A stretch of 64,000 bases of DNA from Phoronis australis (taxonomy: Eukaryota; Animalia; Phoronida): assembly GCA_002633005.1 (NCBI GenBank), contig NMRA01000110.1:771786-835785 (forward strand). Reading direction: 5' to 3'. A program made the translations under genes and the position numbers. Positions 1 to 64,000 of the stretch are shown piece after piece. How positions within the stretch are numbered: the stretch's first letter is position 1; every line of letters begins with the position of its first letter. The notes beneath the pieces are model-generated. The model was not told the origin of the DNA, did not search any database, and worked only from the letters and a program-made list of their open reading frames with translations.

Positions 1-437
1 CTTTTCTCCTAAATTTTACAATAAAAGCATAATCTCTTGAGCTTGTTAAAAATGGCAGATTGGTATTTAGTCAACTATTAAATTCTATGTAAATTCTGCT
101 TTCAGAAAATATATACTTTCACTGAGAGTTAAATTTTATAGTTTTACATATATTTTGCTAAATGTACAGATTTGTCAATAAGGTCTTATGTAACCTTAAG
201 GTGGTTGTTGTTGAATGTTAATAAGAACAAATGCAAACAACAGTCAATGTTTTACTCACAGCCGTTGAATTTGCATTAACTTGCCTAGGACTGTTTTAGT
301 CCCATGTACCACGAAGTGATTGACTTTTGATAATGATAAGCCCCAGTTTAATGTCTATCAGTTATCAAATGTTAGTTCATTGAAAAAACACCGTATGAAG
401 GTCTTGAGTGATTATGATTATTTTCTGTCTGCAGGAT

Positions 438-2198
438 ATGGCGTCAAACGATCCTGTTGCCCAGCTCCGTCGAGTCCTAGAGTGCCCCGTGTGCTTTGAG
501 CGATCGGGTGACCAGAGGGTTTTGCCATGTCTTCACTCATTTTGCAAAGACTGCTTGAACAGTCACATGACAGAACAGGGGCAAAGCGGTGAATTTCCAT
601 GTCCGCTGTGCAAAACAAAATTTCCTGTTCCAAGAGAAGGTGCCACTGGATTCCAACATAACTATTTTCATGCGGGTATCTGTGACATTGTTTTGAATTA
701 TGACAGCATGAATAAAATGCATTGTTCAGCTCATGGAGACCGGCTTTTGGAAATGTTTTGTGATCAGTGCAAGGTGGCCATATGTTCACGCTGCTCAACT
801 TCAAGTCATAAGCGACATGATACGAAAGATTTAGACGTTGCTGCAAAAGACGCCATTGAGGTGATGCGTGATTTGTTGAAACCTTGGCGAGATGTTACGC
901 AGCTCTGGGAAATATTGCGCGATAAACGACAACAAGTTGCACAAAGTTATGCCCAACAACAAAAAGCTTGTAAGAGTGAGATAAAACGTTTATACAGTGA
1001 TTTCCTGGCAGAGATCACTCGTCAAGTCAAGGTTAATGAAGAGAAAGCTATTGCAGAGTTGGAAAAACAAGTAGATGCGGCGAGAAAACAGGCAGAAGCT
1101 GCTTGCGATGAGGCTGAACTGAACAGGGCGAAGTTTGCTAGCGTTTATGATTATGTAAATAATGTTCTTGAGTCATGTCATGACGCTGAGAAACTGCAAC
1201 AATTTAATGAGATTAAGTCTCTTCTTAAAAACTCGAATATTGATCAAATCGAGACGCGGGTTGAAAAATCAGTCTTTGAAATCCAACCTGCGACAATTGC
1301 AGTTCCAAATGTAGCTGTGAATATTATGAAAAAAATGGAAGACGAAAATATTTCATCCAGTTTTTTTTTTGAAATGTTTGCCTCAGTTGTTTCAGTTTTC
1401 AGTAAATCACCTGTCCACCGTGTGACCCCTCAATTGACTGTTAAAAAACGTGTTCAACTTGAGCGGAGATTTAGCAGTCTGCTTGAGGGGGAGAGAGGAG
1501 GCTGTTGTCGTGGACTGGCAGTGGTTGATGGGGTGGTGGTTGTGACGGACAGTATCAACAAGAATGTCAAGGTGTTTCGTAAAAACAACGTGACATTCAA
1601 ATTAACGTTGAACACCGCCCAGCACCGACTGCAGGACCCTTTTGATGTGACATGTAATAGACTTGGTGAGATCTTCATCACTGACCTTGGTATTCAAGGA
1701 GTTGTCAAGTATGACGCCAGAGGTCAACAGATGAAGGTCTACCCAGGTGTGTATAAACATAGGGGGTGTATTACGTGTCACACCGACCAGCTGGTAGTGG
1801 CGGATACACAGGGTGGACGGGTGTTGTACACCGACTTTGAATGTAAGGTCCGTCAACAAATAGATGCCCGCTCCCTGGGTCTGAGTGAGTTTTCACCAGA
1901 CTGTATATGTGTGGATGAGAACACTGGACATGTGGTGGTGAGCCAGCAGACACATCCTCGTGTGTACGTGATTGACCCCACACAGCCGGCCGTTATACAC
2001 ACATTATTCAGTGATGCGCTGGGTGGGCCGTGCAGTCTGTGTGTGGATCAGTTCGGCCACATTCTCCTGGCTAACTTATTCGAGTACAGTATACATCTGT
2101 TGACCCTTGCACTTGCACACGCGATGTCGTCAGGCCTACAGCCCTATGTCCATCAGGCCCAGGGAGGGTGTACGTACTGGAGTTGGGAGGTGATGTGA
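438..2198 (+). CDS. TRIM2/3-like TRIM-NHL E3 ubiquitin ligase (RING, B-box2, coiled coil, NHL repeats); single coding exon; last NHL blade frameshifted
   Basis: C3HC4 RING (CPVC...PCLHSFCKDC...CPLC), B-box2 (CSAH...FCDQCKVAICSRC...HKRH), long heptad region, NHL repeats (GLAV..VVVTDS, PFDVTCNRLGEIFITD, PCSLCVDQFGHILLA). A splice acceptor (ttttttctgtctgcag, AG at 433-434) directly precedes ATG 438, so the GTG at 408 is probably intronic. The NHL-like ending continues in another frame to TAA 2222-2224. Confidence 0.9.
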   Translation: MASNDPVAQLRRVLECPVCFERSGDQRVLPCLHSFCKDCLNSHMTEQGQSGEFPCPLCKTKFPVPREGATGFQHNYFHAGICDIVLNYDSMNKMHCSAHGDRLLEMFCDQCKVAICSRCSTSSHKRHDTKDLDVAAKDAIEVMRDLLKPWRDVTQLWEILRDKRQQVAQSYAQQQKACKSEIKRLYSDFLAEITRQVKVNEEKAIAELEKQVDAARKQAEAACDEAELNRAKFASVYDYVNNVLESCHDAEKLQQFNEIKSLLKNSNIDQIETRVEKSVFEIQPATIAVPNVAVNIMKKMEDENISSSFFFEMFASVVSVFSKSPVHRVTPQLTVKKRVQLERRFSSLLEGERGGCCRGLAVVDGVVVVTDSINKNVKVFRKNNVTFKLTLNTAQHRLQDPFDVTCNRLGEIFITDLGIQGVVKYDARGQQMKVYPGVYKHRGCITCHTDQLVVADTQGGRVLYTDFECKVRQQIDARSLGLSEFSPDCICVDENTGHVVVSQQTHPRVYVIDPTQPAVIHTLFSDALGGPCSLCVDQFGHILLANLFEYSIHLLTLALAHAMSSGLQPYVHQAQGGCTYWSWEVM

Positions 2199-4109
2199 AG
2201 GAGTTTAGTTATCTTGATATCTAATTTAACACACCTGTACCATCACCTGGTTGAGTAAATGTTTGTGATAATGTTTTGTGAAACAACTTTTTGAAATTCT
2301 TCAAGTCTGTGTATAACATTGCGTGCAGACAACAAAGTAATATGGGACGTATTTTGGCTAAAGATTCCAATAAAAGTTTGAAAAAAGTCAGCACATTTAT
2401 ATCTGAAGGTCTGTGTATTGGAATGAACGTTGTAGTTATACCCTTAAATTTGTGTGTTTACCTTTTTACAGACCTGTTTGCCTGTGGCTAGTTGTAGGGA
2501 TTTTCGAACCTTTTGACTACAAAAAGGTAAACGGGGTTTGTTCAGAGCCTATGCATTGTTTATTCACTCCCCTCCGAGCCCCCCTGGTTGCGCAGCAATT
2601 CGCACCCGAGCTGCCAAATGGAATGTGGTAGAATTTTAGGTGGGCATAGCCCCCTTGCCCCCCACCCCAAATCCGCCACTGCTTAGGCCTACCTGGTCAC
2701 AGTGCTCGCTCAAACGAGGTTTATTTAGAACTTGGGGTCTTCTGGCGAACTGTGCAAAGTTGTTGGCTTTCAACAGAGATTTGCCCAGACTTTGCATGAG
2801 CGCACCAAGCCTAAAAAAATGGGGGGCTGAAATTTTTGGGAATGTCTACCTTTTACTATAAGATTCACTGGGTATGTTCAGAGCTATGAATTGCAGACGT
2901 TAAATTTTGGTACTTCTTGTCTTCTAGTGGACTATTGTCTCGTTTTCTACTTTTTTCGGAGTTCGTGCTTTTCTGACTGAAGCAAACCTTTTTCCATTTC
3001 TCCAAACAGGGGGCTCCTTCGAGCACATAAGTATGACAAATCCAATACAAAATGTTATAATTTTTTATTCATTAAGCCAAAATGATTCAACCTTTTACCG
3101 TAATAAGTAACTTAAAATGCACAATACTTTACAACATTTAAGCATTACAAACGCTATTCAATAGCACAAGTTTCCATGATATGAAAATTGGATATACATG
3201 TATCTATTACCATGGTGACCGAATAGTGTTTCCTTACACCAGAATTTGACAAGCATGATTTTAAAAAATATGAAGTTGCAAGGAGCAAGAATTGGAGGCT
3301 TGAAGCTTCACAATCCAACATAGCTTATTTCTCTAATTAAGATTCTTCATATTGTTGACTTGATAACCTGATTTAAGAAAGCAATAAGTTACAAAACATG
3401 ACTTGAAAGCAGTTTAGACTTAAAATGTAGAAGAATGTGATTCATTTTGTGACACTTAATCAAGCCTTGAACAGCAATTTCAAAATTATTTCAACTATTT
3501 TTTTAGCTTTTTTTAGATCACCTGAATTGGAAATTCACAGAAAAATAATTCGAATGCATCTTATATTTTTTGCACAAAAACACGAAAATTGAACAAAGTT
3601 CCTTTTTTGTAGCAACGTTTATCAAAATGTATCAACGTTAAATCTTCACAATTACAAATTAACAGGTTGAACATGCCTTCCAGTTCAGAAAAAGTCGCCA
3701 TGTTGTCGGTGCCACCAGAAATGAGATTGAGTCCAACGGGAATTGTGAGCACATTTATCACTTAATAAGTAACAACTGCGAGGCTGAAATTTGGTGAAAA
3801 CTGTTGAATCGTGCAGAATAGCACGTAAAGATATGTCTCACTAAATTTCACCGTAAATTGTTGGCGAAAACAATTTACACAAAGTTTTAAACTCGTAACT
3901 TATCCCGCTGTCCTCCAATATGGCCGACGCGATCCAAACTAAGTGACCCAAATTTCGCCACAAAAATTGTAATAACTTTACACTGCTTGCCTCGATTTTG
4001 ATACTTTTTCGATTTTACTGAGTAGAATGCACTACCTTTCCGATGATAGCAAAGTACTTTTTCAAAACGAAAAAAAAAATTCAAAACGAAAAAAAATTAA
4101 AAACGAAAA

Positions 4110-6876
4110 AGTGGTTCGACTCATATTGGTTCCTAGGTTCGATCGTCCTACGTAAGGAACTAAACAGCAATGCTATTTTAACACAATAAGTACGCGTAAC
4201 ATTCCAAAAGAATTCAACGACCACTAACTACAAACTATAAATACACTACACACACAAACGAATCACAAGATATTACTAATAAAACAAAATAATGAAGACT
4301 TTTCCAGCAAGCGATAGCACATTCAGTTGCAAGGAAAAAATGGCGGCGTTCAGGTCAAGTTCCTGAACTGACCAGCCGGAAATGTGGTACGGAAATAACC
4401 GATGACTGCCGGTAATTATACGCTCACAGAGAAGGGTCAATATTGTTTAAAAATTGCTTTTGGTAAGAAAGGCGAAAAGAAAATAAGATTTTATGTAGTA
4501 AGTATTTGCGGATACTGGAACCACATGAGCATTTTTCGACCAGGTCTTTAATAAATGTCCACATTCTCAAAAACTCGAGCCTCCATTTTTAGGCTTGGTG
4601 TGCGCATGCTTCTATCACAAGCAGTGTTACAGATACTTAACGGATGTAACAAAAATTGAAAGAGCTCTTAAAAAAGAAAAAGACCAAGGTGATAATGGAA
4701 ATAATGTTGAGCACACTAGAAAATTAAGGAGATTGTCACTGTCAGTTACATGTACATTTAACAGTGCTCAAAGAAATATACCTTATGTCTTGCCACCACA
4801 ATGAACCGTTTGCCACAAATCAAATTTCATCACAGGGGAACTTCACAAACAAAAGAAAAGTTGAAAACCTATCCTAGTTCCAAACATTCAATTGTAAATA
4901 CGCCTACCTATTCTTAATTTGAAAAGGTGCCATTTATGGTAAATAATCTTTAGTTTAGGTCACAGAACAAAAATTATTTTGCTTGATAAATTTGTAGTAA
5001 TAGTAGTCTCAAGCTCAAATGTACTGGGAGTAGTTTTTAACTACATGTGAGTGATCAGCGCAGTGTGACTGCTTTTTATGAGCTTCTAAATCTATTTTGA
5101 GATCCTTTTAAAATCATAAGCAGTGATTGGAATTTGAGAAATATAAAAATGGAAATATTGCCTGTGTTCTGTAATTTATTTATCTTGAAAATTCAAATGT
5201 TGCGCAGGTTTCAGTATCTCACATTTTGAAGATTCTTGAATTGGAGTTTTTAGCAAAGGAAAATTTTTACTCTTCCAATTATGTGCTATTTGAAACAGGA
5301 AGCGTCAAATGAAATTTAAGCTCTACGGTAAAGACGACGCTTTTCAATTTCAAACTATTGCCAACATGACCATTCCTCTATTTTTCAAAGGCTGAACTAC
5401 TGTATTAAGGATGATAAAGATGTTTCTATGTTTTAAGTTGTTTGAAGGCAGCTACACAGTGCAATCAATGCTAGTAATGATGCTCATTTCTCTTAATGCT
5501 TATTTTGCTGAGCACTTAGACAAAATAAAATTTCAGTTGTTGGCCATACTGTGTGCTAAAGTGAAGAGTATTTTGATTATCTATTTAAGTTAAATAGGAT
5601 TACTGTAACAAGGTGTTTAGATGAAACGGTATTCAGATTGCCAAAACTTTTTTATTTTGGGTAGGGTGCAGGCTTGCAGAGATATTTTTTTAACTTTGTC
5701 TTTGCCATTAAAGTTGAGCTCAAAATTTGTGTTTCCTGGTTAACTCATGGAAGGCATGGAACCGTTTGTATGGAAGCTGTACGGCGAGTCATCAAACAGT
5801 TAACAAAGCACGCTACCACATATTCAGGTTGAAATCTGTGATCTGCCTCCTCATCATGATTGTTTGCTGCTACATGCTAAAAGAGCAAACTACCAACGTG
5901 CCATTCACAAACGAGCCTTGCAACAGCATGTCAGTGCACCATCTCCAGTTGCTAATGGGTGGCTTTTGGAGCGGGGTAATCTGATGCTCCACTGGATGAC
6001 TCTACCTTTAGCCCCAGAAAATGCCATAAAAAATGTTAGTGGCAAGTGTAAAAGAAGTGACTGTAGTAAAAACTGTGCTCTTGTTTGGAGTCAGGCATGC
6101 CATGTTCTAAGTTGTGTGACTGTCCAGACTTTGTGAACACGGTGTCTCAATCAATAAACACCATTTGATGACAATAATGATGATATAAATGATGATGGAG
6201 TGGATGAAGAAACACAATAAGTTATGCTATGTTGCTAAAGAACTTTAAATTTTCAACCTAATAGAAAATATGACAACATTTCATTATGATCATGACTCAG
6301 ACTGACACTGCTCGGTGTCTCGTTGCCTGTGACAGTTGGCAGTGAACTGCAATGTAGGATAATGTTAATTAATTATGACAATTAATGAAATTGATGACAG
6401 AAAATTTGTTGCATAAGCATTGGAAATGTATGGTGTTCACATGTAGGTTGTGACGTCAAATCTTTATCAAGTTCCAAATGGTTAACAGTTCAGTTCTTTT
6501 TATAGGAGTTCAGAATATAGTAAGTATGTTTTCTGGCCGACAGGAGGCGCTGCTAAAATTTTACTTTTTCACTTTTTTGAGCAATTTTCCGCCTAATGTC
6601 ATAATAGTTATAACTTTCCTTGTCCAATAACTTTAAATGAACAAATCCAATCAGATTATCATTCAGTTTTTATCTAGTGCTGTTGTTGAAGATTGGTTTT
6701 CTGTGTCAAATTTTGTAAAAAGTCAGATTTTTAGGTCAAATTTCTCGAAAACGTGCAAGTCAAACCTTGGGAACTGTTTAGATTCTACTTAATGACCTTA
6801 AAAAACCAAAATTATATTGCCCCCAAAAAGTGGCCACGGAAGTGATTTTCTAGGCTTCCTAGAGTCGAATGGACTG
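4110..6876 (+). mobile_element. Degenerate, internally deleted Academ-like DNA transposon
   Basis: ORF fragments: FYHKQCYRYLT..KIERA (4595-4804) and VNKARYHIF..LPP..LLLHAKRANYQ..SAPSPVANGW..LMLHWMTLPLAPE..KCKRSDCSKNC (5727-6136), the pattern I recall from the C-terminal Cys-rich part of Academ proteins. Imperfect terminal inverted match: agtggttcgactc (4110-4122) vs gagtcgaatggact (6862-6875). Boundaries approximate. Confidence 0.6.
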
Positions 6877-9233
6877 TGGCCTGTTGTGCGTGGCGTCATT
6901 TTATCATCTTAGTAAAACGCACTTTCTCACATTTCAGTTCGAGTGAGGCACGTGTTGTAAAGATTGTGCGCTGTTCTTTATTTTCAATACCAAAATTCTA
7001 TTCACGATGTCAATAACATTATCTTATTTCTACCATATTAAATAACTGTGATCATAGTGTTCTCAAGTGTACAATTAACATTTTTCTAACTTCAAATAGT
7101 CCCATTAATGCAATATGTCAAGTTTGCTAGATTTTGGTATTCTAATTGAAATTATTCAGACTATTGATTAAAGGGTAAATTCATGGATTAAACTGTGATT
7201 ACTTAGAGTTCGTTTCAATTGAAATTGTCACTTTTAACTTAGGCGGATTTAGAGGGGAGGGGCAGGGGCCCCCTCTTGACTGCCGCCAAAAAATAAAACA
7301 GCAAGAGCGTGAGGAAATATTGAGTATATCAATTAACCCTAAAAAAGCTCTTTAGATATTTCAGAGTTCAACTTTCTTCAGATAAATGTAGCTTTTCAGA
7401 TTTTAGGTGTGCTCCCTACAACAGAATCTACAAAAGAGTAGGAAACAACCAGATGACCACCTGGGAGATTATTACTTTTAAGGCCAGGGGATGCTTTGAT
7501 TTGCAGTTATAAGAATCAAACACAAGTGCGATTTTATCGCTGATCTATAGACTTAGAGACGGTAAATTCTATCGGACTTTGCCACCATTTCCTATCATAG
7601 CATGGACATCATTTCGCGTTACTTTTTTGCCATCATCTGAGCCTCTTCTGTGTATGTGATAAGATCTCCTTCAGAAAGAATTACGTTTTACGTAGGCAAA
7701 CTGTTGTTTACAGCTTGGTATATTTACATTTTGTTGTCCTCAATCCACTAACTACAGAAATATATCAACTAACCTGGGTGATAATGTCTAATGGAACAGG
7801 CAGTGACAAAACACAAAATGAATTACCAGTTAGTGATTGCAGTTGATGTTAAGTAAACTTAATTGAAGAGCATTTACTTATAGGTACCCTGAGTACATGC
7901 AAAGCTATTTTCTCTTCTCTGAATGAGCTTTAATGTGTTGGAGGAGTATTTTGGTGCTGTCTTGGGACTAAAGTTTCCTGCCTATTTACCCTGGTTATAC
8001 ATGTATCTCCACTGTCACATATAAATCAGTCTCAGTCCCTATCTGAAGTGGTTGTAGGGCACAACCCACACACAATTACGACATATAACTCAACTGTGTA
8101 TTTGACCTGTTCATGTCAATGTTGTTAACCAAGCATATAAGGAGCGTTTGACTGAAGACTGAACATGTATAGCCAAAACATAGCCTGGGATCGAACACAA
8201 TGATGATGGTAGCAAGAAAACGCTGGAAAGTCGCAAATGGATTTCAGCTGTCGTTTTTATTAGTTGGGCACTTATTTTTTATATTATCCTCATGAATGAG
8301 CTAGGTTGCATTCTAACAAGAAAAAAGAATAGTTTATAAAACTGTGACATCAGCATATTTCTAAGGTGTAAAGTCGGTTTCTTTTTGGGATTCAGATTGT
8401 TACTATTTATACTTGTACGAAAATGGAGAATGGGTTTACTTTGGTCAAATTCGATGTACCTTTTACACATTCAAATGAAAAACTATGAATAATGGATAAA
8501 CAAGATTGCTTGGTTAATAATGTCTAAGATTCTCTTGACAACTGTCTACAACTTGATAAAAAATCTGCCATTATTTCGTGTCTTGTTCTACTCACTGGAT
8601 TTTACTTAAATGAATGTAAAACTATTATATCCAACTGTTATGAAAAAATCATGAAGTTCTCAAAAGTGTATGAATGAAACTGAAAAGCTTGAAATAAACC
8701 ACCAAAGTGTGTCACTGAAAATTACCTTTGTATCTTAGTCCACCTTCACATCAACTTATTATTTTGTAAAATTATAAATATTGGGTGTAGAAAAAATCGA
8801 TGTCATGTCATACACTGTTTGACCCATCGGTATAGTACCATGACGATATCAGGTTCACGTAGATTAAACGGCGCAAGAAACCACAGGATACAGTTGCAAA
8901 ATTTGTCACATATTGGTCCAGGTCGTTGTCACTGATCTCAAACCTACGTCGGAGTCATTCGTCCAGTGTGTAAACACTTTGGCCACATCTCAAAAGAGAA
9001 TAAAGACACAGTAACGAAAAAGAGTATTGCTGCAAAGAAATTGACGAAGGCAGAAAAACATTCTTTAAGAGAATAAAGCTAGTAGAACAAAAACTATAAT
9101 CAGAAGCAAAATATGAGTACTTTGCGAGAAAAATCGTGTAGTTAATGATTTCCAACGAAATATGTGTTTTGAATTGGTCTAAAAATTTGACACTGATATA
9201 GCATAAAGTATTATAGCTTTATTCACACTGAGT

Positions 9234-12133
9234 CTACAAAACTACAACACCAATCGATAACAAATCCAAAATACAAAGCAAGGCCCTCAAGTTCCGCTGA
9301 ATGAAATTGTACCACGAAGGCATAATGCAGAGGTTAGAAAGCCCAGTGGGTCATTTGTGGAACACCATGATTCGTGAACCAAAAAAAAAATTAAAAATCC
9401 CAGATATATAGCAAATTTTTAAATTCTGTAAGAATAGTTGAGTATGCCTCTGGCCAAGTGTGCCACGATAATTTTGTCATTGTATTGGCATTATTATACG
9501 TTCGTTCGAGTTCATGATTGCCTGGATCATTAGTTAGTGCATTGAATAAGTAGTATTTCGCTAACTCATATCTCTTCGTAAAAAAGTAACTATACCCTAT
9601 ACCTTCAAAAATTAAACTTTTACATTGGGATGTCAGGAAGAGATATTTCGTGCCTGGCTGACAACCTTTTGTGGCACAAATCCTCCTTGAAAGTTTCATG
9701 AAATCGTTTCTAATTGTACTTGATCGTATAAGCTTCGGAGCCGGTAAACTGTTTTCATCATTTAGTTCATGAAGTGTTAAGTTCAGTAACTCCACTGAGT
9801 ACTTTAGAGAATCATCGAAATTTTGTTCATCATGGTAAATTTTTGCCATGACTTTTAACGTTTGTTTAAGGACAAGAAAGTCGGCTCTGTCATTACGCTA
9901 AATGCAGGGATACAATTTATCTCGTGACCAATGAAGATATCGCAATATAACACCATTTCTTTCTCTTCCGTTTGTAGAACGAGTCTCGGTTATCATCTGG
10001 GCTATATCAAGAGTTGGACAAACCATTTCCACCGACGACACAAGAACATCAGAATGCAACGATAATGCTTTGTCGACGTCTTCTAACAAAAAACTAAGGA
10101 GCATAATCTGTCGGGATATTAGGGTAAGACGAATTTCTGTGTATGGAAAATCTGCTTCGGGGAACAAACATATTAATGTTAGCATCCTCATCGCTTGTAA
10201 TAGTTAGTCATATTGCCTTTCACTGAACTCTGAAGGTGATTCAGGGAGCTTGCTTTTGAGTTCTTCATACCACGCATAGATACAAACATCCATTTCACTT
10301 ATTTTTACAATCTTGGGGGAAAGACATCTCGTGAGCTCGTGGTAACCCAGGCTTGGACCTACCGTGGCTATGTTCACCAAACACAGGAAAGTGTACGGAT
10401 CAGTGACGTCATAGGAAATTTGCTTTTCTTGATCGTAAAGGTATCCACAGAAAACCCCACAACCCTGATGCTTTCTTGTTTTGGCGGCCCATGTGTTCTC
10501 AAGTTGCAGGACAAACTTAAGGGCATTTTCGAACGATAGCAGTCGCATCTCTATTAAACCTTCTATGTATTGGCTGCAGATATAGAAACGTACAAACGCG
10601 GTTATGAATCGAAAATTCTTATAATATGTAGTTGATGAAAGGGACGATTGTACCGAAATATCTAAAGAGCAACAGTTTGCTTTCTTGAACGAACGATGCC
10701 TTTTTTGGTCGAGGCCAGACGTCCTGTGGTTGCACGCTCTTGAGTTCATTTTGCTGCGACTTATGGGTGTACATCACAAGGCGTAAATGTTTTACTATGG
10801 ATATTGCAACTTCTAAGTTGTGTGCGGATTGCTCAGCAATAATTCCCTCTGTGACCATTTCATCCAAAATGTCCCACGGAGTACTGCTGTTTAGAAAATA
10901 AACAGTTTTAAGCAAACTGATTACAAGGCTGGGTAACCTGAACATCCCTTCTTTAATGTCGGAGACATCCCCGTCACCAACGAAACTCAGGTGTGGTAAA
11001 TATCTTTTAACCACGTTCGTCATGCCATGGTGCGCTTTAGACCTCGCTGCTGTCCGTTTCGTCAGTTTTCGTCTATTGGACTTTAACTCTTTAATTAAAC
11101 TATTCGCCCCTTTGCTTCCACCGATTTTGACGACAGTTTTCGTCTATTGGACTTAAATTCTTCAATCAGTCTATCCGCTCCTTTTCTCCCGCCAATTTTA
11201 ATTACAGATGCTAACATGCTATCAATATCATAACCTTCCTTCAGAGCTGTATTGTATTCACAGAGCTGCGCCATATATTGAGGTGTTCTGAGTTAACTCT
11301 ATTCCTTTCCTCATTGGTTTATCAGGACGACCAAGCGGTGTGTGGCAGGCATGTGGCGCTGTCGAACTGGAAACCACGGGGGGTCATTACATCTTTGAAC
11401 CAGTTTCCTCCAGGTTTGTCGTTGTCGTTCAGTGATTTGATTTGCATAGGTTTCAAAACAGTTTCTCTTAAATTCAAAACAAATAAATTCGCCATTCCCA
11501 CCAAATTCCTAAAATATTCAATGTTACTTTCATTTTCAACCAGAATGCACCACTCAATATCGGAATACGTTGTCGTTTCACCTCTAGCCAGAGAGCCTAA
11601 CCCTAAAACTGCAAACTGTTGAGGAGGTGTTCCCAGTATCCGTATTGATGTAAAAATCAGACTCCAGAAAAAGTTTCTCACCTTGTGACTAACGTCTTTG
11701 AAAAATTGCCTTGTCTCACGAACGTATTCTTTTTCAGTGTCTATTCGCTTGTTGTCTGACCGATTTGCATTAAATTTAGCCTGAATTTCTGCCATTAGCA
11801 CGTTCGCGCTTTGAGACGTCGTCTCTCTGATATTAGTTAGATTAAATCGAACGTTGGAAATGTCATTAAAAGGTGTTTTTTCGCATTTTAGTAACAGTAT
11901 CTCGCAAAAGGTAACTTCATTTCTTTTGATTACCACTTCATTATTTAATATTCTTTGATCGCTTGGTTCGCAAAATAGCGGCATTGTAGAGCGCAAATGC
12001 TTTAGTGAAATCGCCACGGATCTTGGTCATCGTACCCCTCTCTGCATAAATGTCACCCATTTTTCAGCAGCCTACTGTCCAAATCGTCTCTCGATCCATT
12101 GAAGAGAGTCTCAGCAAGGAGTTCTTTTTCCAT
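9234..12133 (-). pseudogene. Pseudogenised paralog of the nucleotidyltransferase-TPR-TM gene at 27840-30860
   Basis: ORF pieces 11322-12017, 10619-11023, 10204-10749, 9898-10191 and 9391-9849 align in order to the intact copy, with the same FAVLGLGSLARGETTTYSDIEWCILVE motif. Lesions: frameshift near 11945, 5-bp deletion near 11361, 71-bp duplication at 11063-11204, stop plus deletion near 10590-10621, stops at 10204 and 9898, frame break near the A-run 9381-9390. ATG in good context (gcgATGg) at 12133. Hydrophobic tail LRALLCILDLLSIGVVVL* ends at 9234, with AATAAA on the minus strand at 9218-9223. Confidence 0.9.
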
Positions 12134-13429
12134 CGCCAGGTCTGTCAGCCGCTTCTCTACAAAACGTTGTCAGTCCATCAATAGATAACTTGCACAAAAA
12201 TGTGTTTCACATCAATTTATTCATTTTATACCGAATAATGTTTTAGCCGAAGAAATAATTCCTCCTGTGAATTATAATCTATGTTATTCAACAACACAAA
12301 ATACGTCCCAAAAATTATTCCGTCTCTAGGCAGATCATTATGGGAATTGAGAGGTACAGAAAGACTAAAAAGTAATTTATTTTGATAAGATTAACCAGTT
12401 ATTTCAAGGCTGATTGTGATATCAACTGCAGACAGTATATCTATCCCTACAGATCTTTAAATTGGCTTTGATAGCACAAACTAATTTCTGTCATATCAAG
12501 GATAATTTAAAGACGAGTTTATCACAATTAATCGAACTATTTTGCGATTCCAGTGTTCAGTACATAAATAAGGAGAAAGTTTAGAGGTACATGTAGTTTG
12601 AAAACAATAGATTACATTTATTCCAAAATTTTCACAAGGAGGAATGCAATGATTAAGATTTTTTTACTTTGAATCACAACATTACCGAAGATAATAACCA
12701 TGCACTACTTGTCGAAGAATATCAATTGAAGTCATAGGAAAATCACTCACAATATATGCTTCTTAACACTTCAAGGTGGACCACAAAATGCATATTCTTA
12801 CCGGGAGTTTCCTGATGAAACGCCAATGAGTGTTTATTCGGAAAATTATGCCGAATAAAGGCCCATGGGCTTTCATTTAGTTTTACAACTTCTGGTGTCA
12901 AGTGTCCACATAGCAGGACGTTTATTCGGAAAATTTCCTCTTAAAAGCCCACTAAGTGTCAACGTTTAATCACAAGTTCAGTTTTATGGAACATTCATTT
13001 GTAAAAACGAACACAGTGTTGGCGAACTATGAATTTATTAACATAAAAATTAAAAGCTCATATTGAAGTAAAACATGTCAAATCAAAATCGGGAAACCTA
13101 TGACTTTCCGTTTACACGCCCCATTTTACAATCAAACTCCAAGGCGTTTATTTGTGTTACTAAAACGTATATGATTTTTCATTTTCCGAATACATGCCCA
13201 TAGGTTTATCTACGGAAAATCCGTGTGACAGCGAACAATATGTCCCTTTGATGTGGCTTTCTGACATGTTCATACACTAATTTTGAGAGTAGGTGTCGTA
13301 AAAAGAGAGTGTACTTGAAATCGCTAGCACCTAATGCACTTGGAATGTGCGTGGCCTTTAGATTTTGACGAAATTTCACCCATGTAATCAATGTGAGATT
13401 CATGTAGGATTCTCTATATGAACAACTAG

Positions 13430-14790
13430 AGTATGTGTACAATATTTACAACAATGATTATGCAGCACAGACGCATAATAGAGATTTAAGACCTGACATC
13501 TGGTATAAAGTTGACAGTTACAGTTAGTGAGGAGACGTAAGACATGATCAGGTGAGACATAATACCTAAGGGTCCGTGCTTAATCTAATGTAGTTAGGTA
13601 AGCTATTCCAAAACAATGCTCCCTGGCAGGAAATGAAATTATAACCATACGAAAAGGTGTAGACAGTTAACATGTTTTCTGAGCAAAAACTGTAGTGTTT
13701 CAGTATTGATACGAACTTGTGAGACAGTGTCCATTTTGTGAAACATATTTAAACTCTTTAATTGCCAGAGATTTGAGCCCTGCAACTGATAAGGGGAAGT
13801 GAGTCTGTCCTTCTTAAAAATTCAAAGTGAGATGATTCAGTCATCAAATATACATCAAAGAGCCCGATGTTGGATCTTTTCTATGTTTTTTCTCATCTGT
13901 AAATTACTGGTACCAAACAATGATAAAAACATGAGCCTACAAAAGCATGGTATAAGGTTAATTTGCTGTCAGTGTCTAGTAGATATCGAAGTCTGAAAAG
14001 CTGATTTACTTGGCTGGAGACCATCTGACAGATAACGTTCACATGGTTTTATAATTTAAGATGACGGTAAAGATGAAGCCCAAGTAGTTTGACCGAGTTT
14101 TCACATTTAATTCTCAATCAACAACCAATAAAACGTTTTCAGCATCATTTAACATGCCCTTTTTGGAAAAGATAATGGACTTCTAAGTGAGTAAACACTT
14201 TTCAGTGTTTGCTGCCATATTGTTTGCTGTAAATCAACGAGTGGCCACACGAAACGTGGAGCACTCAGATTTTGTCTTGTATTATTTAAAGAGATATTCA
14301 TATCAAGAATAGTGTTAGCCTCAACATAGTTATACATAGAAGAGGTCATTTATAAAATATTAAATAACATAGACCCCAGGACAGACCCTTGGGGAACCCC
14401 TTTAGAGAACTCGGACCATGAGGTGACTGAGCATCCTATTTCGACCCTCGTGTCTATTTGCTAAATAAGATTTTAAAAATGAGCATACATTATCGGAACA
14501 ACCATAACCTCTGAGATTAGCAATCAATAAAGTATATGAGGTACAGTCAAAGGCTTTGGACAGGTCAACTAACATTCAACCTAATATGTGATTTCGGTCC
14601 AAGGCCATGTCTTTAGGCGCAAAACAACATCTCGGTATGAGAAACCCTTTCTAAAAGCGCACAGTTGACTACACAGAATACTGTCAAAGAGAAGTTTCAA
14701 CTAAGCTTTTCAAATATCTGGTTAACAGTGAGCAAAACACTTGAGCTGTCCTGTAACATATTTATCACCTTTTTGAAAACTGGGCTAACT
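13430..14790 (-). mobile_element. Degenerate CR1/L2-like LINE fragment (RT domain to 3' end), copy 1
   Basis: Minus-strand RT remnants: DLSKAFD-like motif (~14545-14570), GVPQGSVLG (ggggttccccaagggtctgtcctgggg, ~14374-14400), SVKLLGLHL. Near-identical to 34620-35950. 3' boundary approximate. Confidence 0.8.
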
Positions 14791-16111
14791 GAGGTTTCAG
14801 TTACCTAATATGAAATAAATCCATGAAATAAATAAATAATTTTTTTTTCCAGAATCCATTCGGGGGTTCGGTCTGACGAGCAAAATCCTGGCTAATTAAT
14901 AGTCATCTGCCCTGCACACCTCTTCCTTAACTCAAAATCCTGGATCCGACCAGGTTTTTCTCAAGTTAATTTTGAAGAAGAATTATTTATTTCCACGTTT
15001 CCCGCCAAATGATGTAATGGGTGGACACATCAGTTGTAATGGGGAACACAGCATATCAGAGGACGAGGACCTGACGATTTTGAGAGAGAACTGGGAAATT
15101 AGTATGCACTGAAGGAGAAGAGAGTGGATACGGGCATAACTCTCAAGCACTTGAAGAACATCAGACAATATTAGCTACACCTTATACGCATAGCTTCCTA
15201 ATAACAATGAAACAGCAAGTGAAATCAGAACATCTTATATCTTTGTAATGCATATTTTTAAAGAATTTTACGTCTCACTTGTGTCTTGACTATGAAACTA
15301 CACTGAACTTGACAACTGCAGCTATACCATTCAAATACATGTACACATATGTTACCTCAAATGATTCATTTTCATCTACTGATCTAGTCATCCCGACAAG
15401 TGTGAGTCAGTTCATGAGTTCAATTCGCTTTTTAAGTTATTTCAACTTTAATCACCATTGCCGTTCATGCTAAAATTGGCCAATCGAGTATAGTATTGAC
15501 TTAGAACCCTATTTGACTCGGGCGGCGTCATGTGCAATAAGACAATGTAATTGGCAATATCCTTTCACCCAAAGTACAGTATTCATGTTCTACATATGTA
15601 CAAATTGTCTACCACGTTGGCTCTTACCTATTTGTATTAATATCACATCTGTAGTACGCCTATCCACTTCACTTTTTAATATTACTCAATCATCAGTTTG
15701 CTATTTACAAAATTTAGCCTAAGTTAATGTAATTAAATTAGTAGTGGCATTTTCATGCCTACCCAAGTGTTTACCCCCCAGTGTTCATTGCTTTTGTCCA
15801 AGCTTACTTAATTACTTTTAGTCTATTCACACGCCTGTATATATTTATTTTTTCTGTTGTTAGATAAGCATGCTAAGTATGAACTGTATGAATCTATTAG
15901 GTTTTAAGTACACACATAACTAATTACAATTGTCCGGGTGTCTGGAAAACAAAAATACCCCATTGCTTTTCGCCTATTACGCTCGACCTCACTTTTCTAC
16001 TAGGAAAACGACCCCGAACTGCGCACTTACGTAATGTTTACTACGCAATTAAGAACTCACGTTGTGATATCAGAGTTATCATTGAGCAAAGCCTTTTGAC
16101 TGCTGCGCACT

Positions 16112-18814
16112 GACATAACCACATTTAACTGGACTGAAATCAAATACTGAGCAAAAGTGACATAAATGTCACAGTCTCAACATTCACTCAGTCACTCAAC
16201 GACATACTAAATAATAATATCCCATCAACCATGAAAACAATAAAAAACAAGAACAAACCGTGGTTTAACAGTAACATTAAGTATGAAATAAATAAAAGAA
16301 ACAAACTGTACAAATCGTTCAGAAAATCAAATAACCCGTGCACGTTTAAGTGCTACAAAGAGCAGTGCAAGAGTGTGGAAAAACTAATTAAAAAGACGAA
16401 ACAAGAGTACAACAATGTCGCCAAAAATTCAAAGGAATATTGGGATATAATAAACAAAATTCGAGGACAGGTAAAGCAATCTTCATAGCCCACCATCCAC
16501 TCAAAGGAATCCAACACTGAGGCGTCATCCAAAGCTGAAAAAGTAAGTCATTTTTAGAATACTTCACCGCCAAGAGTCACGTTGCGCCAACAACAAGCTT
16601 TCCCGAATTCCCAAACAGAACATTACAACACCTCTCTGACATACAAGCCCAATCATCTGAAGTCCGAAAACTACCAGAAAATATTGACGAAAACAAAAAC
16701 GACGGTACCAATCTCATAACCAATAAAATGATCAAGCTAATAGCAAGAGAGCTTACAGTTCCTTTGACAACATTATATAACAAAATACTACAATCTGGAA
16801 AATTTCCTTTGAACTGGAAACTTGGTGTTACGATACCAATACACAAAAAGAACTCCAAAACAGACATTGCCAACTATCGCCCCATAACTCTACTTATACT
16901 TAACACCCTATCCAAAATTTTAGAAGAAATAATTTCTCAACACATGTTTGACCACCTCTCTTCACAAAACCTCATATATCGTCGCCAATTCGGATTTATG
17001 AATGGTAACAGCACTGTGTCTCAACTTACATAAATTGTACACGACATCCACCTCCAGTTTGAGCAAGGGTACAACGTGAGATCCGTATTTTTAGACATTG
17101 CGTCAGCTTTTGATGTCGTTCCCCATGATCTGCTTCTACATAAATTACAATCTTACGGTTTTTCCGGAACTCTCTTCTCACTTTTAAAATCATATCTGGA
17201 ATGTCGAACTTACAAAGTCCGAATAGAGGGTATCTTAGTCACGCTCATCAACGCCAGGTTTCGTAAATGCTGGTGTACCACAGGGTAGCGTACTAGTCCC
17301 CTTACTCTTTTTATTGTACATCAATGATCTTCCAGACACAACAAACCCTAAAACATTCTTATATGCTGATGGCACTGCAATTTTCTACCCATTCTCAAAA
17401 GAGAATCCCCATGACTCATTACAATTGCAAACTGACCTAAACAAACTCTATGACTGGTCTTGAAAATGGATGATGAAATTTAAACCTGAAAAAGTGTTGA
17501 TCTTACATTTTCTAAGTCTGATAATACTCAATTTCAAACAAATCCAATGCTGGAATTATCACTCATTGGGGAAGTTATTCCCAATAAGTTCAAACACAAA
17601 CACCTTGGATTGCTACTAGACCACAAGCTTACATTTACTCCTCACTGTCGTGAACTCGTTCACAAAGTACAAAAATTAATCAATCCAATTAGAATTGTTG
17701 CTCGTCACCTCAACTCCATGCATCTTGAAACTCTGTTCAAGTCTTTTTTTCTTCCACATCTAGATTACTGTGACATTATCTACCAATCGGCAAACGCTGG
17801 CATACTTCAATTATATAGAAAGACTACAATACCAAGCAGTTTTAGCCATAACAGGAGCATACAAAGGATCCAACACAATCAAGGTTCTAAACAGTCTCAA
17901 CTGGAGCAAACTAGCAACCCGTCGTAAACTCCACTTGTCCATGTATGCATTCAAAATCTTAACCAACAAAAACAATTACTCATACAGAATCCTCTTTGAC
18001 TCCTGCAAAAAACCTAACAAGAGACCAGGACTGCGGCAAAGTAATATGCACACCATTCCATCTTCCCTCAGCCAGGCCTTTAGGAAATCTACCATATTAA
18101 CTTGTATTGACAATTGGAATTCCTTACCATCCAAAATAAAAGAAAGCACTTCAATCGTCACTCTAAAAAATAACTTTGCCAGTCCCATTGACATCGTTCC
18201 AACTTCCTCGCATCCACGAAATAATCCTATACAGATCAAGATGCGGCCTATTCCTAAACAACGAGAAATTTAGACATAATTTTAATAATATTTCGCCTCT
18301 GTGTTGCTGTGTAGATGCGCAGACAAATGCTCACGTTTTCTTTGCTTGTGAGGTATGCAAGGAGCAGAGGGTACAGTTTTTCCAGACACTCGAACAATAC
18401 CCCAATATTTATAAAAAATATTCTGAAATTCCTCAAGTGTACAACAAAATTAATTTTTTTCTGTATGGAAATCAAGAACTCAACCCAAATGAAAATAAGG
18501 TTTTATTCGTAATAGTATCAAAATTTCTTTATAATATTAAATCTCTTTGTGTGAGTGGATAGAATTGTACAAATGTATATGAAAATGATTTATTTACTTT
18601 CGTAATCATATGTCATTGTAATCTTAACAGTTTTTTTAATTTATATATTTGTGTAAAATAATTGTATACAGATTTCTTTTTTATGTATTTGTGCAAAATA
18701 GTTATATATAGATTTCTTTGTACTTTTGTAACCCAGATATAATGCCTCTTGGCGCTTTCTGGGTTAGTGTATATTTATTGTATCGAAGATTTCGTAATAA
18801 ACTTTATAAAAAAA
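16112..18814 (+). mobile_element. 5'-truncated, frameshifted CR1/L2-clade LINE (RT), copy 1
   Basis: [63 protein letters not shown]-terminal C-x-C..H..C knuckle; AATAAA at 18796-18801 and a short A tail at 18808-18814. Confidence 0.88.
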
Positions 18815-19419
18815 GAATCAGACAATGAATTCAATTTCCCACGTAGGGAACTTTCGGCGACTTTCAGGCCACCGGCCCATACGGTATGAGCTCGACCCAC
18901 TAGCACAAGAAATGCTGCAGACACTTGGGTATGGTGTAATTAGTTGAAATGCATGTTCTACTTCATCTACCTAATTTTACCTACCCGTTACTTAGGGAAT
19001 TCCCGCAAGTGGTGTAACGAATAGTGGGAATATTTGAATAAGTGGCAATGCGTGTTTGGAGTCTCTAAAATTTGTGAGCCAGTTGATGATGTCATGTACG
19101 TTATCTTCCAGCCCACAGGTGGCGCAGTGATTAGTGGAAATAGTTGAATTAGTTGAAGTGAGCGTTTTGTGTCTCTGAAGTTAAGAACCTGTTGCTGACG
19201 TCTTCGTCCATATATGGAGCATACGTAGCTTGTCATATTTGAATTTGCTTGGAACTTAACGCTGACTTCTTACCTGGGTATGAAGTCACCATTTCATCTT
19301 TCATTGCGCTACAGGCTTTAGCACCTCCTAGTGCCAGTATTTATAAGAGTAAGAAAAAAGTAACATGGCCCGGGGGCGTTGCAATTAGTTGAACTACAGC
19401 TTCCTATTAATCTATTAGT

Positions 19420-21628
19420 AGGTCCCTACCAAAGATCTGCACTTGAAGACTACCAAAGCGAGACACTTTCGAATTATGTTAAAGAGCAAGTTTTCAAACG
19501 CGTCTTATTTGTAGGTCCCTATCTCCTTCGGCGTCAAAGCGTAAGGTCAAAGTCACAGACTTCCCAAAATTTCCAAATTTGATCCTCCGCTGCTATCTTA
19601 TTAGGCTCGCCGGAAGAGTTGACTCACGCATTTGGAGTGAGTAAGTAAAGGGCTATTCTACAAAGAAAGAAGTTTTGAAATCGGAATAAAAAATTTAGGC
19701 GCGAAAAAGTCTAAGAATGACGTTTTTCAAATTTGATCTTGCCGCGTAACCTTTAATAATCCGATCGAACTCAAACTTGGTGGACTGTAATTTCTCACAC
19801 TCTACGTCCATCTGAAAAAGAATTTTTGAAATTGGAGACAAGAAACTTTTTGGCCCCCAAAAAACCCTGTAGGCTTTTTCGGTAGAAAAAAATTGTCTTT
19901 GATTTTAAAGTTTCAGTTTTTATTTGAAAAGCCAATAATCTTTTAAATGGTCAATCCCCAAGTTTCAGCATGATCGACCTACTAATTAAAGTCACTGTGG
20001 CACATCAAAGTGACTCACCCAAGGGTCCTTTTTGGAACCAAAATTATTTGTTTTCCATTTCAAAAATTCTTTAAGCACCTGATAGCCCCCTGTCTCTCCC
20101 CCCTAGAAATGTAAATGTCATACTTTTCCTGGCCTTAGTAAGGCCGGCCAGAAGGGCTCCAAAGTGACCTACCTTATCACAATATCAGAAAAGTTTGTCA
20201 AAATGGCGAGACATTTTCGAATTATGCTAAAATGCAATTTTTCAAACGGGTCTTATGTGTGAGCCCCTATCTCATTCGGAGTCAAGGTAAAAAATTGTCT
20301 TTGATTTTAAAGTTTTTGTTTTATATGAAAAGCCAATCTTTTAAATGGTCCGGCAGTACCCAAGTTTCAGCTTGATCGGCTCACTTATTAAGGTAACAGT
20401 GGCCCAACATGTGACTCACCGAAGGGTCCTTTTTGGAACCAAAATTATTTTGTTTTTGATTTCAAAAATTCTTTATGCACCTAATAGCCCTCTGTCTCTC
20501 CTCTCTAGAAATGTAAGTATCGTACTTTTCCCAGGCTTAGTAAGGGCCTGTGAGGGCCCCAAATCGAACCTCCCCCTGTTCAAAATATCAGAAAATTTGT
20601 TTAAAAAATTAGCTATAGTTTGGGAAGTCATATCCTCATGACCTATGACCTTAAGACTACCAAAGCGAGACATTTTCGAAAGATGAGGTGAAGTGCAAGT
20701 TTTCAAACGCGTCTTATGTGAAGGCCCCTATCTCATTAGGAGTAAAGGTTTAAGGACAAAGTCACAGACTCCCCCCAATTTTCCAAATTTGTTTCACCGC
20801 TTTTACCTTATAAGGGCTCGCCAGAAGTGACAACTAACGCATTTGGAGTGAGTACGTAAAGGGCTATCCAAAAAGAAAGAATTTAGGTGCGAAGAGGTTT
20901 GAAAATGACGTTAATCAACTTTGATCTTGCAGCGTGACCTTATTAATAATCCGATCGAACTCAAACTTGGTGGGCTTTAGTTTCTCAGCACTCTACATCC
21001 ATCTGAAAAAGAATTTTTGAAATTAGAGAGAATTTTTTTGGCCTCTAAAAAAACCACGGACTGTAGGCTTAGGGTTTTTTTCGATCGAAAAACTTTTTGT
21101 CTTTGATTTTAAAGTTTCAGGTTTTATTTGAAAAGCCAATCTTTTAAATGGCCAGTACCCAAGTTTCAGCTTCATCGGCCCACTATTCAAGGTCACAGTG
21201 GCCGACTAAGTGACACACCGGTTAAATGGGCCAGATGCGTATTCTACCCGCAAACCAGCGAATGTCGTCTCGTGCAGCTACTAACTAGCACGGCGGAGCA
21301 AAGCATCAGTCGTCGAAGGTAATAACTAACAGGGGGCAATGAGGAACACCAAGAGGTGGGCAAAAATTCAGTTTCGATGAATTTGCAAATCGTCCAGCAA
21401 GAACTTGACTCCGGCATTTTAGTACACAATTATCACCCAAGAAAGTGTTCACGGCAACGCTAGCATACTTTTTGAAAATTTGGTCGGAGTGTTGGTGAGG
21501 TTGCGCACAGCTAGATGAGTACTTATGTCAATGGACGCACGGACACACGACACACCTACTACATCGCCTTCAACATATCCACAGAATAACAGTAGTTTTG
21601 ACGCTCTCGAGAGCGAAGTTAAAACTAG
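19420..21628 (+). repeat. Array of ~0.45-0.8 kb diverged tandem units ending in a palindrome plus CTAG (Helitron/Helentron-like non-autonomous element), copy 1
   Basis: Unit marker gcgagaca.tttcgaa recurs at ~19458, ~20206 and ~20666; ccaagtttcagc recurs at ~19959, ~20361 and ~21159. Perfect palindrome cgctctcgagagcg (21602-21615) lies 9 nt before CTAG|T (21625-21628). The tandem repeat is certain; the rolling-circle assignment is inference and the 5' end is unknown. Confidence 0.6.
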
Positions 21629-22155
21629 TTCTTTCAGTGTAAATTTTCATTCCAACGAACATCAACATTTCATCGATACGGAGCCTTTGTGTAGGTGGGA
21701 CCTTCAGGTAAAACGAACTACCTCAGTGGGTACATGCCCCGACTGAGGCCAGTGGCCTGTTCCGTGTATTTGCATAGCTCTGTGGACAGGCGTGGGCATT
21801 CGGGATACAAACAACAATAGGAATAATTAATTTGTTCATTTTTAGAAACCATATTCACTCCATAAATATTGGGGTTCGGTATAAAACACATGCAACAATG
21901 GAATTTACAAAATAACCTCGTAACATTTAACCACAAACTTTTGTGAAACAGACAGAAATGGCATAAACAAACTATGGCCATTCCGTCAAAAAGACAAAAC
22001 TGCCTCGCATATTTACATTACTGAGTTAAACAATGAGGTTCCTCTTCACAATGCACAAACTAAACCATGAGGACGAATACAGAAAAAGTGCTTCTAAATG
22101 AATTTTAGGCCCACGTTGTGGCTGAGTAGCAATTGTTACAGGTCATTAAAATAAA

Positions 22156-22169
22156 TGATTGATTGATTA

Positions 22170-22214
<45 letters not shown>
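22156..22214. repeat. (TGAT)n microsatellite
   Basis: About 14 units with one interruption, just beyond the end of duplication copy 1. Confidence 0.95.
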
Positions 22215-25200
22215 CTAACGTTAATGAAACGTTCTTCTAAGTATCTTAAAGTGACATTACCCCGAGCTTTCTTTCGAAAAACAGGTTGATTTAGGTCACA
22301 CGCCGCTGCAAAGTTGGTCTTAAAATTGTTTCATGGTAAAAAAATGTGTGATTTCTGCGCTCGGAAAGAACTGTTCGTTACTTTTAATACCAAGATTATG
22401 AAATTTCCGGTCAACCTGTGACCTGAAATTTTTACTGAATCGGCCTGAAGATATTACGAAGTCTCAGTTCTGCCCGAGCCTACAGATCATTTCTAAACTG
22501 AACAAGGAGGAAAACAAGACCAACTTTATAACGGTAAGTTGCCTCAATTAAAATTTGTTTTCGACTGAAAGTAAGTGATATATGCCACAATTGAAACCAA
22601 AAATCATTGATCAGCATACTCATGTCTAGTGTTACATTGTAAAAATTCAACAAAGAGTGATAGCGATTACTGCCAGAGGTATGCCCCCCCCCCCCCTAAA
22701 TCCGCCTATGGGTAGCTGGGCAAAGGACTTACCATGGGCAATTGGGAGTGACTTAAGCTCGTTCGGGATCACACGCTGCCCAAAGTATCGACGAAACACA
22801 TCACCTCAACATTCTCCTGAGTTCCCCCACTATTTCATTCAAACACAAGGATGTTACAATTTCCCAACATTTAAGCTACTACTAGAAACTAGTTCCAATT
22901 GAAGACATCCCACAAGCAACAGAATGTCCAACTGAGTTAGCACGTCAGTCAGTTGCTGCAAAGGTTCCGCAAGTGCTCCTTAAATGGTTTATTGTTAGTG
23001 GCCACATCAGAACGATACACTGCATTCGCAACACCTCAGATTTCCCTACGCGTGTGAACATAGGATTTCAACTATGTTCCTAACCTTTTCACCGCATTTG
23101 TGGAATTCGTTAGGTCAATGTTTTTGCCATAACCTATTTGTTTTCATTTAAGTAAGGTCTCGGTTTTAAGTTATAATGTAAAAGAACAGGTGGAAAAGCA
23201 TAACTTCTGTGAGTAAAGAAGACACAAATGCATCGGAGGTTCAAGGAATTTTATTGAGTCCCGGCTAACGGTCAATCATTATCCAGTTTAAAGGTCGCAT
23301 GCGAGAAGTTCGCGCATGCACAGATTATGTTCACTTCCAAGAGCCTCCGACATCCAGTACTTTCGTAACTTCAAATTTCCCCTCTGGTGAACTCCATGTG
23401 TGAACTGCTGTCAAACCGCCAACCATTTCCAATTTGAAAGTCACATGACTTCCCGTACGAGATGTGCAGATAACATTCATCTCTGACGGAAATACACGCG
23501 TTCCCTTTTTTCTCCACCATTTCAAATATTTTTGTAGGCTTATTGACTTCACAACCATGAAATTTCAGTAGTAAAACAAGCAATATACATTTATCAATAT
23601 GGATGTAAATACAAAGTGTATTTCTAGAGAAAAACATACACATCCTATTTACACTGGAACACAATATAACTCAGTATATAATCATAGTATCAAACATAAG
23701 CATTCATAGACCTCCAAAAATTGTCTATCACCACACTCAATACAAAAACAAAAAAGACTACATGCAATACATCCCCAGGCTCTTGGGTTTATAAGTCACG
23801 TGATACCAATTAACAGGTTAGCGGTTGTATGAAGTATAATATGGTAATAAACTCTGGGTTGTAGGAAAGAATAGTTGTGAGAAAATACACATTTTAACTA
23901 AATTTTCAACAAGTTCGAATGCTGCCAATGGTAGAGAAAATTCAGAGCTGTTACAAAAGTCCTCGTTACTCAGTACAATTCCATAAATCGCAAATATAAA
24001 CAACACCCTTGACATACCGGATTTCTTAAAATGTATACTTTTTGTCAATTAGAACTTTGAAATTAAACCAAATTGAAACGACTAACCATTTTTCACATTG
24101 TTCACAGAGTGTTCGACACAGCGGGAGAAAGTTAACAAGTGCAGTGAAATGCGCACTTCTAGGCAAAACCCATCGAAACCTGTACAGTATCTTCTATTTT
24201 ACATTGACCTCGTAAGCCAACACTAGTCAGGAACCTGCACGGCACAACTAGCGCAATCTATACAGCTTGTAATATGTGTTGTGCTCGAACTGAAACCACA
24301 TTTGCTCTAAAGGTCACGTCTTTGCGTCAACTTAAAGCTTTGGGGTCAACCAATCGGTCTTGAGACTTGTAAGCTTTCAAACGCCTAGATAATCTGATGG
24401 TTCATGATTGAGTCCCCTTATCGTTAGTAAAAACTGGGGACTGGATTTCAGGGATATCCAAAAACAGCAGTTCATTTTTGCGACCAGGCCTACAAGTCAA
24501 CTTGTCACAGCGTCTCATTTTAGCTTCAACGGTCATAACGCATAATGCAGCTCTTATTTCTTTGCAAATCCAGGAATGACTTCTCATTTGAGTACGGAAC
24601 AATTGATGTTAAGACCACGTGAGTGGTCTAAATCCCAAATGTTCGTTTTTGGAACACAGGTGTGTAATAGCCACTTTTGACCTTCTCAAGTTGCAGAAGA
24701 GTGTGTGTGGTTTACTACTATGACAAAAGTAGTATCTCACTGACATCGCACGCAAGAGCATGCGTACAAATTAGTTCATGTCTCGGAAATCGACGATATT
24801 TCGCGAGTAGGGTCAAAGCAGTTCGGAAAAGCATGTTACAGTGAATATTCATCAATACGGGTCTGCTTCTGAAAAGTGACATTAATTGTATCTTACGCTC
24901 CCATTGCACGTTTCCAAAATTAAACGTTTATTCAAGTAACTATGAGTACATGACAAAATACAAATAGTTTATAGAAATTATCTAAGTAAGTAGGAGACGT
25001 ATTGCGTATTCTCAGAGATTTTAGACTTTGCTCAAGTGAAATTTTTTTTCAGAAATAGTGGTGTGGAGCGCAAGTCCCGATTTCTGGCTTACGGATTAAT
25101 TAAGTCACTTTCCATGTTGTGAAAATGTAACTTAGGTGGATACCGCGTTGCGCATTAAAAGGTTTTCTATGAGACCTGAAAGGAAAGGCCCTTGAATTCC

Positions 25201-25637
25201 CTCGGTTATCGGCTGAAGAAAGTGATGAGTAACAAGCCAGGTTATCAAATGTTTTGACAAAGAGAATGACATCTTGACAAGGGATCATTTGAAACTGCTG
25301 TGATGGCCGACGTTTCCCCATGTCATGCGTTTTTCGTCTGTGTGGAGATTACTGTGACCAGACGGAGTAATTGAATGGTTTCTAGCTGGAGACACAGACA
25401 GCGCTAGTTGTGCCGTCTATGCTACAGTCGTCTTCCACCTAGTCCTGCCTAGACCTCCAAGTTATTTGACAGCCTTATGCCTGCGCACATGCTTGAGTAC
25501 CGAAGACCTACGGGTATTTTAAAATTGTCTTAAGAATAGAAATTTCACATCAATTTCCAGTTCAGGACCTCGAGAGAAATATTCTCATTCGTGATGCACC
25601 CGTTCCTGCTATGAGAACTCATGTGTGAAACTGAACT

Positions 25638-26802
25638 CAGGCTCGTAGCCAGGGAGGGGGGGTTCGGAAAAGGTCCAGTCCCGACGTATCCGTTAAAGAT
25701 GGGACATAGATAGACAACAACAACAAAATTGTTGCAGTTACTGGTACTACTAACTACAATCATCAACTAAGTCATTAATAATTTTGAATTTAGTTCACTT
25801 TGGGCCTTACCCGTGTAACTTCGCCCGAGTGGTGTTTGATGATAAGATCGTGAAGACGATTAGAGAAGGCTTTATGTTATTCATCGTCATTGAACGCGCT
25901 TGGTCGCTACAACATAGGGTAACACGGGAGTCTAGATGTTAATGTCTATACCTTAATATGCTACCGTATATAGCAGCGAGAGAGCTCCCAAGAGGTAGTT
26001 CCGTGTGAACGTCTTAAAATCGACCAAGAAACAAAATAGCAAAAAGTAGGTTTATCTGCTATTTTGATAGTGGCAGAGTACGGTAAAGTGCAGACATTTT
26101 CAAATTTCCGGTCACTTCGGTTGTGGATTGGTGGGTGACATGCATGCGTATACACGTGTGTGCGTTTCCATTCTTTTAAATTCAGTACACGCGGCAATTT
26201 CCCATGCGCATGAAATCCGGGCGTTGTTTGAGCATACATGTAGGTACACCACCTAGTGCATCTAATAACCGAAGTGTCGTTTATTTCTGCAGGTAAAGGG
26301 GGATGTCTGATACACCCAAATCCGAAATTTTAAATCTTTTCGGAGTAGTGAACCTTCGGAATAGTGAACCTTCAGAGAAGTGAACCTTTGGAATACTGGG
26401 CTGTTCCCATTTCCAGCGGTGTAAGCAAGTTATGGTCGATCATGCTTCGATTAAATATTTCAGACCGAGTATGTCTCATTTAAGCACGCCCGGTTTGAAA
26501 GTTTGGCAGGGGGTAATGCGGGGACATTCTCTTTCTGGACCACATTACATCCGAATTTGGGTCCCGTTCTTTGTGAGCAACTGTCAGGGCATCCTCATTT
26601 CTGGTATTACGAATTCCGTCTGATCAGTTGGGAACATAGAGCTGAGAGTCGTCGTTGTGTATATAGATTTCCCTCCCCCTAGTGAAGCTGCGTCAAGGGC
26701 CTTACCGCAAACTCTACAGTGTTGACCTTTGCAAAATATCCGAAAAGGTCCACCGTTCCAGAAATTCGAACCACCCCATGCGCAATGCTGGCTACGGGCC
26801 TG
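25638..26802. mobile_element. Putative non-autonomous TIR element (CAGG termini, hAT-like)
   Basis: caggctcgtagccag (25638) is inverted to ctggctacgggcctg (ends 26802). No clean TSD. Contains a nested 16-bp tandem repeat agtgaaccttcggaat (~26340-26395). Confidence 0.45.
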
Positions 26803-26969
26803 TGAACCTTCAAAGCGAGCTTGACATCCTATGAAGCAGTGTTTGACCCATCGGTAGAGTACCATGACAATATCGGATTCGCGTAGATTAAGCGGTACAA
26901 GAAATCACAGGATACAGTTGCAAAGTACAATTTTTCATACTGCCGGTCCAGGTCGTTGTCACTAATCTT

Positions 26970-27553
26970 TGGTGGGCCGTTCAGGAGAAAGTGTCGCCGT
27001 AAAATTACGCTCGTAATTACGAGCGTAAATTAAATTGAAGGAGTGTCGCCGTACGATTACGCTCGAAAATTAAATGGGGAAAAGTTTCGCCGTAAAATGA
27101 CGCTCGTAATTACAAGCGTAAATTAAATTGCAAAAGTATTGCAGTAAAATTACGCCCGTAAATTAAAAGGGAGATATGTCGCAGTAAATTACGCTCGTAA
27201 AATACTTTAAGAACGTTCCAACTTTAAACCAATCAGTGTTAACCTAACATAAACGACTGTTGCTGGGCAGCTCGTTCTTGCACAGTCGCTGACATTGCAG
27301 CGATTTGATCCGCCATAATTCAACGCTCGTAGCGTACTAGTAGACATGTAACCCGTCGGTAAATAAGTATTTACATGGGCGCGTGCGACCGTGAGTTGTA
27401 AGAGTTAAACTAAATTACGAGCGTAATTTTACGCCGTAAAGAATTAAAATACGCTCGTAATTTTACAGCGTAATGAACGGTGTAAATAACGGCGCAATGT
27501 AAATAATTACTCTCGTATTTTTCCGGCGACACTTTCCCCCCCAACGCCCATCA
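26970..27553. mobile_element. MITE with subterminal aattacgctcgtaa repeats and ~9-10 bp TSD (Mutator-like)
   Basis: Termini tggtgggccgtt..aaagtgtcgccg / cggcgacacttt..aacgcccatca; flanks cactaatctt (26960-26969) and tacttatctt (27554-27563). The empty site (cactgatctc, ~8930) is present in duplication copy 1. Confidence 0.85.
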
Positions 27554-27839
27554 TACTTATCTTAGCCCTACGTCGGAGTCATTCGTCCAGTATGTAAACA
27601 CTTAGGTCACATATCACATGAGAACAAAGAGTATTGCTGCAAAGAAATTGACGAAGGCAGAAAAAAATTCTTTAAGAGAATAAAGCTACTATAACAAAAA
27701 ACTTTGCGATATAGAAAAAATAGTGTAATTAATGATTTCCAACGACAAATGTGTTTGACTTGGTCTGAAAATTTGACACTGACATAGCATAAAGTATTAG
27801 AGTTTCTGAGTTCCGAATCGCCGGATTTGTAAATTAGAG

Positions 27840-30800
27840 TTATTGTACTGAATAAGTCAAGTCAATTTCGAAATCGCATATGATGAAAGTGAATCTGTAT
27901 CTATGAACAATGAGTGATACGAGGTAAAAAATGGCGAAGATGTTGAAAACAGAGATCAAGATTGCAAATCGCGCCAAATAAGTCATGTAGCAGTAACAAC
28001 GTTTCCTACAAAGATACATGACGGACACTGCGATGGTTATAACAGAACACAGAAGCATAGACAAACACACTGCGGTAAGCTCAACACTATACCTAAGATT
28101 GTCGATTTCTTCTCCTTTGTGTCGGACAAACTTTTTGATCATAGAAAATGTAGTAGATAAATAAATATATCTTTGTCCGAGTTCAGAATTTTCGGGTTCG
28201 TAAATTAGCGCATTAAACATGTAGTGTAACGCTAAATCATATCTCTTCGTAATAATGTAAGATGATGTTATGCCACTAAAAATTACTTTTTTACACTCAG
28301 ATATATTTAAACAGTATTGCACCATATCAAGAGCTATGAAAAAATATTGCAAGGACAGATTGAACTTGCCTGTGACGTAGTCGGCATATGCAACGCGGAT
28401 GTATTTTGTCACAACGCTGTTTTCAAGTGAAAGTTTCTTCTCCAGTTCTGAACCAAACTCTTGGAACTGTGTCGCTATGATGTCTGCTTGACAATCCTTT
28501 GCAGCACTGATGAACTTTGAAAGTTTTATAGAATAGTCTATTGTATTCGAGCGTATTAATTTCCTAGCGGACATACTGTTTTTGTCGTTTAGTTTATTAA
28601 GTGTTAATTTAATTGACTTCAGTAAATACATTCGAGCAGCATCGTAATTCCTTTCTCTTGAGTGAATCAGGTGGATGATATCTAATGTAATCCGAACGAG
28701 ATGGACACTATCATAATCATTACCCAGAATGCACGGGTATAATGTATCAAGTGACCAATGAAGATATCTCAATATAGTAATGTTTCTTCCTCTTCCTTTT
28801 GTAAAACCGATCTCATACAGCATCTGTGTTAGGTCTGTACCAAGAGTTGGGCAAATCGCTTGTAACAATGGCAAAAGAATATCAAAATGCCGCGCTGCTT
28901 TCTCGAAGTCATTGCTATGATACATGTAGTTAAGGAGCGTGTACTGAGCGTCAATTACGGCACCAACAGGTGTTTTCTCACCAGTTGGTCTGGGGAACAA
29001 ATAACCTAACATTCTCGTTTCTTGTAACAGTTGCCGATAATCTCTTTCCCTAAACGTTGATCGCGATTCAAGGAACTGGTATCCGTATACCAGATGTTGT
29101 GTATTGAAAACATTCAACATTTCTTTTATTTGCAGAACCCTCGACGAAAGATCCTTAAAAAGCTCCAGGTAACCCAGAGATCTACTTGCCTCGCACAAGT
29201 TCACCAAACACGACATAGTGTACGGATCAGTGGCGTCATAGAAAATTTGTTTTCCTTTGTAGTAAAAGCTTCCACAGAACACCCCACACTCCTGCTTTAA
29301 AGTTTTGGCGGCCCATGTGTTTTCTAGATGTCGGACTAGCTTGTTAAGAGCATTTTTGAATGACAGTGATCGTATTTCTATTAAACCTTCTATGTATTGG
29401 TTGCAGGTATAGAAACGCTCAAAAGTACAAACGGGACTATAAATAGAAAATTCGTGCAGTATGCAGTTGACGAAAGGGACGACTGTACAGAAATATCTAA
29501 AGAGCAGCAATTTGCTTTCTTGAACGGACGACACCTTTTCTGGTCGAGGCCAGATGTCCTGTGATTTCACGATCATGAGTTCATTTTGCTGCGACATGTT
29601 GGTGTACATTACAAGCCGTAAGTGTGTTACTATGGATATTGCGACTCTTAGATTATGTCCGGATTGTTCTGCCATAATTCTCTCTATGACCATTTCATCC
29701 AAAATTTCCCACGGAGTATTGCTATTTAGAGAGTAAACGGTTTTAAACAAATTGATTACGAGGCTGGGTAACCTGTACATCCCTTGTTTAATGTCGAAGA
29801 CATCCCCATCACCAACGAAACACAGGTGTGGTAAATATCTTTTCACCACCTTCGTCATGTCATGGTGAGCCTTAGACCTCGCTGCTTTCAGTTTCGTTTG
29901 TTTTCGTCTGTTGGATTTAAATTCTTCAATCAGTCTATCCGCCCCGTGGCTCCCGCCAATTTTGACTATTGATGTTAATATGCGATCAATATCATAACCT
30001 TCCTTCAGAGATGTATTATATTCACAAAGTTGTGCCATACGTTGAGGTGTTCTAATTAACTCGATTCCTTTCCTCATTGGTCTATCAGGACGACCAAGCG
30101 GTGTGTGGCAGGCATGTGGCGCTGTGCTATCGAACTGGAAACCGCGGGGAGTTACTGTATCTTTGAACCAGTCTCCTCCGGGTTTGTCGTTGTCGTTCAA
30201 TGATTTGATTTGCATCGATTTCAAAATAGTTTCTCTTAAATTCAAAACAAATAAATGAACCATTCCCACTAAATTCCTAAAATATTCAATGTTGTTTTCA
30301 TCTTCAACCAGTATGCACCACTCAATGTCGGAATACGTTGTCGTTTCACCTCTAGCCAGAGAACCTAACCCTAAAACTGCAAACTGTTGAGGAGGTGTTC
30401 CCAGTATCCTTATTGATGTAAAAATCAAACTCCAGAAAAAGGTTCTCACCTTTTGACTAACGTCTTCGAACAATTGCCTTGTCTCACGAACGTATTCTTT
30501 TTCAATGTCTATTCGCTCGTTGTCTGACAGATTTGCACTAAATTTAGCCTGAATTTCATGCATCAACACGTTCGCGCTGCGAGACGTCGTCTCTCTAATA
30601 TTAGTTAGATGATATCGAACTTTGGAAATGTAATTTAAAGGTGTTTTTTCACATTTTAGAAACAGCATCTCGCAAAAGGCAACTTCATTTCTTTTTACGA
30701 CCTCTTTGATTTTTTCAGTGGCCTTTGATCGCTTGGTTCGCAAAATAGCGGCATTGTAGAGCGCAGATGCTTTAATGAAATCGCCACGGAGCTTTGTCAA

Positions 30801-30860
30801 CGTACCCCTCTCTGCATAAATATCGCCCATTTTTTTCAACAGCCAACTGTCTCTTTCCAA
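27840..30860 (-). CDS. GlnD/DUF294-type nucleotidyltransferase with helical bundle, TPR repeats and two C-terminal transmembrane helices
   Basis: 1006-codon ORF; the frame stays open to 30947 and the first ATG is at 30830. Pol-beta NTase signature FAVLGLGSLARGETTTYSDIEWCIL (GS to E at 30321-30365); candidate third acidic residue in TPRGFQFD; DIKQGMYR..LRVAISIVTHLRL helical bundle; TPR-like units such as IFSGITSSYIITKRYDLALHYMFNALIYEPENSEL; hydrophobic segments LTAVCLSMLLCSVITIAVSVMYL (28011-28079) and FAILISVFNIFAIFYLVSLIV (27906-27968). True start codon uncertain. Confidence 0.88.
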   Translation of the reverse strand: MERDSWLLKKMGDIYAERGTLTKLRGDFIKASALYNAAILRTKRSKATEKIKEVVKRNEVAFCEMLFLKCEKTPLNYISKVRYHLTNIRETTSRSANVLMHEIQAKFSANLSDNERIDIEKEYVRETRQLFEDVSQKVRTFFWSLIFTSIRILGTPPQQFAVLGLGSLARGETTTYSDIEWCILVEDENNIEYFRNLVGMVHLFVLNLRETILKSMQIKSLNDNDKPGGDWFKDTVTPRGFQFDSTAPHACHTPLGRPDRPMRKGIELIRTPQRMAQLCEYNTSLKEGYDIDRILTSIVKIGGSHGADRLIEEFKSNRRKQTKLKAARSKAHHDMTKVVKRYLPHLCFVGDGDVFDIKQGMYRLPSLVINLFKTVYSLNSNTPWEILDEMVIERIMAEQSGHNLRVAISIVTHLRLVMYTNMSQQNELMIVKSQDIWPRPEKVSSVQESKLLLFRYFCTVVPFVNCILHEFSIYSPVCTFERFYTCNQYIEGLIEIRSLSFKNALNKLVRHLENTWAAKTLKQECGVFCGSFYYKGKQIFYDATDPYTMSCLVNLCEASRSLGYLELFKDLSSRVLQIKEMLNVFNTQHLVYGYQFLESRSTFRERDYRQLLQETRMLGYLFPRPTGEKTPVGAVIDAQYTLLNYMYHSNDFEKAARHFDILLPLLQAICPTLGTDLTQMLYEIGFTKGRGRNITILRYLHWSLDTLYPCILGNDYDSVHLVRITLDIIHLIHSRERNYDAARMYLLKSIKLTLNKLNDKNSMSARKLIRSNTIDYSIKLSKFISAAKDCQADIIATQFQEFGSELEKKLSLENSVVTKYIRVAYADYVTGKFNLSLQYFFIALDMVQYCLNISECKKVIFSGITSSYIITKRYDLALHYMFNALIYEPENSELGQRYIYLSTTFSMIKKFVRHKGEEIDNLRYSVELTAVCLSMLLCSVITIAVSVMYLCRKRCYCYMTYLARFAILISVFNIFAIFYLVSLIVHRYRFTFIICDFEIDLTYSVQ

Positions 30861-33800
30861 ATCATCTCTCGATCCATTTAACAGAGTCTCGGCAAGGAGT
30901 TCTTCTTTCTTCGCCAGGGCTGTCAGTCGCTTCTCTACAAAATGTTGTCAGTCCATCAATAGATAGCTTGCACAAAAGTTTGTTTCAAATCAAATTAAAA
31001 ATTCCCAAGAAAATAATTTCACACCTTTTAGTCGACGCAATGATTCCTCTAGTCCACTGACTTTTAATCCAATTTGTACACCAACACAAAATACGTCTGC
31101 AATCTTTTCATGCGATAAAAGAAAATAATTCTATCTCTGAGCAGATTAGTATGGTGACCATTATTGCTGTAAATCAACACAGTAATTTTAAATTTTCAAC
31201 ATTTGTTTACAAAACACGGTGCCCGTATGTTTCAAAATTCTCTATGCACGACGTCATTCTCAATCATATACAATTATTCGCTCTTGTTTAAGTTAATCAT
31301 CACAGTGGTATCCCGACTCACAACTACGGCATTTGCCAATTTGAGTGTGAAAGTTGCTTTGGCAATGCCTTCCTGGTGTTATGCATGTCGCCCATGCGAG
31401 ATATGAAACATCCATGGGGCCATCCGGAACGCCTGTGGTAGCTTCGCAGCATCCTGGATGGTTCCGCACGTGCCTAGCCAGCACTCGTGCGGGCTATCAC
31501 CTAGCGGCATGCAAGGAACCAGCGAGCTTAGCATCATCCCTCATCTGAAGTATCACAGGTATTTTTGTAGTCTCAAATTTCTGTGCATGTGCGAATTTCA
31601 CCCATGCGGTAAATAATGAGACGGACAAATAGGAGACTAATGGGCCGGATGACTGAAATTCGCGCGTAGGCTAGGTTTCAGATGGTACTTACTGGTGTCG
31701 AGAAAGCTGGAATTTAGTGTCGCAGCCATAGCATAGGGCCACTACAAGTTTAATATTTCAAACTGAAGCTCTCTTTCTTAAGAAACGAAACGGTTTGTTC
31801 AGAAATTTTCTTCTCAGCTCATGGAAATTATCAGCAACTCATTATCTGTAACCTCTCGTTGAGATGAAGGTGAGAAAGTTATAGATGATGTCACCACGGC
31901 AGCGACATAACAACAAGCCAGGGAAAGGTACATAGAGCAGAGAGCTCTCCTTTGCCAAATTGACAGTGAGGCCATTTGTAATTCGTTAAGGTGTTTGCTC
32001 TGTTTATAAAATACACTACTAACAGTCCTGATTTTTGAATGTTGAGAAAAAAATCAATAACTATATCGATTGTATTGATTTTCAACTATAAGACAGTAAT
32101 CAGATCTGCGTTGACAAAATGAAGCCATAAATATGTCCAAAAAACTATCACCCCGAAACAAAAGAGCAAACTTATCATCTCGGAGAATCCTACACGAGTT
32201 TCAGGTTTATGACTTGCGCAAAACCTCTTGGAAATTTCGTCAAAATCCAGAGTGTAGGATTTGTTTTCTCACATGAACCCTTTTTGATTCACATTCAGCA
32301 AGACATCGAAAAGATTTTGGTTTTGAAAGGGTGCTCAATCTTTCTTCTTTGCGTCAGTGTAAAATGAACACGATTCTTTTGTCTGAAAATGTTCTTAAAG
32401 TTTAGTTGGAAGAAAGCAGTTTTTTCCAAAATCCTAATTCTACCGGGGTCGAACTAGAGTACATTAACACTGTCAGATATAATTTTTGTTTTTAAGTTTT
32501 CTACACGCATTTATTTAATATTTCGAACTCCAAATAAATTTCGAATTCTAAGAGTTGACCATTTTTGAAGGAGTTCGTAGAAACGATTTTTTATATTCAA
32601 CATAATAAAAGTAAAATGTTGTCTTTTGACATATCTAAGTAAAAATCAATTGTCAACCTATAAAAGTATAAATTCCCAGAAACCATGAGTCGAGGCAAAT
32701 CTATTCAAGCCATTCTGGTCCCCATGTGGCCATGTGTTACAAATTTCGTTTTTACAAATGTCGTTTTTAGAAATGTGCATTGATAAGGAAAAAGTCGTTT
32801 CAAAACTAAACTTCTCTTATCAAATTTTTAATAAAATTGCTCGAAACTGGCCTGGGATTTTTCGTAACTTTCACCGATGTTTTTCTTAATCACCAAGAAA
32901 CGTTCAGCCTTGACGAACACTTCTTACAAGTTCAACTAGACGGACGAGTCAAGTTAATAAATTATAGGAAGCAGAGTACCATTAACAGAGCGGAACGCAA
33001 ACTCACTGGTCTCTCAGCAAGTAAGATTTTAAAATCTAAACACTACATTAAATACAGCATTGGCGAAAATTTACTAGTTATTGCTTGAAGTCATTAAAGG
33101 GACGTTTTTAACATCCTCTCTGTAAAATATGTTCCTATTAAGGCCCTTAAGACTATACATTTGAAGCTGTGACAATGTCCGGGTTTCAGTACCCTTAGCA
33201 ATAACAATTACATTTTAGCTACGGCTGCCCCTTCGTAGGTCACCACTTGTCCGAGGAGCCCCTTTAGCGACGAAAGCGGATCTCAATTTTCATTGCGCTT
33301 GATTGCCACGACTATTCAATTACGTCTAAGACTGCTCGGTGACGACGAGACGAGGTCTTTTTTTCGTGAAAGGCTCTACTAAGCTGGAACATTTTACATT
33401 AACGGATTGCCCATCCCCCGGCCCCCACAAAATTCTAAATAGCCTCTGTGGGAACATGATGGGGTCTCTAATCAACTTAACATGGCTAATTCGGCACTAA
33501 TTTAGTCAAGACTAAGATTTTACCCGATTCGTCCATTGAAACAGAACATGGCGAAATCACATTTTCGGTCTACTCGGAAGTATCGTTTACGACGTTGAAC
33601 TGCCGGTCAGGCAAATCACAATCAAGGTCCATATTCGGTGGCCACTTTTGGTGAAAAATAAAGTTTGTCATAAAACACTAAAAGATGGGTTTTTAATGTA
33701 CCATCATTCCTGGTTTATAATCTAAAATATTTGTGCACAAGAACCACCAAATAAAATTTTATGGCCCAATGCCTCACAGTTGTATAAAAGGGTACGCACA

Positions 33801-34619
33801 CTACAACTTGTGGTCACAGCCCACTTCTATCATGCAAAAATTCATAAGGTAGATTTAATTTAATGACTTCTTAATCAAATTGAAGAAGAATCACATACTA
33901 AAGTAAAAAAAATTATTACTGTGCTAATTAAGTTGTTCCAGATGATGATACATTGCATATCTTAACATATTATAATAAGAACTTTTTCTCTTGCAATACG
34001 ATTCTTACAAAAAGAAAATGACAAGTAACTCGTTTTTTCAAAAACTTTATTGGTGGTATTTGCCTAGTTTTCAATATATTCGCAAGTTGGTCAAAATAGT
34101 TAAAGCAATGCAAGGCCCAGTGTTCAACTGGTAAACAGTAAAAAATGGTTCTGGTTGTTGGGTACGTACACGACGTAATTACGCACAGTCAATCAACATC
34201 AAATTTTGACTAAGTTACAAATATATAGTGCTGGCGAACTATACATTTATTCACATAAAATTTAAAAACTCCTATTTTAGTAAAACATGCCAAAATCGGC
34301 AAACCTATTACTTTCTGTTTGCACGCCACCCTGGCGTTTACTTGTGTTACTAAAACGTAAAAAAAATTATTTTCCGAATACATACCCATAGCCTTATCTA
34401 CGGAAAATCCGGGTAAAAGCGAAGAATATGTCCCTTTGATATGGCTTTCTGACGTGTTCATACACTAATTTTGAGAGTAGGTGTCGTAAAAAGAGAGTGT
34501 ACTTGAAATCGCTAGAACCTAATGCACTTGGAATGTGCGTGGCCTTTAGATTTTGACGAAATTTCGCCCATGTAAACAATGTGAGATTCATTTAGGATTC
34601 TCTATATGAACAACTAGAG

Positions 34620-35950
34620 CATATGTACAATATTTACAACAATGATTATGCAACACAGATGCATAATAGAGATTTAAGACCTGACATCTGGTACAAAGTT
34701 GACAGTCACATTCAGTGAGGAGACGTAAGGCATGATCAGCTGAGACATAATACCTAAGCGTCCGTGCTTAATCTAATGTAGTTAGGTAAGCTATTCCAAA
34801 ACAATGCTCCCTGGCAGGAAATGAAATTATAACCATAGGAAAAGGTGTGGACAGTTAACATGTTTTCCGAGTGAAAACTGTAGTGTTACTGTATTGACAC
34901 GAATTTGTGAGACAGTGTCCATTTTGTGAAACATGTTTAAACCCTTTAATTGACAGAGATTTGAGCCCTGCAACTGACAAGGGGAAGTGAGTCTGTCCTT
35001 AAAAATTCAAAGTGAGATGATCTAGAGTCATCAAATATACATCAAAGAGCACGATGTTGGATCTTTTCTATATTTTTGCTCATCTGTAAATTACCGGTAC
35101 CAATCAATGACAAGTAATAAAAACATGAGCTTACAAAAGCATGGCATAAGTTTAATTTGCTGTCATTGTCTAGTAGATGTCGAAGTCTGAAAAGCTGATT
35201 TACTTGGCTGGAGACCATCTGACAGACAATATTCACATGGTTATATAATTTAAGATGACGGTAAAGATGAAGCCCAAGTAGTTTGACCGAATTCACATTT
35301 AATTCTCAATCAACAACCAGTAAAAAGTTTTCAGCATCATTTAACATGCCCTTTTTGGAAAAGGTAATGGACTTTTAAGTGAGTAAACACTGTTCACTGT
35401 TTGCTGCCATATTGTTTGCTGTAAATCAACGAGTGGCCACACGAAATGAGCACACAGATTTTGTCTTGTATTATTTAAAGAGATACTGATATCAAGAATA
35501 GTGTTAGCCTCAACATAGTTATACATAGAAGAGGTTATTTATAAAATATTAAATAACATAGACCCCAGGACAGACCCTTGGGGAACCCCTTTAGAGAACT
35601 CGGACCATAATGTGATTGAGCATCCTATATCGACCCTCGTGTCTATTTGCTAAATAAGATTTTAAAAATGAGCATACATTATCGGAACAACCATAACCTC
35701 TGAGAATAGCAATCAATAAAGTATATGAGGTACAGTCAAACGATTTGGACTGATCGATTAACATACAGCCTGCTATGTGACTTCTGTCCAAGGCCACAGT
35801 TGACTAAACAGAATGATGTCAAAGTGAAGTTTCAACTATGCTTTTTAAATATCTGGTTAACAGTGAGCAATAGAATTGAACTGGCCTGTAACATATTTTG
35901 TGCAATTTATCACCTTTTTGAAAACTGGGCTAACTTGGCTTTTCTTAATT
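34620..35950 (-). mobile_element. Degenerate CR1/L2-like LINE fragment, copy 2
   Basis: ORF pieces 35591-35797 (LIDQSKSFD..LLIAILRGYG..SYLANR) and 35042-35296 (SVKLLGLHL..HVNIVC..LFRLRHLL..IEKIQHRAL); duplicate of 13430-14790. Confidence 0.82.
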
Positions 35951-36785
35951 CGGGATTAAGGGGTAGACAGAAGAACTCAACTACTTGTTGAAGTAGGAGT
36001 GAAGGACTTGCTTAAACCCTAGAGTAGAAATGGACAATAGTCTGTCGTAGGATTCAGTGTGCTGTTAACACACACGGGAAAACGGTTCTGGTAGAAAATG
36101 TGCTCCCTGCGTCGTAGATAATACATCACAACACGTTTCTTGCTGATAGCAGTTCGTAAATCAGACGCTGGGATTGCCCAACCGGTCATGCAAAGCAGTA
36201 TGGGTCATATTTTGGAGTTCACTAAGGGAATAGCGTATGTGCGTTATTGAATAAGCTAAATTTAATGGATGTTCTCGGGCCTAAAATATTATTCAGTATA
36301 GAGGGGTGCCATGTAGTGCACACAAAAATAAAAAATTAATTACAGGTTAGTTCGATAGTCCGAACGGAGGAGAGTCCGAATGAAATTCTCCCGGCCGACA
36401 GCGTTTAATAATCTGACGGGCACTGAACTTTGGCGACGGCACGTCGACTCACATATAAATTACCATTTTAACAACTGAATTTCTTGATTTTTGAAGTTTG
36501 CTATGTATCCAACATATGAGAATACATAAATGCGAACGTGGAAAAGTATAGTTTTGCTGAAGGCGGGAGTGACTGAAGTAGCCTACCAAAATAGAAATCG
36601 CTAACTTCAGAATGACAGTTTCTGCGAAAGAAAGTCTTCTAAGAGTTTTGAAATTACCCAATTTTTACCAAATTCCATCACTGATAAGTACACAATGTTT
36701 TTTGCGGTATTGTGCGTACATTAGAAGATACGTCTGCATTCGGAATTATGTGTTAGCGCCTATACGCGAACGAAATGAGTAAACC

Positions 36786-37375
36786 CTCGCTGGTTCCCTG
36801 CGTGCCGCTAGGTGGGGCGGTAGCCCCGCCAGCACGCAGGTATCACTTAAATTTCCTCTGTAAATTTTTTTACACCGGCTTTTCTGATTGGCTAGTCGAA
36901 TTCTCAACAGGCAGCGCTTTGCGCAAACAAACTGGCATGAGTGATGGACTGAAGTGTAAATGTGGTCTGTTGTACAGACAAATCGGTGCTTAAAATTATG
37001 TTCAGGAAATGTGAAGCCTAGAAATTGTGATTGAGCCTTTTTGGAATGCATCTTTCTCACTGTCGATGACTTTTGTTTACGATATTGTCCTTATACAGTA
37101 TGGATAACACACCGGTTAAATAGGCCACATAATATGTGTTTATTGTGCATGTATGTGCTTCAAGCACGCGGCTATTAAACATCACTGCAGAAACGAAATA
37201 GTTGCTGCGACGCCACTTGCATGACAAGGCTAAAAATCGTTCACATCCGCCATTTTTTTTACGGTGTTGTAAAGCTAGCCAATGACTGCCAAGATTACAT
37301 CGACTAATGCTAAAGCGCGTGCCACTGCGTGATACCTGCGTTCTGGCTGGGCTAAGCACGCAGGGAACCAGCGAG
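36786..37375 (+). mobile_element. MITE with 20-bp TIR and 10-bp TSD (Mutator-like), copy A
   Basis: TIR ctcgctggttccctgcgtgc / gcacgcagggaaccagcgag; perfect TSD tgagtaaacc (36776-36785 and 37376-37385); sister copy at 58130-58700. Confidence 0.93.
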
Positions 37376-39944
37376 TGAGTAAACCATGTTTCAAATTGGT
37401 GATCTGGCGCATCCCGTCATTTAAAAAAATATACACTGATATTCGGCTCGCGTAATGTGTTGGAAGATTCTTGCCAATGTGGATAAAGGCTCGCTCGGTA
37501 CGCCTGTCCTTTGGTGCGTGTGTACATGCACGTACGTGTTTGCACATTAGTTTACATCCAGATCGAACACTTAAGTTTTCTTTTTAGATGAAATTTGGAG
37601 GCTTTACTTAACACCTATTGAAAATTTCAAAAATTGCACCCCGAAAAAGTGCCCATACAGAAGAAGAAATTTGCGTGAGAATGATTTTAGACGGCTTTTA
37701 GTGACTTTTAAGAAAAATTTGCTCGTGACGTCAGACTTTAAACTCAATCGTGCACTTTTACCCAACAAGTTGAACTAAAAAGGTGGAAACGCACAATTCA
37801 TTTATTTAGTCGACCGACTATTTTGTTAGTAAAAGGTCCACATCGCCAGGAATTCTAGCCCTCCATATTGAAGGCTGGGTGCGCGAATGCTCTGAATGGT
37901 TTTAATTTAGAATGTAGGAACTTAACTGAGAAACTGTAGAACTAATATAAACATGCCGTTTCAGCCCGAGAGAGGGCATCAGAATTCACTACGGAATTAA
38001 TATACCACGTAAAGTGACGGCTGGATATAAGAGACAAGAGGCGCTGCGGAGAAGATAAGGCAGTGAACTTATGTTGTCTGCCACACCTAGAAACCAGGCA
38101 TTCGCTGAAATCTACTGGCCAGAGTGTCTAACAACTATCCGTACCGGTACTTAACATGACATTATGACTGAGATGAAAGCAGACAATGAGGGAGCTAGAC
38201 TATGTAAAAATTTGATGTTGTCAAACTGATAACGACACGGCTCCCCACTGGCCGACCAGTCAATCGAGATACTTATTCACCGGTGAAATCGGCCAGAAGT
38301 GTAAGCATTGTACGTGCTTCAAGCACGCATAACTTCAGAAACGCCCGAGCGCTGTCACGCCACTGACAAGGCTAAAAACCGTTCATAGTGCGCCATTTTC
38401 TTTCTTTGTTGTGAAGCTAACCAATGATCGACTGCCTGGGTTATATCAACCAATGACAGTTTTCGTTATATCAACCAGTGATAAAACGGCGTGTGCTACT
38501 GAGTGTTCGGCACGTAGGGAACCACTAGCTAATCGAGCTGACAGTTCATGATGACTGCACAACCTGCCAAGGTGTTTTTTCTATTCATATGCTTTAAAGA
38601 GTTCCCACCATATATGTTCTTAGTTTTTGAGGTTTCAGTTACCTAATATGAAATAAATCCATAAAATAAATAAATAAATAAAAATTCCACAATCCATTCG
38701 GGGGTTCGGTCTGACGAGCAAAATCCTGGCTAATAAATAGTCATATGCCCTGCACACCTCTTCCTTAACTCAAAATCCTGGATCCGACCAGGTTTTTCTC
38801 AAGTTAATTTTGAAGAAGAATTACTTATTTCCAAGTTTCCCGCCAAATGATGTAATAGGTGGAGACATCAGGTGTAATGGGGAACACAGCATATCAGAGG
38901 ACGAGGACCTGACGATTTTGAGCGAGAACTGGGAAATTAGTATGCACTGAAAGAGAAGAGAGTGGATACGGGCATAACTCTGAAGCACTTGAATAATATC
39001 AGACAATATTAGCTACACCTTATGCGCATAGCTTCCTAATAACAATGAAACAGCAAGTGAAATCAGAACATCTTATATCTTAGTAATGCATATTTTTAAG
39101 GAATTTTACGTCTCACTATGAAACTACATTGAACTTGACAACTGCAGCTATACCATTCAAATACATTGTACACATGTGTTACCTCAAATGATTAATTTTC
39201 ATCTACTGATCTAATCATCCCAACAAGTGTGAGTCAGTTCATGAGTTCAATTCGCTTTTTAAGTTGTTTCAACTTTAATCACCATTGACGTTCAAGCTAA
39301 AATTGGCCAATCGAGTATAGTATTGGCTTAGAGCCCTATTTGACTCGGGCGGCGTCATGTGCAATAATACCAATGTAATTGGCAATATCCTTTCATCCCA
39401 AAGTACAGTATTCATGTTCTACATAATAATGCACAAATTGTCTACCACGTTGGCTCATACCTATTTGTATTAATCTCACATCTGTAGTACGCCTATCCAC
39501 TTCACTTTTTAATGTTACTCAATCATCAGTTTTCTATTTACAAAATTTAGCCTAAGTTAATGTAATTAAATTAGTAGTGGCATTTTCACGCCTACCCTAG
39601 TGTTTACCCCCCTAGTGTTCATTGCTTTTGCCCAAGCTTACTTAATTACTTTTAGTCTATTCACACGCCTGTATATATTTATTTTTTCTGTTGTTAGATA
39701 AGCATGCTAAGTATGAACTGTATGAATTTATTAGGCTTTAACTACACACAGAATAATTACAATTGTCCGGGTGTCTGGAAAACAAAAATACCCCATTGCT
39801 TTTCGCCTATCACGCTCGACCTCACTTTTCTACTAGGAAAACGACCCCGAACTGCGCACTTACGTAATGTTTACTACACAATGAAGAACTCACGTTGTGA
39901 TATCAGAGTTGTCATTGAGCAAAGCCTTTTGGCTGCTGCGCACT

Positions 39945-42657
39945 GACATATTCACATTTAACTGGACTGAAATCAAATACTGAGCAAAAGTGACATAAAT
40001 GTCACAATCTCAACATTCACTCAGTCACTCTACGACATACTAAATAATAATATCCCATCAACCATGAAAACAATAAAAAACAAGAACAAACCGTGGTTTA
40101 ACAAAAACATTAAGTATGAAATAAATAAAAGAAACAAACTGTACAAATCGTTCAGAAAATCAAATAACCCCTGCACGTTTAAGTGCTACAAAGAACAGTG
40201 CAAGAGTGTAGAAAAACTAATCAAAAAGACGAAACAAGACTATAAGATGAAAATTATCTCCAACTTCAACAATGTCGCCAAAAATCCAAAGGAATATTGA
40301 GATATAATAAACAAAATTCGAGGACAGGTAAAGCAATCTTCATAGCCCACCATCCACTCAAAGGAATCCAACACTGAGGCGTCATCCAAAGCGGAAAAAG
40401 TAAGTTATTTTTAGAATACTTCACCGCCAAGAGTCACCCTGCGCCAACAACAAGCTTTCCCGAATTCCCAAACAGAACATTAGAACACCTCTCTGACATA
40501 CAAGCCCAACCATCTGAAGTCCGAAAACTACTAGAAAATATTGACGAAAACAAAAAAGACGGTACCAATCTCATAACCAATAAAATGATTGAGATAATAG
40601 CAAGAGAGCTTACAGTTCCTTTGACAACATTATATAAAAAATACTACAATCTGGAAAATTTCCTTTGAACTGGAAACTTGGTGTTACGATACCAATACAC
40701 AAAAAGAACTCCAAAACAGACATTGCCAACTATCGCCCCATAACTCTACTTAACACCCTATCCAAAATTTTAGAAGAAATAATTTCTCAACACATGTTTG
40801 ACCACCTCTCTTCACAAAACCTCATATATCGTAGCCAATTCGGATTTATGAATGGTAACAGCACTGTGTCTCAACTTACAGAAATTGTACACGAAATCGG
40901 CACCTCCAGTTTGAGCAAGGATACAACGTGAGATCCGTATTCTTAGACATTGCGTCAGCTTTTGATGTCGTTCCCCATGACCTGCTTCTACATAAATTAC
41001 AAACTTACGGTTTCTCAGGCACTCCCCTATTACTTTTAAAATCATATCTGGAAAATCGAACTTACAAAGTCCGAATAGAGGGTGTCTTAGTCACGCTCAT
41101 CAACGCCAGGTTTCGTAAATGCTGGAGTACCACAGGGTAGCGTACTAGGCCCCTTACTCTTTTTATTGTACATCAATGATCTTCCAGACACAACAAACCC
41201 TAAAACATTCTTATATGCTGATGACACTACAATTTTCCATCCATTCTCAAAAGAGAATCCCCATGACTCATTACAATTGGAAACTGACCTAAACAAACTC
41301 TATGACTGGTCTTGAAAATGGATGATGAAATTTAAACCTGAAAAAAGTGTTGATCTTACATTTTCTAAGTCTGATAATACTCAATTTTAAACAAATCCAA
41401 TGCTGGAATACTCATTGGGGAAGATATTCCCAATAAGTTCAAACACAAACACCTTGGATTGCTACTAGACCACAAGCTTACATTTACTCCTCACTGTCGT
41501 GAACTCGTTCACAAAGTACAAAAATTAATCAATCCAATTAGAATTGTCTCTCGTCGTCTCAACTCCATGCATCTTAAAACTCTGTTCAAGTCTTTTGTTC
41601 TTCCACATCTAGATTACTGTGACATAATCTACCAATCGGCAAACGCTGGCATACTTCTTCAATTAGAAAGACTACAATACCAAGCAGCTTTAGCCATAAC
41701 AGGAGCATACAAAGGGTCCAACACAATCAAAGTTCTAAACAGTCTCAACTGGAGCAAACTAGCAACCCGTCGTCAACTCCACTTGTCCATGTATACATTC
41801 AAAATCTTAACCAACATAAACAATTACTCATACAAAATCCTCTTTGATTCCTGCAAAAGACCTAACAAGAGACCAGGACTGCGGCAAAGTAATATGCACA
41901 CTATTCCATCTTTCCTCAACCAGGCCTTCAGGAAATCTACCATATTAACTTGTATTGACAACTTGAATTCCTTACCATCCAAAATAAAAGAAAGCACTTC
42001 AATCGTCACTCTAGAAAATACTACTACTCAAGAGTTGCCAGTCCCATTGACATCGTTCCAACTTCCTCGCAACCATGAAATAATCCTATACAGATCAAGA
42101 TGCGGTCTATTTCTAAACAACGAGAAATTTAGACATAATTTTGATAATATTTCGCCTCTGTGTTGCTGTGGAGATGCGCAGACAAATGCTCATGTTTTCT
42201 GTGCTTGTGAGGTATGCAAGGAGCAGAGATTACAGTTTTTCCAGACACTCGAACAATACCCAAATATATATAAAAAATATTCTGAAATTCCTCAAGTGTA
42301 CAACAAAATTAATTTTTTCTATATGGAAGCCAAGAACTCAACCCAAATGAAAATAAGGTTTTATTCGAAATATCAAAATTTCTTTATAATATTAAATCTA
42401 TTTGTGTGAGTGGATAGAATTGTACAAATGTGTATGAAAATGATTTATTTACTTTCGTAATCATATGTCATTGTAATCTTAACAGTTTTTTAATTTATGT
42501 ATTTGTGTAAAATAATTGTATACAGATTTCTTTTTTATGTATTTGTGTAAACTAATTAAATATAGATTTCTTTGTACTTTTTTAACCCAGATATAATGCC
42601 TCTTGGCGCTTTCTGGGTTATGTATATTTATTGTATCAAAGATTTCGTAATAAACTT
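39945..42657 (+). mobile_element. 5'-truncated, frameshifted CR1/L2-clade LINE (RT), copy 2
   Basis: ORF pieces 40064-40300, 40665-40931, 40928-41140 and 41459-42409; [20 protein letters not shown] and LYADD motifs; AATAAA at 42649-42654. Shares the DWS*KW stop with copy 1. Confidence 0.9.
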
Positions 42658-43259
42658 CAGACAATGAATTCAATTTCCCACTTAGGGAACTTTCGGCGAC
42701 TTTCAGGCCGCCGGCTCATACGGTATGAGCTCGACCCACTAGCACAAGAAATGCTGCAGACACTTGGGTATGGTTGCATTAGTTGAAATGCGTGATCTAC
42801 TTGATCTACCGAATTTTACCTACCCGTTACTTAGTGAATTCCCGCAAGTGGTGTAACGAATAGTGGGAATATTTGAATAAGTGGCAATGCGTGTTTGGAG
42901 TCTCTAAAATTGTCAGCCAGTTGATGATGTCTTGTACGTTATCTTCCAGCCCGCAGGTGGCGCAGTGATTAGTGGAAATAGTTGAATTAGTTGAAGTGAG
43001 TGTTTTGTGTCTCTGAAGTTGAGAAGCTGTTGCTGACGTCTTCGTCCGTATGTGGAGCAGACGTAGCTTGTCATATTTGAATTTGCTTGGAACTTAACGC
43101 TGACTTCTTACCTGCGTATGAAGTCACCATTTCATCTTTCATTGCGCTACAGGCTTTAGCACCTCCTAGTGCCAGTATTTATAAGAGTAAGAAAAAAGTA
43201 ACATGGCCGGGGGGCGTTGCAATTAGTTGAACTGCAGCTTCCTGTTAATCTATTAGTAG

Positions 43260-46230
43260 GTCCCTACCAAAGATCTGCACTTGAAGACTACCAAAGCGAG
43301 ATATTTTCGAATTATGTTAAAGAGCAATTTTTCAAACGCGTCTTATTTGTAGGTCCCTATCTCCTTCGGCGTCAAAGCGTAAGGTCAAAGTCACAGACTT
43401 CCCCAAATTTCCAAATTTGATCCTCCGCTGCTACCTTATTAGGCTCGCCGGAAGAGTCGACTCACGCATTTGGAGTGAGTAAGTAAAGGGCTATCCAACA
43501 AAGAGAGAAGTTTTGAAATCTGGATAAAAAATTTAGGCACGAAAAAGTCTAAAAATGACGTTTTTCAAATTTGATCTTGCCGCGTAACCTTTTTAATAAT
43601 CCGATCGAACTAAAACTTGGTGGGCTGTAATTTCTCACACTCTACGTCCACCTGAAAAAGAATTTTTGAAATTGGAGACAAAAAACTTTTTGGCCCCCAA
43701 AAACCCTGTAGGCTTTTTCGGTAGAAAAAAATTGTCTTTGATTTTAAAGTTTCCGTTTTTATTTGAAAAGCCAATAATCTTTTAAATGGTCAGTCCCCAA
43801 GTTTCAGCTTGATTGACCTACTAATTAAAGTCACTGTGGCACACCAAAGTGACTCACCCAAGGGTCCTTTTTTGGAACCAAAATTATTTGTTTTCGATTT
43901 CAAAAATTCTTTAAGCATCTGATAGCCCCCTGTCTCTCCCCTCTAGAAATGTAAATGTCGTACTTTTCCTGGCCTTAGTAAGGCCGGCCAGAAGGGCTCC
44001 AAAGTGACCTACCTCATCACAATACCAGAAAAGTTGTGTCAAAATGTTAGCTATAGTTTGGGAAGTCATATTCTCATGACCAATGACCTGAAGACTACCA
44101 AGGCGAGACATATTCGAATTATGCTAAAATGCAATTTTTCAAACGGGTCTTATTTGTAGGCCCCTATCTCTTTCGGAGTCAAAGGTAAAAATTGTCTTTG
44201 ATTTTAAAGTTTCTGTTTCATATGAAAAGCCAATCTTTTAAATGGTCCGGCAGTACCCAAGTTTCAGCTTGATCGGCCACTAATTGAGGTAACAGTGGCC
44301 CAACAAGTGACTCACCGAAGGGTCCTTAGTGGAACCAAAATTATTTTGTTTTTGATTTCAAAAATTCTTTATGCGCCTAATAGTCCCCTGTCTCTCCTCT
44401 CTAGAAATGTAAGTATCGTACTTTTCCCAGCCTTCGATGTGCTGGCATTTTTAGCAATTTAAGCCAATACTTGACCAGTTTAACAAACAGCTTTACATAA
44501 ATTGGATACCTTCCCAGGACAGCATGATTTGGACAGTTGCTTCCAACACCCAGCAGTTGCTTACAGAATTTCAATTGGACGCGCTCGATACTAGAGTATT
44601 CTTTAAATTCCCAAATCTCACTTCCATAGCTAATGATTGGGTATACCATTTTATCAAAAATCTCGAGTGCAATTTTTGGTGAAAATCGTCCACATTTTCA
44701 CTGAAAACGTTTAATTGAAAAAATTGCTTTCTGTGCCTGGTGAGACAAAGTTTCCGTAGCTTGCGTCCAAACTAACTTAAGTGTAAGGCAAATACCCAGG
44801 TACTTATATGATGAGACGACATCAATTTTGTCATTTCCAAAATGCCATTTTTCGTATTTTCTCAATGGTCCGCCCTTTCTAAATACCATTATTTTTTTGT
44901 AAGATTGACTTTCATACCCCAATCCTGACAGTATTCATGCAGAGCGTTAATTTGTTGCTGTTGTTTAAATGCTGTCTCTGCACAACCAACCATATCATCA
45001 GCGTATAGCAACATACAAATTTGAGGCACATTCTCATTCACGTAAATTCCGCTAATTAAAGATTCTCTTAAGTAATCAACAAACTCGTTCAAATACATAC
45101 TAAATAAAAAAGGACTAAGCATACACCCTTGGCGAGTACCAATATTATTATCCCAAATCGACCTTCCCTGTTCAAAATATCAGAAAAGCTGTTTAAAAAA
45201 TTAGCTATAGTTTGGGAAGTCATATCCTCATGACCTATGACCAGAAGACTACCAAAGCGAGACATTTTCGTATGATGGTAAAGTGTAAGTTTTCAAACGC
45301 GTCTCATGTGAAGGCCCCTATCTCATTAGGAGGGTTAAGGTTTAAGGTCAAAGTCACAGACTCCCCCAAATTTGTTTCACCGCTTTTATTTTATAAGGGC
45401 TCGCCAGAAGTGGCAACTAACGTATTTGGAATGAGTACGTAAAGGGCTATCCAACAAAGAAGTTTTGAAATCGGGGTAAAAAAATTTTAGGTGCGAAGAG
45501 GTCTGAAAATGACGTTTATCAACTTTGATCTTGCCGCGTGACCTTATTAATAATCCGATTGAACTCAAACTTGGTGGGCTTTAGTTTCTCAGCACTCTAC
45601 GTCCATCTGAAAAAGAATTTTTGAAATTAGAGAGAATTTTTTTTGGCCTCTAAAAAACCACGGACCGTAGGCTTAGGGTTTATTCGATCGAAAAACTTTT
45701 TGTCTTTGGTTTTAAAGTTTCAGTTTTTATTTGAAAATCCAATCTTTTAAATGGCCAATACCCAAGTTTCAGCTTGATCGGCCAACTAATGAAGGCCACA
45801 GTGGCCCACTAAGTGACACACCGGTTAAATGGGCCAGATGCGTATTCTACCCGCAAACCAGCGAGTGTCGTCTCGTGCAGCTACTAACTAGCATGGCGGA
45901 GCAAAGCATCAGTCGTCGAAGGTAATAACTAACAGGTGGCAATGAGGAACACCAAGAGGTGGGCAAAAATTCAGTTTCGATGAATTTTCAAATCGTCCAG
46001 CAAGAACTTGATTCCGGCATTTTGGTACACAATTATCACTCAAGAAAGTGTTCACGGCAACGCTAGTATACTTTTTAAAAATTTGGTCGGAGTGTTGGTG
46101 AGGTTGCGCACAGCTAGACGAGTACTTTTGTCAATAGACGCACGGACACACGACACACCTACAACATCGCCTTCGACATAGCCACAGAATAACAGTAGTT
46201 TTGACGCTCTCGAGAGCGAAGTTAAAATTA
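43260..46230 (+). repeat. Helentron-like tandem array, copy 2 (interrupted by a LINE fragment)
   Basis: Units start at ~43280, ~44090 and ~45245 (aagactaccaa.gcgaga); palindrome cgctctcgagagcg at ~46205; duplicate of 19420-21628. Confidence 0.6.
44435..45151 (-). mobile_element. Internal LINE RT fragment inserted into the tandem array
   Basis: GTRQGCMLSPFLFSMYLNE..LLYADDMV..WGMKVNLTK..YKYLG..SYGSEIW..IERVQLKFCKQLLGV (ORFs 44889-45122, 44698-44922, 44401-44649). Absent at the matching site in copy 1 (~20535-20557). Confidence 0.9.
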
Positions 46231-49200
46231 CTTCTTTCAGTGTAAATTTTTAGTCCAACGAACATCAACATTTCATCGATACGGAGCCTTTGTGTAGGTG
46301 GGACCTTCGGGAAAAACGAACTACCTCAGTGGATACATGCCCCGACTGAGGCCAGTTGCCTGTTCCGTGTATTTGCATAGCTCTGCGGACAGGCATTAGG
46401 GATACAAACAACAGGAGTAATTAATTTGTTTATTTTTAGAAACCATATTCACTCCATAAATATTGGGGTTCGGTATAAAACACTTGTGATAAAAATCTAC
46501 ACATGCAACAATGGAATTTACAAAATAACCTTGTAACATTTAACCACAAACTTTTGTGAAACAGACAGAAATGGCATAAACAAACCATGGCCATTCTGTC
46601 AAAAAGACAAAACTGCCTCGCATATTTACATTACTGAGTAATACAATGAGGTTCCTCTTCGCACTGCACAAACTAAACCATGAGGACGAATACAGAAAAA
46701 GTGCTTCCAAATGATCAACTTCAGTTGCATTGTTTCAATCACTAATCAATCATTTAACCAACATTGACGATTACTTACAGGAAAACCCAAACGGTCATTT
46801 TTCAAGTCTCACACAGCAGTATAATAACACTGAAATCTAAATTTTCAAAAAACGAGACAAACCAATTTAGAAGATGCAAAAGAGAAGGCTCAGATTTTAT
46901 TAATGGCAATGGTTATGATGATATCTGTTCACACGTGTAGTGGTTGGCTATGATTATATATAACATCAAAAATGGACAGAACTTTGACCTATACATCACA
47001 GTCACTGCAACCAGAGATTCTAACAGTCTGTCTCCACCAGAGTCCACAAGATGGCGCTTTAAGAAAATGTAATCCAAATCACCATCTAGAAAACGAACAA
47101 GTGATTAGCTTGAACAAAACAAGGTTCCATCCACAGCCAGCAAAAGTGCTAACAATCCGTGAACACACAAACACACAGATAAACTTGTTTTACTTAAACT
47201 GTAAGTAGCCGCAGATAAGTTGGGCCAAGTGAAGTGCATCGCCAAGGAGCTGACGCGTGAGTTTGTTAAACATGTTGAAACACTACCACACATAGTGGAT
47301 GATGAAAGTTCATAATGTAGGATCTGTGTTGAAATACCTTCATTACATCTCTATTTGTACAAAATACAGGTGAATTGGTTGGCCAGAACTGTGGGAGCTA
47401 TACCAAACACCACTACAGACCAAGGATCACCAATAATAGTTTGGCCATGGACAAATGGACATCTAAAGTAAACACTGTCCTAATCCAACACCTAACTTAT
47501 GCGCACAGCAATCTTAATATACAATTGTTAATAATTTAGACAAAACGTTACTTAAAACTCTACACCATCAGTTAACAGAGCACCATTGGTTGAATACAAA
47601 GCAGGTAACATTCACCTGTACACATAAAACACTGTACAGACATATCTACACTACAATTCATGAGTAGGCGAGAAGAGTTAACAAACAATCCGTGATTTCA
47701 AAAGACAAACGGTTCAAAGTTAAATACAAAATGTTCATTCATTGTAACAGTGCTATCACGCAGCCAATCCAACAGATTGCCACTCATGACATAGTACGTG
47801 TTCAGACACCATGTTGACAACTGTTGCCATGGTGATACAGTATGGCTATGTCAAACGCAAGGTATTAAATACAAATAGATCACGTGTTTACTTTAACATC
47901 AAAAAACTAAAGCACACTTAAACGGAACTTAAACCATTCATGCTTCTTACGTTCATTTATAAATCCAATAAATATAAAACAAGTTTCAAACCACAAGCCT
48001 CAACTGCTGGACATCACAACGGTTCTGGTCATCACCAGCAATCACTTGAAGATCAATGCTATGTCCTCATGAGAGATCATCTCCAAATTAACACGATTGT
48101 CCAGTTGCAAAAAGAATCGACCAAAATTACAAAAATCAGCCACACACCCACTGGTAGTCTTAGTGCAGGCTCAACACATACATGTCAATTACAATACAAC
48201 CACAATGGGTAGCATAGCATTACAAGATACAACCTACGCGACCACTTACAAGCTTACCAAATTCAATCAAGACCCTAGGAATCTTGAGCCCATCCTTTTG
48301 CAAAANAAAAAAAAAAAAAAAAAAAAAACACGTAACCAGTTTGAAAAATGATTGGTTCGCCGATGCCCCCTCTACAGGATAAAACGTTTTCGGCCAGATA
48401 TAGAGGTGCGCATGCGCTACTTCCTCCATCTTTGACCGGAAGTCAACGATTTTTGGCACAGTTGTAGCACACGATTTTGACACGGGGGTTGCTTGCACAA
48501 ACTCAGTATTTTATCTCCGACAGGCGTACAAGTAAAAGCACAAGTGAAATCCGCCATGTTAACTATTTAGCTTCGTTCAATTCAGAGTTTTGTGTTTGTT
48601 TTTAGAAATTCAATAACCAGTTCACCATCACAAGTTGGACAATTCAATGGGATTAAGGAAAGAAGGCTTCTGATGTTTATGCAGGAATATTCCTGGATGC
48701 GCATTTGTGCTATTAGTACATGTACGTGTACATACAAAAGGGAAAAAGTACATTACAGTACATGTACATGTAATTCCACCCCCAGACGCATCTTTTAAAA
48801 CGAACTGTTCCAAAAATACAAGGATCTAGTAACTTACAGCTGTACAGCTTACGGGTAATGTATACATGTAGGTTGCAGATTGCATTAAAATGAGTGAATA
48901 GGCCGTTAACACTTTCCGATAGTTGATCGTAAATTGCCATTCGTGTTTAAAACTTTTACATGAGCATAACTGCGTTCTAATTTTCAATGCCCTTGAGGTT
49001 TCTCTTTCATATGTTACCGCTGAATTACACCAAGTCTGCCAGAACCAACTTTTTGAAAAGACATACTTTTGTCATCAGGGGCACCCAAAGGGCACATGTT
49101 CAAATGTGGTCAGAAATATCCCTGTTTATGTAATACCAGTCTGAAGGAGTTGCACACAGATTTTGGTTGGATTTAGAACTGTTGAAGCTGGGAGCCTGGG

Positions 49201-49259
49201 CTCGACAAAGTTTTAGTGCCCAAGTTTTATGTTTCTTATATGGTTAACTTAGACACGGC

Positions 49260-50008
49260 ATGACACTCGGATCTAGGAATTCCATGCGTGCTTCACTTCA
49301 CACAAAAATCTTCCCAAAACCGAGTGTCAGACCTTTTAGTATTATAGTGTATTTGGGACGATTAGACTCAGAGGCTGGGGTCGCCTGGGATACAACTGAC
49401 AGACGTCCTCAGCTTCTGATCGTACATGTACCCAATGAACTCAGGACTAAATCTTTCATGAGTGCTTCACTAGTTCAATACAGGTGTCCATATCAAATAA
49501 AAAATTATAAATTTACACAAAACAGGGATTCAGCTAACCATGAGCAATTTTTGTATCTTCTGGTAGCATTTACAGTGTCCTGCTCTGGACAGCGGTCGAA
49601 GCACACAATTCTGTCCAAAAAGCAGATGCGTACTGTCAATGTGTCACACCGGAGTCGATACGAGCTATCCGATGACTTACGGAAGAAAGGCAATTGCCGA
49701 TTTATCACGGAGGGTTTCGTAATGGTCTAGATATGTGTGGAATTACTAATGTCACGACCTTCCGCGACGAATCTGCAATTTTCATGCGACAGAGTGACAG
49801 TACTGTACGTGTTGGCTTTTGGGAAGATTTTTGTGCTTTGATAGCGAATTTGTTGCAAACAAGCTGGAGCTGGGCATCATGAATGCTATCAGAAGGAATA
49901 ACAATTACTCATGGTTTGTTGGATCTGTTTTGTTTACATTTGTTGAGGTTTGTGTTTGATATGGGCGGTGAAGTGAAGCACCCGTGGAATTCCTAATCCC
50001 GTGTCATA
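49260..50008. mobile_element. Degenerate inverted-repeat element (MITE-like)
   Basis: atgacactcggatctaggaattccatgcgtgcttcacttcac (49260-49301) is inverted to gtgaagtgaagcacccgtggaattcctaatcccgtgtcat (~49968-50007); cacaaaaatcttcccaaaa (~49301-49319) is inverted at ~49817-49835. Confidence 0.6.
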
Positions 50009-50679
50009 CATGTTTCTTGTAGTACATTGTAATTTGTATGGGAGACCATCAGAAGCTCAGAACGTCTGTGGTATAAATCAGGTTTTGTTGGCTTTTACAT
50101 ACACTGGCACTTCTTTCAAAGTAAACAAATATGAAACTTACCATAAATCTGAAGTTCGCTGTGAAAATCCTTCATTATTCTGTTACACACGCTGGTTTCA
50201 AACTGTAGAAAATCTCTAAACAACTCAAGTGTTCTTCAACGGAAATTTCAAAATGGCTGTGAGAGTCATCTGGTGGAAAGTTTTCTTTAAAAAAAGTAAA
50301 ATTACGCTGTAATACATCTGGTTGAATGGATTGGACCATTAGTGACTCACTAATGTAAAGCGGTATGCGGTACACGCGGTAGGAGCTACATGTACAAATA
50401 TCCAGTACTGGGCCAATACCGTCTTGTTTACTGGGAGTTTTCATTGTTCATTGCCCGAACTTTTTCATTATTCACAACAAACATCGTACAAAAAGTGAAG
50501 ACATTTTAATACCAAATAACAGCGTTAATGAGATTATGATACACTGCAACTGATGTAACAGCACATAAGTAACTAATGGGAATAGAATCTGCCCAAGAAC
50601 CAGCACTTGCTACAGAACCGTTGGGCAGAATAAAAGTGGGTGATCCGATGAGCACTCAAAATGTCACGGCTCATTGCTA

Positions 50680-51184
50680 TGCCAGTACTGGCCCAGCCCT
50701 ACTAGTAAAGAACCACTTCGTGAACTTTACTGGGGCACAACTGGGAGTATTAAGCTGGCCCACTACTGGACCAACGCTGGCCCAGCACTGCATACGGTAT
50801 TGGCTTATTAATGGCCCAATATCGTAAAAAGCTGTTGCAGCCGGCCCGTTACCGCTCCGGTATAGGCCTAGTACTGACCCATGATTACATCATGTCATGT
50901 ACTGGGCCAGTACTGGGAGTAAGCTAGCCAAGTACAGGGTCAATACCGGCCCGGCCTTATACAGGTTACTGGCTTATTAGTGGCCCAATACCATACAAAG
51001 CTGTTACAGCCCGTTACCGCCCCGGTTTTGGCCCATTACTGGCCCGATACTGCTTACGGTACATGGCCAGTATGTATGACAGTGTGCACGACGTTATTGT
51101 GCCAGTACTGGGCTGCGGTAAAGGGACAGTATCGTGGACACGGTAATGGGACAGTACTGGTCCAGTACTGTAATGTTGACTGGG
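50680..51184. repeat. Cluster of palindromic ccagtactgg repeats ending in tgttgactggg (probable end of a CACTA/EnSpm-type non-autonomous element)
   Basis: Many exact or near-exact ccagtactgg/ggccca motifs; a similar end (ccagtactgggcc..tgtttactggg) occurs at ~50402-50435. Superfamily assignment is inference. Confidence 0.5.
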
Positions 51185-51970
51185 ACAGGACAAGTCCTTG
51201 AGCGACAGAATCACTATGTCCATAGATAGCATTTGACAGGTACTAGATCTAAGTCTGCTTGCTTCTCATTCGGTGGGAACATCTGCATCCAGTCCAACGG
51301 GTGTGCCATGAGCTATCCTATTGTGGTGAATTAGTATAGCATGGGCGGTGCAGCAGTGAAAAAATGGGGGCTAAAGACCCCAACCCCCCAGCCCCCTGTC
51401 GTGCGCCGCCTATAGACAATGGGCAGCGAGGCACTGAAAATGTGGCTGCTATGCCCTCCCAACCCCCCATGGTGCGCCTCCCATGTATCTGATTTGTTCT
51501 TCACTATAGTTTCTCTTCAACTGTATGACTAACATCATTCATCGTATTTTTGTAGTATATATAGGTAGAAGCTATATATAGGTAGAAACACTGTAAAATA
51601 ATGCTATGTAATAATTCAAAACTATTTTTTATGTTACAGCCACAGTGAAAAAATAATCGTTTTCCTCAGAGTACTGTTGGGCTCGGGTCGTCACTGACCA
51701 GTGCTGATAGCATTCAGTGCCATGACAAAATAAATTACAGGTTTCAGTTCATCATTTTATTAATCTTCATCAAATATACGCTGGTCTCAAGCAAAACGTC
51801 AGACATAACGTCTAACCCAATAGTAAGGGAAATATTGAAGTTGCCGTGTGTCGTCTGGGAGATTTTAACTGTTGCCACTCCTGCGTAACATAGGATCAAA
51901 TGTTGTATGAGACAAATAACCAGTTAGGCTGTATTTAGTGACCACTATGTTAATATGCTAATCTAATACA

Positions 51971-54900
51971 TACAGCACACATCACGAATTTTTGTCCGCC
52001 CGGTCGGAAATTGGTCGACGACTGGCCGTCGACCGGTCGGCAAATTAGCCGACCGGTCGGCTAAAAATTAGGCTAAGCCGACCGGCAGGCGCCCGCAGTG
52101 CCGACTCATAAGTCGACTCCCCAGCCGACCCTTCAGCCGACCCTTTTGCCGACCGGCCATCAGCCGACCAGCTGGTCGGCTGCTATTTTTAGGCTAGAGT
52201 AGCAGTTGCGTTATAGGTTGTCAGGCTCATACCACTTTGCGTGTCGATGCATATTCGTCTTAGCACAGGGTCAAATAAATTAACCTAGTTTTGCTGTCTC
52301 GGTTACATGAGACCACGTCGGTTGTGTAACACCACTAATTCGAAGTTTGAAGGCAAGCAGTAATAATAAATATTGGATGATGGACAATGCAACAAGTTAT
52401 TGATGAAAAACGCGAAAGTTTTCATTAAATTTGATCTTTAATTTGACTCGTGACGTTAACACGTTGTATTTGATTGGTTGCTTCCTGGTCTATACAACGC
52501 TGTAGTCACTTTGTAAACGCGGCTATTTTTCGCAGTCTTCGCCCACAATTGATTTTGTTTGCGTAACGCGAAACTGCATCATTTTTGCGTTTTTTAAGTT
52601 AGTCACTGGTCTCCTATCACGCGCCCATGATGATGGATTAGTGTGTGAGTTGTTACACCTCGAGGAGCTCTCACTCCGGGGATTTTATTTTCATTAGTGT
52701 TAACCCTTGCAGTACAGACGCGAAATTTACGGTCCAGTATGCCCTAAACCCACGGCTTCGATGGCTCTAACTGCGAAATCATACTATAGTTATGATTTCA
52801 ACTTACTTGGACGGCGACATCAAACACGGAATGACTACTGTTGAGGCTACGGCCAATTCTAGCTTTGCGCATTCCGTTTTCATGTATCGGTGACGTTAAA
52901 ATCTGGGCTAGTTACAAGTACACGTACAGCCCTATCAGTTGGCCGTTCACGTTGTTCCAAGAATAAATATTTATTTTTTTTGTCAACAACATATTGACAA
53001 ATTATGTAAAATAAAACAATTGTGAACGGGAAGATGTGAATACGTGGTGAAGAGATATTTGTCTTTACGCGACATATTTGCGTGAATCTTTGGTAAAGCG
53101 ATTGCGATGGCAAAAAGTGATAGAAAATACAAGAAGGTGCACTTTTGAGAAGCAAAGCGTCTGGTGATATTTATAGCATATGATCTGGTCACCTTAGGTA
53201 GTATGTAACGCTGAATGAGAAATGGCAACTACAAAATACAAAATAAAAATAAATGAATCTTGCTNCCCCCCCCCCCCCCCTTCCCCGAGTTTTGCACATT
53301 CTAATGTGTCACCACTGGAGATTTGGTTCCGTTTCAGTCCTAAAATCGAAAGAATAATTCTTATGTTCTCAGCTGTAAGAAAAAAATACTATTTTTTGAA
53401 ACGGTGCTCAGTCTTAAAAGCGCTTCCATCATGAAATGAAATGCCAAGCACACGCAGCGTTGTAAGACAGAGACGTTGGCGTTTCCGTATGTCCACAAAA
53501 CTGCTTTGAGCAGTGTGTGCAAATTTGTTCATTTCGCTTTTCTACACTGACGACTATGGTCAAGACCGTGTTTTAAAAAAGTACACTTTTGTGGGCATTT
53601 TCAAAAATAAATGTTTGGTTGATGAATTCAGCGAGTCGGTGTCCACGGGCAGAAAACGGTATCTGCGTAAAGAAAGAGTTGCGTTTTCAAAACATTCAAA
53701 GCATGAGCTCAAGGATTACATGTACCTGAGAAAGAAAATAAAACCGAATACCAAACAGAAACTTGTCCAATGAATATATAGCTCTTGGAAAACTGTTACC
53801 CGGAAGAAATGTGCAAAATACGAACGCCATTTACGGAAGGTTGTACCAGAAGTGATTCATTGCAGTGGAGCCGGAACGGGATAGTAAAAACACTGTGCTG
53901 TGCACTAGTTAGCTGAATGGAAACCTGAAGCGGAAAAATCCAGCACACAAATTTCCTTATCATGAATGGAAATCTCTGTAGAATCAAAAACAATTGGCAA
54001 CCAGGATTTATGGTGTCAGGAAACTTATCACGCCAAGAGAGGATTGTTTTCATGCCCAGAGACTACGTGATCACCCATGCAATGGTGGCAATCCAGTGTG
54101 TACCTATACATTGGCATCTATTGTAAAACGTGGATTAGACGAAAGAAATTCAGCCGCATTTCCAAGATAATATGTCTCGTCGGCAAGAGGTGAACATTTA
54201 GCCCTTGTTTATACGTATAGTACGGACATTATCACTTTGAAGAATCAATGCTTGGGGATGGTGACGTGGTGTTCTGGCGTGTAAAGTTACTGACGCGGTA
54301 AGTTTTTGAACCTGACATATTAAAGTTTCAGTTCGGTCGTATTTTATTTTGATCCTGAAGTGAAGAACTTTTTGTCTTCACTTGATAAATTATAGGTGCT
54401 GATGTGGTAAATTTTCAGTCTTGACGTGGTGAATTTGGGTCATTATTTGTTTTTTGGTCTTCAGTGTGAAAACAATCTCAATGTATTGGATTGTTTTAAT
54501 TGCTGCTTAAGTAAAATTTCTGGTCTTGATATATTTATTTTGGTCCTGGAGAGTTAACATGTTTTGCTTGGTTTTAATCTTGCATAGAAAATATATGCCG
54601 TTAAATGTTTCAAATTAGGCCTCCCATAAATATGGGAGAGCAGGTTGTGTAGCATCGTACTTAACTTCTTATATAAATCTAGGTGTTCCTGATTTAGTAA
54701 TACTATGAAAAATGAGCAGATATGACTATGAAAATTACTAGTTTTGGATCCGGTTGAAATACTGTATCCTTTGTATATGCCTGGTGTAGATGGCTCAGTG
54801 TGATATTATGTAAGCCTTATTATCCTCTATGGCTTAACAACTGCATATCTTCATTCATGCCTGTAATAGAGGTACTCGCAGGATCATCAAGCATGTGTAT

Positions 54901-57147
54901 GTTTTTATTCTAATGAGGCGTGCTTCGAATATACAATTAGTAATCATACTTTTGCAGTGGTTCATAACAAACGGGTTCATTAAACCCAGTAAATATTTTT
55001 GCAACTGCCGATCTCCATATTAGACATGCATATTGCATCATACCTCATCAGAGTAAAACTTTTTTCAATCATAGCAGAAACACTTATTTTTATAATTGTC
55101 ACAAGAAGTTAACAAACGCAGTCAGTGTCTGTAACTGTTGTGTCTACATTGCTGATGAATTAAAGTCGGTCTAATTCCATTTTTATATCACTGATTCATG
55201 CCAAAGGTTTGAAATTGCGCCCCCTTAAGAGTTTTGACTTGCCCTGGTGATCAGTAGAATCCGATGCAATAAACTTATAGAAGTTGTTTTTAACCAGTGT
55301 AATAGAGCTGAAAATTGTGTGCGTTTTGGTTTACGAAAGTGTTCTTTTTGAATCACTGGGTTAATAATTTTTACGCTCTACGTGAAAACACAGACTACTT
55401 TTTTTAGGATTACATGTACCAGGTTACCCCGAAAATATTGTTTTCAAAGTTTTATCCCTTGGAGTATACGCGAAACGTCAAATAATGTGTTCTTACGCCA
55501 AAGGGCTCGGAAGGCTCTAGCCTTGGTGCAAAGCTGTTTACTAAATTAAATATACAAATTTGCGCCGTTGTGGGTAAAAACTGACCGAATAAAATCTTCC
55601 TAGAGTAATCTAAATTATTTATCAGCGTTGCAAAAATTAGTTTTTTACACTTATTCTGCTGCTAAAATTATGCTGTGATCTTTTTCGTCGACTTTCGACG
55701 CAATGAAATATTGCGTCACCTATTAGTCAGTTTCTTTTCCCCAGGTTCTTCAATCAAATGTTCTCCCTCGAGGTTGTGTAAACGTCACGATAAATGATCA
55801 GAATTGGTTTCACTTCATTATATGTTTGTAGAATTTTGATATCAGTGAACTGAATTTTAGAACAAATTTTGCTGAAATGTTGTCACCATCTAATGGGAGA
55901 TGTCGAAAACATTTTGAAAGAAGCGCGTGTCACGAATGAACTCTTTCAAAACGACGACATACGTTTTTTCGTTACAAAAGGCAGAGAATTACGCAAGAAG
56001 ATGACGTCGGATGTTTTTCGCTTAAACGGCCGTGACGGGCAACTTGAATGCCAATTGACTTCCAGAGTTTGCATGCACACCCGCCGGTCTTGAGCTCATG
56101 TTGATACAAGCTTTTCGACGAGATGACAAGCGTAACTATCCGGGCTGTGTGAAGTTTCGAGGTCTGTTTGAGCTCAATACGCAGTGGCACCTTGCTGTAT
56201 TTTGAAAATAGTCTGCATACAGCTAGCTGGCTAGATAGGAAGGCTCTAGCGTCGAAAAGATTTTTTACTGCGAAAGTGACAATTTCAGAATGATGATGGA
56301 TGGTAAAATAAACCGATCACAGTCTTCCGTTTTCATGTGCCCATGATTTAATATCGGCGCTATGTTCAAACCATTGTTTACATGTGTGTTGTTACTAAAA
56401 TAAACTTGGGCTCTATTGCTATACCAACATATTAACAAATTATACAGAAATGAACAATAATTATCTGTGGTAAAGCGCAATATACAGCTTGATGAAGTGA
56501 TGATCAAGAGCAATAACGGATGAGCGCAAATGCGTGCTGCTTGTTGAGCATTCCGCGGCATGAAAACATTTAAGGTCGTAAAATATCCAGTGTTGTATTC
56601 TGATTTTTATGCAATTTTGCTGTAAATGTCAAATTTCGTGCTTGTTTTTATGCATAATGTACTGTATAAAAAGTCTCATATTGAAAGTTAGAAATTATGC
56701 TTCCGCGATATCACTTAACGTTTGATTTTACCACGCCGTCATTAATTCAACATAAGGTTTTAGGCTGGTGTAATGTCACGCACTTAGTATTTGTAGGTTG
56801 ATTCGATTTTACCTCCTTTCAATAGTTGAACAAAAGTTGATAAATCGATGTCAAGACCGGAGTTGCCACTGGTAAATGAACAGCGAGCAGTTAAATGTTT
56901 GTTTGTCCAAAGTTCACCCGCTAGGTCATAAAATGGTAATTGCCGACCAAGGACACGCTTAATCCGAATTGGTCGTCTACGCTAGGCGACCACTTAGCCG
57001 ACCCAAGTGCCGATCATAGAAGCGACTCAGCAGACGGCTCCTAGCCGACCGGTGTTGGTCGGCTATTGGTTGGCTAGACGACCAGTCGACGGCTGGTCGT
57101 CAACCATTTTCCGACCGGTCGGACAAAAATTCGTGATGTGTGCTGTA
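51971..57147. mobile_element. 5.2 kb non-autonomous DNA transposon with long TIRs and gccgacc subterminal repeats
   Basis: tacagcacacatcacgaatttttgtcc (51971-51997) is perfectly inverted at 57121-57147, and imperfect pairing extends to ~70 bp. Many gccgacc/ggtcggc motifs at both ends. The terminal TA may be the TSD. No transposase recognised inside. Confidence 0.88.
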
Positions 57148-58129
57148 GGACTGTTCCTTTAATGCCAGAGTACCAAGCTTGAGGATCACGTCATTTCCTC
57201 AACCATAATCTTATTGTTATTGTTATTTCGTAGACTACACATTTGAAACTACTGAAACTACAGATATTTGAGTCCAGCACCTGAACCACTGCACCAAGGA
57301 GTTGTAACACGCCACCACATCAGTCCGGTTTTAGAAAGTAATTAGATATTTTGATACTTTAAATTTGAGTTTACCTTTATGATGCCATTCATTGTTGATA
57401 TATTCTGTGATTTGTTTAATCATTTGCTTTTTTCTGCAATCTGATATTAATACCCTCATTTAGACACGAGACAGTAAAGATATTATGATTATTTGGTAAG
57501 CCAAGAAAACCTGCTGTGCACCAGCGCATCGTTATATAGGTGCGCACCGTGCTTTACTGAAATGTTATAATCCCTTTCAAGAGCCTCTCAAATTCATTCG
57601 TGTTTGTTTTGAATGTTGTGCCTTAAATTAGTGGCATAGGATGATATTTTTTTCTGTAGTGGGAGTGAATATAATTTGATCTTCCTGAGTGAAAAGTGAT
57701 TCCAGCACCACTTATCTGATATCAGGTGAATTTTGGTTCTTGAAAATGTTAACGACTAACAATAATGCATAAGCAAATCCCCTTTCGAAAGAACCACTGA
57801 CAACTGAAACTAATAATTTGGCCTCATAGTGGCATCGATAAAGTCTTTCTCAGGTGTAGACTGACACTGGTTTTAGTCTAACATATTTTGTTTGGCTTTT
57901 CAATTTGTTTACAGCATGCATTTCGTGCACGATGCTGGTAGCTTTCGGACACGCGCACCTTATTTTCCATGATACACAGGCTTAGCATAAGCAAATAATA
58001 AATCATTGCCCACCTGTGGGTTGTTTATCTGGTAGCGCTAAAAATTTGTTCTATCGCCAGGATTACGACTGACGACTTAACTGACCAATCAGAACGCAGC
58101 GTTCTTGGCATACCTTCCTTTGCGTTCCC

Positions 58130-58700
58130 CTCGCTGGTTCCCTGCGTGCCGCTAGATGGGGCGGTAGCCGCGCCAGCACGCAGGTATCACTTAATTTTCC
58201 TCGGTAAATTTTTTTACACCGGCGTTTCTGATTGGCTAGTCGAATTCTCAACAGGCAGCGCTTTGCGCAAACAAAGTGGCATGACTGATGGACTGAAGTG
58301 TAAATGTGGTCTGTTGTACAGACAAATCGGTGCTTAAAATTATGTTCAGGAAATGTGAAGCCTAGAAATTGTAATATTGAGCCTTTTCGGAATACATCTT
58401 TCTACTGTCGATGACTTTTGTTTACGATAGTGTCGTTATACAGTATGAATAACACACCGGTTAAATCGGCCACATAATATGTGTTTATTGTGCATGTACA
58501 GTGTATGTGCTTCAAGCACGCGGCTATTAAACATCACTTCAGAAACGACAAGGCTAAAAATCGTTCACAGTCCGCCATTTGTTTCACGGTGTTGTAAACC
58601 TAACCAATGACTGCCAAGATTACATCGACCAATGCTAAAGCACGTGCCACTACGTGATACCTGCGTGCTGGCTGGGCTAAGCACGCAGGGAACCAGCGAG
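58130..58700 (+). mobile_element. MITE with 20-bp TIR and 10-bp TSD (Mutator-like), copy B
   Basis: Same TIRs and body as 36786-37375; perfect TSD ttgcgttccc (58120-58129 and 58701-58710). Confidence 0.93.
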
Positions 58701-61700
58701 TTGCGTTCCCAAGCCGACATTTTACCTGGCAAACAAAACGTTGACGTGTAAAACTTATTTTAATCTGTAGCTCAAGAAATTGAGTGAAAAGAGTGGTGAC
58801 ACGGTGTTGACATGGCGTGTGTAATTCTGACAGCCATCATGCAGCTCGAGAAGAATATCCCGTCATTTTTGGGCATTCCCTAAGCCCAAAAGTGATGTCG
58901 AAAGGTTAAAACTATGTATCAAACTTTTCGGTCGGCCGCGTACACGAGCAGCTGAACTTGGCAATGTTGCTTCATTTCTCGAAGGTTAAACACTTATAGT
59001 GTATATTTGTTCCAAGATACACACTAGTTGAGTTTTGGGGCTATAGACACACTTTAAGAAGCCAGTGACAGTGTTAGAACCTAGAGACTCAGCAGTTACA
59101 GTGTTGGCGGTCACCGTGTCATCAAGGAGAAGTAATAGAGATGGCAAGTTACTGGATCGAATTTTTTTAGTGGCATGGACATCTATGGGCTCATTAAAGA
59201 CGACCCTGCTTTCTTCGAGCACGTCGATTGTAGTATTTGCCATTCACTCGATTATATGGGCTCTTTATAGCAACTTACTGTCTCGTTATAAGGAGTTAGC
59301 TACCTCGTTGAATTTTCAAGGAGATTTAACTGTTGAATCTACGTTTTTGTGCACGATACATGTATGCTATCTCGTTAAAATAATTGCACGGCAAGTCGAG
59401 TTATTATAACATGCATTAAAGACAATAACTTGAAAGTGTGTTTCAGGTGGGTCCTTTTTATGTAAAATGCCCGCGCCCCTAAAATTTAAATGTACAGTGC
59501 GCTCGTCAAGGAAATGACGTCAATGAAATGGAACTCCCAGGCCGTATATTAAAATTCTAAGCACTAAATCACACAATCTGAAAATGTGGTACAGTACATG
59601 TACATATTCAATAAAATTGACAGTATCAGTGACGCTAGTCGTCCCAAATGCGTCACCACGTGCCAGCTTTGTCACAAACCTAACGCCATTTTTATCTCAT
59701 GTAATAGCCAAATTCAATTTTAAAAAGTCTGCAGCAATCGATACTGTGCTGGGCGAATTATACCGCAAAACACTGTGTGTTTCGGTGTAGTTTTGCATAT
59801 GGCATCTCCGGTCACTCCTCTGTTTGCGTTTTAATTATTCCAGTAGCGCATGAACTATTGCGTCTGTGGAAGATCAACTGTTCCTAAGTGGCAACACCCT
59901 GACGATAATTCAGCACAAGCCACAGTATGAGCCGTGTACATGTACATGTATATTGGGCGCATACATGTAAGTCGGGCGTGCGGTCCGTACAGGTTGTTGA
60001 GTCGGGGTTTGTACCGGTGTACCGCAGATCCCTATATTCCCCCAACCGATGTTTCCTCGTTCCTAAGGCCATGTTTTACAAGCTCTAAATGAACATTCCC
60101 CCGACCAGATGTTCCCTGGCTCGATTTTTCTCGCCCCGATGTTCCCTCGTCCTTTCCCATATTTCTGTATACCCGCATGCATCGCCGTTGGTTTAAACAT
60201 GCGTCTTTAACTCAAGTTGTGTTGCGTTTTTCTGTAGTTTGTCACTGACCACTTGCTGTGTTAAATCGTTCTTATTACTATAAACCCGAGCTGCTTTGGT
60301 TCGTAGTCACAGTTATAACTGAACTTTGTTACTTAGAGCCTTTTGATGACGACCCGTCATGAATGAACAAAGTGGCGGCTCGTCATCGAAGGGCTCTCCA
60401 TAGTAACTAATGTACCTTAGACTTTAGCTGTTGGTTTGGTTTAACTGCTCTTAATTCTTTTGTTTTTACAAACTTGTATTATTCAGAAGAAGGAGAGGAT
60501 ATTCAACAATGGGGCTTTCATCGAGCTATTGGTGCTTTCAGTCACGGTTACTGAACTTCGTTTTAACACAAGTGAGAAATGAATTGCTAAAGGTGAACCA
60601 AACTTGCTGAACTTGAGTTCCCATAAGCATTAACCAAATGTACAGTGTTAAGGGGTGTGCAGGCTTAAATTCTCACATAGTCCAAAACTGACACTTTGGG
60701 TGAGCGCTGAAGGCTCAATTTGCAACAATTTGCCCAAATTGTCACAACACATTTGCATGTGTCATCATTGCACAGACCGGAATTGTCACAATAACGTAAG
60801 CTGTGTCAGGGGATTATTCTCGCATAAAAGATTGGAATTCCTGCCAAAAAGGCGCACTTTCTTAATTCAAGAAAAAAAACACTATTCGATTTAAAACTAG
60901 TATACTAGATGTTGCATAGGTAGTGGTTCACAGGAGTACTCCAGATTCAAGCGTGTACATAACATAGACCGTAAAGGCCGGGTTTCGCATGTGTCGGGAG
61001 GTAAAGAACCACTCTTAACATGCGTGCTAGCCCGTACCACACAGCGCAACCAAAACTCCAACCACAGTCAGGAACTCTTACGACCAGCTTCTGTATGGTT
61101 CTTCTTTATGCGTGCGTGATATGAATACCAGTGTGTCTGAGGTTGAAGTTCTGATTCTGTGGTAAGCACGTTTTGGGTGTGGTTTGAGTTTTTTGCCCTG
61201 TCTGATACATGTAAGTGGGCTTCCACTCCTGAACAGTCTTGTATTGGTACAGTGAATAATTAATTACGCAGGCAGTCTTGGTTTTCTAGTAAAGTCTTGA
61301 CTTATTTTAACGATCGAACATGTACAGTGATTGTAACCAACTGTGCATTGTAAAAGAGAACGTTTGAGTACTCATATATTAACACTTACTGTAGTTGAAA
61401 ACACGACTAAACATCTTGTTTGAAAGATTCATGCAGAGTGGCTGGTAGTGTCGAAACAATCTCCTTTCTTCAGGCGAGCAGGTTTGTAACAAAACACCGA
61501 GATACATAACAAGCAAACAAATTAAAACACCAGCTATATTACGAGACTACATGTCTTACCATCAGGCAATGCCGGTAATTCACATATACGAAACGAAATA
61601 AACAATAAAATGCACGTGACAGCATAATAAGAGGGTCATGTAACCAGAGAGCGTGAATGTATCACAGGGTAGAAAGCCCACAGACCTAACCGAACAAAGC

Positions 61701-61849
61701 CAGCTTGCGGTACACACCTACATTTACATGTATAAGCTGCTCATTTAATTTAACAGGTTTTTCGTGACTGATCCGAATACTGATTACAAAATCTTCAACC
61801 GAAGTGTGTTATTTTCAACATTGCAAATGGTGGTATTGGGTATTGTTTC

Positions 61850-62830
61850 TTGACTAGTTATTTTTCGGCCGCTTTGGTGTACAAAATGAATGGGCCCGTC
61901 TTGCAAGTGCTTGGACAACTGTCACGAGAGGGAGACGTCGTACAGGAGGATGAGGACAGACATCCTTCCATATAACCTGTGAATTGGTAAACAACATTGC
62001 ATTTGGCCACTGGTCGTAATCTTTCACGACTAAGATTGTTTTTCATGACATGGTGTCGTGGCTTTATATTCTGATAACAAACAATTAACATTCAATTTAT
62101 CTCCAGGTTTGACCACCTTAACGTTATCCCTTGCAATCTGCTTAAGCATGAAATTCGTCACTTAGATAATTATTGTACATACAGCTCTTATAATACACGT
62201 TCTAAGTGGTACCAGTACTAGGTTCAGTGTAAACATGAGTGTCAATCCTAGATATTAATCACCCAACGTGGTTATCGACAAAAGAATTAGTATAACCATT
62301 GTTAACTAGAACTTGTTTTATGCGTTGAACTTAAAGGTTAAATGCTTGCAAACCAGATGATATCTGGTGCGCCTTCTTGAGGTAACTAGTCAAAATCCCT
62401 AGTTTGTAGCGTTCAGGGCAGTCACTTTTAACATGTCAACAAACAATAATATCTGTAATTTTGTGATTAACTGAAGTACGAAACCCAGTCAGAAAAATGT
62501 AGGAGGACATCAAGAAAAGTCAACTTTTCACAGACGAGCAATTCATTCGTGAATTTTATTATACATTTGTATTCAACAAGGCCTCAGGGACAACAGTTCT
62601 TCGCGCTGTATATCAACGTCATGACGGACATACATGGAAATTCCGCCGATATGATGAGAACCCGTTCAACTTCTGACATGTAAAATTCTGAAAACGTTAG
62701 CCCTAACGGGGAACCCATACTGACGCTGTCTTCACTGTTTTGTCCATCCTGTCGGCGATTCACTAACTTCATATGTGGTGCAGTAAACGTAGTTACATGT
62801 AAATCCTCACAAATGCTCAGCGTCACTCAC
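61850..62830 (-). mobile_element. Degenerate Penelope-like retroelement (RT plus GIY-YIG remnant)
   Basis: DSVSMGSPLGLTFSEFYMSEVE (RT motif, ORF 62584-62826); DCPERYKLGILTSYLKKAHQIS..RIKQVLVNNGY (~62290-62425); VMKNN..NVVYQFT (start of the GIY-YIG domain, ORF 61858-62091). Confidence 0.8.
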
Positions 62831-63157
62831 TGTTAAAACTCGTTTTCAATCGGTCAGAGTTTTTGCAAGACATATGAAAATGCCAGCCATTTTCCTTAAG
62901 GTCTTAAAGTCGTGACTGTGTCGCCCTCTGTCTTATGGAAAGGGAAACAGAATAAGGCCAATCAAAATTATTGGTTTTTGTAAACAACAGCTTTAGATAT
63001 GAAAAAGACCGCTTGTAGTTGTCAATAATCCAGTTTTAATTCCACCAGTTAATATGGCTAATCTCTTTTAAATGCAATAAATAAATAACTTACTTCATAC
63101 TAAATCAACAACATTTTTAAGTGAGAGTTCAATTTTAAAATACTACAATTGTTAAAC

Positions 63158-63412
63158 CATGCGTGCACCCAGGGGGGCTCGGGGGGCTCGAACGATCCCC
63201 CCATTTGGCGAAGTGGGCAAAAAAGTCCGCCATTGAAAGACAAAAGTCCGAGAAATTAAGACATAAGTCCATTAAAGATGCGCAAACGCGTAATTCACAG
63301 CGGTGCTTCCGTTTTTCTTTAGTCCGCCCACTATTTTGTTACCAAAGGTCCACAAAGCCACAAAGTCATGAATCCGAGCCCCCCCCCTTATTGAAGGCTG
63401 GGTGCGCTCATG
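63158..63412. mobile_element. Small MITE with G/C-run subtermini and 5-bp TSD
   Basis: catgcgtgcaccca / tgggtgcgctcatg termini; taaac on both flanks (63153-63157 and 63413-63417). A related right end lies at ~37862-37889. Confidence 0.7.
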
Positions 63413-63525
63413 TAAACTGAATAAATTTTCAACATGTTAAGAGCAGCCGATCCTCTTTCTCATGTCTTACTCCTTTTGGAGCTGGCTCTGATGACATGAC
63501 ACGCTATGAAAGGGGAAGAAAAATG

Positions 63526-64000
63526 TGTTGTGCCACCTTAGTGCTGTAGCATCACAGCAAAATCTTACAGCAGGTGAGTCCAGTGGCTGCAGTCTTGAAT
63601 TACACGTTTTCCCCAATTAATTATCACTACAGACGCACACTCGCGTAGTTGCAGTGTGTTGTGTATTGGCAATGCTACTTGTGGTTTTCCTTAGAATATA
63701 GTCACGTGGTATTTATGCCCACAAGCCACGTGCTCATCCCCTTCTTGTATTAGTTCTCCAAGCGAATAGACGTATTATATTTTACTCTCATCTGTGTTGT
63801 TTTACTGGTTCTACGAACACAACATTTTGGCGACTAGGATAAAAATGGAAGATCTTGCGATTAAACCATTTATTCTTCATCCCACGGAGTCGGCTGGTTC
63901 CCGTTGGGACTTGTGGATTAAGCGACTTGACAATTATTTGGTGGCAAAGAACATTACTCAGGATCCGCGCAAGAAAGCCACGCTTCTGCACTATGCGGGG
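63526..64000 (+). mobile_element. 5' end of a Ty3/gypsy LTR retrotransposon: LTR 63526-63824, PBS 63828-63840, gag from 63844
   Basis: LTR bounded by TGTTGTG...CACAACA; PBS tggcgactaggat is one mismatch from the complement of the animal tRNA-Ser(GCU) 3' end (TGGCGACGAGGAT); an open gag-like frame follows immediately. Confidence 0.9.
63844..64000 (+). CDS. gag: Ty3/gypsy Gag N-terminus (truncated by the window edge; not in the ORF track)
   Basis: MEDLAIKPFILHPTESAGSRWDLWIKRLDNYLVAKNITQDPRKKATLLHYAG matches the typical W..W..R...YL.A..I....K.A.LLH..G gypsy gag pattern. Confidence 0.85.

Follow-up and report, generated by a model that had tools for sequence, protein, structure and literature searches.

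Tandem DUF294 nucleotidyltransferase genes of Phoronis australis combine a conserved enzyme half with a strongly diverged back half and may form a mosaic of ages

Introduction

Divergence peaks under gene conversion have been described for the primate red/green opsins and for the Drosophila block Pre28 (PMC3924837, PMC2588116). As in the gene pair described here, coding sequence in those systems is more diverged than the flanking non-coding DNA, silent sites included; however, the opsin and Pre28 peaks come with an ortholog control and with a selected site, whether known or candidate, whereas the present comparison involves two sequences, one of them dead, and a peak of more than 1 kb. With respect to protein architecture, the closest described bacterial system is the expanded NEX2 family of Neochlamydia, comprising an N-terminal F-box, often an OTU domain, DUF294 and C-terminal TPRs (PMC4209131). 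Fungal NLRs with variable TPR domains (PMC4986451) likewise join an enzyme or effector to variable helical repeats. With respect to activity, a 2021 review recognizes only two classes of animal AMPylase, Fic and SelO (PMC8097203). A literature search, mostly outside subscription journals and supplements, returned no paper on an animal DUF294-TPR family. Here we analyze a 64,000-nt window, the whole stretch considered, from contig NMRA01000110.1 of the phoronid Phoronis australis (assembly GCA_002633005.1, positions 771,786 to 835,785).

Results

Layout of the duplicated block

The window contains a tandem duplication of 13–20 kb carrying two copies, B and a broken A, of a gene for a DUF294 nucleotidyltransferase whose back half is TPR-like:

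27840..30947, minus strand: copy B, a 1035-aa open frame without a start Met
9391..12169, minus strand: copy A, a gene broken by 7 events that disrupt the frame and by 3 internal stops
13015..22101, no strand: A side of the upstream (5') portion of the duplication, with partner 34227-46714
8813..9212, no strand: common 3' flank, A copy, with partners 26837-26968 and 27557-27798
26969..27556, no strand: high-copy repeat within the 3' flank of B, missing from A, with a summed contig depth in the thousands

The upstream parts, which served as the neutral yardstick for divergence, are 93–96% identical and consist mostly of non-coding DNA and retroelement remnants. The 3' flanks, that of B being split by the high-copy insertion of ~590 nt, are 92% (227 nt) and 87% (126 nt) identical, in keeping with the original prediction that they align well. 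Coding function of this flank in both copies is ruled out by A–B indels of 1, 5, 17 and 25 nt, which shift the frame.

The open frame of copy B is likely the main exon of a gene having a separate 5' exon elsewhere. An intron-end-like CTGAC...TTTTGTAG is found at about 30935-30952 of B, and the same in A; an in-frame ATG-GAC-TGA before B was rejected as a start because it overlaps the branch-point-like CTGAC and the acceptor. RNA reads map to B at low level and on the expected strand, although they are few and most are less than 95% alike, and no splice joint was found among them at the start of the exon. The DNA around the gene is of animal type and bears retroelement remnants, and the gene likely has an intron.

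The enzyme half and its relatives

29448..30947, minus strand: enzyme half of B (aa 1-500), with a helical N-terminus, a DUF294 pol-beta-type nucleotidyltransferase and a helical bundle

The Pfam DUF294 profile scores 25 bits on B and 24.6 bits on a fragment of A (cutoff 21). The catalytic motif of B, G195-x11-D207-x-E209 together with D273, matches the nucleotidyltransferase motif as given in PMC8097203, and G195, D207, E209 and D273 are kept in 137, 133, 133 and 135 of 137 relatives, respectively; from its conservation, D273 is the putative third metal ligand. The front half of the structure model of B is confident (pLDDT mostly above 85), and Foldseek searches with this model give 6yx5_B, 1v4a and 3k7d as top matches, the best folds being those of the Legionella AMPylase DrrA/SidM and E. 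coli glutamine synthetase adenylyltransferase (GlnE). The fold alignment gives 11–15% identity, a sequence search of solved structures finds DrrA weakly (E 0.12), and the SidM_N profile scores 20.6 on B, under its cutoff of 27. The Rx4-6H motif of active HEPN RNases was not found in the helical domain, where no His follows the conserved R444; GlnD, GlnE and DUF294_C are listed as lacking this motif (PMC3710099).

Family members occur in amphioxus, Owenia and endosymbiotic bacteria, with B alone on a long branch and no close relative found in the protein libraries searched. The Branchiostoma and Owenia DUF294 (PF03445) and TPR proteins, labeled in databases as 'Protein-PII uridylyltransferase N-terminal domain-containing', TTC28 or KLC, are 30–43% identical to the enzyme half of B with all catalytic positions kept, and share with B the order of enzyme followed by helical repeats; many paralogs occur per genome. 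TPRs follow DUF294 in 32 of the 33 relatives scanned. The 17 bacterial loci are from genomes labeled Holosporaceae, Parachlamydiaceae, Rhabdochlamydiaceae, Rickettsiaceae, Bacteroidota or uncultured. Neochlamydia NEX2 has DUF294 followed by TPRs, an order resembling that predicted for B, but the open frame of B, its 5' exon aside, has neither F-box nor OTU. Metagenome and viral scans yielded 32 and 128 pattern matches, none confirmed as relatives.

The back half and the tails

28143..29177, minus strand: back half of B (aa 591-935), hypervariable and predicted to form a TPR-like stack of helical hairpins
9483..10350, minus strand: back half of A, a single reading frame with 2 stops and ~45% protein identity to B
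27843..28112, minus strand: tail of B, with two helices predicted to cross the membrane, at aa ~959-977 and aa ~996-1014
9215..9480, minus strand: tail of A, unrelated in sequence to that of B

Whereas the back halves of the Branchiostoma and Owenia proteins are canonical TPR arrays, that of B has neither a Pfam TPR match nor a detectable homolog (none among 7997 scored candidates). The A fragment scores 20 bits against TPR_1 (cutoff 27.8). Atlas fold leads for the back half are all TPR but weak (scores 0.84–0.85), and its model is of low confidence, with many blocks of pLDDT below 50 and a pLDDT of 39 when folded alone. Judged from these models, TPR is likely the fold of the back half rather than a family match. 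Also unlike the Branchiostoma and Owenia proteins, B ends in two predicted membrane helices; its tail has hydropathy windows of 2.45 and 2.65, and it is the sole protein of 164 with two such windows above 2.4. The hydropathy peak in the A tail is 1.5, and a membrane tail common to both copies is rejected because the tails do not align (398 of 500 DNA shuffles and 36 of 500 protein shuffles score as high). The original label of TPR and membrane region therefore stands as a likely fold for the first part, and for B only for the second.

No NACHT or NB-ARC domain was found in the Pfam scan of the B open frame (E up to 0.1; the 5' exon lies outside the scan), and no near-identical internal repeats were found in B. 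In both respects B differs from the fungal NLRs; as judged by its domains it is not an NLR, and the comparison with NLR loci made in the original prediction is kept as an analogy only, the ligand-sensing and allorecognition roles it raised being conjectural.

Divergence along the two copies

The alignment rests on two full sequences, A and B, one of them dead. Both copies carry exactly the same 46-aa core (FFWSLIF...WCILVE), at aa 170-215 (nt 30303-30440) of B and nt 11535-11672 of A, and their enzyme parts are 90.3% identical over 1054 aligned bases, confirming the earlier hand count of about 90%. The back halves (B aa 591-935) share 44–48% of their residues and 64–65% of their bases, depending on which of three gap settings is used; this lies at the upper end of the 35–45% (protein) previously judged by eye, and both motifs quoted from that region were found. 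A 53-aa segment of B (about aa 822-880) is missing from A. Conservation differs between helices: aa 724-741 retain 14 of 17 residues, and neighboring helices 8 of 34, 4 of 17 and 3 of 17.

Divergence K is 0.04–0.07 in the upstream non-coding DNA and 0.08–0.14 in the 3' flank. The enzyme half has a dS of about 0.2 and a dN of 0.08, and the back half a dS of about 0.6 and a dN of 0.45, so that dN is 5–6 times and silent divergence 2.5–3 times higher in the back half. Divergence of the focal region exceeds that of either flank, at silent sites as well. The best change point (B 29198 / A 10371) has a likelihood ratio of 231, compared with a maximum of 23 in 200 permutations. The predicted contrast between a constant core and a variable region is thus real and its change point strong, but the rise is graded, with silent sites falling into three tiers (11/160, 40/222 and 38/120; p 0.001 and 0.007).

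The silent-site excess is robust. In same-residue codons, silent differences are 37/311 at aa 1-400 and 38/120 at aa 591-935 (p 4e-6); in runs of at least 4 identical residues the comparison of enzyme and back half is 32/262 and 11/32 (p 0.002), and without CpG it is 19/236 and 26/98 (p 3e-5). At fourfold sites the back half exceeds the 3' flank (14/42 versus 34/353, p 1e-4) and the enzyme half exceeds the far flank (18/130 versus 205/5369, p 4e-6). An effect of composition was rejected, GC3 being equal between the copies within each half. Because silent sites rise too, the profile indicates a mosaic of ages, beyond faster protein evolution.

With aa 822-880 excluded as unalignable, dN/dS over the back half is 0.63–0.86 across all methods and gap settings (NG86 CI 0.54–1.01). 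Only aa 591-720 reach about 1, at 0.73–1.46 depending on method (YN00 1.46, ML 1.22; NG86 CI 0.66–1.65). Because dN/dS is below 1 overall, positive selection on the back half, and with it the diversifying selection originally proposed, is unproven.

Breakage of copy A

Copy A died recently, its lesions giving a dead time of only about 0.026 substitutions per site, and decay accounts for about 0.03 of the divergence. All 10 A–B indels past the break at 10590 keep the frame, compared with only 5 of 26 in the flank, as counted on a codon alignment in which compensating frameshifts could be hidden. The back half of A has 2 stops and no frameshifts. Ten indels that keep the frame and just two stops show that the back halves were still coding as they diverged, and the earlier argument that decay alone is insufficient holds. 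All 7 frameshifts of A lie in its front 59% (p 0.024), or 8 of 10 lesions when stops are counted (p 0.15), and this clustering is left unaccounted for by the mosaic and conversion account.

11063..11202, minus strand: 71-nt tandem duplication in A, the upstream unit being B-like and the downstream unit an older relic rich in silent differences

The relic differs from its twin in A at 14 of 69 positions, 8 of them silent (p 0.007 versus neutral change, becoming 0.015 at the upper bound of the dead time of A). Its pS to B is 0.58; the corresponding values are 0.17 at aa 1-330 (p 4e-4) and 0.41 in the back half (p 0.17). On these values, from a post hoc find of just 69 nt, the relic appears to be as old as the back half, and an old relic inside the enzyme half of A reads as a footprint of conversion. 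Together with the roughly threefold higher silent divergence of the back half, it bears out the recombination-type history, or module swapping, that was originally suggested.

Copy number and variants in public DNA reads

Public DNA run X1, from one DNA sample, confirms copy A: its back half, tail and 3' junction lie in one exact contig of 1367 nt at depth 43 (45–50 in single-copy neighbors), and an exact 200-nt contig spans the junction of the 71-nt duplication. Over the enzyme half, contig depths sum to about 90–440 (mostly above 170), compared with 146–193 over the 3' flank and 55–130 over the back half and tail of A. The run holds further back-half variants. Two long contigs of 1411 and 1173 nt, both at a depth of about 25, match only partly, and one piece of 313 nt has 30 differences from B; the B-type pieces, which are about 10% apart, may represent alleles or paralogs.

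Discussion

The reading preferred here, with a probability of roughly 0.55, is that the tandem copies are a mosaic of ages, having old coding back halves and an enzyme half and flanks that were overwritten later. The back halves would have split long ago and diverged as working coding sequence. The near identity of the enzyme half and flanks, as opposed to the diverged back half, likely reflects later overwriting between members of the family, whether by gene conversion or by unequal recombination, a pattern known, by analogy, from some immune and color-vision genes. Conversion tracts were likely excluded from the back half by the separate binding specificity of each back-half type.

The same mosaic might have formed without selection for difference, large indels and weak repeat constraint blocking conversion while the back halves drift. 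We consider this unlikely, though it accommodates the overall dN/dS and the presence of the 53-aa indel and unalignable tail within the peak. A faster back half is also general in the family, and because it is found in 76 of 78 pairs of relatives it is the norm at the protein level and may reflect low repeat constraint. Drift is harder to reconcile with a dN of up to 0.45 accompanied by contrast between helices, with a dN/dS of about 1 at aa 591-720 although the frame is kept, and with B-type pieces about 10% apart in X1.

An unequal crossover between two very old balanced alleles, the duplication freezing an allelic peak without long tandem conversion, is improbable. Far flanks just 4–7% apart would be possible for alleles, divergence on the 5' side decays with distance, and X1 contains half-depth, strongly diverged back-half contigs; but the 3' side jumps from unalignable to 92% identity within a few bases, the adjoining intron, at 68% identity over 130 nt, is more diverged than the exon itself, and X1 reproduces 1367 nt of copy A without a difference.

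A recent duplication without recombination, after which strong positive selection acted only on the back half, is likewise improbable. It would explain the 5- to 6-fold excess of dN and the YN00 and ML values at aa 591-720, but it does not predict the accompanying rise in silent divergence, which survives the alignment and CpG controls, nor the fourfold-site excess of the enzyme half over the far flank; the silent-site tiers already weaken this reading, and the relic unit in A counts further against it. That A is a mis-assembled second haplotype, or that its back half rotted after gene death, can be dismissed on these data despite its breakage in 10 places and far flanks as alike as haplotypes might be, as the exact X1 contig at near single-copy depth speaks against an artefact, and neutral decay to half the observed distance predicts 7.5 stops and ~30 indels.

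Turning to function, B would be a membrane-anchored enzyme that moves a nucleotide, likely AMP by comparison with DrrA and GlnE, onto a protein, and its variable helical stack would choose the target or trigger. A role in defence would be a guess from the design of the protein. A divergence peak left by conversion is of a known kind; in this case it affects an animal family that is large and uncharacterised. A DrrA/GlnE-like enzyme with catalytic residues intact, joined to a fast-changing predicted binding half, would be a candidate third AMPylase class, and the same combination would also be a candidate enzyme-coupled receptor without an NLR core. Quite tentatively, the family may represent an unrecognised third class of animal protein AMPylases, held in common with endosymbiotic bacteria, whose members would act as polymorphic defence or self/non-self receptors in which recombination joins a constant DrrA-like enzyme to old TPR-like sensors that selection maintains, here tethered to the membrane.

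Locus and gene structure

Self-comparison of the window reveals a direct tandem duplication (A block, 8813-22101; B block, 26837-46714) with one minus-strand gene per duplicate, in sequence of 39% GC with sparse open frames and retroelement remnants. Together with the TRIM-like gene listed below, these traits suggest DNA of an invertebrate animal.

Features of the locus
408-2198, plus strand: TRIM-like gene whose 596-aa frame is uninterrupted; RING, B-box and weak NHL matches (profile scan)
9391-12169, minus strand: A gene, 7 frame-breaking events and 3 internal stops
11063-11202: 71-nt tandem duplication in A, two units
27840-30947, minus strand: B gene, 1035-aa open frame
12157-12174 (A) and 30935-30952 (B), minus strand: in-frame ATG-GAC-TGA directly ahead of the open frame
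39971-42409, partner at about 16138-18562, plus strand: LINE-like retroelement remnant in the duplicated block
about 44401-45179, minus strand: second retroelement remnant
19441-21220 and 43279-45823: nested internal repeats of each duplicated block, ~600 nt, 78-85% identity
36784-37376 and 58128-58701: dispersed ~600-nt repeat, 90% identity; partial copies at 38309-38455

In both copies ATG-GAC-TGA overlaps a branch-point-like CTGAC and an AG acceptor; no 5' exon was located. The 3' flank in A holds a ~90-codon open frame (8950-9215, minus strand) running in the same direction as the gene, which may be an older coding tail and is frameshifted relative to B. The TRIM-like gene lies 6.6 kb from copy A, and the 343-aa frame of the LINE-like remnant is intact in the B block and disrupted in the A block.

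Protein and relatives

The DUF294 domain of B scores above cutoff in the profile scan, and a search with the first 549 aa gives 1532 relatives (E ≤ 0.001), with 27-43% identity among the best 150. Named relatives among 30 looked up are from Branchiostoma and Owenia, with one other from JGI/IMG. The prokaryote genome scan yielded 17 loci, often several per genome (Holosporaceae, Parachlamydiaceae, Rhabdochlamydiaceae, Rickettsiaceae-labelled, Bacteroidota and uncultured), from intracellular lineages where a family is given. Residues G195, S196, D207, E209 and D273 are conserved in 133-137 of 137 relatives and agree with the DrrA/GlnE motif as it appears in PMC8097203. The structure model of B is confident for aa 1-550 and has weak helical hairpins further on; its top fold matches are DrrA and GlnE, followed by TPR proteins. 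TPRs follow the enzyme in 32 of 33 relatives scanned, and a homology search with the B back half gave no sequence homolog. Among 164 proteins, B alone has two strongly hydrophobic tail helices. In four relatives (P0007-P0010, three of them named Branchiostoma) the enzyme half is matched in 3-7 stretches each, which suggests proteins with several tandem nucleotidyltransferase modules.

Divergence between the copies

The 46-aa core shows no difference between A and B, as the original prediction held, and the enzyme part is 90.3% identical over 1054 aligned bases, close to the ~90% claimed there from sequence alone. Identity falls to 82.2% (557 aligned bases) after the enzyme and to 66.2% (678) and 65.5% (168) in the back half, in keeping with the poor conservation described for the TPR/TM region. 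Similarity between the two tails (A 9215-9480, B 27800-28150) does not exceed that of shuffled sequences. The 3' flanks align well, as had been noted (92.1% over 227 and 87.3% over 126 bases), and far upstream identity is 96.2% (5369 bases), 95.3% (1520) and 93.1% (1690). The best change point (B 29198, A 10371) has a likelihood ratio of 231, against a maximum of 23 in 200 permutations. Together, these graded blocks and the change point contradict uniform divergence along the gene and indicate that divergence in the coding region far exceeds that of the non-coding DNA on either side.

Selection, decay and artefact

Codon analysis of A against B, omitting aa 822-880 as unalignable (B numbering), gave dN 0.078, dS 0.20 and a ratio of 0.38 for aa 1-400; 0.16, 0.36 and 0.45 for aa 401-590; and 0.45, 0.60 and 0.74 (CI 0.54-1.01) for aa 591-935. 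The last ratio spans 0.63-0.86 over gap settings and four methods, and is about 1 only in aa 591-720 (0.73-1.46). Positive selection alone leaves silent divergence unraised, yet silent divergence rises: same-residue codons differ in 37 of 311 cases in aa 1-400 and 38 of 120 in aa 591-935 (p = 4e-6), an excess that persists in identical-residue runs and without CpG sites. Fourfold sites are more diverged in the back half than in the 3' flank (p = 1e-4), and in the enzyme half they are more diverged than in the far 5' flank (p = 4e-6), with no such excess over the 3' flank (p = 0.19). With silent divergence in tiers of 7%, 18% and 32%, these results indicate that the gene is a patchwork of ages. 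The recombination or module swapping put forward in the original prediction is supported by the silent-site tiers, whereas the diversifying selection and ligand sensing offered beside it stay conjectural.

Decay of A cannot account for the back half, as had been argued. The 7 frameshifts, at the flank indel rate, give a dead time of ~0.026 substitutions per site (CI 0.01-0.054), with which the 3 stops are consistent, whereas under neutral change across half the distance between the back halves 7.5 stops and about 30 indels would be expected, against 2 stops and 0 frameshifts observed. Past the break at 10590, 10 of 10 indels keep frame, compared with 5 of 26 flank indels, a count that rests on the codon alignment and in which compensating shifts could be hidden. 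All 7 frameshifting lesions fall within the enzyme half (10592-12169), the back half being free of them (p = 0.024), a clustering that loses significance once stops are counted.

An assembly artefact is ruled out by a single 1367-nt contig of the public DNA run X1 that runs from the A back half through the tail into 85 bases of 3' flank with zero differences at depth 42.9, similar, like further exact A pieces (50.3 and 44.9), to flank contigs near B (48). Per-contig depth is no copy number and indicates only roughly whether one or two haplotypes are present. Three X1 contigs branch off the shared flank at 9213, and their consensus, compared by eye, is B's sequence except for one base. While dead A is identical to the window throughout this stretch (9129-10495), the X1 pieces of B (27896-29416) differ by 0, 3 and 10%.

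A probable relic of the older enzyme half

Between the two units of the 71-nt duplication in A there are 14 differences over 69 bases, of which 8 are silent (p = 0.007 relative to neutral change); for total differences p is 1e-5 at the estimated dead time and 0.015 at its upper bound, in a stretch that is short and was noticed post hoc. The first 48 bases of the upstream unit are B-like (pS 0.18). For the downstream unit, pS to B is 0.58, which departs from the value for aa 1-330 (0.17, p = 4e-4) and is similar to that for the back half (0.41, p = 0.17). The junction occurs in an exact 200-nt X1 contig. In the simplest reading of these bases, one unit would keep an older enzyme-half state and the other would have been overwritten by B-like sequence.

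Further copies and expression

X1 contigs at 80% likeness sum to a depth of about 90-440, mostly >170, over the A enzyme half, and 146-193 over the 3' flank against 55-130 over the A back half and tail. Among the matches listed, two pieces of a 1411-nt contig (depth 24.9) fit the A back half at about 82-85%, the fit of a 1173-nt contig (depth 25.1) to B is limited to 29205-29416, and two pieces cover the B tail, one exact (depth 15.6) and the other differing at 30 sites over 313 nt (depth 21.8). From this depth contrast and the partly fitting contigs, several copies, alleles or paralogs, seem to have the enzyme half and flank in common, with back halves that fall into types. In RNA runs X5-X7 the B frame has expected-strand coverage at depth <7, for the most part from reads <95% alike; by eye, three reads of X5 match B exactly near 29416-29445.

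Implications

The feature that was originally singled out is real and was rightly spotted. Its evolutionary pattern is of a known kind (PMC3924837, PMC2588116), and the DUF294-TPR family is known but unstudied: the literature search found no paper describing it in animals, although supplements (notably of PMC3710099 and PMC8195603) might list it, and it is absent from the passages of PMC8195603 examined. The enzyme is more similar than the back part in 76 of 78 nearest-neighbor relative pairs (medians 0.585 and 0.35), drawn from 102 of 137 proteins in a set biased by 50% clustering and repeat misalignment, with two pairs aligned over <30 residues; despite this bias, the comparison shows a contrast at protein level to be usual in the family. 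Beyond the demonstrated anatomy, conserved catalytic residues and mosaic divergence of the gene, the product would be an enzyme that transfers nucleotides, with a variable helical half that selects the target or trigger; in B it may be tethered in the membrane by the predicted tail helices. Recombination among copies would renew the enzyme half and flanks and spare the binding half. By analogy, one might guess at a defence role. What is new in this locus is the degenerate back half, the predicted membrane tail and a possible AMPylase role.

Follow-up and report, generated by a model that had tools for sequence, protein, structure and literature searches.

Introduction

DrrA and GS-ATase both AMPylate proteins and carry a G-X11-D-X-D motif together with a third acid (PMC7815794, PMC12409994). 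The GS-ATase/DrrA fold is treated as bacterial (PMC12409994), and PMC3710099 likewise gives the GlnD/GlnE/DUF294_C group as bacterial. For metazoans, two reviews name only two classes of AMPylase, Fic and SelO (PMC8097203, PMC13459536), and the TPRs of FICD have been described as selecting its substrate, BiP (PMC8065156, PMC8097203). Tested members of the Neochlamydia NEX2 family have a working type III secretion signal (PMC4209131), which suggests, by analogy, that enzymes of this class work inside eukaryotic cells.

The animal family reported here had no match in a supplement of PMC3710099 and is not covered in passages of PMC3482391 and PMC8195603. A search of full-text literature, mostly outside the subscription journals, found no paper describing it; the supplementary files of PMC4209131 may contain eukaryotic homologues.

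The gene studied lies in a 64,000-nucleotide stretch of Phoronis australis DNA (the window), for which a sequence-only reading had proposed a new system built on a membrane-anchored nucleotidyltransferase (NTase) with TPR repeats. We found instead one member of a family, without partner genes. Our preferred, although tentative, reading is that it encodes a protein AMPylase of a large invertebrate DrrA/GlnE-type family, in which the TPRs would select the target, with a role in conflict or immunity and, in this copy, possibly a membrane tether.

Gene model and transcription

The longest frame in the window runs from stop to stop over 1035 codons (27840-30947, minus strand), so the intact frame of about 1000 residues read earlier is real. 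It has no start codon, its first Met being residue 40, and an in-frame ATG-GAC-TGA is located just upstream. The features of the gene are as follows.

30935..30956, minus strand: likely intron 3' end, CTGAC with the TTTTGTAG acceptor, overlapping the in-frame ATG-GAC-TGA; the paralogue keeps the site
27840..30947, minus strand: stop-to-stop frame; from 30934 on, probably the last coding exon of an NTase-HEPN-TPR-TM gene
30666..30944, minus strand: helical hairpins at the N terminus (residues 2-94) that form a TPR-like cap conserved in the family
30402..30632, minus strand: two long helices (residues 106-182) that pack on the catalytic lobe in the model
29949..30392, minus strand: Pol-beta NTase core (residues 186-333) with G195 (30365), D207 (30329), E209 (30323) and the putative third acid D273 (30131)
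29451..29891, minus strand: HEPN-like lobe of helices (residues 353-499), as in the DrrA/GlnE architecture; K387, Y391, R392, R444 and Y448 are conserved
28203..29399, minus strand: array of degenerate TPR-like repeats (residues 517-915) that diverges fast between the tandem copies
28017..28073, minus strand: hydrophobic helix 1 (residues 959-977), KD 2.45
27906..27962, minus strand: hydrophobic helix 2 (residues 996-1014), KD 2.65

Both tandem copies retain the branch-point-like CTGAC and the acceptor, which puts the intron end at 30935, and the catalytic motif lies at residue 195, within the range of residues 180-235 where it is found in 70 of 155 single-domain homologues. We therefore read the frame as most probably a terminal exon, complete except for its start, and a short upstream exon is probably needed to begin the gene. 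The depth of sense-oriented RNA drops at the likely intron 3' end. The upstream exon was not found. None of the splice joints listed used the acceptor, and a donor scan returned many candidates for a first exon, none of which stood out. Read-through of the upstream TGA is a less likely route to a start than splicing. A comparison of the window with Rfam gave no match anywhere.

Seventy RNA reads from about 18-19% of three RNA runs fell on the gene, two of them at an identity of at least 99% and 25 at 95-99%, with some of the 95-100% alike reads sense-oriented. As 22 of the 40 read variants listed match neither copy in the window, further paralogues are transcribed. Family members are thus transcribed at a low level and from multiple copies, in line with the sequence-only reading; none of the 70 reads covered 27640-28607, the last TPRs and the tail.

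An enzyme domain of the DrrA/GlnE type

The catalytic motif GSLARGETTTYSDIE corresponds to G195-X11-D207-X-E209, the second acid being Glu here (D-X-E) and Asp in DrrA and GlnE. The putative third acid, D273, is present in 170 of 172 domain copies, E239 and D263 being about equally conserved, and all three putative catalytic acids (D207, E209 and D273) are retained together in 170 of the 172. The complete-looking Pol-beta motif with a downstream Asp, as first read, is therefore upheld. On a family profile built without it, the protein scored 464 bits, and it carries the family motifs GS-A-x-E-x-T-P-Y-S-D-x-E, LxET, GFxFDG, KxxxYR and RxxxY in addition to the TPRs; it deviates at T204 and S274, which replace P (94%) and G (94%). 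In Pfam, DUF294 was matched at E=2e-5, exceeding the gathering score, while SidM_N (E=3e-4) reached 20.6 bits against a cutoff of 27 and so stayed below it. No Mab-21 or OAS family was matched in Pfam at E up to 0.5, and NCBIfam gave no full GlnD equivalog match (11.8 bits over 34 residues, cutoff 799).

The model of the enzyme domain (pLDDT 87.5, pTM 0.89) was closest in VIA-align to DrrA (6yx5, Z 26.8, 310 aligned, 3.6 A) and two GlnE structures (1v4a, Z 24.2, 321 aligned, 3.4 A; 3k7d, Z 23.1, 305 aligned, 3.6 A), the next unrelated entry being at Z 10.1, and the top three in Foldseek were the same structures. Residues 353-499, the helical bundle noticed in the sequence, align to HEPN domains at Z 8-10 and to the DrrA C-lobe at Z 13.4. 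Entries for cGAS, cGLR and CD-NTases were absent among the best 50 VIA-align matches listed. These comparisons support the earlier assignment: the domain is predicted to have a Pol-beta fold of the GlnD/GlnE/DUF294 (DrrA) branch, and probably not that of cGAS/OAS. An active NTase of the DrrA/GlnE class is very probable.

The sequence-only reading had also envisaged that ligand binding to the TPRs would release a diffusible nucleotide signal, a cyclic or linear oligonucleotide serving as a cGAS-independent second messenger. The enzyme-plus-repeat layout would suit this, as would a structural match to the oligonucleotide-bound NTase Hailong HalB (9dbh, Z 6.4) and the fact that the motif region weakly matches candidate defence models. 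However, the HalB score is within the background range, the best OAS row in Foldseek, OAS1, had an E of 0.98 and a probability of 0.08, no nucleotide-receptor gene was seen among the ORFs of the window, and the top three full-domain matches (Z 23-27) are all protein-modifying enzymes. We therefore consider second-messenger synthesis improbable.

Alternatively, the enzyme could pass NMP to a small molecule or to the hydroxyl of a sugar, as ANT(4') does, for detoxification or to modify microbial glycans. This is in keeping with the D-X-E motif, with ANT(4')-II as the best weak match in NCBIfam (E=0.0018 over 41 residues, far under the cutoff) and with aminoglycoside NTase (ANT) structures as the next structural group after the top three. 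These reach only Z 7.7 at most, against 23-27, and long TPR arrays and fusions to ubiquitin-system domains in the family suggest protein partners, making a small acceptor very improbable. The acceptor is probably a protein, and protein NMPylation is the best inference among the activities proposed.

Family and genomic setting

The earlier statement that such proteins are expanded in invertebrates and intracellular bacteria is supported by homologue clusters and by the titles of bacterial loci. The family comprises 1,536 clusters at 50% identity and is not a single-copy enzyme; its named animal members come from amphioxus, hemichordates, a tunicate and an annelid, and databases automatically name relatives 'Protein-PII uridylyltransferase N-terminal domain-containing'. 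Eleven of the 20 bacterial loci are titled Chlamydiota, Holosporaceae or Midichloriaceae, to which Jidaibacter is added, and the Parachlamydiaceae and Jidaibacter proteins are direct sequence relatives. Neither metagenome contigs (34 pattern matches) nor viral contigs (47) yielded a close relative, as none of these matches was confirmed. Among 23 long homologues, which were picked for length and whose fusions may include gene-model errors, eight carry F-box, OTU, RickCE, ankyrin, IRF, Death, Roc-COR or GT4-conflict domains.

A FastTree tree of 189 rows had weak deep support and did not cleanly part the animals from Jidaibacter. In an unrooted 67-row IQ-TREE tree, made from a hand-picked subset of 40 proteins and 19 of the 20 bacterial loci (L020 omitted), the animals separate from Jidaibacter, the exception being a long branch with two bacterial rows. 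The latter tree unites all 19 named animal rows in one group, and the phoronid protein falls with them, its sister group differing between the two trees.

The gene lies in a segmental tandem duplication, the first copy of which spans about 8813-22101.

26837..46714, no strand assigned: second copy of the segmental tandem duplication, carrying the gene and a LINE remnant
9391..12169, minus strand: broken tandem paralogue with frameshifts and in-frame stops, about 87% identical in DNA over its 5' part and 73% over its 3' part

The broken paralogue is 19 kb from the gene. Together with the further expressed paralogues, it documents local birth and death of the family. The dN/dS between the tandem copies rises from 0.24 for the core to 0.58-0.84 for the TPRs, a gradient that comes from a single pair of which one member is a pseudogene. 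As dS itself climbs along the gene, starting at about 0.2-0.3 and reaching 0.6, the gradient may partly reflect conversion or mosaicism.

The gene region has a GC content of 39-41%, like its flanks, and its neighbours are LINE remnants together with a RING-B-box-NHL frame. On these grounds, and given the segmental duplication and the grouping with the named animal rows in one tree, we reject both bacterial contamination and a recent insertion.

The TPR array and the hydrophobic tail

No TPR family in Pfam matches the protein. Residues 500-945 nevertheless scored 25.5 bits on the family profile built without it (best of 200 shuffles, 7.8), are modelled as helical hairpins and match TPR structures and TPR clusters. 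The TPRs first read from the sequence are thus real but degenerate. Their proposed part as a ligand sensor is not supported; the TPRs of FICD are described as selecting a substrate (PMC8065156).

The two terminal hydrophobic helices exist at 959-977 and 996-1014, although membrane anchoring is not supported as a feature of the system, a C-terminal hydrophobic pair having been found in 0 of 168 homologues. The tandem paralogue has no counterpart, its own tail failing to align, and a search with residues 640-1035 found no close relative. The putative anchor is private to this copy among the relatives examined. The cytosol-facing topology proposed earlier is not supported either, as the loop between the helices has a net charge of +4, a bias opposite to that of a luminal loop. 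The count of N-glycosylation sequons, 7 compared with 5.8 +/- 2.2, shows no enrichment and lends no support to a luminal enzyme, and a signal-like N-terminus was seen in 0 of 166 Met-starting homologues.

It could be that the family is as described and this copy is decaying or marginal, the tail being T-rich 3' sequence that was recruited recently, by loss of a stop or by replacement, instead of an anchor under selection, with full-length protein rare or absent. The neighbouring copy is already broken, the tail has the same T content (0.37) as the non-coding DNA downstream of it (0.37) and much the same as the paralogue tail (0.38), and it aligns to the paralogue worse than the non-coding DNA behind it. 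The lack of reads over the tail, the degenerate TPRs, the departures at T204 and S274 and the low model confidence at residues 797-837 and 1007-1035 point the same way. Evidence against decay comes from a frame of 1035 codons that is open despite 13-27% DNA divergence from the paralogue, from the retention of every putative catalytic residue and from the sense-oriented reads 95-100% alike. An open tail of 100 codons has a probability of 0.0025 under its own composition, at least two such hydrophobic segments occurred in 51 of 3000 trials with stop-free 100-mers matched in base composition, and T is enriched at the second codon position of the tail (45/100, where the first and third positions have 32-33; post hoc p=0.006). 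A decaying copy is therefore unlikely, and the odds of a functional membrane anchor in this copy are even.

Proposed function

In the AMPylase reading that we prefer, D207, E209 and D273 would bind metal (Mg2+), ATP would be the donor and AMP would be attached to a side chain of the target protein. DrrA is activated by Rab binding, and the degenerate TPRs could, by analogy, confer specificity or allosteric activation. The tail would anchor the enzyme with its catalytic part in the cytosol, and the role would be defensive, in host-microbe conflict or immunity.

An AMPylase of this kind could also be non-immune and, at a membrane, regulate one of the animal's own proteins, for example a trafficking GTPase or a chaperone, as FICD regulates BiP. 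The architectural analogy with FICD, whose TPRs select BiP, favours this, and the single group formed by all the named animal rows in one tree suggests long vertical retention. The many lineage-specific paralogues, the tandem decay and the fast divergence of the TPRs are, however, unlike a housekeeping regulator, and the domains fused in relatives are of conflict type. We regard an endogenous regulator as distinctly unlikely and lean slightly towards a conflict or immune role.

A more far-reaching proposal, which is rather doubtful as a whole, is that invertebrate animals possess a third, highly expanded class of protein AMPylase shared with secreted effectors of intracellular bacteria. Its members would be variable immune sensor-enzymes whose fast-evolving TPRs recognise a microbial or damaged-self protein and trigger AMPylation, and this copy would recently have acquired an anchor of two helices that places the enzyme on a membrane, so that its layout converges with that of FICD despite a different catalytic fold.

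Comparison with known systems

The phoronid protein is predicted to share the whole two-lobed fold of the N-terminal adenylyltransferase domain of the Legionella effector DrrA/SidM (6yx5, 3nku; PF20879). The two share the G-X11-acid-X-acid motif with near-identical local sequence, although overall identity is 13% and the phoronid protein has D-X-E where DrrA has D-X-D. It differs from DrrA in being animal-encoded, in lacking GEF and P4M domains (neither family was matched in Pfam) and in carrying a helical cap at the N terminus as well as the TPR array and the hydrophobic tail. The AR and AT domains of GlnE (GS-ATase) likewise combine an NTase core with a HEPN-like lobe; in contrast to GlnD and GlnE, the phoronid protein has one NTase domain, no ACT, HD or CBS domain was found in it, and it has no nitrogen-regulation context. 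cGAS/cGLR, OAS and the CD-NTases belong to the same Pol-beta superfamily but probably to another branch.

In the Neochlamydia NEX2 family (F-box, with or without OTU, then DUF294 and TPR; Domman et al. 2014, PMC4209131), DUF294 is followed by a TPR array as in the phoronid protein, a likeness of architecture. NEX2 and the Jidaibacter F-box-NTase-TPR proteins have expanded by birth and death, as has the animal family. These bacterial proteins are secreted as effectors and bear F-box or OTU domains, whereas ours comes from a chromosomal animal gene with neither in its frame according to Pfam, the missing first exon being probably short.

FICD/HYPE, a metazoan AMPylase, combines a membrane anchor, TPRs and protein AMPylation, the same logic as is predicted here, by analogy only: its catalytic fold (Fic) is unrelated, its anchor is N-terminal, it resides in the ER lumen and it is mostly single-copy (PMC8097203). 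The importance of our finding lies more in the family than in this copy, whose membrane tail is a putative special feature. The family is apparently unstudied, with more than 1000 sequence clusters and near-invariant putative catalytic acids, in chordates, hemichordates and annelids and, beyond these, mostly in intracellular bacteria. If its activity is confirmed, it would constitute a third class of metazoan AMPylase beside Fic and SelO.

Results

The gene occupies the longest open frame of the window in a stop-to-stop scan (27840-30947, minus strand, 1035 codons), which confirms the intact ORF of about 1000 aa described in the sequence-only reading, and the feature is judged to be real. It lies within a segmental tandem duplication, in the second copy, and the other features of the locus are as follows.

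8813-22101 and 26837-46714: segmental tandem duplication whose blocks are 73-94% identical
about 9391-12169: paralogue of the gene, in the first duplication copy
16138-18562 and 39971-42409: LINE reverse-transcriptase-like remnant, read by eye from ORFs, within the duplication
36784-37376 and 58128-58701: dispersed repeat of roughly 600 bp, copies 90% identical
408-2198, plus strand: TRIM-NHL type open frame, 596 aa, with RING, B-box, coiled coil and NHL repeats

The paralogue carries 8 frame-breaking indels and 7 stops across its aligned coding part. Comparison of the two copies gave a dN/dS of 0.24 for the catalytic core and 0.33 for the helical lobe, against 0.58-0.84 for the TPRs. This gradient is no more than suggestive, since dS also climbs in the 3' direction and one of the two copies is dead. 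The duplication also contains a cluster of roughly 440-bp repeats, and the TRIM-NHL type frame lies about 7 kb from the broken copy. The dispersed repeat, probably a non-autonomous transposon, drew many RNA reads on both strands.

The query frame has no Met before residue 40. Directly 5' of it, an in-frame ATG-GAC-TGA overlaps a branch-point-like CTGAC and TTTTGTAG acceptor, in a stretch nearly identical in the paralogue, and we infer a short upstream exon spliced at 30934. Little is likely to be missing from the N-terminus, because the catalytic motif, at residue 195, is placed much as in homologues (180-235 in 70 of 155 with a single domain). No joint at this acceptor was among the RNA splice joints listed, and a donor scan within the window gave many candidates with none singled out. 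At 45856-46500, inside a block that the duplicates share at about 91% identity, the reads of three runs all have a single orientation, matching that over the query gene; this could be a candidate first-exon region or a separate transcript.

RNA reads, from about 18-19% of three runs, were placed at a likeness of at least 82%. Seventy fell on the gene, 2 at 99% or above and 25 at 95-99%, mostly in one orientation, which fits a minus-strand transcript if the libraries were stranded in the usual way; in this sample 27640-28607 had none. Of the 40 read variants listed (there were 13 more), 18 correspond to the window paralogue and the other 22 to neither copy, therefore other paralogues or alleles are transcribed. 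Three reads of one run (X1) exit the gene at an internal CAG (30385), just 5' of the catalytic motif, and continue into sequence absent from the window, possibly as an alternatively spliced transcript of another paralogue.

Pfam matched residues 156-227 to DUF294 at E 2e-5, which passes the gathering score, and to SidM_N at E 3e-4, which does not, and a PDB sequence search matched only two entries of the Legionella effector DrrA, weakly, across the motif. AlphaFold2 modelled the whole chain from 60 sequences (mean pLDDT 76) and residues 100-505 from 69 (pLDDT 87.5, pTM 0.89). Among 48,161 solved chains, the modelled domain best matched DrrA (Z 26.8, 310 aligned, 3.6 A), then two GlnE domains (Z 24.2 and 23.1), followed by HEPN domains covering the C-lobe only (Z 8-10) and aminoglycoside NTases (Z 7.7 or less). 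Foldseek, among the checks proposed earlier, returned the identical top three, with OAS1 at E 0.98. The claim of a Pol-beta NTase of GlnD/GlnE/DUF294 type is thus upheld by the predicted fold.

TPR repeats were also described in the sequence-only reading. No TPR family was among the Pfam matches; residues 500-945 scored 25.5 bits against a family profile built without the query, versus 7.8 for the best of 200 shuffles, were modelled as helical hairpins and matched TPR structures and TPR clusters in the Atlas. As judged from profile and model, the repeats are present but degenerate.

A search with residues 1-516 returned 1,536 clusters (50% identity) within an E cutoff of 0.001; 1,055 of them reach 1e-10 and 318 reach 1e-30, and the best 150 were inspected. 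Named members among the matches listed include Branchiostoma, Ptychodera, Saccoglossus, Styela, Owenia and the amoeba symbiont Jidaibacter, and eukaryotic sequences make up 85-97% of the first three Atlas clusters (scores 0.92-0.96). An acidic residue stands at all three of the positions D207, E209 and D273 in 170 of 172 domain copies (169 proteins); K387, R392, R444 and Y448 are retained in 84-88% of the copies.

Across 185,579 prokaryote genomes, a pattern scan gave 60 matches and 20 confirmed loci: 11 titled Chlamydiota, Holosporaceae or Midichloriaceae, 6 from unclassified Gammaproteobacteria and 3 from uncultured bacteria. A separate scan of viral contigs confirmed no member. In a 67-row tree the query grouped with all 19 named animal rows (SH-aLRT 97), and 17 of the 19 bacterial loci, like every Jidaibacter row, fell outside that group; a 189-row FastTree tree separates the groups less cleanly. 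Two bacterial loci, L008 and L013 (one titled Chlamydiae), sit on a long branch within the animal group, either as an artefact or by animal-to-bacterium transfer.

Eight of 23 homologues chosen for length carry F-box, OTU, RickCE, ankyrin, IRF, Death, Roc-COR or GT4-conflict domains, some of which may be gene-model fusions. P0048 is fused to Roc-COR plus Death, P0058 to Roc-COR plus GT4-conflict and P0062 to IRF. Chains with two or three NTase domains (P0023, P0024, P0025, P0026, P0027, P0028, P0042, P0081, P0160, P0169) may be genuine or may be tandem gene models run together.

The two terminal hydrophobic segments noted earlier were seen at residues 959-977 and 996-1014. A 19-residue segment with hydropathy of at least 2.0 occurs in only 4 of 169 proteins, query included, and is single and internal in the other three. 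Among 166 homologues that start with Met, none begins with a signal-like sequence, and in 2 the C-terminus holds a marginal segment (1.84 and 1.94). Residues 640-1035 brought up no relatives when searched, and the paralogue tail fails to align. It is unlikely that the query is a decaying copy with an accidental tail. Against a selected anchor, the tail has the base composition of the non-coding DNA behind it and is covered by no RNA read. In favour of one, chance produced a pair of such hydrophobic segments in 51 of 3000 stop-free trials, the probability that 100 codons of tail stay open is 0.0025, and T is over-represented at the second codon position.

The inter-helix loop has net charge +4 and three cysteines, and the ten residues preceding helix 1 are net -1. 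Under the positive-inside rule, a cytosolic enzyme whose loop is luminal would not be expected to show this bias; the absence of signal peptides across family sequences favours a cytosolic enzyme.

Discussion

In DrrA and GS-ATase, three acids bind Mg2+ and AMP is moved to proteins, and Rab binding at a second site switches DrrA on (PMC7815794, PMC12409994, PMC12894286). FICD has its substrate chosen by TPRs (PMC8065156). By analogy with these and the Neochlamydia NEX2 proteins, there is slightly less than an even chance that the query is a protein AMPylase in a conflict or immune setting: the enzyme would attach AMP to a protein, the TPRs would choose the target or activator, and the AMPylation would serve conflict or immunity. 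An AMPylase with a non-immune role is improbable, second-messenger synthesis by the NTase has a small chance and small-molecule modification a slightly smaller one.

The animal proteins are automatically named after GlnD in databases, and a literature search of incomplete coverage found no paper on the animal family. The metazoan AMPylases named in reviews are Fic and SelO alone (PMC8097203). Significance rests on the family, and less on the putative anchor of the query copy. The enzyme kind is already known and a bacterial counterpart is already described: in Neochlamydia, NEX2 proteins have the same DUF294-plus-TPR layout as the query, the family shows birth-and-death evolution, and the type III secretion signal of those members that were tested is functional (PMC4209131).
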